From Balanoglossus misakiensis (Eukaryota > Animalia > Hemichordata): a stretch of 64,000 nt of DNA. The position numbers and the translations under genes were made by a program. Under the pieces are notes generated by a model. That model did no database searches. It saw only the letters and a program-made list of their open reading frames with translations, and was not told the DNA's origin. The DNA is taken from the NCBI GenBank assembly GCA_040954595.2, contig CM082581.2, forward strand, positions 10,415,099-10,479,098. The letters run 5' to 3'. Positions 1 to 64,000 of the stretch are shown here, piece by piece (the stretch's first letter is position 1; every line of letters starts with the position of its first letter).

Positions 1-209
1 TCTTGGAAAAGGGCACTGACATTGACATATGTCAGACTTAACTGGTGTATCCATGGAAACACGAACCGCAGCTTGTGGCCTAAATGATTCAACAGCTAAA
101 CTACTTGGTTTATTACCGAGTACTTGTTTTAAAATTAATGGCGACACCACATTAAATTCGACCCGTTTTGTCGATTGTCGCCGTGACCGAACCTTTGGCT
201 GGTAAACTT

Positions 210-1781
210 TTAGAAGTCTCCCTGTCTTGAAGGCGTATCCCGTGGTTGCTTTTTCTGGTCAATTTCAGGATCTACAATTTCCGGCAGATACTTTCTGTGA
301 AATCCCGGAGTTTTGATTTTGCGTCGTTCAGACGAGCGCGTGTCTCTCATATAAGTTGGTATGCTCTTGTCTTCGAATTTCCTTTGCTGAATCATAGAGG
401 CCGACAGTTGACTCGTCACGTGAGGGAAGTATCTTGGCCCATAGCCATCGCGGTTGTTCATCCACCAGTCTATCCGGACGTATCGTTCGCTGATTTTTCG
501 AATCCCCATTTCCGACGATCTGACCGGGAGTCCCAGTCGCTCAGCTGCTATGTATATTTTGTACACCGCCATCGGAGTCAGGGGCAACTTGATGATTGAA
601 AATTTGCGCTTCTCGGGAGTTTGTGTGAATACGACGTGCGTTTTGCGCGGTATCAATCGATAACGATCGGACGAGTCTTCGCTTTCTGTTGAAGAGGAGC
701 CTCCGGAGGCGGAGTCGTCACCTCGTTCCGTCAAGTTGTCAGCAACTGCCCTCTTCGAAGTTGACGCCGGCGTCTCCGTCTCCACGTCCCTTGGTGTCGG
801 TTGCTCCTGGTCAACTCTCGGTTCCGTAGATGTTGTTGTTTCTTCAAGTCCGGCCTCGCTGACTCGCCCATCTTCATCTCCAGTCTCCCTGCCCAGGGGT
901 CTTTGGTGCTCTATTCGCGCGACTTCTTCCTCGTCACTCGACGCGTCGCTCGGATGAGACGAAATATCCCGAGCGTTCTCGGACAGCGTAACATGCTGAC
1001 AAGACAACCCTTGGCTGATTTTGTCAATGTCTGTCAAGGAACTGCTCTTGTCTGAGTCGGGGTATGTCTTCGACTTCAATATTGCTTCAAAAATATCACT
1101 TTTTGCGCTGTTTGAATCATCGGTATCGCCGCCGCCGTCATCATCAACATCACCATCATACGATAAAGAAGAGTCACTTTCTCGGCCTTTCGAAATTTGA
1201 CCACATTTTTCTGGCCGTTCCCTTTTCTTGCCGACAAGCTTATATCTGCGTCTTTCCGATTTAAAGCCGCTGTTGTTTTCCCCTGGTCTACCCCCAAATG
1301 GCGTTGCTCTAGGAACAGGACACTTGTATTTCTTTCGTTGTAATGGCGTGGACACAGTCTTTAAATCTATACTGTCTCCTGGAGTCAGTCTTATCTCATT
1401 TCGGACTCTAGATTGAGAACGGAGACCTTTGGTCACGGGAAGCTTCGATTGTCTGATTTTAGGATCCCGCTCTTTGGTACCTTGAGTTTCATTAATGATC
1501 GGCGACTTATCTTGGCGGTGTACTTGTTCACGATCCTCTGTCGAACCCTTCAGACCACCCTTTCTTGTCGCTGGTCGCATCGGTACGGAAAGTCCAGCAG
1601 AATTCTTTGCTGCATATTTGTTTCTCTTGGTCGCACTGGCAATGTTCAGAGACGTAATGCTGAATATGTCTTCGTACTCGACAACTGCGTTTTTGGCGTC
1701 GTACAGCGAGTTCACCAACCAGCCTGGCCTTCTGCGCAACGTTCGGTCGTTCCGCTTTCGCAGGCGCGATCGGCCGTCCAT
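210..1781 (-). CDS. Uncharacterised 523-aa intronless ORF: basic N-terminus, acidic/Ser-rich disordered middle, short ordered C-terminal segment
   Basis: 1572-nt ATG-initiated ORF, more GC-rich than its flanks. No family recognised. C-terminal part contains KFSIIKLPLTPMAVYKIYIAAERLGLP...RIDWWM and IPTYMRDTRSSERR. Confidence 0.65.
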   Translation of the reverse strand: MDGRSRLRKRNDRTLRRRPGWLVNSLYDAKNAVVEYEDIFSITSLNIASATKRNKYAAKNSAGLSVPMRPATRKGGLKGSTEDREQVHRQDKSPIINETQGTKERDPKIRQSKLPVTKGLRSQSRVRNEIRLTPGDSIDLKTVSTPLQRKKYKCPVPRATPFGGRPGENNSGFKSERRRYKLVGKKRERPEKCGQISKGRESDSSLSYDGDVDDDGGGDTDDSNSAKSDIFEAILKSKTYPDSDKSSSLTDIDKISQGLSCQHVTLSENARDISSHPSDASSDEEEVARIEHQRPLGRETGDEDGRVSEAGLEETTTSTEPRVDQEQPTPRDVETETPASTSKRAVADNLTERGDDSASGGSSSTESEDSSDRYRLIPRKTHVVFTQTPEKRKFSIIKLPLTPMAVYKIYIAAERLGLPVRSSEMGIRKISERYVRIDWWMNNRDGYGPRYFPHVTSQLSASMIQQRKFEDKSIPTYMRDTRSSERRKIKTPGFHRKYLPEIVDPEIDQKKQPRDTPSRQGDF

Positions 1782-3702
1782 AATTACTGTGTTCCCTGTG
1801 ATATGTACTGCGATATGTCAGCAGAAGTCATTGAAATCTGATCGCCTGTGATTACAGGTGTTACAGGTGTAGTGATTAGTACCTTTTGTCACGGCTGGAA
1901 GGGGATAATCATTTATCGGTGGCAGCCTCTCCCCACTAAACACTAGTTATACTTTTGACAACGACGACCTCGCATTCGGAGCGCGGCGTTACTCACCACA
2001 CATCCGCAGTCGTTGCACTCACCTGCCGTCAACAGGTGCACACCCAATGTCCTCAGACAACAAACGAGCATAGGCACGGCGGAGACGAGAATAACTTCAT
2101 AAACACCTTTGTTTTGTTTGTTTGTGTAGTATCTACCAACAAACCTCTTCTCAGTTGCCATTAAAAGTAAAAAGAGGCGTGTTGCGACAAAAGCCGGACA
2201 GATTAACTTCGTCATGCCTTGGGGGAAACATGCCTACCATAGGATTTTACACGGATCAGTGATTGGGGCAGCCGCCAACATATTACCCAACCTTTCTAAT
2301 GTCATCTTTCTAGTCTTTTTTTGCCTTTTTTCGTTTTCCTTTTTATTTTACGATGTGAATCTCTGTCGTCTATTTCCTGACAATATTCAAACAGTACGTA
2401 CACTGAAACTCTTCTTGAAAGTTGCCATGACGTCGACAAGTGCCTTTTGTCATTTGAATGTCGACGTTCCCTTTACGTGACATTTTCTGCTTTTGTCCGC
2501 GCATGACTATAAACCGTGGTTTGTGGGAGAAGACGGTGATAGAAACTTAACAGGTCTGCTACCATTAAACGTCACGTTTAACACTTTCGGAGCAGGAGTC
2601 GTTATTTTCAGACGACAGGCGTACTCGCTTCAGCGGTTTTCTTTCACTCTGTTGACCTCTGTAATAAATCACTCTGACATGTAATAAACCACGCTCCCGA
2701 GCCTAAATTCATACATGCCGCGGGGATTGGAAATCGTTGCAAATAATGATTTCAATACGCGTGCAATGGTCAAAGCACTCGGTATAGCCCCCCCCCCCCT
2801 CCGAGAGTTACATACGGGTATCGCAAGAAGGGTGGGCCCCACATGCCATGATGATTGCATGAGTTCAACCACCACACTCAGAAGTAAACAGTTAAACTTG
2901 GAAAAACCACTGGGGACGCTCGCGCTTTTAATACAAATGAAGACTAGGCGACGGTCATTGAGATAGTCACCAGCCGAATATTGAGAATCTTGACATAAGC
3001 TATAGGCAGTAGAACAGTTAAAATATACTTTATTTTTCCATGAAAATTGATCAGTTTCTCACGGCTTTGGAAAGCCCTTGATTTGGATGACCATGGTATC
3101 TTTATATAAAACAAACTCAATTTGTGATATGTGGCCATGTCAGGGACATACGCGAGATTGTTTTACTCTTATCTGAGAAGTAGAGGCCAACTTATTCGTA
3201 CATTGCTTTTTACTTTTTTAGCCAAGGACTACTGAGCTGAGTTCAACACTGAACTTGAACCTGTGCAAGGGGCATTGAACGTCAGAAGTATACCATCATA
3301 TATTATATATGATGATGAATGAAAAGTGTGTTTGAAAATACTCTGTTTCGTTTCGAAAATACTCTCTTCCTATTGGCTTCTGAACCCTAACCTAACCCTC
3401 CAATTGGAATCCAAAGTACTGATTTCACAATTTACAAGAACCTAGGGAGTACTGTTACAGCGCCATCTTGAATTAAATCGCCTGACCCCCATAACCTGTC
3501 GGGAACGAAGTCAGACGCATGAAAGTGTTTTAAAGCACAAAATTGAAGCTTTCGCCGAACGAGTTACGTCTATGACTGGATGTAGCGTTTTTTCGCGTGA
3601 TTCTAATCTTGCTTAACGCTCGTGAAACGGAAAAATCCCAACGAATTCGCGCTGGGATGTTTTGATGACGTGGGAGTGACTGACTGGATCCATTGATGCA
3701 GT

Positions 3703-6700
3703 ATGTTGTCAAAACTGCTCTTCTTGTTGCTGTATTTCGCCCTTCTTTTCCTGGTCGTGAGGGTGTTTGAACTGGCCGCCTGGTACGAAGCCGGTTTCTT
3801 AGCAAGCCAGCTTGTCGACCCGCTCTCACTCAGCGTCCGGAAACTGAAAAGTATTCTCGACGAACGAGGAGTGAGTTACAATGGGGTCTTGGAGAAGACT
3901 GAGCTCTCCGAACTTGTTGACACTTCCGGTATGTACACAATTTATTTATGACCGTGAGAAAGGACCCTGGAAAGGGTCGCCTACCAGATAGACACTTGTT
4001 TTGCGAGTCTTGTTTGTATTGACATGTCAAACAAGACTTTGTATAGTATGATTCGTATTTTCAAATCTTTTGGACACAGTCTGTTTGTAAAATTGTCAGA
4101 TATCACTATGTTCTGTCAGATGTTCTATTTTGACAGTTTGGTTACGTAACACGTCATTAGAGCAAAATGTAATTGAAATACCCACAGTATGGTTTGCATC
4201 AAGACTAAGAGATCTTTGCATTATATGGACCATAGCAGTAACTTTTGGGGCGTTTCTGTTCTACACCCTCAGTGATGTAGATAATAGCCAGTCACTGGTG
4301 CAAGTATAATAGCTGAAATTTGTGGATATTGCTTAATGTGAAAAACTAAAAAATGATGCAAGAGTCTGTATTTTGATTATTTTAAAAGTGGAATAATGAT
4401 ATGGAAATAAGTAAATGAATGAATGAATAAATAAATCAGCTTAGTGTTATGTCATGTTGACATTTAGTGCTTGTACTTCACGTTGCTGTGATCATAGTAA
4501 AATTACAAGATTTCCACTGTACAAGTTATGACAAAGAGAAATGAACTCTTTCTGTCAGTGATGAAACATTTCTCTTATAATTCTCAAGTTTTGGCAAACT
4601 TAATGTGACAGTTCTTTCATGAAAATGCATTCATCACTGTTCACACTGTACCTTTGGTCCCTCATGTATTGTATGTAAATGACCCATTTATAGAGAAACA
4701 GACATGTTACCAAACAGTGTGTGAACTTTGACATGTTGAATCAGTGAGGGGCTAGGCATTGCCGGTAGAAATTTGAGAAAATTCACAGAGAGAAAACAAT
4801 CTGCCAATCAGTGATTGATAAAAACAAAATTTATCTGCATGCATGGTTTTACCTTCAGACACAATGTGTAATTCATTACATGTTGGTTTGGGAGCAAATG
4901 TAGTCTGTCTCCTGATACAGTTCATTTTGTACGGACAGGCGAATTGACAGAAGGGGAGGTGTTGACTGCGTCCGAGGAAGAAACGGCGTCGGAAAGTACC
5001 AGGTTCAGTTGTGGTGCTCACTTCAATGAAGAAGTGGAAGATAAGAAAGACAGTGCCTGGGTCATACAGGTATGCCTAAGCTCCAATTCATCACTCGGGA
5101 ATTAACTTAATAAGTGTATAAAATTTCATAGGGCATGGGTATATACAGACAACTCGTCTCGTATTCATAATAGAGGTACTACTTTGTCATGATCAGTTAT
5201 GCATATACTCAAGTTAGCGTATATGTGGATATAACATTCTGTATTGAGAATGACCATCTGTTTGTCTGGAAAATTGATCAGAGCTCAGAGATGGTGTTGA
5301 CACAAAATAGTAATTGTATTGACATTATCATGTATTAGGTAATACCTCGAAGTCAGTATCCTTGTCTGCCAGACCCGTCATGGTCGCTGTTGGTTAAGAA
5401 AATTTCAAGATTTGGTGTCAGGACAGGAATATTTGATTGCAGCATGGACCCATGGTGAGTGATCATCATTGCTTTCATGGAGTATAGACTTTATGTCAGA
5501 ATAGATAGCATTTTGAATTCACCTTAGAGAGCGCCCTCTAGTGGCAACTCCCTCAAATCCAACATGCATGGGGCAGATGGTGAGATGGCAAATTTTCTTT
5601 GCACTGTTTCTCTGCATGTTTTTCCAAAGCATAAACCAAGCCTCTTAAAAGGATGTATGTGTTTGAATAATAGGGAGGAATATGATGTATTGGACATGTA
5701 ATTGAACATAATCTGACATTAATTTCTGTTTTTTTGATGATTACAGGTTTTGTGACAGAAAAGGATGGACAGTGTCAAACCTCATTCTGACCCTGCCACA
5801 GGGACGAAAACCCAAAGACAATGTTGTCATGGTAACTTACAATGGAACATACAAACTACCGATCATCCTGAATTGGATCAGCAACCAGATATCATCTCGT
5901 CTTCAGACCATTCCAAATTTGTCAAACTTGGAAACCAAGTGGTTGGCCAGATCGGACTCCTCTCCCCTGAAAATAATTCTGTTCTCACATAGCAATGATC
6001 CGCCATTATTTTTCTCTGCCCTTGGTGTGAAATTCACTGGTAGATTTAACTTTGGACAATATTCTTACGATGGAAATTCTTCTATTTTGCAAAATATTGG
6101 CGTCACAACCTATCCCACGTACTTGGTGATAACTCCAGAGTCGGTATTCAAGTACGGCACAAAGGAAGGGGAGTTCTACACCTACAAAGCCATGGAAGTA
6201 TTTTTGAAAGCTTATCACCCAGAAATCAATGACATCTTTTTGTCCAGTCTGCTAGTAATAAACCTGATTTGCCTCATGGAGTTGTTTCTCAGCAACAGTA
6301 GTTTACCGAGGAGGGCGCTGAAACTAGTGTGGGATCTCGGCAAGTATAACATCATTGTGATTATCCTATGGGTTCCTCTGTTGTGGATTGGCCAACTGGG
6401 GTTCATGGACAGTGTGTGTAGATACTGTTATAGGTTCCTTCGCACACTCAGTGGCACCCATTTTGCGGCGTCTTTGAGAAGGGACTGGCTTTTGTACGGC
6501 AACTACACGGGTCTGCTTGTCGGCTCGTTCCTGGTGTTCGGAGTCGCGGTGAACCTGGCCAGGAAGGCTTGTGGGTTTTCTCAGCCGACCGCCGACGACA
6601 ACTTGAACGTCACGGAATGGTGGAACCAGACCATGCAGCAGTACTACAGTCTCCTGTTCCGCACCCGGCTGAGAACGCACGCCCCCATCGACGTGTCCCT

Positions 6701-7577
6701 GATCGAAGACGGGTTAGATCTGTTGGTGGAACGGCTGGCTGTTCCGGACTTCTGGTTGCACCCGGTGATACCGACCGAGTACATAAAAGAGTTACCAGTG
6801 TGGCAGTACAGCGTCCGACAACGTTCAAACTCTCGGTGCAGTGGTCGCCGGGGGAAGCACTGTTGCTGTGGGTGGGATAGCAGTGGAGAGATGAAATCAC
6901 AACACACAAACTCCACTGAAGAGAACATGGCAGAATCGGCTGACAACCAGCAAGACTCTGCAGTCAAGTGTGACTGTGTTCTTTGCCGTAGAGACTCAGC
7001 AAAACTAGACAAAAAGAAGAAAAGGAGAAGTCGAAAGAATAGAAGCAGCAACGAAATTCAAAACAAAGTGGACAGCCTCTGCAGGTGTCCATTACCTAGT
7101 GCACATCACACGTATCATTGTTGTCATAGTGATGATTCGTCTAGTGATCTCAGTGGGACAGAGACAGACTTTCAGAATTGTGGAAAAGAAGGTTCATTTG
7201 ATGATAGTGATAGAGGGGAAAGTTCAGAAACAGTAGTGTCTTCTCCAACCAACCTACCCGTCTCGTCGCCATGCACCAATGACCAGTTTCGACCCCATTC
7301 ATGCAACTGTAGTGGCACCTCACTCCCAGATGACCATACCCACAATGCACCATCCGATACGTATGTCCAGGCTCCTTCTGGTATGATAGAGTGCAGTGAT
7401 TGTGCTATTTGTTTGGACAACTATGAGATTGGAGCTACACTATGTGGGTTACCGTGTGGTCATAATTACCACCAGAAATGTATTGTGATTTGGTTAGAAA
7501 GTAGTAACCACTGCTGTCCAGTTTGTAGATGGCCGGCTTATAAAAAAGAATGCAAGCTATTACAGCACAGGGAATGA
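3703..7577 (+). CDS. RNF103: E3 ubiquitin-protein ligase RNF103 (Kf-1), ER membrane RING-H2 ligase, ~767 aa
   Basis: Exons 3703-3928, 4939-5069, 5339-5454, 5747-7577, all GT-AG and phase-consistent (2304 nt). Hydrophobic N-terminus MLSKLLFLLLYFALLFLVVRVFE followed by LVDPLSLSVRKLKSILDERGVSY; KKISRFGVRTGIFDCSMDP; internal TM segments; LLVERLAVPDFWLHPVIPTEYIKELPVW; C-terminal RING-H2 CAICLDNY..GLPCGHNYHQKCIVIWL..CPVCRWP. All match RNF103 as I recall it. Confidence 0.95.
5531..5545 (-). promoter_or_regulatory. CTCF-consensus motif in RNF103 intron 3
   Basis: GCGCCCTCTAGTGGC; reverse complement GCCACTAGAGGGCGC matches the CTCF core CCACYAGRGGGCGC. Confidence 0.5.
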
Positions 7578-9102
7578 TGATTATATATTGGATGATCATA
7601 ATTTTACCAACTGAAATATCATTTTATGTCTGGATCAATAAAGATAATGAAGTTGGCAATGACATTTGGTGATCGAATCCTTACCATCTGAAATATTTTG
7701 TGTCTAGATCAGTGAAAAAGTTTGTTCTGTTGATTGGTTGCTTAGGAATCATGACAATAGAAATTTAGCAGCTAAAATCCAACAAATCTGCATGGCAGGA
7801 TATCAGAGGGTAAAATAAGCATCTAAGAGTGAATAAAATGGTCTGAATAAACATCAGTCAATTGTCAGTTTTTTTTTTACTATGTTGCCATGGTAAGACT
7901 GTCTCAATCACCATCTGACAGTCGGTTACCTGTAGGTTTCACAAGAGGTCAAAGTTCGTTTGTCCTCTACCTTTGCCCGCTATCAGAAGAATAGTGACTC
8001 TCTAAACAAACTTTCAAGTAGCTTCACTATGAAAGGAATACTATATATTGATGTTGAATCAGACATTCTAACAGTTCCAGACTTGCTTCATCTTTGGACA
8101 ATAGTAATGTATGGTTTTGCAATTATGAATACCAGAGTTTTCTGTCACGGATGGTTTTTCTGTATGGACACTGTCACTCTTTAGGGACTGTGGTATAGAT
8201 GACAGTTTTGCACTATAGCTGCATTAATTTTCGTTTACTGCTGACTTTATTTAGACGAATTTAAGTAAATCTGTGTTTAATGCCTGCGGGTGTCTCAAAG
8301 TTGGAATGACTTGTCTTTCAAGTATTTTTTTGATTTCTTAAAGAATATATTGACTTGTAAAGATGCTAGTAAAATATATGAACAAACTTTATCTTTGAGT
8401 GGTGTCAATTTCATTGACATGTTTATTGTCTAATTTCTGATATGCAAATATTAAAAAAAATCAGAAATATACATTTCAACTAGATACATGCATTTCTAAA
8501 AATCTATCCCATTAGTTTTGAACCATGGGAATACATGTACATTTAGAAAAGTTCTTATCATGGTTTTGATCTTGTAAAAATATTGTATTGAAAGTAGATC
8601 TTCATCTCACGAGTTTAAATGTTACATCTGCTAATGGTAGAAATTCAATTGTTTTCAAATCTAATACACTATATATGTCAACGGTATTTACAAATGTGGT
8701 TTTACAAAAAATGTAGATCCAAAACACACAGACTACCGTACTGCCTAATTAAATATTTTAAAGCATTCTGAATCATGTATATTCACAGATTGTGCGTATA
8801 CCGGTTGGTGTAATAGAAATACTTCAGAATCATAATGTAAAACCTTCCTGAATTACTGGTAGTTATATTTCCGCAAGTTGAATAAGTTTCTGTTTTGGGA
8901 TAGATTACAGATAGTATTCAAAAATCCTTTTACACAAGTATACAGTATGACAATAAGAAAATGAGACGATAATACTTCTTTGTCTCTCAGCATTCTGTGG
9001 CGATTAATGTCAGCATGAAATGCAGTTTTTAAATTGTCTTTAGAACCAAGATGAACTGGTACCTGCAGTGTATTCAGTTTTGATGATTCCCATTCGCCAC
9101 GG

Positions 9103-11523
9103 TCACTTGTACCAGGAAAAATTTGGGGAAGACCATGTCTTATGTGTTCCATGGCGTCTTCCAATACCTTTGCCCCCTGATGCAGCATGCACTGTATCAG
9201 TTCCCCCCTCCTCCTCCTCATCATCATCATCAGAATCAGATTTCGATGCATCCATACTCAGGAAACGTTTCACTGTGTTCTCTGTCGCTTCAATGTCATT
9301 CAAACTCTGACCGTAATATAAGATCTGATTTCCTCTCATTCTGGTGAATACACTTGGATGTTTCATCTGAGCTTCAGCAGCTGCTTTTAGCAGTTCATCA
9401 TGGGATTGTGTGCTCATAAAGGACCTCTGTATGATACTGTTATGGTGTTTCCTGTACAAGTCAATCAGTTTCTCTTGTGCTGCTTGCATATCTTTCCTTT
9501 GATGTGAATTCCCAGTGAATTCCATGTGTATCTTACAATCTGCCCCTACAGCTGCTGATTTGTGAATCTTCACATTGTACTTTTCCTCAATCTCTTTTAG
9601 TTCTTCACCATGCACAAGCTTGATATAAGCAAACATATCTGAATTTACAGTGAACTCATTCATCTCAACATCCTTGGTGTCAAACTTTGTAGATTCATAT
9701 TCAGTTGTTGGGCGTCCACTTTCGATTGGTGATTTACTTCCATAACTACCAACACGTGTGGGTTTACTTGTGCAGCGTCCATAGGCCGTAAATTTTGTAT
9801 CGGATGAACTTCTGTGTTTGTGGGTCATCTCTGCTTCCTCAGCAGTTGTTGGGCGTCCACTTTCGATTGGTGATTTACTTCCATAACTACCAACACGTGT
9901 GGGTTTACTTGTGCAGCGTCCATAGGCCGTAAATTTTGTATCGGATGAACTTCTGTGTTTGTGGGTCATCTCTGCTTCCTCAGCTTTTTGACTGAGGTAG
10001 TGCTCTACCATGAACTCTTCAAGGGCTTCCTTGAATGCTCGGTAATTGTCACTGCTAATAACAATTCCGGAACCTTTAGATAAACAGCTCACACCAGTTT
10101 CTTTTAATGATTTAATCAGATCTCTTTTACCTCCAGAAATCCCTTCTAAGCATTGGTTTGGTATTGTTCGACCTTGTAAATTTACCAGAGGCTGAAGAAG
10201 AATTGAGAGGTCATATTAAGAATATGATAAAAACTTTGCTTTTTGACTGAGGTAGTGCTCTACCATGAACTCTTCAAGATATTTTTGGGCTTCCTTGAAT
10301 GCTCGGTAATTGTCATTGCTAATAACAATTCCGGAACCTTTAGATAAACAGCTCACACCAGTTTCTTTTAATGATTTAATCAGATCTCTTTTACCTTGAG
10401 AGGTCATATTAAGAATATGATAAAAACTTTGCTTTTTGACTGAGGTAGTGCTTTACCATGAACTCTTCAAGATATTTTTGGGCTTCCTTGAATGCTCGGT
10501 AATTGTCACTTCTAATAACAATTCCGGAACCTTTAGATAAACAGCTCACACCAGTTTCTTTTAATGATTTAATCAGATCTCTTTTACCTCCAGAAATCCC
10601 TTCTAAGCATTGGCTTGGTATTGTTCCTTGTAGATTTACCAGAGGCTGAAGAAGAATTGAGAGGTCATATTAAGAATATGATAAAAACTTAGGCGAAAAT
10701 TTCAAATATCAGAGATTATCAAGACTATGAACATTTGGTGATATATACTTTGAATGTGAATATCAGAATGTTTAGTTTTCATAAAAAGAGTCTGCACATA
10801 CCTCTGGTGGTTTTGGGTACACAGTAACTTCACTACCATTGACTTTAAAAGTTTTCAACCCACACATTGTATCAGCAGCTGCCATTAAAAGAAAAAAAAT
10901 AAGAATGAAAACAAAATAATCTAGATCAATTCCTTCACAAAATTATTTATTTCATTTATCCAAAATTATGTTTAGACTCTGTTATGGACCTAGGGTATCT
11001 ATTAGAATCATGCTATTTCTTGAGGTTCAGAATTTGATGATGACATGTTCAATTATATGTCAGTTTTCACAAAAAATCGCGACTGTTGTTTTATTCAAAT
11101 GTCAATTAATATCTGAGGAAGTTACTAGGGGTGCATAGTCTTGTCTTCTTCTCAGAGATATTAAGTAGCAATTTGGTATTTTTTGTGAATCATACTTTGT
11201 TAAACACAGTTACTGCTGTCATCATCTTATCACATGACAAGGCCATGTCAGCCAATCAGAGACCTGGATTGCCCTGGATTATAACTCATCCCACTATACC
11301 GGTACTCAATATACTCACTCTCTTTGTTTGAAAATGTTGCTATGGCAATATCTGTTCTTCTGGAAGATATTGGAAATGTAACATCAACATCAACCCTACC
11401 ATCCCTATGTCTTCTCCCAAGTTTTTCACTCATGGAGGATTGCAAGGCATCTGTGATGTCATTTTTGTGTGCACCGTATTTTAAACCTGTCACAACAATG
11501 CTGCTTTCGTCTGTGTAACTCAT
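9103..11523 (-). CDS. Copy A: RRM-like/KH-like protein lacking the macrodomain (truncated paralog, possibly a decaying pseudogene)
   Basis: Exons 11523-11319, 10878-10802, then 10191-9103 (456 aa, open) or 10645-10409 (early stop, 172 aa). Relative to copy B: a +1 frameshift in the A-run at 9117-9121 gives PNFSWYK-stop, and a 624-bp deletion removes the macrodomain. Confidence 0.6.
9702..9983. repeat. Two exact 141-bp (47-aa) coding tandem repeats in copy A
   Basis: AEEAEMTHKHRSSSDTKFTAYGRCTSKPTRVGSYGSKSPIESGRPTT occurs twice; + strand units start at 9702 and 9843. Confidence 0.95.
9983..10690. repeat. Triplicated intron-end/exon-start block in copy A (units ~255, ~193 and ~260 bp)
   Basis: GCTTTTTGACTGAGGTAGTGCT...GAGAGGTCATATTAAGAATATGATAAAAACTT starts at ~9983, ~10238 and ~10431; the middle unit has lost the splice acceptor. 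Confidence 0.9.
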
Positions 11524-13932
11524 CTTTTGAGATTTCTGTAAGGAAAGATAGAAAATCAGTATAGGGAATATCAGGACAAACCTTAGAAATCTTCAAAGAA
11601 AATCATAGTTGGGGGCATTACTGTTTTTGTATTTCTGAATAACAAAATCGCATAATTGAAACATTTATTCAGCCGTCAACATTACAGTCACGGTCACCTC
11701 AGCAAATCATGCCAGATACCAGCTGCAATAGTTCAAATACTAGTAGGAGCTTGGCGTTGGCGTGCGGCTTTCGTGATGACTCGAGGTTTCGACGAGTTTT
11801 GGATGTTGGAGACCGAGTTGGACCGCAAGCAAAACGTTACAAAGCTTTTTTAATACAGCATGATTCGCCTGCGTTTGCAAGTTGTTGGCTTGTGCCTTTA
11901 TATACAGCACGGGCTCTACATTGCTGCAGTTTTGCAGCCCCTCCGTCTCCCCTAGGGACGAGGGCTCTACACTACAGCTTCGTGCATATAGTCTCCTTGA
12001 ACATCGAGGGAAAGTTCTCATACTCACGACAATCGCTGTCTCCCCGAAAGTGGAGCTCTCTTCTTTAAAAAAATCCACACGAAACAAAGAAAATGGCGAG
12101 CGTGTGTCAGTTGCAGATCACAAGGTACATTTCGGAAACTTTATTTCGTTAGCTGCGCAGCCTTCACGATCACATATTTATCTAGTATATCAATGAATTT
12201 TGTATACATAAACCGAGAGAAAACAGGGTATTCCCATCCTACTTTTTGAGTTAGGGGAGTCTAAAATATTGTGGAAATTTCTGAGTCAGCACTTTTCTTG
12301 CAGGTTCCTATGGTGAAAAGATCTGAACAGTTCTATAAAAAATTCAACCAGGTGACATTAGTGTTTTCTTTATATCAATTATCATTTAATAACTCCTCTT
12401 TTGGCACCTTTTCTGAAAATTTCAAGAATAACAATATTATAACAGTACACTGTTTTCTCAAAATTCTACCTGCAAGGCTATGGAATGTGATAACCATTGC
12501 ACTGCATCTGGTAGTCATACGTGACTGGCTTTCGATATGATAGTGAGATTTGCAATTCGTTACTTGGCGGTTGAACATGTTAAAAGCTCCATCTTGAACA
12601 TGTTGAAGACAATCTCATGATGAAACTTACCTTAAATATCATGCGATCAGGGCCTGACTCACACACAAAATACGCTCATGTATGGCAACAAAAAATCAGC
12701 GACTGGCATTTAAGAAATCGCCACAGCCCACCTTTTGAGTTCCACGTATTATGCAAAGTGAGCATGCGCAATTGAAGTTAATATGTTACAATTAAATTGC
12801 ATTGTGAATCGACTGCACTATGTCACATATACACTGCAAATTGACATTATTATTCCATCGTTGAGATATACTTACGGACTTTGGGGTTCTCATCACTTTT
12901 TCCGCGGCCCAAACTACTCCACAACCTCATAAACTGGAGGCCTCTAAAACTGTGGACACATAAAAGGCTGAGACGCCTGGGGTGTTTTTTTGTTTCACTT
13001 CAGTTCGCATTATTTCAATCAGTCAATCCATATTTAAAATCAAACATTAACTTAAGCAGGCCAGTATGAAATACTGCGATATAGCCTAGATGAAAGTTTT
13101 GGACTGTAGTTGTATTGTGTTAATTTTGGATTACTGTTAATTCAGAAGAATTTCAGTAAATCTGGCCTGTGAGTGTCTCAAAGTAGGAACAACATGTCTT
13201 TCAAGGACTTTATGACATCAAATAATTTTTTATTTCTAAAGGAATATATTGACTTGTAAAGATGTTAATAAAATATACGAACAAACTTTATCTGTGAGTG
13301 GTGTCAATTTCATTGACATGTTTATTGTCTAATTTCTGATATGCAAATATTACAAAAAATCAGAAATATACATTTCAACTGGATAAATGCATTTCTAAAA
13401 ATCTATCCCACTAGTTTTGAACCATGGGAATACATGTACATTTAGAACAGTTCTTTTTATGGTTTTGATCTTGTAAAATTATTGTATTGAAAGTAGATCT
13501 TCATCTCACAAGTTTAAATGTTACATCTGCTAATGGTAGAATTGTTTTCAAATCTAATACACTATATATGTCTACGGTATTTACAAATGTGGTTTTACAA
13601 AAAATGTAGATCCAAAACACACAGAATACCATACTGCCTAATTAAATATTTTAAAGCATTCTGAATCATTTATATTCACAGATTGTGCGTATAGGTGTAA
13701 TAGAAATTCTTCAGAATCATAATGTAAAACCTTCCTGAATTACTGGTAGTTACATTTCCGCAAGTTGAATAAGTTTCTGTTTTGGAATAGATTACAGATA
13801 GTATTCAAAAATCCATTTACACAAGTATACAGTATGACAATAAGAAAATGAGACGATAAAACTTCTTTGTCTCTCAGGATTCTGTGGCAATATATTTCAG
13901 CATGAAAAGCAGTTTTTAAATTGTCTTTACAA

Positions 13933-16548
13933 CTAAGATGAACCCGAACGTTGAATGATTCTTCTTCTGAATTCATTTTTGATAAGATCTGTGCTTTCAG
14001 AGTCGATGTTGACCAGGCGTATTTCCTGCAATGATCTCCGTTCTCCCGGAATGTTCAGAAATTCTGCCACAGCATTGAATATCATCTCGGCACACACAGG
14101 CTTGGGCACACCATAGATTCCAGAACTGACTGCCGGTATTGCTATCGATTTCACTCCCAAAACTTCATCAGCGCACCTTAGACAATTCAGGAATGTCTGT
14201 TGAAGGCAGGCCATACATCTCCCCTTGTCGCGATAATCACTCCATCTTGGTCCAACTGCGTGTATTACATGGCGACATGGTAACATATAACCGCGTGTTG
14301 GTACGACATTGCCGGTCTCTATGGATCCAAAACTTAGTACGAGATCATCACATTTTCTGTCTAACTCTCTTCCTGCTTTGCGTGCAATGGCCAGAGCAAG
14401 TCCACCGATGTGTTGAAGATTTTCATTGGCTGCATTGACTATTGCACCAGTATCTTCTGCTGTCAAATCACCCTTATACACTTTTATTTCTATTCCCATT
14501 GAGGTGATGATCCGAAGTTTACCATGGGTCTCTTCTACAAATCCAGAAATTGTATCAGTGTCTGAACTGGTGCCTGCAGGGTATGATTCCAATTCGCCAC
14601 GGTCACTTGTACCAGGAAAATTTGGGGAAGACCATGTCTTATGTTTTCCATGGCGTCTTCCAATACCTTTGCCCCCTGATGCAGCATGCACTGTATCAGT
14701 TCCCCCCTCCTCCTCATCATCATCACCGTCAGAATCAGATTTCGATGCATCCATACCCAGGAAACGTTTCACTGTGTTCTCTGCGGCTTCAACTTCTTTT
14801 GAACTCTGTGCATAGAATATGATCTGATTTCCTCTCATTGTGGTGAATACACTTGGATGTTTCACCTGAGCTTCACCACCAGCTGCTGCCAGTAGTTTAT
14901 CAGATGTACTTGTCAAGGACCTGTGTTTGATACTGTGATGGTGTTTCCTGTACAAGTCAATCAGTTTGTCTTGTGCTGTTTGCATATCTTTCCTTTGATG
15001 TGAATTCCCAGTGAATTCCATGTGTATCTTACAATCTGCCCCTACAGCTGCTGATTTGTTAATCTTCACATTGTACTCTTTCTCGATCTTTTTTATTTCC
15101 TTACCATGCACATGCCTGATATATGCAAACACATCTGAATTTACAGAGAACTCATTTGATTTCATGTCAACATCCTTGGTGTCAAACTTTGACTCATATT
15201 CAGTTGTTGGGCCTCCACTTTCGATTGGTGATTTACTTCTATAACTACCAAAACGTGCGGGTTTACTTGTGGTGCGTCCATAGGCCGTAGATTTTGTATC
15301 GGATGAACTTCTGTGTTTGGGAGTCATCTCTGCTTCCTCAGCAGTTGTTGGGCGTCCACTTTCGATTGGTGATTTACTTCTATAACTACCAACACGTGTG
15401 GGCTTATGTGTTTTACTTGTGCTGCGTCCATAGGTCGTAGATTTTGTATCGGATGAACTTCTGTGTTTGTGGGTCATCTCTGCTTCCTCAGCTTTTTGAC
15501 TGAGGTAGTGCTCTACCATGAACTCTTCAAGATATTCTTGGGCTTTCTTGAATGCTAGGTAATTGTCACTGCTGATACCAATTCCGGAACCTTCAGATGA
15601 ACAGCTCACACCTGTTTTTTCTAATGATTTAATCAGATCTATTTTACCACCAGAAATCCCTTCTAAGCATTTCAAGAATTGGCTTGGTATTGTTCCTTGT
15701 AGATCTACCAGAGGCTGAAGAAGAATTAAGATCGGTTCAAGATGATAAAAACTTAGGCAAAAATTTTAAATATCAGAGATTATCAAGACCATGCACATTT
15801 GGTAATATACTTTGCATATGAATATCAGAATATTTAGTTTTCATAAAAAGAGTCAGCACATACCTCTGGTGGTTTTCGGTACACAGTAACTTCACTGCCA
15901 TTGACTTTAAAAGTTTTCAACCGACGCATTTTATCAGCAGCTGCCATTAAAAGAAAAAAAAATTAAGAATGAAAACAAAATAATCAAGATCAACTCCTTG
16001 ACAGGATTATTTATATATCCAAAATTATGTTTAGATTCTGTTATGGAGGGTAACTATAAGAATCATGCTATTTCTTGCTGTTCAGAATTTGATGATGACA
16101 TGTTCAATGATATGTCAGTTTTCACAAAAAATTGCGACTGTTGTTTTATTCAAATGTCAATTAATATCTGAGGAAGTTACTAGGGGTGCATAGTCTTGTC
16201 TTCTTCTCAGAGATATTAAATAGCAATTTGGTATTTTTTGAGAATCATACTTTGTTAAACACAGTTACTGCTGTCATAATCTTATCACATGACAAGGCCA
16301 TGTCAGCCAATCAGAGACCTGGATTGCCCTGGATTATAACTCATCCCACTATACAGGTACTCAATATACTCACCCTCTTTGTTTGAAAATGTTGCTATGG
16401 CAACATCTGTTCTTCTGGAAGATATTGGAAATGTAACATCAACAAGTTTTTCACTCATGGAAGATTGCAAGGCATCTGCGATGTCATTTTTGTGTGCACC
16501 GGATTTTAAACCTGTCACAACAATGCTGCTTTCGTCTGAGTAACTCAT
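13933..16548 (-). CDS. Copy B: RRM-like + KH-like + single macrodomain protein (PARP9/PARP14 macro1-like, putative ADP-ribosyl hydrolase), 677 aa, no ART or RING domain
   Basis: Exons 16548-16374, 15940-15864, 15714-13933, GT-AG and in phase (2034 nt). N-terminus SSIVVTGL..AIATFSNKEAADKM..FKVNGSEVTV is RRM-like; FAYIRHVHGKEIKKIEKEYNVKI is KH-like as in DTX3L/PARP14. Macro motifs: KGDLT, AIVNAANENLQHIGGLALAI, VIHAVGP, SIAIPAVSSGIYG, EIRLVNID. Confidence 0.88.
15201..15492. repeat. Two diverged coding tandem repeats (141 and 150 bp) in copy B
   Basis: AEEAEMTHKHRSSSDTKSTTYGRSTSKTHKPTRVGSYRSKSPIESGRPTT followed by AEEAEMTPKHRSSSDTKSTAYGRTTSKPARFGSYRSKSPIESGGPTT. Confidence 0.9.
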
Positions 16549-16899
16549 CTTTTTGAGATTTCTGTAAGTGAGAACTGACCGATGTTTACTTAATCCACTA
16601 AATCCGTGGATGGGGCACAAAGATTAAGTCGTTAGCAGGTGCTTAATGGGAAATGCGATAGCTTGTATTCTGGATTAGCAACTGATAAGACAGGTGGAGG
16701 TAACACAGAAAAATAAACAAGCACAAAGACTGTTCATCAAGTAATGTTTATTGGGGGGGGGGGGGATGCAGGAACTCCGCCATTTATAACTTTCATGTTT
16801 GCAGCCCCCTGTGGTTGGAGACCGAGTTGGACCGCAAGCAAAACGTTACAAAGCTTTTTTAATACAGCATGATTCGCCTGCGTTTGCAAGTTGTTGGCT

Positions 16900-17385
16900 T
16901 GTGCCTTTATATACAGCACGGGCTCTACATTGCTGCAGTTTTGCAGCCCCTCCGTCTCCCCTAGGGACGAGGGCTCTACACTACAGCTTCGTGCATAGTC
17001 TCCTTGAACATCGAGGGAAAGTTCTCATACTCACGACAATCGCTGTCTCCCCGAAAGTGGAGCTCTCTTCTTAAAAAGATTCCACACGAAACTAAAGAAA
17101 ATGGCGAGCGTGTGTCCGTTGCAGATCACAAGGTACATTTCGGAAACTTTATTTCGTTAGCTGCGCAGCCTTCACGATCACATATATATTTTGGGGGAAT
17201 CCCCGGTCCAATTATGCAATTTCATTGGATCCCTCGCAAGCTTGTTGATGACGTCATTTCACGTTGACCAATAGCAGGAGACCAGACACTGGGGATTTCC
17301 CAGAACCAGGAAGTAGCTTCAACTCAGAAGGTGTGTGACTTGTGCCGTATATTCCGACGTACGTAGCTTCGCTACCGAGGCCATT
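16900..17385. promoter_or_regulatory. Bidirectional promoter between the macrodomain gene (-) and the PARP14-like gene (+), with NF-kB/STAT/CRE/CCAAT/ETS motifs
   Basis: TATATAAA on - at 16906-16913; GGGAAAGTTC 17015-17024; TTTCGGAAA 17138-17146; GGGGAATCCCC 17194-17204; TGACGTCA 17249-17256; CCAAT 17268-17272; GGGGATTTCCC 17291-17301 overlapping TTCCCAGAA 17297-17305; CAGGAAGT 17307-17314. CpG-rich. Confidence 0.7.
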
Positions 17386-20300
17386 ATGGCCCTGGCGAAG
17401 AATTCGGTGTTAGTTTACGGTATACCGAAAGAAGTAGGCATAGAAACGGCCAAATCGAAGTTAACGATTTACTTCCAAAAGAAGCAGATATCGGGAGGAG
17501 ATGACGTCGCTTTCGTTGAGGCAGTGGAAGAGATTGATCTGACAAGAAGTGTGGACAAAATAGACGAATCTCGTGCTTTCATCGTCGTATTTAAAGCTTG
17601 CAAAGGTAATTATGATATCCGGAACAACATTCAAACACTTTACATACAATAATTTCAAATGGCTGGTCAAAGTAAGGACCACTAATTTTTACTATCAATT
17701 CAGACTAGTAGAAACGCATTGATAAATGTTGTCGCGGATCTGTTGTGTTGGGGTGGGCCCACTGTGCAACTAAAGGAAAACAACCCATCTGGGGAGTAGG
17801 AGGGATCCGTAGCATGCATACTACACAATGCAGGAATCAAACTGACTGCGAATCAGGCTTCAGTCAGTTTGATTCCTGCGCCCCACGTGACACAATGTAC
17901 CATATTTTTGTCATCAAAATTATGTATGTGAGAAGCATCCCTTGATGCAGCCTCCTTGACAACACGCAGCACATATCAAGCAACACTGCAAGTATAACAC
18001 AACAACCCCCAAACACAACAGCATCTATAAACATACAATTTACAAACAAGACAAGTTAAACAAAATGATAATCAACATTTTAAAAAAGCCATGATTGTTT
18101 TTATAGGAGCAGCGGCTACTGCCCTTTGTGCAGAACCAAAAGAACACAAAATCAAATTCAGATTTGAAGAGGGGAAGAGGAAAGTCCAACTTAATATACA
18201 GTCATGTCCGTCGGAATTGGAGGCAGCCATTTTCAAAAAGAAGAGTAATGACCCCAACATTCACAACCATGCAAATGAGGTAAGATATATCTAGCATATT
18301 TCAAAACAGGACTTTGACCAAATGTACGTCCACCCCCTAACACAACCTGAACAAACATAGACGTATAGCTTCTGGCTTAATTACAATGGCGCAGGGATTT
18401 TGCTGTTCTCATTCTGCTGCTCTTTTCGCAACAAAACGGCGACACCATGTAGACCCAACCAAAAATGGAAGCTATGTCTACATATTAATGCTCTCAAAAC
18501 AAAAGGTGGTCAAATTTAGACAACGCCTAATACATGGAACCCAAAGTACATTTTTACTGGTAATGGTTAAACGTCAATGCAAGATCTTTAAACTGATAAC
18601 ATATGTAGGGCATTCGAATTATTAACGATAAGAAAAGTACCATTATAATGCAGTAACTATTCTTGTTGAATGTGAGGTAAAAAGAAAGAAATTGTGCTTG
18701 GGTGAATAAACTATTTTATGCTACGTGAGTTGAGATTAAAGGGTTAGTAGGTCATCTTTTTGTCAACAGTGTGCATATCTTGCATTTAATGCCACATACC
18801 ACAATCAAATTCTTCTGGGTATTTGGATTTGAGTCAAATTCAAAGAAATGTATTTCAGCGAAACATGGGCCAGGAATCCCATATCACATAGTCCATGACA
18901 CTACCATGACTCATGAAGGTCACAGAATTCGTAGAATCTGAAATGAAAGTGATGTACAATACCTACCAGTGCAGTGCTTTCTGTTTATTTTGGTTGCTGC
19001 CTGCAATCTACTGTATTTCAATAATAATCTTAGTCTAGCAGTATGTTCATAATCAATGCATTTCTTTTTTGTGTTTTTTTTTATGGTGCATTTACCATTT
19101 TGCCTAATTCTGGCTTCTTTCATTTCATTTTGTTGAAAGATAGTCCCTCAGTGCTACGCTGTACTAGTGGATCAAAACAAACCAGTTTTAAAAAAACGAC
19201 ATCAAAATTTGATTTTTATGAGTACATGTATAATCACTAATAGTCATTCATATGTTTCGACTATAATGCATCTTCAGTTTCTTTTTTATTTTCGGTTAAA
19301 TTTGGGTGGGTGTGTGCATTTTCCTTTGTACACTTCTAGGAACCACGAAAATGAAAGTAAAAACAGTTATTATAAAAAATTGTTTTGCAAAGTTAGAAAA
19401 AAAATGTAGACAGTGTAGAAGATATTAAAGTTTTCCTGTTTTCTAAATAAACTGTATCAAAAATAATGGAGAGTTTATTTCTCACATTTGAATAGTCTTA
19501 ATCAAGTTCTCAGTACAGGGAGTATCTGGTAAATATTATTTGTAGAATTTTTTAAAAGTTAATGTGGACTATTTTGATAGAAAATAGATAATTATAAGAA
19601 GCTATGTTGCATGTTAAACGGTGGAGATCATGCCAGAATGTTGATAATTTGGTCTAATTACGGTCTATCGTGAATTGTTAAATTTCAGGAGAAACATGAT
19701 GCAACTGGTGAAGTGACAGGAACAGCAAAACAGAATTTATTGTTGGGAAATAAGCAAGTCATGTCGCAAAACTTTGCAGATCAACCAACCAATCATCCCG
19801 TTGCTGCATTTAGTCATGAACCAGCGAAGCCCCCCATTGGTTTATCTGCCGGCTTGACAATGACTCAGCCAAAGAACCAGCCAATGGGCCCTGCACCACC
19901 TGGTTTTACAACAGGTGACATAGGAAGTTATTCATTGTTTCCTGAAACCCAAACCCAAAGTGTGGATCAACTGGGTCTTCGACATCTGTGGGAGTCTAAC
20001 ATGCCCCAGGACCAGAGTTTGTATAATAAAACATCAGCTTTGACCAATCAAGAAAAGCAACATCCACAAGGAGATCTTGCTCCCCAAATGGACAGGGCAC
20101 CTGGGTCTAGAATGGCAATGCGTTTTCCCGGTGGTGCCGTGAGGCAACCACAGTGTGGAACAGAGGTGGAAAGTTATTCTGAGCAAAAACCAGTCGACTT
20201 GATCCAGTCCACTCAACAGGCCATGGGCTACGGTCATTTCAGTGCTGCTGGGCAGTCGCAATATGAAACCAAGCATGGGGTTTTGAAGACTGTACAGCAA

Positions 20301-23300
20301 CAGGAACGTGTGACTGGGCCAGATAAGCGACTACAACTAGTTCAAGATGGAGGTCATCTGGAAACGCGTTCACAGTTTGATGGAAAACAGCTTCCCACAC
20401 CACCGCAACTTCAAGGACAAGGTCATCGTGTGCCACACCCACACACTGTCCAGAAGCCAATTCCACTACAAGTTCAAAGAGAAGGTCCTCCAATGATACA
20501 TCCACAAGGTGCTTACAAACAGCATCCATTTCCACAACTGAACCAAGAACAAGTTCAACTGATGGCACCACAAGAACCTCGGCAGTTTCCAGTCGTTCAA
20601 CAGCAACAGAACCTAGACATGCAGACCCTGACAGGAATGCAGCCACCATTACTGGATGCTGCAGCGGGGGTCAATCCTGTAATGCTGCAGTTCATGAAGA
20701 GTCTATCTGTTGAACAGCAGCAACTGTTTCTACAAGCTTCTGTTGCTGCTAAGGTACCATCATCAGGAACTGACAGCCCATCCCTGGATTCTATCAACCA
20801 AGCCCACGTCCAGATGCTTGGGGGTGTGCGACAGCCTGAGTTACCGATCCCAAGGGGTGTTGCTGGTCCATATGGTAAAACTCAACAAGCCTATCAACGG
20901 CAGCCGAACCAGCAGTTTGTCATGGGAACACAACAGCCTGAAACACTGAGACATACTCCACAAACCACACAAGGTAAAAATTTGTTTGTGATTCTATACT
21001 CAAACGAGAGAGCAATATGCTACTGTGGTTTCCAAGCCATTTAATCATTTCCCAAATTTCAGCAAAACGTTTCTTCCATTCACAGAGCTGACTGAAGACA
21101 CGGCAGATGAAGAAGATAGCTGCACTGTTGAAGTAACTGGGTTTGGAACTATCAGGCCAGATATGTTGAAAGTGTACTTTGAAACTGAACATCGATCCGG
21201 AGGGGGAAGTGTCTCCAACTGTGAAATGAAGAGTGAAGATGTCATGGTCATCACATTTGAAAGTCCGGATGGTGAGCATTGCGGGAAAACATTTGTATTG
21301 TATATAAATTATATTAACTAACAGAGTCAAATTATTTCACTGATATTTGGTGACTTTTTCATTATATCTGTCTTGATATTTAAATAAGACCATTTTTATT
21401 AACAGATATTATTGCAAAACTGCACAAAAAGTAATTGGTTGAAAGATGCTTGCTTCATAAACTATACACTGAAGGAAGTGTTTTGGTCTTGTACGACTTT
21501 AACATAGAATGGACTTTATTTTATTCCATCAGTGGCTAATCGTGTTGTTCAGAAGGAACACATCATGGGCACCAAGACATTGGTGCTGAAGAAAGTCGCC
21601 GTTCCAAGGACATTTGAGGAAAGTGCAGGAATTATATCCAGCAGTGATGAAGGTAGGTATAGTCGGGTTCATAGTAACCACCTCCATTTTATGAAGCAAG
21701 TTACAACTTGTGCATGGAGAAGGAGACTATCCATTATGTTACATGTTGTATTCAGAAAGATAGTTAGTACATAATCTGTTTTTCCCATGGTCTAAATTGC
21801 ATCTCAGAAATGGCAAGTGAAGAAGATGAACCATTGAATGATGCGGTTGAAGTGACAGGAATGGATTGGGGCAAAAATAGTCTTGAAGTCCTCCAACTTT
21901 ACTTTGAAAGCAAACGAGCTCGTGGAGGTCCTGTCAAAAGTACCCAAGTATTGGCTGATGGCAAGAAGCTTCTCATTACATTTGAAGATCCTGAAGGTAT
22001 TTTTTTTATATTGATTCGGAAAGTAAAGCAGTTAAAGTTAGAATTGACTGCTATATCTTGTTATAATCATTGAAAAGGGATCTGATATTTTGTTATGTGA
22101 TGATGTAAATTGTACCAGATGTGACAGCTGGTTAATTAACGACAGTCTTTTGACATTATTTGACCTTGAAAGTTTATTGGTTTGTATTTACCTGGTCACA
22201 ACATGGCTGCTTCCTTGTTATATTCACCTACATTAGAAATGGGAGCAACAGTGCCCTTGGTGCTATTTTTCTGTCTCCTCTGACTTTTGAAACTCGCGAA
22301 TGTAAATCTGATGTGTGATAGAAAAAAGAGTAATAAAGTTTAATTGAATTCTCACAGTTGTGCCCAGGGTTCTGGAACATTCCCACAAATGCCAAGGTGT
22401 GGTGCTGACAGTCTCATTACCCGTACAGAAGAAGAGACGTCCCATGCTCCCCAGAGACAAGAAAGCAGTCCTACTGAAAGGGGTGTCCGACACCACAAAC
22501 AGAGAGACAATCGAATTGTTCATGGAGAACTGTACTGGTATAGAAGAAAAGCCTGCCTTGTTTTCTGGTGACCAATCCGGTGTTGTACTACTCAGATATT
22601 CCCAAAGTATCCCAAGTAAGTACTACACAGTTCGAAGTATTGTTCGAAGATTAGCTGCAGGAATATGCCACAAAATGAATCCCAGTGGTGGAGGCTAAAT
22701 GCCATTAAGAAAACCACCCCTTTAATAAAAGTTAGGTTTTAAAGCAATTAACTTTACTCTTACTTACAGATTTTGACAGAGTTATCCAAAAGGTTGCCAA
22801 GAAAAAATTAAACAAAGTGAATATATCAGCAGAGGCAGTGTACATGACTGACTCCATTCTGGTCCAGAAAATACCACGTAATGTGTTGGAAGATACAATA
22901 TGTTTGTATTTTGAAAGTAGACGAAGTGGTGGAGGTGATGTGGAAGATATCGTATTTGATAAAGAGAAGAAGTTGGCCGTGGTTTGTTTCAAGGATTACA
23001 AAGGTACAGTGTCACTTTGTGTCATCTCAGTATTGTGTCCTATTGAAGGTATTTTAGATCTCTAACAAGTCTGTCTGTTTTGTTCAAACAAAATGACATT
23101 ATTGTTCTGTTTGAATTGTCATCTCTTTAATAGTCATCAACACAGTTCTGCAGAAAAGTCATATCTTGAACAATGTCCAGCTGGATGTGCAGCCATACCA
23201 TGAATGCCTTGGACACGAATGCATCGAGGACAGTGACAGAGAAACATCTCAGTTGCCTAGCAACAGACAGCCACCTGACCAATCAAAAGAGGCACATAAG

Positions 23301-26300
23301 AGGAGACTGCAGGATCCACCTGGTGGTGGCGCCGATCGTGCTCCTAAGAAGGAGGGAAGGTTGGAAAAAGGGCAGAAAGTGAGGAAACGATCAGACCTGC
23401 CAACAGACAGAAGTGCAATGATCCTGAAAGGCCTGGCAGATGGAACTTCAAAAGAGAATATCGACCTTTACTTGGAAAATCGTTCACACATTCCAGAAAC
23501 TCCGAACTTACTGTTTGGTGAGGAACCTGGCACTGTGATGGTCAGATACTCAGAAGATATACCAGGTAATAAGCAGACATGTACAAATGACAGAATGATC
23601 AAGTTCCTCCTTTACGTTGAGCTGTAAAGCAGACAATTCACCAAGCTTGAATCTTTGCTGTTTACTTTTAACAGTTCACTGAAAACCTCATTGTTTCTCT
23701 GTTTCTTTGCTTTTCTGTTCAAGATTTTGATGGAGTTGTACGCCGTATTAGTCAAAAATCATTGAATGGGGCCAGACTTACTGCCGAGCCAGCCTACCAG
23801 ACTAACTGTATTCTGGTTGAGGGTTTGCCACCCGATTGTTCCGAAGACGTGTTGACTTTGTATTTTGAAAGCAGCAGACGAAGTGGTGGTGGGAGTGTGG
23901 ACTTTGTTGACTTTGATGAGGAAAGAAACGCAGCTCAAGTATTCTTTCAAGATTACAAAGGTGAGAGACTCACAACAACAAAAGTCTCCTCCTTGAAATA
24001 CATGTCTGCAATGTGTTTGTTCTCTGCCATTTGACTGTATGTCTTTCAGTAGAGATGTCATGACTGTGTGAGATCATATCAAATACACAGTTACAGTACT
24101 CAAGGTTACTCAACCATTTAGTCAAAGATACAATCATAAAATGAACCTTTATTGCATCATAGGATAACAACTTGTCAGTGTCTTCAAGAATGAACAAGTG
24201 AAACATGAATATTATTGATAAACAAAACCTTATTAGGCATAAATATAATGGAACATAAATATATAAACCTCTGTGTACACGAAATTGGCCCTCTTACTCA
24301 CAAAGTCACTCACAATGTATTTTTTTCTCTGCAGTTGTTGAAAATGTGCTACAGAAGAGACATGTGATCAATAAGGTTCCGCTTACTGTGCTGCCATTCC
24401 ATGCTAACTTGGGTTATGTCATCAGTGGTGAAGAACTAACTCCCAGAATTCCAAAACCTGTCACTGTTGATGTGGATCCTGTGATTGTGGGATTTATCAT
24501 GACAAAGGTGCGCCAATTTGGTGAAGAATTCCAACAAATTTTGGGAAAAGCGCACGCTCAGATTGAGTGGCCATATCAAGGAAGGCACGACGTAGTGGTA
24601 TTGATACCTGCTCTCACCCCAGACACAAAAAATCTTCACAGAATTGTGAAAAGTTGGCAAAAGGACGCAGTCGACACCTTGCAGCAGTATCTGCACAGAT
24701 ACAAAATGGTCACCATTCCGGTGCTTGAGGGGATCTGGTTGAAGGTCAAAAGTCAAGTTGGATCACTAGCTACAAGTGGTGATCCCGTAGACTTTCAGAT
24801 GGAGCAGTCGTCATCCATGATTTTCATCACCGGTAAAGTGGCCGACGTCACCAAACTCGAAGCGAGGGTCAAGGAGATTATCGAGGTCATCGAAGATGAA
24901 ATGCAGAAAGCCAAGCAGAGGACCACTGAAAGTGTGAATATCCAGGAAGATTTCAAGATCAAACAACTCCTAATGTGCAGATTTTCCAAAGAAATCATGG
25001 AGAAATTTTCAGGACTTCAAGTGAAAATTGTATCTAAAGCTCGCAAAGTCACCTTTGAAGGTCTGCCGAATGATATAGTGATGGCCAAAGTAAAAATGTA
25101 TGAGACTCTCAACACATTACCCGTGAAGAAGTTCACTCCACCTTCACAGAATATTAGAGAATTCTTACAAGACCCAAGTGTCACTCAGAAGATCTATGAT
25201 ATCTTTAAAACCAGGGGTTTTAGAGCTGCCTATATGGTTCAGGAAGAAGTCATTTGCTCTGCTTCCACTGAAGAGACAGCAAAACAAGCCATTCAGATTC
25301 TGAAGAACAGTGTCGCCGAGTACTCTATTGATCTGAAACCACAATCCCTGGCTGCTATTCAAAAAGACGAATGGCAGCGGTTGGTGAAAGAGCTAGAAGA
25401 CGAAGAAACAGTCTACATACTGCACCCGCAGGCAAGTTCTAGAAACGCTGTCACCGTCATTGGCTTCAAAACGAATCTGTCGCCCGTGGCGACCAAACTT
25501 GAAAGTTTCATCAAGCAGCACACTGTGATTGATGAAGTCATCAAGATGGAACCCGGTCGACTGAGGTTCATCTTTAATTCAAAAGGAGAAGACTTACAAG
25601 AAATACAACAGCAAGCCAAGCAGCAGCCTGTCACCATCAACAAACACAAAAACGGTGTCGGCATAGTTGTGAGCGGAACTGAGGACGACGTGAGAATGGC
25701 CTGTCAACAGGTGAGGAAACTCGCTGAGAAAGTCGACAGCCGACCGCACCCAATCGATAAACCCGGAATCCCCGCACTCTTTAAAGAAGACAAGGGGAAA
25801 ACATACCTGAAACTGGTAGAGGGTGAATTCAATTGCTGCATCGACGTAACTGACCCATCCGAAGTTGAAGAAGCCATGGAGGCCGAGGATGAACCTGAAA
25901 GCGTTCCACAGATGCCACCACCACCTACTCTGACGGTGTTGTGTTATCACACAATGCAGGATGGCAGGAGAATTGTGGTGGGCAAGGGAGATCTTACCCA
26001 GATGCCTGTCCAGGCTATTGTCAATGGTTGTACTCCACAACTAGATCATTCAGGAGGACTAGCAAAGGCCATTGTAGATGCAGGTAGGTTGCTAACCCAG
26101 CCGAACAAAACTCTGACATTTTGAAGTGATTTCCAAATTTCATGTTATTATTTCAAAGGCAAATATCATCAACCTATGTGTCAAATAGTCTTTCAAAATG
26201 GAATTCTTGATTGAACCACTGTGTGTATTGTCCAATTTAACCTTTTATGAATGATTGCAAGGTGGCAGATTAATTTACTGTTTTTCATTTGTTAATGTCA

Positions 26301-28958
26301 GGTGGCCAGACAATTGCTGATGAAACAGCTAGCATTCTAAGGAGCAAAGGTGGGAGATTATTTCCAGGCCAAGTGGTTTCCACTGGGTCTGGAAATCTTC
26401 CGTGCGTGAGAATCATCCATGCAGTTGGACCGTCATGGAACCGTTCGAGAAGAGGGGGATTAGAAGAGGGGATGTCACGAGAAGAAAAGTTGCTTTATGA
26501 CACTGTGTGGAATAGTTTGTGGGAAGCTGAGGTGCACCAGTGTCGTTCTGTAGCCCTGCCTGCCATCAGTTCAGGGGCTTTCGGTTTCCCCTTAGATCTT
26601 TGCGTGGGCACCATCATTGCAACTGTAGATGAATACTGCAGTACACAACCACTAAGATTTCTGAACGAGATTAATCTAGTGGATAATGCTGATATGACCT
26701 GCAAAGCTTTCCAAGGCAAACTGGTTGAGTACTTTGGCTCTGAAAATGTCACCATACCTGATCAGTTTCCAGGTAGGTGTATTTTACATTTCACAGCGCA
26801 AAACACTAACTTGGTTACTTGGCTTTGATGGGACACATCATGACCTTACATGCTAACATACAGTCTGTCAATATTCATATTTCCTTGGTGTAATTTCTGA
26901 GGAAAAGATACGTTTTCATATTTCTAAACATGATTTGCTTGTTGGACTTTGATTGTCCAAACATTTTGAAATCTCTAGGTATGAACTGTCATTTGTAGAA
27001 CTTTGTAAGTAGCGTTCAAAGAAGCTGACCAATCGCATTATTTTTTTCCAATTATCGTAAATAAACGACTAGGAGGATATGCTGGAAGTATGAGTTCCCA
27101 GAGAGGAAGATTTAGAGGTCCGGCCACTAATGATGACCTACCGGGTACTTCGCTGCAGCCACAGTCAAACACATCAGAAGTGAAGACTGCTGAAGGAATT
27201 GTGATCAAGTTGGTCAAAGGAAGCATAGCCAAACAAACGGTAATTTATTACTTCACCAAGTGGCACAATGAGATATTTTATTAATCAGTTTTTCATTAAG
27301 GTAAATTCTGATGCCATGGATAAATTTTCTTTTTCTCCGACATCGACAGACTGACATCATAGTTAACACCACGCAGACTACCCTGGCTCTGAACACAGGG
27401 GGCGTTTCCGCGGCAATTCTAAAAGTAGCAGGGCCACAACTTCAGCGAGATATCGTAGCACAGAAGGATGCTGGTGCGGATGTCCGAGCTGGTAGCATTA
27501 TTGTAACAGGTGGAGCCAAATTGAAATGTGAAGCTGTTTATCATGTTCTGTGCTGTCATTGGAATGGACAACCGAATGCTGAGAAAGTAAGGACAGTTTA
27601 TTAAAATGACTTACATATGCAACATCAATCTGTTTTGCATTGTGATCCAGTGTGGTCACCAGACAGCCATTTTGTCAGAGTCTTTTATGTCCATATGAGC
27701 CATTTGCACAGGCATGACAAATGAGCTATTTAAACAGACATACCTCAACCAATTGTGTTTAAACTTTGGACAAGGATGATTTACTTTGGCGTAGTCTTCT
27801 AACTTGGCATAATCCTGCAATTTCTTCCACTTATGTCATGGACAATGATCTTTTTTTTCAGCTGTTGAGAGGTCTACTGAGGCAGTGTTTTCAAGGAGCA
27901 GACCAAAGTGGGATGACTTCCATCGCATTCCCTGCTATTGGCACTGGTGGACTTGGATTTCCAGCCAACATCACTGCAAAAGTGATGTACGAGGAGGCGA
28001 AAAAATTCAGCACAAGTAACCCTGCGACATCACTGAAGGATATCAGATTTGTGATTTATGATCAAGACCATCAAACGTATCAGGTGAGCATGAGTTTGTG
28101 TGCGACATTTTGTTCCAGAGAAGCCTAGCTGTCACTGCTGTACATTGTATGTCTAGCAATAGCTGTCTGTACATACATTGTTTGCATGGCATTCTTACCA
28201 ACATCAAGGCACTGACGATCAGCTCATATCTGATGAGGTGACATCATTCATGCTCCAACTTCTTAACTGACCAGAGAGAAACCACAGCTTGTATGTTAAC
28301 TCAATATTTCTGTTGAATGCCAACATCTGTCCTAATCTGTGTGATCCCTTTTTTCTGAAAAGGCATTCAAAAGTGAACTACAACAACTGACTGGAGGAAC
28401 TGCTAAGAGAAGACACAGTACCAAAGGAGATCAGAAAAAGAACTCTGCAGGCATGAATCCAGCAATGCATGGATCACATGCCAGCCACTCTCCATTGACA
28501 CAAACACCAGGTTTTCAAGACCGTTCTTCTCATTCAATTAGAGGATCTGGTGAGTTCAATAGTATCTCCATGTGAAATGCAATTATTTGTGAATGATGCA
28601 AGAAACATATACTGTGAACTTACAAAGGACAAGTCAAGAAATGATCATATACATACATGCCCCCCAATGCCCCCCCTCAATGCCTTCCAATCCCCCTCCA
28701 ATGCCCCCAATGCCTTCCAATGCCCTCCAATCCCCCTCCAATGCCCCCAATGCCTTCCAATGCCCTCCAATCCCCCTCCAATGCCCTCCAATCCCCCTCC
28801 AATGCCCCCCAATGCCTTCCAATGCCCTCCAATCCCCCTCCAATGCCCTCCAATCCCCCTCCAATGCCCCTCTGGTCTCGAAACCCTAATAAACTACTTG
28901 CTGATTTTATGGTAACTGAAAAACATTCTCAAGTGCACTTTCTTCATTAGATTGTCTA

Positions 28959-28992
<34 letters not shown>

Positions 28993-31900
28993 TTATTTGT
29001 ATAGCGTCAGTATCCACAAAAAAATGTGATCAATGACGCTTAAAGCAAAAGTACAATACAACAAATGGCTAAAAAACAGATTTAAAAAGTAAAGTTTTAA
29101 CATTTGATTTAAAAACAGATAAGTCTGGTGCCTGGCGAATGGTGAGTGGAAGATTATTCCAAAGAATTGGAGCAGCAACAGTAAAAGCGCGATCACCATA
29201 ACTCTTGGTGCGTGATCGAACAGGGCAGAGTTTGAACTGATCAGCTGACCTTAAATTGCGACATGGAACATATAGATTAGTCATGCTAGAAAGATAGATT
29301 GGACCAAGTTTATGAATGGATTTAAAAATGAGAACTAACATCTTAAAAACAATACGCTCTGTAACAGGTAGCCAGTGCAACTGATACAAAATTGGAGTGA
29401 TGTGACAGGTGATTTTAGAACGAGTTACAATTCTAGCAGCAATATTCTGAACGCGTTGGATACGGTTGATTGAATACTTCGGGAGCCCAAATAAAAGTGA
29501 ATTACATGAATCAATTTGAGACGTAATGAATGCATGAACTAATTGCTCTGTAGCTGAATGAGATAAATATTTGCGGATAAGCGCAATGCGACGTAAATGA
29601 AAAGTGGCAGAGCGGCAGATCTGTCCAATATGTGGCTTCATTGTCAGACAAGAGTCAAGGATCACTCCAAGGCTCTTAGCCTGACAATGGACGGGAATCA
29701 GAGAATCGCCAACACGAATTTCTGAAATCCCTCTAGCAGAAAGTTGTGTTTGTAATTTCAGGGGGAGAAGATTCCATGTACACTGGTCTGAAACAATCTG
29801 CCAGGGGTTCACAGATGATGATTGGAAATATTTGTGTGCAAGTACAGCAAGGGGACATCACCAAGGAAACCACTGATGCCATTGTCAACAGTACCAACGT
29901 AGACCTCGATCTCAGTATGGGTAAGGGTTTGCTTTTTTGTGAACTTATTGATGGATAATTTTTGAATTTTAAGTCACACTGAATAAAATTTCAAAAGTAA
30001 CGAGTCCTATAATATTAGTGATTGCAAGTAGTCTGACTGATTTCCACATAACTTTTTCAAGCTTCAGAAATTTATTTTCGGTGTGACGCTATCCCCTTTG
30101 ACCTCATGGTGTTAATTTTTACAGGAGGTGTTTCCAAAGCCATTGTTGCTGCTGGAGGAAGAACTATTGTGAGGGAATGCCAGAAATTGCGTAAGCATAT
30201 TTGATTTATAGTGAGATCATGCAGTCAAATCTGTGTCTAGGGGGCCTCGTCGTCTGTATAATGGACACTTGTCTATGGTGGCCACTTTGTTACAGTCCCT
30301 GCACAATCTACAAGTTCCCCTAACTGTCTATTAAGAACAGTCCTTGACTTGCTTCTGGGTGACAGCACTGTACATGTATGTCTTTTAAAAATTGTTAAAC
30401 CACATATTAAACAGTGATTCATTGAAATATATTCATGTGCCGTCCAATGATGAAAAATCATTTTCTTTTTTCGACAAATGTAATTTTTTCAAGGAATGAA
30501 ACATACCACCAAAGTGATCTCATTAAGAATTGAATTTGAAATAAACTCTTCTGCCATTTCCAGAGAAACAGCAAGCTGACACTGTGGTGATGACTGGTGC
30601 TGGTAACCTCAAATGTAAAAATATCATTCATATGATAACACCATATCAGAAGTTGGAAGACAGCATTGTGAAGATGCTTGCATTTGCGGAGCAGCAGAGA
30701 ATGAAATCCTTAACTATGCCAGCAGTCGGAACTGGTAAGGAATAATTTTAATCATTGCAACCACAGATATGCTGTAATTGATAGTTGTAATCAAAGCATT
30801 GTGACGGGCTACGATGAAACTGATGCACAGATTGATCTGATGGAGTCGCATATCATTACAGCACAAATTCTGTATACCCAATGACATGCAAGGGTTAAGG
30901 GTGTATGAAATAGTACTGTGTTATCCAATAATACCAAAGTTACATGTACTTTTGGTTGTGTTAATAAGATGAACAATTCATAATTTAGGATTATCAGAGT
31001 TGTGGAGCACACTCACTCCACACATGCCGTGGTAGAGTGAAACACTGCATTGTATCGACACGAATCTACAGTATAATGTCCCATTTTTTTTATTCCAGGG
31101 GCACTAGGAATAAGTCCTGCAAAAGTGGCTCACCTAACACTGGAAGCCATTGGAGACTTTTTTCAAGAACACAAACCGCAACATCTCAAACTGATCCGAG
31201 TGACAGTCTTTCAGCCACCAATGGTTCAATCGTTTCATCAGGCGATGGCCAATCTCCACGGAAAACCACCAAAGGATAAACGTAACGTGCTGCGAAAAGC
31301 TTGGGGTATAATTCCATAATATTTGTCATTTCACTCTATATCCTCTTCATCGAGTGTTAACTTTGATACTTTACCACATTCAAATTAATCACATCTCTAT
31401 TAAGGACATATCTTTCAAGACAAAAGTTACAGTTTTAATAGAAAATTACATGTCTCTTAAGGACACCTCTCTGTTAATGACAGATTTTCTGGTCCCAGAG
31501 GTGTTTTTAGTGACACGTTTCACTGTATATACTTTTCAATGTTTAACAAACAGATGCCACTTTTGGGAAAGTTCATCTTTTTGGAGCGAGCTCTGGTGAA
31601 GCCGAGAAAACATGGCATACACTGATATTGTACATCTTTGCTGGGAGAAAGGCAGACATTGATGGAGCCATCGAGAAGCTGGAGAAATTAATCGACTCAG
31701 AATTCGGAGACCACGTAAGCTGGATTTGTAATGCATTATGCGCATGTATAATTTCTGTGGGAACAGTGGGTTCCAAGTTTGCCATTAACACAAGTTTATA
31801 ATGCTATGGTAAAATTGGCTGTTATTCACATACAATATTGTACTTGCCGGGAATAGCTAAACTAATGTATGTTTTCCTGTTATCAACAGGTTATTTCCAA

Positions 31901-34136
31901 GGATGCCATTGGCAAAATGAAACCTGAAGATCTAAGTCACATCAAAGTATTTGCAGAACCCTTTCAGGTCAGCCATAGATGAATATTTCAGTAAAATAAG
32001 TCGAAACAAAATATGTCCTTATTTTCTTAAGTTCAATCTTAGCATTGTGCATTTCCCCCCATATGAATCAATGTGCATTCAATTGCCATTTCTTTTAGAG
32101 TGCAAGGATGCAGTTCAGAAATAGTTAAAACTCAATTTTAAATGTAGCAAGAGCTCACAAGTGCATGGTTATACAAGCTGATGTAACGGCAACTGATTTA
32201 GTTTTACCCTTCAAAGAAAAATTGTGGAGTTACAATGCTATTCCTTGATTAAACAGGTTACCTGCAGGGTGCCCTGCAAAAGACCCTTGATTTTGAATTT
32301 CTGTTGATCAACAGGTGAAAGTCGAAAAGATTGACACAGGTCGTGTAGTCCGCCTCCGATTGCAAGGAAGAATCCGTGATGTTGTCAAGGTGCAAGAAGA
32401 AATCAATGATATTCTGGATCGCATTTCTGAGGAGGAAAGACAAAGAAAGGAAGTCTTGATGTTGGCCAAAAATGTCAAATGGATGTTTCTGAGTGATGTT
32501 GAAAAGTTCGATGAGTACGACGACGACATCATTGGTCTGATTGAACAGGCAAAAATGGGCGGGAAAAGGGATGTCGAGTTTGAGATTGGGGATGGAAAAT
32601 ACAGGATCAATTTCCAAAAAATGGAAGAGACAGACTTGGATGATATGTCAACAGTTCCAGTGAGGAGAGAGCTTAGAGAAGGTATGTTTTTATCTCCTGT
32701 AAAATACCGATGGTGTACCATGTAGGTGTGTCGCCAGCTGGTTCTGATGCTAAGAGCCCAATTTTAGACCATTTACCCCCCCCCCCCCCCCAACACACAC
32801 GCACACACAAATCAAATGTATATTTGATCAAAGAGGCATCTCTGTCTACTTCAATAACTTGATAACCACTGAAGGCACGATGTCTATATACTGCTCCATG
32901 GGGCAAAGATTTGTAAAACCGTGGAATACACAACTGCGACATCAATTACATGTATGTTGGACATGCATATCATCCTTTACACATGTTGTGATTTATAACT
33001 TGTTTTCTCAGGTATATTAATCAGAAATGTATTTTTAACTTTTAGGAGGGGTCCCTCTTCCACCAAATTGGAAAAACATGACTCCTAATAAAAATTTTGA
33101 ATCAGAAACTTTGGATCCCAGATCATTGGAATACCAAGGAGTGGAGACATCATTCAAGCAGACACTTCAACCAGGGTATAATTTAACTCAAATTGTCCGG
33201 GTAAGTTAAAAGGGATGGTAGCTTTTAACTTTTGTTTCTTTTTGAATGATTTTGTTCATTGTATCAACTGCAGTATCTTTTTCTACTTCCTATGTTATGC
33301 TATTGAAAACGACCACTGTTCTTCTTAAGTGAGTTTTATATGAATTGTGTTTTTAGATTGAACGTCTGCAGAACCAACATTTGTATCGCCAGTTCTTCAT
33401 AATGAGGCAGACCTTAGAAGCGAAAAATCGCAGGGGTACCAAGAATGAAAGAACATTATATCATGGAACAAGTGCTGACTCCATTGGTAAAATAAATACG
33501 ATGGGTTTTAACAGAAGTTTTTCGGGTAAAAATGGTAAGTGGTTATTATAAGATAGCATCAAATATGTCAATCACTACAAGATAGAAGCAATTTGCATAT
33601 GATAGAACACTACTTGTCAAAAATTTGCGTTTCATCCAATCCCACCTTCCCCACTATACCATTACCTTTTCGACAATTTATGTTCATAGTATCTTTTTTT
33701 ATTAAACACAGAGATGTCAATGGTTGCAGAGATTATAAATGTGTTTTTCCGCACCAGTCGATAATCAAAGGAGACAGTGACAAAAAAAGCTCAGTCTTCA
33801 TATAAACGTCTTAATTATTGATGAATGCATCAATGTTTGTCCTTTACAGCAATTCTGTATGGAGCTGGCACATACTTCGCCGTCAATTCTGAATTATCAG
33901 CACGAAGCGTATATTCTCCCCCTGATGCCAATGGTTATAAGTACATCTACCAAGCCAAGGTATTGACAGGAGAATACACAGCAGGTTCACAGAACATGCT
34001 GGTACCTCCATCTAAGAATCCTAATGATCCCACAGATTGCTACGATAGTGTTGTTGATAATACAGCAAATCCAGAAATCTTTGTCGTGTTCAATGATGCC
34101 GTGGCCTATCCAGAGTATCTGATAGTATTTAGCTAG
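17386..34136 (+). CDS. PARP14: PARP14-like mono-ADP-ribosyltransferase (~7 RRM-like, Q/P-rich region, KH-like array, 3 macrodomains, KH-like, WWE, ART), ~2731 aa
   Basis: 26 GT-AG exons: 17386-17605, 18107-18279, 19689-20973, 21086-21271, 21533-21652, 21808-21996, 22358-22615, 22770-23003, 23134-23565, 23724-23960, 24335-26083, 26302-26772, 27073-27239, 27350-27586, 27862-28083, 28363-28549, 29762-29920, 30125-30190, 30564-30734, 31099-31305, 31554-31714, 31890-31967, 32315-32681, 33046-33200, 33357-33534, 33850-34136 (sum 8196 nt, divisible by 3). Repeated LYFESxRxGGG RRM motifs; three macrodomains; WWE (KYRINFQKMEETD); ART domain ERTLYHGT, GFNRSF, YGAGTYFA, PEIFVVF, AYPEYLI. The H-Y-I triad indicates a mono-ART. 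The symbol marks the family; one-to-one orthology is unproven. Confidence 0.93.
28657..28870. repeat. C-rich minisatellite (CCAATGCCCY / CCAATCCCCCT units) in PARP14 intron 16
   Basis: About 20 tandem 10-11-bp variants visible directly; they explain the spurious Pro-rich ORFs here. Confidence 0.95.
28963..29740 (-). mobile_element. 5'-truncated non-LTR retrotransposon (L2/CR1-group LINE): 3' end of ORF2 plus (TTA)n tail
   Basis: Open frame to the stop at 29069 with AKSLGVILDSCLTM, LVHAFITSQIDSCNSLLFGLP, HITPILYQLHWLPV, YGDRAFTVAAPILWNNLP (typical post-RT region of L2/CR1 ORF2). Short 3'UTR and (TTA)~10 tail at 28963-28992. Candidate TSD AAGTT at 28958-28962 and 29741-29745. Confidence 0.9.
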
Positions 34137-36281
34137 AACGGTTCCTTAAACAGGAATCACAGAGACATGGCAGATTAGTGTTGTTTTTTTGATATTCTGT
34201 ATATCTTCTAGAACAGTGTGGTTCTATATGTGTAGTGTCCATAAACTTTAAACAGTTTAATCATATTCCAGGTGTGATGTCATAGCTTCTTCCAAGAGTA
34301 CTCGAAAGATGGGATATGTTTTTAGCTGTCACTTACTAGTGCAGATGTTATCTTGACGTGCAAATATATATTACCAGTTTAGCACATAGCATAGTCTACT
34401 TTGTTAAACCATTATATTACTGAGTTTATTTTATGTGTTAATTGAAGCAGATATGATCCGCCAATATTTCAGTGTGTGCCATGTACCTCTTTAACAACAA
34501 ATTTCAAACAATGTTCTCTTTTAAGATTCCTGGGTTGCAAATATGGAAAACTTTCAGAAAGATAATTTAAGGTTTAAAAGATAAATGTAAAGGTTTAAAA
34601 GATCAATATAAAGTTTGTGTACTCAGCGCTCATATTTTAAAAATAGGTGTAATATTTACATATTGATTGATCATGCAGTCTGATGTCTGCCTTTATCTGT
34701 AATGACGAATTAAGGCTTGGCCCTAACAATATTTAATTCATCTCTCAATTTTTTTAATCCTCAATGGGGATTTGAGTTTACCATGGAAACCTTTTAATGG
34801 GATTTCCAAAGTGTGTGTTTAATTATTTCTCTGACTGTAGTTTGTGTGAAGCTAGTGTAGTTTGCTGTATGCATATATATATTTTCATTGTGTCTGACCA
34901 TTTTTGACAAGTCTGACAAAAAGACAGGAAATTCAACCTGGTTAAGTTGAAGGTAGGTTATTCTATGACCTGCAGTTAGGTGATTACATCTACTTTACAG
35001 GTGGGCAAGAATATTATGAGTCAGAGAAGATATAATGTATTGAGAATATGTTTTATTCCTTAATGTTAAAGATTTATCTATCTCACACTATGTACGCGAA
35101 AGTACAAACTCAAACACACAACTTCTAATTAAATACCATAAAAAATTCTGATCAGTGTTTACATTTGCAGATATATCAAAACAGCTGTACAGCAAAGAAA
35201 GCAAAAATTTTGTTTCCATAGAAGTTAAACTGACCTGAAGCAGTCTTGCAACATTTCAATGCACTGCTGGCCACTCCCACAGAAATATCTTTCATGATTT
35301 CATTGTTTACAAAAAATATTGGCAGCATGAGAGCATTTTTTCGGTAGATACTATCAGTAAAACAGTGGCAAGAGCACTCTTCCATTTTGCTCAAAACTGT
35401 CACAAATGTGACACATTTTATCAAGTATATTTGACATCATACTGAACAATTTCTGACAAATTCAACCTTTATTATATATTAGAAGAAAAGATTTGGACTG
35501 ACGGTTTCGTGTACCGTGGCGTTATTTTGCATAGCAGGTGGGTTCGAGAAAAAGTATATGTCATGCAAAATACACTCGTGTAATAGAATGGCTAACTAGT
35601 CAAGTACATGTACATGTTTACTATGGATGGGTCAGATGAAATGGTAAGGTAAGGCACAATACAACTCTGTCAGCAGAAAACTTGCTCACAGACTACGGTT
35701 AACATATTTAGGACTGAAGCTAAATTTCTTCAATAACTTAGTTTTTGATACTATTTCTAAATGAAGGTAAATAACTTACGTTACATTACTACAGCTCAAT
35801 GTCTTCAATAACTTAGCTTCAAAAGCAATGTCACTCAACAGTTGCAATAAAAAGCTCTCAAGACTTCATTGCTTCATGCATTAAAGAAAACAGTAAAATA
35901 TTAAGTAAAAAAACTATTTACAAAGTACAAATGAGGGCATGAATTCACAAATTTATTATTAGCAGTAGTTTTCTTGGCCATTTTTTATACATTTCTTAAT
36001 GGATGATGTTATGCATAACAGTACTGTTCTGTCAATGTTCAATATGCTTCCTTGTGCAGGAATATGTTTGCTTAGTCTTTTTTTCTGCCTGTAGATAGTT
36101 TGCATCCCATTCTGCATGTAATCTGTTCATCTACATCTTCCCATAGTTTGCATCAGTCTGCAGTTTTTCCATCTGCCTCACTCTGTGCTGACCTGCTTTG
36201 TGTGTTCATTGCATGACAACTTTTAGATGCAAACAAAACTGTGAACATCTGGTAAGTTGACTTTATTCATGCTCAATTAAT

Positions 36282-50699
<14,418 letters not shown>

Positions 50700-50990
50700 G
50701 TTCGATGTTGTCTGACGTCGAAGGTCAAAAGGTCGCAGAGCTGATCAGGTGGAAGAAATTTACACGCGAAATGTATTATAAATGTACATGTGTGTGGTAT
50801 TCTCGGTCTTTGTACATAACTTTCCTTAATTCAATCATTTATTTATTATAAATGTTAAATATAGCATATAAAACATGAGATCCAGAATTAAGCTATAATG
50901 TAACTGACCTCAAGTGAAAAATAACCATATATAATACACAAGCCTCTGTAAGAGTTTGTAATGGCGGGCCCTGGTCATCTCTCATGAACG
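50700..50990. promoter_or_regulatory. Compact bidirectional promoter between DOCK and SLF2
   Basis: Divergent ATGs at 50699 (-) and 50991 (+); AT-rich core; YY1-like TAATGGCGG near 50959; TGACGTC near 50714. Confidence 0.55.
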
Positions 50991-53900
50991 ATGAAACGAG
51001 GTCATCCTCCAACAGGGTTAGTGTCTGTCGTTTTTACTCAGTTATTACTGACGTACGCAAAATGACAATGTTTTCTGGGAGGATTGTCTCTACAATCTGT
51101 CTATGGGAATGTCAAAAATGTTGATGTTCAGTGAGTTGCTGCTCGATTGATGATGTAACTAGTACACATCATCATCATCAACCCATCAACAATCATTGCA
51201 GATGTATGTCGCGCCCATTAGTGTTTCACTATATATACAGTGTTTCAGTATATGCCCTAAAGGAAGCCGTTGTGTAGCCTCATTCCCCATTCTGTGTTTT
51301 CGGACGTTTACGAAAAACGTTTTAACAGAATTGGGTTATGTTATGTTATGTACAGTTATGTTATGTTATGTACAGTTATGTTATGTTATAATGAATGCTA
51401 AGTCAGTGTGATGATCAGACCACAAACTGTCAATGTTTTCATATAGTACTACATTTGATTTGATCCGTACGTGTACCACAGGTCACTTCTCACCGGGATT
51501 GTAACTTGTGCATGCACAGTGGGGCACTGTCACGTGCATTTGCTGCGGATCCGTAGCCCTGAGCTGCTGTATAGCCTAGTGTTGGGGCTGGGATTGGGTG
51601 ACAGGGCTGGGAATCCGCAGCATACATATCCATATCAATCATTTAGTTATTTGTAACACCTGCATAATAATCTAATAGACTAGTGTAATATCTTTTTGAT
51701 AATTTCTGTCACTCGATTTATTGGATTTCTTGCAGCAACCATTGCATAACGAAGTTCTTCAAACCGAACATCAGTGATAAGGATAATCCCAGTCCAGGAA
51801 AATTGGTCGACGAGACGCCAAACTACAGGGTTGACCCTGATCGTGGTCTCTTTCCCCAAAAACAGACAACTCCGAAGAAGATCCATGGAATGAATACACC
51901 ACCGAATAAATCACCAAGGGGGAAGGGGCCGGGCTATCTGATGCCAACGTCGCCTGGATTAACTCGAAATATAAGAGATGTCATTCTCGGTGCAAGTCGT
52001 GAGAATCAAGTCGGCCAACAGAAAGCAGCAGTGGCAGAGATGAATGTGAACACATCTGCAGGGGAGCAGGATGACAGAGAGACGAGAAACGTGGCTGCAG
52101 GAGAAGGTTGTGAGGAATGCCCTGCCGTACAACCAATACAAGTGTTTGTCTCAGAAAGGAGCAGGACGGGGCCCAGCAATGCTGCATTTGAAACTAACGT
52201 GCCGAGTAAGAAACGTCACCCACAGTCGCATCTCGGTCAGGATGGGAAGAAGTCATGGCGAATTCCAAACCAGATTCACACGAACCTCAGAACTCTCTGT
52301 TCTGATTCAAGGAACACTCCGCCACCCAAAGGGAAAGAACGACTTCCCCAATCTGTAGGAAGACCCTGCTCGTCTCTCGCTCATCAGCGAGGGAGGCAGA
52401 GACACGCTTCTGACAGTGCAGATAAATCCTCACCCAGTTATACACTGCCGTCGCCTACAAGTGCGAGGAGGAACTCGTTGCCACCGAAAATACTTTCTTA
52501 TCGAGCAGTCGGTGCTAAACCACGACAACGATCAGAAAGTTCAGGTTCGAGCTCGGATGTGTACACCTCGTGTTCATCAGATGTTGAGATGGAATGTGTA
52601 AGAGAAACCTCAATACCTGCACAGAAGGATTTGAAAGTTCTGCATCCTTGTGAGATGACCACACCCAACAGACTGAAACACACGGCTGTCAACCAAAGGA
52701 AACAGAAGAAAGAGTACAGACGGCAGCCTAGTTACACTGAGATCTTAGAACTTGCAGCCCAAAATACTGTCCCAAACAGTGAGAAATCTGCAGGTCATGA
52801 GAGTTCGGGACACAGTGCCGTGAAGGGCAGGTATCAGTCGGAGAACATTGATCAAGTTAGGTTTCATTCTAGTCTGAAGCATTCTGAAGGAGAACCTGGT
52901 AAGATGAGCCCCCTACCCTTTGTTGCTTTGAACAAAGTGCCTAATAAATCACCAGTCAGGCTTACGGCTGAATGGCTAAAAACGTTTGAGCAAAAGCCAC
53001 GAGATGCATCAAAGAGAAAACAGAAAATGGGAGAGAAAAATTCAAAGAGCAAACTAAGTTCTAGTGAAGGTAAGGTGTCTTTCAGTTTGTTTAAGTCACA
53101 AGCTGTAATTTCACGTACCATTTTCAGGATAACAACTTTTGTGAAACTCTCTCCCATTTCATCCTAACAATCTATTCTGGTATAAATCATTAGCACCTTA
53201 AAAGCAATCATTTTCTGCTCTTGGACTTATCAGGCACAAACTTCACTGCATCTGATTATATTATTTATTGAGTTATGTTTGTTGCACAGTTATTGCTCTG
53301 ATGGAGAACTGCACAAGACACATTGAAAGTTGAGTTAGAGAAACCTCATGTGTGGCCTTACATACCTTGTATAAAGGATGGGCTTGTATTGTCAATTTGA
53401 GATCATTTGACACCCTGCTCCAAGCTTCTTGAGGTGATTTCCATTGTATTTGTGCCAATTTTCAGACAATACGCCAAGCAGCCATGGTATGGTATCAGCA
53501 AAACGACACAAAGGGTCGGTCAACTTGAAGATTCCGAAATCCAGAAAACAAGACTTCAGAACCAAGCTACAGATGTCACCACTGGGACGAGAAAAAATGC
53601 AGAAGTCGAGACTTGTTGAGGAAAAACTCCACCACAGGGAACGTACGAGCACATCAGGTAAAGTTGATGAAAAGGTGAAGGGTATTAACTTGCAAATTAC
53701 AGAAACAGCCAAGAAGAGTTTCCAAGAAAACATTCAATCGTCGCCGATCAGAGATAAATTCCTGAATCTGAAGACTGGCGGAAGATTGGAGAGGAGTGAC
53801 TCGACTGATGATGAGAGACAGTGTGTTAAAATCCCAGAGGAGGAAAAAAGTGAGAGAACTAAACAGTATGGTGTGATTAGTCTCTTCCAAGAGCTGACGT

Positions 53901-56900
53901 CAGCTGGTGGTGAAACTGGGAGCTCGAGAGAAAAATCTGTTGGGCAGGAGAATGAGATAAACGAAGAAGACACAAACAGTGGACCTAGCATAAAAGCTAG
54001 GTTGTGTGTCACGCCTACAAAAATCAATTTGTCTAAGTTAAAAGACATTCTTGTACCGAAGAAAATCAGCGACAGAGAAAACACGAGCGTTAGAGACCAC
54101 GTACAGTGCACGAATGAATCCATGACTGGGGACAGTTCCGGTGGCGGTGAGTTTGGTGAAGGAGTTGACCCTGCTGGTGGAGATGTTCCCATGGATGTGG
54201 AGGGAGGAGGGGGAGGGGATGTGGAGGAGATGGTTGGCACGGGGGAGGAAGATGTGGACAAGTGTGAGAACGAAGAAAAACCTGCCTTTGAAAAAGCGGA
54301 GTCAGTTCAGTCGTCCGAAGTTCCGGCCCAGAAAGTCACCGACGGCGACAAGGAGATCAGGAGCGAGGATGCCTCAACAACGAGTGATGGTTCTGGAAGG
54401 AAAGGTTTTCATGACAGCCCTGCTTGTGAGGAGGAAGAAAATGATGTTGCCATCGGTGACGTGACAAGAGAGGAGACTGTGATGCAACCAACGGCAGATC
54501 AGACACTGAACCAAGCGTGTTATGAGAATACAACTGATGTGGGTGGATCTGAACATAAAACAGATAAAAATTCTCCAAATTATGAAGGTAGGTGGTTTTC
54601 TCACTAACTGTTATATTACTGGTAATATCTATTTTGAAAAGGCAACTTTATTGAAATGGATATGTTGAAACTGCCCTCTTTAAGTTGCAAAGAACATTTG
54701 GCATGAAAAATTTACTTTTTTTCCTACAAGCTAAATTAGAATTAATATTTGCACCATAGAATAGATTTTATTTTTACAGTTTAGTGTGAAAAGTACAGTT
54801 GTTATTTTTGCATGCTCAAGTATAAGCATGTTCCATGGATCCAGTTTAACACTTCATGTCACATTAATATGAATTTTTGCATTTACACATAATACATTTG
54901 AGCTTAGAAAATATGATATGAAAAATGGCTTTAGGTATGGAACAGTATCTGTGACTATAAGCAGACAATGTAAAATTGTGGCAAAATTGAAGTGTGCCAT
55001 ATGGTACAATCTCCACAATTATTAATACTCACCACACGCGTCATGTAGCCAGGAACTCTGTATAAGATACAGCAATTTACTGAGGCCATGGAATGTGAAT
55101 ATGCAAAAGCTCTATTTAATTCACTGCAGTGTCAGCAGAATTGCCAGATTGTACACTCACTGCAACTTGCCTTCTCATGAGAGGAGCAACATCACTGCTG
55201 TCTTCCTGTCAGGGAATTCGAGCATCACTTTGAGGTAATCTTTCGTCTTCAGAAAGGCTAGACTTTTTTTTTTTGCGTTCTTCAGATTTTATTCGCATGA
55301 GGCAAAATAATCTGTAGTTGAATTTTAAGGGGGCAGATATGTGGGAGTTTTGGTATAATCATAGGAAAGTGGTATTTCCGATGCTTATACGGATCAATGG
55401 AAAACGGACTTAACTAAACCTTTCTTTTGGCCCAAATTCAAAACAGAAATGAAAATGATAATCAAATGGACATATTTCAAGGGAAGACATACATGCATGT
55501 GTACTATCAAGGAAGGTTATTGTAAAATATGGATTTTTTGTTGATTTAGAAGTGACCATTTCTACAAAGCTAAATGATAAATTCAGAAATTCATAAATTC
55601 ACACGCACGTGTCAAACCCAGGTGTTCTTTTGATTCATTGCTCATAGACTTTTGACTTGGTCAAGTTTCATCTTGGCTTAGTTACAGGTTTAATTATGAA
55701 TAATTACAAGTTGTGTTGTGCATATATATATCGTACATGTATAATTATATACGTGAAACTGTACAATAGCTTTAATTAATGGCTACCTGTACGTCTGCTA
55801 TAATTGCTCATTTTCAGACTATTTTTAACATTCTGTGTAAATTTAAATACCAATTTGCACACTAATATCATCATTATTACATAATCCATTGTAGAAAAAA
55901 TATTTTTATGCAGGAATAAATTGATATCTACCAGTAGTTGGTTATGCTGTTGATGTACTGCATGTGAAAAAAAATATGCCAACAAAATTTATTTCCTCCG
56001 CTAAATAGATGACCTTATTCCTATCATTAAAAATAAACTCTCATATATCAACCCCAAATACATGTATCTGGACTGGAATATTAAATTTTGGTGGTAGTTT
56101 TAAGGCCAGTGTTTTTATTTACTCTGTGGTCGTTAAAAGGTACAAATGCAATGCGTTCGCACTGAGCTGGTGAAAATTACACTGTTGACTGGGACACAGA
56201 GAGACTTACTCGCTTGGTAATAATTCAAAGTGAAACCAGATGTGGGCTTGTTGGATACAAAGCGTTTTGAAAAAATGTTGGCCGATTTCACTTAAACTGT
56301 TTGCCAACATCAATTTTACTTCCGTGTGGTTACTGTGAAAAGGAGCCAGGAGCCTGTCTGAGCAGTTACCCGTACTTTTATGACCAACTGATACATCCCA
56401 TATTGTGTGTTTAGCAGCAACAGTACATACATGTGGTATATTTGTTGTCCGGGCTATTTCTGAAGTTACAGGATTATCTCTGGCTACTGAACCATCTGGT
56501 TGTCCATGTATCATTCGTGCACCAAAGTGACATTTGCTATTTATCAAACGTCGGATGAGAAATCCGTGACAAATTGAGGAATTCTAGAAATTTACACATA
56601 ATGGGAAAATTTGTATTTTGTCAGTCAGAATTTTTGTGTCAGACTCGGTAGCATTATATTTTAAAGGGAACATGTGCAATATGCATTCCCAAAAATCATT
56701 TTCAAGAATCTTTTGAACAAAGAATCTCTGTCAATATTTTTTTCTTTTGGAATTACGTGCAGGTATAGATGCTGCGAGTCAACTCGGAGGGCTACATCTA
56801 GACGATGACGATTGGAATGTGAGTCTGTCTTTGTCGGCTGATGACAGTGATGATGAGATGTTTCTGAATACCCCTACAGCACTGCAAGATGACTTCACAG

Positions 56901-57279
56901 TTGTAAGGTAAGAAAATGAAAAGAGGTCGCTGTATAAACTCCTCGTTTTATCTCCGTAAAGAACCAACTTTGATTCTGGTGAATTTTGTCATATGTTTCA
57001 TGGACACTGAAGATCAAAATAATCCAGTCACTTTTAACTGTGCACACACGTATGTCCAATTCTGTAGACACCTGACTGGTTTCAGGTCTCACATAATAGA
57101 ATATCATACGAGAATATTGTCACTGTTCATTCATTTCAGGACAATAAGTCCTGCTCCAAAGACAGATGACATGTTGGAAGACGAGGTAGGGTCCCAACAC
57201 GTATCTAATTGCATTTACATCTGACTAAAGTTTTTGATATTGGCTGTGGTAGTGATGATGATCGTAGTAGTAGTAGTAG

Positions 57280-57313
<34 letters not shown>

Positions 57314-60300
57314 GTTTTTACACATACATTATATTTCATACAGGCTGACAGTAGTTCATCACAAGAGCCACCATTAGTGTTGACCAAGAAGAAAGCTAAG
57401 AAATTCAAACATTCTCTAGACACTATCTTGGCAGAGAAGCAGATCAGGGTGAGTACAAACAGTACTTCCACTACACACAAATAATATAAGACAGTGTTAG
57501 TTTTCCAGTCATTTTTTCTTCAGCTTGTGTTGACATCTTTATGTGCAGCTAATAAAAAAGATATACCCATCATACACTAACATAAACGTGGCCGAAATGG
57601 TATAGAGGCCATACTGAAAATCAATTTCACCATGGCATTGCTCTGTGTGTCTATTTTTCCACAGGCCAAAAATGCTGCCGAAATAGCTGAAATGCAGGAA
57701 TCTGTCAAACGGAGCATACATCAGGGAGGATTTGCCAAGTTGGTGGACACTAGCGACGATGAAGGTGATGATGGCCATGACGGTGGTCAAGATGAAAAGA
57801 AAGGCAATGATGGTGAACTCCTCCCAGAACACAAAGAGCAAATTGAAAAAGTAGGTTTTAGAAAGTTGCATTTAGGATAGTGAGTTTACAAGTGTGACAG
57901 TGTATACTCTGTCAACCAAAAGTGCGATTTGTATATATTCCTAATTAATCTCATTAACTTTATATTCCAGTTGACTTTGGCCAAAGATCCCATATCAGAT
58001 ATCCATCCAGGAGAAAATATTTTCAATTTGGACCAAATTGGAAAGGTAGTTGCATTTTTTTTGTCAGAATTCCCAAAAGTTGTTTACACATATTATATTA
58101 TGTACAAATATGTTACATGTATATACCATGTATACTTTCTATGAAATTGCTGTGTGGATGGCCATATTACAGTACAAATATGTTCATTTATTTTTCTTGT
58201 CTTTTCAGTTGTTCAGTTTTCCAAATCATCTGTCATTGGCTAGCTGTGGATTCACGCCCACTCGTTCGGCACTCGACCGACTTTTGGACAAATCAAATCC
58301 TGGTATGTATATCTTTGGAATAACTACTTGACAGCTTGCTTTTCATGTTTACATCAATTTGTATTTGGATGCAATCCAATATGGCCGCCAGACAACCATC
58401 CAATATGGCCGCCCGACAACCAGCAGTTACACAGTAGTGCATGACTACATTGACATCTGGAATTCCTTCAATGTTTTCTGAATCTTTTGATCCAGTGGAG
58501 ACTTACTATGTCATTGACAATGATTGTTTTTTTGTGTTTTTCATTTGAAAGAGAATCTACTGGTGTTGGCTGGTACGCTGGAAGATATGTACTATGACAA
58601 GGCATGTCCGGACGCCATATTTCTATGGCTTTTTAATCTCAGTAAGTCATCTAATATGTAAATTAATAAATCATGCAATCTCAATTTCTTTTGCCACCAA
58701 GTTTGCTTTCAAGCATTCTTTATTCCTTTCACATTGCATTTTGGGTTGTAAATAGTTTCCAAACAATACTACCGGCCCTACAGATTGAGTAGATAACTTA
58801 CCTATATGAATTCTTTGTACCCCCAGTGTCCATCCATCCATCAGATGAAGTGTCGGATAGACTTTATGGAATCCTGTGGTCTTTACTGAATTCTGCCGCT
58901 GATCAATGCCATAGCTCACAACTCTGGATTCCTCAACTCAAAGACGTGGTCAGGGTCATCAGTAATTATGGTGAGTAGATGGCTGATGATTATCTAGGTC
59001 CCATCTTGTATATATATATATACCATTCGTCCCTTATGGGGTTGGTTGCCTCTAGACTATACATGTTGTTGTTCACAACCACAGAAGTCCGAAGCTTTTG
59101 TTCATATTCATTTTTTAGGTGCAAGTGTGCAATACCTTTTTCCCGCTGAAGTGCAGAAACTCACTGATATTACAGACGATGAGCTCAGGTGAGATTTGAC
59201 CATTCTCTTAAATTAACCAATTTTGGACAATATGTGCTGTAGGCACAATATGGGGTCCAAAATACTGTGATAGATTAATGTATAGCTTGAAATATGTAGA
59301 TAATATATAGATATCATGTTTATAAACACTTTAATTTTTTTCTGTTACTCTGACAGATTTCATGATGACAAAGAGAACCACCACAGACAAGTGAGTGATT
59401 CTTCCAGTGAAACGTCACAATCCTCTGCCAGTCATGAATTCCCGGCCAGGAAGTTTGTCAACTGTGTCAAGGTGGTCACTCATGCCGTTGCTACAAAGAC
59501 ACTGAAGAAAAAGTAAGTGGCTGACAGTTCTGTCACAGATTCTCTGGCACAAACAAGTCATAGATGCACACAACATGCACACACGCACAATTGCTACAAA
59601 AAACTGCAAAACTGGAAAAAAAAGTTTCAACATTGCATTCTTTTTCCTTGACAGGCTTGGTGGCTATACAGATCAAGAACTCATAGTAATGATGTGTTTG
59701 ATATGTAAAGTGGCTCTTGAAATTCGGCTCCAGTTGTAAGTGTGAACTCCAAATAGTGTAATTCTGTGCGACTGTTGTTGTAAATCCCTAACCCTGTCCA
59801 AAAAGTGCACTGTGTCTTCCGAAATGACAGTTTATTCTGAAATTTGGGTTGTTTACCTTTGTCAGAAAAGATCTGCTGTGAAATGACAGTCAATCATTTT
59901 AAAACATTGTAGTGTATGATTATGGATTAATTGCCCTGGGTATGAAACTCTGGCATTGAACCCCTTGTGATCATTACACTGGATGAGTGCATCTATTCTG
60001 AACATGGAAATCTGAGGTGATCTAGTATATTTCTGATGTTGTATTTTTTTATTTTTTTACCGATCAGGTTGGCTGTAAAAGTTGATTTTCAAATGTGTAT
60101 TGCTGTGCTGCTAGAATGTATCAAAGAAGAGAACTGGACCCAAAGGGTAAGAGATTCTACAAAACCAAGACGGTCAGAATTCTGAGGGATTGTGACTGTG
60201 TTTCTTGTCCCTACGGAAAAACCAGGATGTGAGGTCATGAAGGTGACCTTTTCCAGATTGTAATATCAGTACACTCATTGCACAGTTATAATTTGATGTA

Positions 60301-61823
60301 AATGATACAAAGGTTGTTGCACTTGTACTGACTAGTCGTAATGTTATTTCAGGTGCAGGAGATTTGTCGTGTGTTACCCAGCGTCTCTGATAGCAATGTG
60401 CCCAACCACCATCACAACAAAGTGTACATAGTCCAGCTGATGCCCACTAACACTCCCAGGGGCCGATTCCTCAAAAGGCGACTGAGGTAGATAGCATTTA
60501 TTTCTTTAACGCACACTACATCTCAGTGTTTGTACACATTGACAGAATTTCACAAAAATCACACACATTTTCTGTCAGTTTGTCAAATTGCTAATATACT
60601 TAATTTTACTTTAATATTTTCAATACAAAATCAACAGAATTTTAATTCTATTTTCAGTTACACTATACTGAATGGTCTTTTGCCGAGTAACAACAATAAA
60701 AGTACAGATCCTGTTGATTGCCTGAAATTCAAGGTAAATGTTATTTCTGACATTTTTGGGTTTGTTGAATAATTCCACGTTTTTTCTATCTGTGTGATAT
60801 CCATCCTGATTTCAAGCCTCGTGAATTTTTAATGTCCTCTCGCTGTCCAATTTGTTGTATTAAGAATCAAGGAGTTACAGTGACAGTAAATTTGGTTTTC
60901 GATTTTTTCGTTTTCCTTTGCAGCTCAGCGATTTACATTCCAGTCTGCAGATGTGTAAACCGTGCAATGATACAGACTACTACCTGTTGAACAGTCTCGT
61001 CATGCTGATTGATATGAGTGTTGGAAACGAGTCTCTAGGATCTAGTGAACGGGTGAGTTCGTTATCCTTTCACCCCCCCCCCCCCCATTTCTCTGTATGT
61101 AGAGGTCCAGCATTGCTGTTGAAGACAATTGCATTGGACCGAACCATGGTGGTGAAAGGGATAAATTGGTTTGTTAAATCTGATGAGGCTTGTTATGCCA
61201 GTTAATATGAGTGTCAGAAACTTCTATTGGTGCGTAATTATTCAGCATAAATCTTGACCGTTCCATCAAAGAATTCACTAGCTTTACATAACCCATTCTC
61301 CTGTTGTTGTTTTCCGCAGGAAGGGTTGAATAAGCTGGAACAGAAACTGCGGTCAATCTCCGGAGATATCAAGGAATCGGTGAGGTGTCTACACAGAAGC
61401 AAAGTCAAAGATCTGCTCGTGAGGACTGCCAGCAAATTTACATTTATGTCGCAGGGCATGACTCAGGTAAGTTGATGTGAGTTCATTTGTCTCAACCAAG
61501 TATTGATTTCCAGTCTTATTGTTCAGGCTATGTTTGGAACAGATGACTCAGGGTGTTTACATATTTTTGCTAATTGTAATAATGTGACAGATCTCTGGTA
61601 TTTTGTTCGACAGACTTCCATGTACTCCTTCTACAAGAGCGATAAAACTGTGGACCTAGCAGAGGAGTCGTCCGGCACTCATGACCAAAGCAAAGCAGTT
61701 TGCATTGATGGAAGTAGTGTGATTGGGGAGGGCAGTGAAGACCCACCAGGAACGTCAGCGCTGTTGGATGGCAGCAGCAGAAACCAACCCTGCCAGTCTG
61801 TTCGTCTGGACATTGAGAGCTAG
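50991..61823 (+). CDS. SLF2: SMC5-SMC6 complex localization factor 2 (SLF2/FAM178A-like)
   Basis: Proposed exons 50991-51016 (least certain), 51736-53069, 53466-54587, 56763-56907, 57140-57185, 57344-57448, 57665-57850, 57971-58045, 58209-58302, further small exons 58.5-61.5 kb, last ~61614-61823. Long disordered N-terminus with NHCITKFFKP. FKHSLDTILAEK and the C-terminal HHHNKVYIVQLMP..RGRFLKRRLS, DYYLLNSLV, DIKESVRCLHRSKVKDLLVR match the FAM178/CANIN domain as I recall it. Confidence 0.85.
51335..51388. repeat. (GTTAT)n pentanucleotide microsatellite
   Basis: GTTATGTTATGTTAT... interrupted twice by GTACA. Confidence 0.9.
57263..57313. repeat. Compound (GTA)n(GTT)n microsatellite in an SLF2 intron
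   Basis: Directly visible; source of the spurious poly-C and poly-Q ORFs. Confidence 0.95.
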
Positions 61824-64000
61824 ACTGGTCATTTTACATCTGGTGTTCTGGATCTGCAACAGGCCTGGTCGATCGCAAGGACGGGACAAGATGTCATGAG
61901 CAAAGCCACACACTGAATGATAGGTGAAATGCGGAATTCCAATGTGAACTGCATGCATTACCAACAGAACCATGTGTGTAGACAAACATGGAGATGCATG
62001 TATTCCTACGTATACCTACACCCTTTGTGTACTGCTGTCGCACAACCTCTTCAGTGTCAAGTCTCTCTAGAACGCACTACACTTTATCAGTGCGTGACAT
62101 TTTATTCCGGAGTAGGCCTCTTTTGTCTTATGCAGTGTCTGCTTCAATATTTATTGAGTACATGTACCGTGTGCGGTGCTGAGTAAGACATTCTGTTTTA
62201 ACACTAGTCCTGTTGAAGTTGTTGGACATTTAAGCCGTTCAGATATTTATCCCGCACAACTTTGCTGAATGTAAATCTGGTTTCTCATGTTCTGCCATGG
62301 TGTGATGATTATATTTTTGTAAGATGTTCAAATACTGCCATTGTCAGTTATATTTCAATCTGCCAAAATTAATGTAACTCGAAATTCTGTATGTACGACG
62401 TGAGGTTTATGGATGTAAAATGAAATGAGCTCATGCACATGCTGGCACATGTTCTGACTTGTTACAGTTTCTATTCTAAAGAGGTTTTTTTCTGTGTACG
62501 TTGTTTATCCTGTGTTATTGATTCAAACTTTTGGGTCCAGCTTTAAAAAAACTTCCCTTTTCCCTTGGGAGTTTATAACCCAGTACTGTAGTCTCAGTGA
62601 TAGAGTGTTCTTGTTGCAAAAGCACAAATAAAATGTTTCCCTGTTTATGTAAGCTTATTTTCTTTCTCTATTGGGCGTTGAGGGCGGGCTATATTCAGGT
62701 GGGTATGGGAATGAGATGTCATGTCAACGTAAGGAATAGACTGACGATGGAAAGCCAACTAGTACATACTGACAATACAAAATGTGTATTATTAGTGATA
62801 TTATTTAATAGACTTTCATAATGAAGGTCATTAATGTTGAATTCAGAAAACGGAATTGGCAAAGAATTAAAGCTGCAAAACTATATCAAAAACGTATTAG
62901 AAATAAACAAATAAGTATGATAGAAAACATTGCATTGGAAGAAAGTAATAGTATTCAGAAGTTGACCTAGTAACTAGATACGCTTTCATTTGATAAATTG
63001 TCCTACAGAAAACTGAATTGCTCTGCGCCTGCGAAGTCACCAAATCTGGGAACTTGTAATCTGAAACAGCCAGAAGATTTGATTGGAGCTCGCTTGGTAA
63101 GGCGAAACTGGATTGGTTGGTTATCGATGGTTTCCACGAGTTAGAATGCAGCATGCATCACACTCTTTCATTGTAACTCTAAACCTCGGTCTCTTGATGG
63201 AACGAAGATTCTGGAGAAGTTCACAACGCGTATAAATTGGCCTGCTTTTTTGTTGTCCGTTTTCTTCCCGAAAAAGCGCTCGCACGAACACATTTTCGAC
63301 AGTAAAGTTCTTCTTTAGGCGATGTTAAGTCGATGTATTAAACAGCAGAATATGCAGAAACAGGTCGGTGCATTTTCGATATTCCTGTCTCCGTGGTTAC
63401 TGCCTCCATCATGATCCAGTACGGTGTTCAGGCAGTGGAGTGGCGACTCTTCTGGAGACTACGGACGACGTTTCTTTGAGGACTGACCACCAGCAGTGTC
63501 CGCTCTTGGCCTGGTCTGAGTCTTCAACGGAGTGTATCTGACCGGGTGACCTGCCTTGGGGTCTTTTGGCCAGTACAGGCAGTACGCAAACTCCAAACCA
63601 GTCAACATGCTCGCTGTGTCTTTCCAAATGAATTTCACGAATGAAGTCGCTTCAGTGGTGTTCTCTCAACACTTTGACATTCTCTATCAAGACTCCCTCT
63701 TATATTCCTCACCGTGTCCTTCAAATATCGATGTTTCCTGTAACCACACGTCATCATTTGCGCAATTGTCGGTAAATGTTTTGACCAGGGTTCATTATTA
63801 ACGTGCATTCAGATCATGGGATCAGGTTAGGGTCACCCATCCATGTACTTCGACACAACAGGACAAGATCACCTTTGAAGATACCTGCACATGCTATATA
63901 CGTATCTGCAGTGATTGTAGCATTGGTCGCCCATTGAATGACGTTCCGTGACGCAAGAACGCTACGAACTCGGAGCGACCACAACTTGAATCACTGCAAT

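Follow-up and report, generated by a model that had tools for sequence, protein, structure and literature searches.

A PARP14-like gene without the macro1 catalytic Asn faces a ligase-less DTX3L-type macrodomain gene in the acorn worm Balanoglossus misakiensis

In a 64,000-nucleotide stretch of the B. misakiensis genome (contig CM082581.2, positions 10,415,099 to 10,479,098; hereafter, the window), a PARP14-like gene (17386-34136, plus strand) lies head-to-head with a gene encoding an RRM-KH-KH-KH-macrodomain protein (16548-13933, minus strand), which we refer to as the partner. The PARP carries Thr at the catalytic Asn position of macro1, and the partner descends from DTX3L but is not itself a Deltex ligase. 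We give even chances to the proposal that this partner docks on the PARP, restrains the writer and erases in trans. Under this proposal, KH2 of the partner would clamp the PARP catalytic domain and so restrain the writer, the partner macrodomain would remove the PARP's ADP-ribose in trans, and both genes would be driven from a likely common NF-kB-type promoter. RING-DTC would have been lost first, in early enteropneusts, and the PARP Asn next, in the lineage common to Ptychodera; the tethered eraser, by then in place, would have made this second loss tolerable.

The partner gene model comprises three GT-AG exons encoding 677 aa, with a stop 11 residues past the macrodomain:

16374-16548, minus strand: coding exon 1, which encodes the N-terminal portion of a degenerate RRM (gene model and RRM profile)
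15864-15940, minus strand: exon 2, end of the RRM (GT-AG, in frame)
13933-15714, minus strand: exon 3, with KH1, a repeat linker, KH2-KH3, a linker, the macrodomain and the stop (gene model, Pfam and AlphaFold model)
14749-15159, minus strand: KH2-KH3, a DTX3L-type tandem KH and predicted PARP-docking module (Pfam, model, fold matches and orthologue docking)
13969-14496, minus strand: hydrolase-type macrodomain, with NAAN at 14425-14436 and GIYG at 14110-14121

An RRM/KH-type scaffold had been noticed in the first-pass annotation of this DNA, and profile searches bear this out: a five-sequence RRM profile gives residues 1-90 a score of 33.4 bits (highest of 200 shuffles, 6.7), and KH2-KH3 score 29.1 bits against Pfam KH_DTX3L (cut-off 27.4), a model with a sub-threshold match to a PARP14 fragment as well. 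The N-terminal RRM and DTX3L-type KH domains expected of DTX3L are present, with three KH-like domains in the AlphaFold model instead of five. KH2-KH3 are modeled with a pLDDT of 95.6 and match tandem-KH folds in Foldseek, with no DTX3L or PARP14 chain among the matches listed; a phmmer search of KH2-3 against the PDB returned nothing significant, and an Atlas search returned KH leads only, all below 0.8. The macrodomain scores 103 bits against Pfam Macro, its best structural matches are macro1 of PARP14 and PARP9, and it carries the MacroD/Mac1-type signature (NAxN, loop-1 Gly, G-hydrophobic-aromatic-G and a macro1-type fold), with the NAAN at the coordinates first reported. By analogy with these enzymes, it is quite probably an active hydrolase.

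As previously noted from the sequence, the partner contains no ART domain. It has no RING or DTC exons. RING-DTC queries from four proteins detected no DTC in the 64 kb, and their best match (E 0.026) fell on the RING of a neighboring plus-strand RING gene; this gene is convergent and bounds the locus. The C-terminal RING-DTC of Deltex E3 ligases is thus absent, and since the partner ends just past its macrodomain, it cannot be an E3 ligase. An in-frame stop directly follows the macrodomain in the window partner, P0001 and P0169. Contigs from the X3 run, compared over 8000-27999, do not cover the partner coding exons and include one 169-base piece downstream of the partner stop; neither observation carries meaning for expression.

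The partner shares its KH_DTX3L-bearing RRM/KH scaffold, its domain order and its hydrolase-type macrodomain clade with the macrodomain-bearing DTX3L of invertebrates (amphioxus XP_078668574, feather star XP_033098882), which end in RING-DTC, whereas the partner stops past the macrodomain. In an IQ-TREE analysis of 73 of 204 non-redundant macro1-type domains, picked after inspection of a FastTree, the partner macrodomain nests among these ligases (support 96/98), in a 27-row clade that includes all 13 DTC-bearing rows and zero PARP14 rows, and macro1 of the PARP falls among the PARP14s of hemichordates (100/98). Left out of this tree was P0260, a DTC-bearing protein whose macro1 is PARP14-type and falls with PARP14 in FastTree. 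When a profile of partner KH2-3 was used, amphioxus RING-DTC proteins ranked first and fourth of 37 non-self matches, and 0 of 62 PARP14-type proteins appeared among the 37. The hydrolase motif is present in 15/16 DTC-bearing proteins of the macrodomain-DTX3L lineage, and amphioxus has it both in its DTX3L-type protein and in one PARP14-type protein; because amphioxus retains both motifs intact, the partner macrodomain is independent of a PARP loss.

The partner therefore very likely descends, judging from phylogeny and profiles, from an invertebrate macrodomain-bearing DTX3L, minus RING-DTC. It was proposed at first that eraser activity had moved from the PARP to the partner, and that the pair was an invertebrate analogue of different architecture. 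Neither idea is supported: the macrodomain belongs to a lineage whose DTC-bearing members already have the motif, and both the macrodomain tree and the KH profile make the partner a DTX3L homologue. As read from these comparisons, the partner retained an eraser that it had not received from the PARP, and the loss was on the PARP side. There is only a very slim chance that the partner is instead a young local duplicate of the PARP KH-macro1 segment or a truncated model of a gene spliced to RING-DTC, and both versions are largely refuted. The adjacency of the genes and the 37% identity between partner macrodomain and PARP macro1 favor duplication, which is opposed by the tree, the KH profile and an AU test against a joint clade of the two domains (p=0.022; the hypothesis was taken from the earlier claim of a move, and the test was run after tree inspection). 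Truncation has in its favor that 2/5 amphioxus-cluster members are without DTC, database models of such genes being sometimes truncated; the in-frame stop in three proteins, the 64 kb free of DTC and the convergent RING gene speak against it, and we rejected both sources.

The opposing gene model has an open frame through 26 exons:

17386-34136, plus strand: PARP14-like gene, 26 exons, 2731 aa, with RRMs, a Q/P-rich region, a KH array, three macrodomains, KH, WWE and ART
25963-26772, plus strand: macro1 over two exons, with NGCT at 26023-26034 (Thr replacing the catalytic Asn) and GAFG at 26574-26585
27073-31305, plus strand: exons with macro2 and macro3, reader type (gene model, Pfam and motifs)
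32315-34136, plus strand: end of KH8, WWE and ART domain, with H-Y-I at the triad positions

Low-depth X3 contigs skip 4/25 PARP introns at predicted GT..AG sites, within the 8000-27999 that was compared; the run is labelled 'DNA?' yet contains spliced joints, and X1-X3 come from one sample in one study, which may have been the source of the window itself, and thus do not constitute independent support. Pfam searches of the exons yield the RRMs, KH array and M-M-M-WWE-ART order with C-terminal ART expected of a PARP14-like protein. The orthologue ART aligns with human PARP14 ART, and the same motifs occur in the window model, where H-Y-I would supply the H-Y and hydrophobic third position of a mono-ART. 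As first described, macro2 and macro3 of the spliced model end in GTGGLG and GTGALG.

The spliced macro1 reads GDLTQMPVQAIVNGCTPQLDHSGGLA...ISSGAFGFP, and the orthologue macro1 was aligned against human NASN/GVFG. The reported NGCT, which lacks the second Asn of NAxN, was reproduced; the Asn or Ser that precedes loop 1 in the published signature (PMC10221186) is missing, and the loop-1 Gly (SGGL) and loop-2 hydrophobic/aromatic residues (GAFG, Ala being accepted) are present. Asn/Ser with an intact loop 2 occurs in 47/56 PARP14-type proteins with a recognised macro1, and Asn or Ser in 50/56 such rows, one of the other six being truncated; the macro1 filter had excluded 6/62 PARP14-type proteins, one wrongly (P0187, with an intact motif), and isoforms were counted separately. 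Among these 56 proteins, NGxT combined with an intact loop 2 is seen solely in two isoforms from P. flava (NGST/GAFG, the same Asn loss, in a PARP 67% identical to that of the window) and in the protein of the window; other degenerate PARP14 macro1 domains also occur. The Asn loss is unusual, not unique.

Changing the equivalent Asn of a viral macrodomain to Ala or Asp abolished hydrolysis and kept binding (PMC12632316), and by this analogy PARP macro1 likely binds ADP-ribose but no longer hydrolyses it. We consider it improbable that macro1 remains a hydrolase with Thr replacing Asn/Ser, in which case there would be no split of writer and eraser and the partner would be a second, PARP9-like trans eraser and inhibitor. 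Macro1 may still be active because Ser is accepted at the Asn position and loop-2 Ala is compatible with activity (PMC10221186); a loop-2 Ile-to-Ala change also left viral enzymes active (PMC10802294), and the Asp, Gly-Gly and loop-2 Ala-Phe are all retained. Macro1, macro2 and macro3 are equally conserved (71, 71 and 69%), which fits a retained reader and a still-active hydrolase alike. Against activity stand the viral Asn substitutions, the prevalence of Asn or Ser across the 56 rows, and the change of two NAxN residues in both ptychoderid-type proteins.

Docking was modeled with the P. flava orthologues. The partner-PARP model scored 0.65, the best of 3 controls scored 0.00, the runs shared at least 83% of contacts, and partner pLDDT was at least 83. 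The docking mark is reached by 51/78 solved and 2/108 mismatched pairs and, in eukaryotes, by 39/65 solved pairs lacking a similar complex and by 2/126 unrelated pairs. The confident predicted contacts join partner KH2 to the PARP ART domain. Thus, of the initial suggestion of docking through KH-KH contacts, the docking was supported by the model and the surface was not; we rejected KH-KH as the main contact. On the ART side, 17/18 interface residues are identical in the window PARP; on the partner side 8/21 are identical in the window protein, with the rest of KH2-3 no worse conserved (50/120). Since human DTX3L-PARP14 has a KH2-on-ART interface that was modeled and supported by mutation (PMC11251020), the docking pass may reflect family likeness. 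Docking of the window partner by KH2 on the PARP catalytic domain is, on this modeling, slightly favored.

In a rival account, two ordinary events occurred independently in a fast-evolving immune gene cluster. The ligase end would have been dropped by a macrodomain-DTX3L paralogue, and macro1 of PARP14 would have drifted or turned into a reader. The neighbors are perhaps co-induced under this account, and the partner is not a dedicated eraser, erasing being left to MacroD-type enzymes or paralogues. We regard this as a real but minority possibility. PARP14 macro1 activity was lost at least three times in mammals (PMC10221186), so that such a loss does not by itself call for a new, dedicated partner; the further degenerate macro1 domains in our sample and the lack of preferential conservation at the partner interface point the same way. 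The closest relatives are hemichordate, and 5/5 hemichordate partner-type proteins are without RING-DTC, E3-less forms of Saccoglossus and Glandiceps included; the sampled Glandiceps PARP retains Asn, and the partner-type and PARP14 genes of that sample lie on records of differing length. P. flava also has a second partner-type gene and a second PARP14-like gene, possible suppliers or takers of activity. Independent events are less readily reconciled with the match of the docking pass to human KH2-ART geometry, and with two features that recur in P. flava, namely the loss of the Asn and the near-adjacency of accessions: PARP XP_070541077/78 and partner XP_070541085/86, on records of equal length, a weak proxy that does not give adjacency or orientation. 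In amphioxus, 31 accession numbers separate the two genes in one assembly, a second assembly has them on separate scaffolds, and a scaffold search with P0002 returned itself only.

The two genes start from ATGs at 16548 (minus strand) and 17386 (plus strand), 837 bp apart, in agreement with the ~840 bp first given for this divergent layout and within the ~1 kb of a DTX3L-PARP9-type arrangement. The interval contains the following:

16549-17385, no strand: inter-ATG interval, with 5' UTRs and a putative promoter for both genes (sharing is presumed)
16575-16815, no strand: high-copy repeat, probably inside a partner 5'-UTR intron (bin depths, loose ends and acceptor-like site)
17194-17305, no strand: motif cluster, with kB-like sites at 17194-17204 and 17291-17301, CRE at 17249-17256, a GAS-like site at 17297-17305 and CCAAT boxes

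The repeat shows loose ends at 16575 and 16813-16815 and bin depths of 5600-37700, compared with ~50-150. A splice-acceptor-like site directly precedes the partner ATG; given this site and the repeat, transcription of the two genes probably begins at points less far apart than the ATGs. The interval carries 2 of the 3 distinct kB-like sites in the window, a number reached in 5/2000 interval shuffles, while the kB-like count over the whole window is at chance level (8 vs 5.65); both sites are closer to the PARP ATG than to the partner ATG. An interferon-type promoter had been anticipated by comparison with PARP9 and DTX3L. This ISRE-type promoter was rejected, as no GAAANNGAAA element is present in the interval, which has the kB-, CRE- and GAS-like sites instead. 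A putative NF-kB-type promoter common to both genes is likely, and the motifs tip the balance modestly toward co-induction of the pair.

The locus resembles the human DTX3L-PARP9-PARP14 module (PMC11251020, PMC13224862) in the head-to-head layout of a DTX3L-type gene and a macro-PARP, a predicted KH2 contact on PARP14 ART, and a trans hydrolase macrodomain that, in the window, would likewise trim PARP14 marks. In the human module that hydrolase is PARP9 macro1, the ligase DTX3L has no macrodomain and faces PARP9, and PARP14 macro1 is active; in the window, dock and macrodomain are on one chain without a ligase, facing a PARP14-like gene whose macro1 lacks Asn. PARP14 of ruminants, vesper bats and some carnivores has likewise lost a macro1 catalytic residue and is otherwise complete (PMC10221186), but those losses were assayed whereas ours is read from sequence, and here a separate hydrolase-type gene is directly opposite. 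Invertebrate DTX3L with a macrodomain (bioRxiv 10.64898/2026.04.23.720386) and the repeated inactivation of PARP14 macro1 have both been published. Our literature search found no published E3-less DTX3L form or head-to-head position with PARP14, nor the P. flava NGST Asn loss or the partner KH2-ART dock.

The DTX3L-PARP9 locus has been dated after the lungfish split (bioRxiv 10.64898/2026.04.23.720386), and the presence of such a head-to-head layout with a macro-PARP in a hemichordate means either that the linkage is older or that it arose more than once. More speculatively, and with the odds well against it, a head-to-head, co-induced pair of macro-PARP writer and DTX3L-type docking eraser may have been ancestral to deuterostomes, and acorn worms may have reduced it to a minimal ligase-free switch whose PARP surrendered its own eraser. 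If so, the pair would long predate the DTX3L-PARP9 locus of tetrapods and would offer a natural two-protein model of PARP14 control, exerted without ubiquitin by the KH clamp and hydrolase of a DTX3L. The locus addresses the share of ubiquitin in DTX3L/PARP9/PARP14 control of ADP-ribosylation: a DTX3L without RING-DTC but with its own hydrolase, beside a PARP14 whose macro1 is short of the Asn, would allow docking, inhibition and erasing to be told apart from ligase activity with just two proteins, assayable in vitro.

Downstream of the partner lies one further copy:

8196-12181, minus strand: tandem partner duplicate without the whole macrodomain and without the kB cluster (88-90% identical blocks)

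Its deletion corresponds to ~13944-14562 and lies at a 5-bp microhomology; with a dN/dS of 0.73, the duplicate is probably a pseudogene.

All motifs and coordinates quoted in the first-pass annotation were checked and found to be right. The two head-to-head genes, the PARP14-like gene (PARP) and its partner, are separated by 837 bp from ATG to ATG and lie among the following features:

16548-16374, 15940-15864 and 15714-13933, minus strand: three coding exons of the partner (gene model, 677 aa, single stop)
17386-34136, plus strand: PARP14-like gene (gene model, 26 exons, 2731 aa)
8196-12181, minus strand: tandem duplicate of the partner in which the entire macrodomain is deleted at a 5-bp microhomology and a frameshift lies just ahead of the deletion
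5712-7577, plus strand: last exon of a RING-H2 gene, RNF103-like, converging on the partner copies
~36280-47000, minus strand: multi-exon DOCK-family gene (DHR-2 and DOCK-C2 matches), converging on PARP
210-1817, minus strand; 51689-53167 and 53438-54607, plus strand: long low-complexity exons with no Pfam match

In Pfam, the large gene matches RRM_PARP14, KH_PARP14, Macro, WWE and PARP, and the small gene matches KH_DTX3L (29.1 bits, cut-off 27.4) and Macro; for each gene the best relatives come from Ptychodera flava, Saccoglossus and Glandiceps, which makes an enteropneust hemichordate the most likely source. Four PARP introns are skipped in contigs of the read set X3, and the joints coincide with the GT..AG sites of the gene model. 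A Gln/Pro-rich PARP exon (19689-20973, plus strand, 428 aa), lying after RRM1 and ahead of the RRMs that follow, has no Pfam match, and a similar low-complexity region is present in the Glandiceps relative. A PARP intron contains a 262-aa frame (29069-29857, minus strand), also lacking a Pfam match, which looks like the final part of a LINE-type reverse transcriptase, adjoined by a pyrimidine-rich tandem repeat (~28650-28880).

A profile search gathered 150 proteins; in the whole collection of proteins, 16 combine macrodomains with a DTC domain, 15 of these with a hydrolase-type motif. Of 204 macro1-type domains, 73 were selected for an IQ-TREE tree, in which the partner shares a clade with four hemichordate relatives (100/96), nested within a 27-row clade that contains each of the 13 DTC-bearing rows and none from PARP14 (96/98). 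The PARP macro1 clusters with the PARP14 sequences of P. flava and Glandiceps (100/98). It had been proposed that eraser activity moved from PARP to the partner; the placement of the partner macrodomain with DTC-bearing rows rather than PARP14 speaks against this, as does rejection of a joint clade of the two hemichordate sets (p-AU 0.022). Separate evidence comes from a KH2-3 profile, for which amphioxus RING-DTC proteins rank first and fourth among 37 non-self matches, with 0 of the 62 PARP14-type proteins among them; as a partner-based profile had been used to collect this set, the PARP14 proteins serve as the control. The partner N-terminus is a degenerate RRM, and AlphaFold models three alpha/beta domains plus the macrodomain, with KH2-KH3 as a tandem KH fold and PARP14 and PARP9 macro1 as the structures nearest the macrodomain. 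RING-DTC is missing from all five hemichordate members, three of which stop directly after the macrodomain, and no DTC domain was found within the 64-kb window; we regard a local duplication or a truncated model as a very improbable explanation. Taken together, the tree, the KH2-3 profile, the RRM, the folds and the missing RING-DTC indicate that the partner is a descendant, now without the ligase, of a macrodomain-bearing DTX3L. Two other gathered proteins, unnamed or unplaced (P0020 and P0165), carry this DTX3L-type macrodomain fused to B-box domains (and to RING and filamin domains), and are TRIM-like fusions or merged gene models.

The P. flava PARP macro1 reads NGST/GAFG, its NGST aligned opposite NASN of human PARP14 macro1, and a Glandiceps relative reads NSAN/GAFG. 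The hydrolase criteria of PMC10221186 call for Asn/Ser, Gly, a hydrophobic residue, which may be Ala, and an aromatic one, so the PARP macro1 departs from them at the Asn alone; 47 of 56 PARP14-type macro1 rows passed both motif checks. In a viral macrodomain, replacing the equivalent Asn by Ala or Asp, substitutions other than Thr, abolished hydrolysis and retained binding (PMC12632316). With 71%, 71% and 69% identity to the P. flava orthologue across macro1, macro2 and macro3, the PARP macro1 is, to judge from its conservation, maintained as a reader or residual enzyme. PARP14 macro1 is a hydrolase (PMC10499325), and mammals have lost this activity on at least three occasions (PMC10221186); that macro1 remains active here we consider unlikely.

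The first-pass annotation had envisaged KH-KH docking. Because the PARP C-terminus in the window is split over several exons, the P. flava orthologues were folded (PARP 972-1330 with partner 142-282), giving a score of 0.65 against 0.00 for the best of three controls, contact agreement between runs of at least 83% and partner pLDDT of at least 83. The docking mark was passed by 51/78 solved and 2/108 mismatched microbial pairs, and by 39/65 novel solved and 2/126 unrelated eukaryotic pairs. The model places KH2 on the ART domain (residues 1229-1317), with zero confident contacts to KH8, in place of the KH-KH arrangement. This is the geometry proposed for human DTX3L-PARP14, where PMC11251020 puts KH2 on PARP14 by model and mutagenesis and reports inhibited auto-modification on binding; DTX3L KH2-3 binds PARP14 KH8-WWE-ART (PMC11251020, PMC13224862). 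The predicted pass may therefore reflect family likeness, although no solved DTX3L KH-PARP14 complex was among the PDB/Foldseek matches listed. At the interface, 17/18 ART-side residues are identical between the window and P. flava, but only 8/21 on the partner side, no better than the remaining domain (50/120), and transfer of the modelled dock to the window species is uncertain.

Promoter sites were matched to consensus patterns. Of the three distinct kB-like sites in the window, two fall in the interval, together with a CRE and a GAS-like site, each of them inside 17194-17305; GAAANNGAAA is absent from these 837 bp. Two kB-like sites arose in 5 of 2000 interval shuffles, and across the whole window their count is at chance. 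A high-copy repeat (~16575-16815) and an acceptor-like site ahead of the partner ATG suggest a putative upstream non-coding exon.

The P. flava orthologues have nearby accessions, XP_070541077/78 (PARP) and XP_070541085/86 (partner), and their record lengths agree; for the Glandiceps genes sampled, the record lengths differ. One amphioxus assembly, a hybrid, has a PARP14 (accessions ending 69/70) near a complete macrodomain-DTX3L (74/75), with motifs intact in both; a second assembly sets the two 31 accessions apart, and a third places them on different scaffolds. Accession proximity and record lengths are hints at synteny, not maps. The same amphioxus record (length 30,621,613) also carries a PARP14-like protein whose macro1 is degenerate (TPAS), along with another macrodomain-DTX3L (P0244, P0248 among the gathered proteins), possibly a parallel case. 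In PMC8195618, Aplysia DTX3L and PARP14 orthologues fall in different immune modules. Independent drift within a gene cluster is a rather unlikely account.

The reading we favour, with about equal confidence and doubt, is that the two genes would be transcribed by co-induction, PARP providing an active mono-ART that carries three reader macrodomains, and the partner clamping KH2 onto the ART, damping it, and stripping ADP-ribose with its own macrodomain. Human DTX3L and PARP9 macro1 split this job; the acorn-worm partner would do it alone, without ubiquitin ligation. The feature is real and part of the functional idea holds, although both ingredients were already known. What appears new is a ligase-less hemichordate form, head-to-head with PARP14, with a shared Asn loss and a predicted conserved dock. 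The literature searched, with few subscription papers, held none on DTX3L, macrodomain and amphioxus, or on hemichordate and PARP14; the main text of bioRxiv 10.64898/2026.04.23.720386 lacks hemichord-, Saccoglossus, Branchiostoma and lancelet, and its figures or supplements may show such loci (further related literature: PMC10802294, PMC4245714).

The partner copy at 8196-12181 is accompanied by two additional partial copies of the exon 3 start, ends just short of the kB cluster and has a dN/dS of 0.73; it could encode at most an RRM-KH decoy, provided that the third acceptor (10191) is used. The upstream non-coding blocks (11805-12181 and 16814-17189) are 97.9% identical and the coding parts only 88-90%, the former perhaps through conversion or because a 5' exon is constrained. 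The KH1-KH2 linker contains an internal tandem repeat of 141-150 bp in both copies (15201-15492 and 9702-9984).
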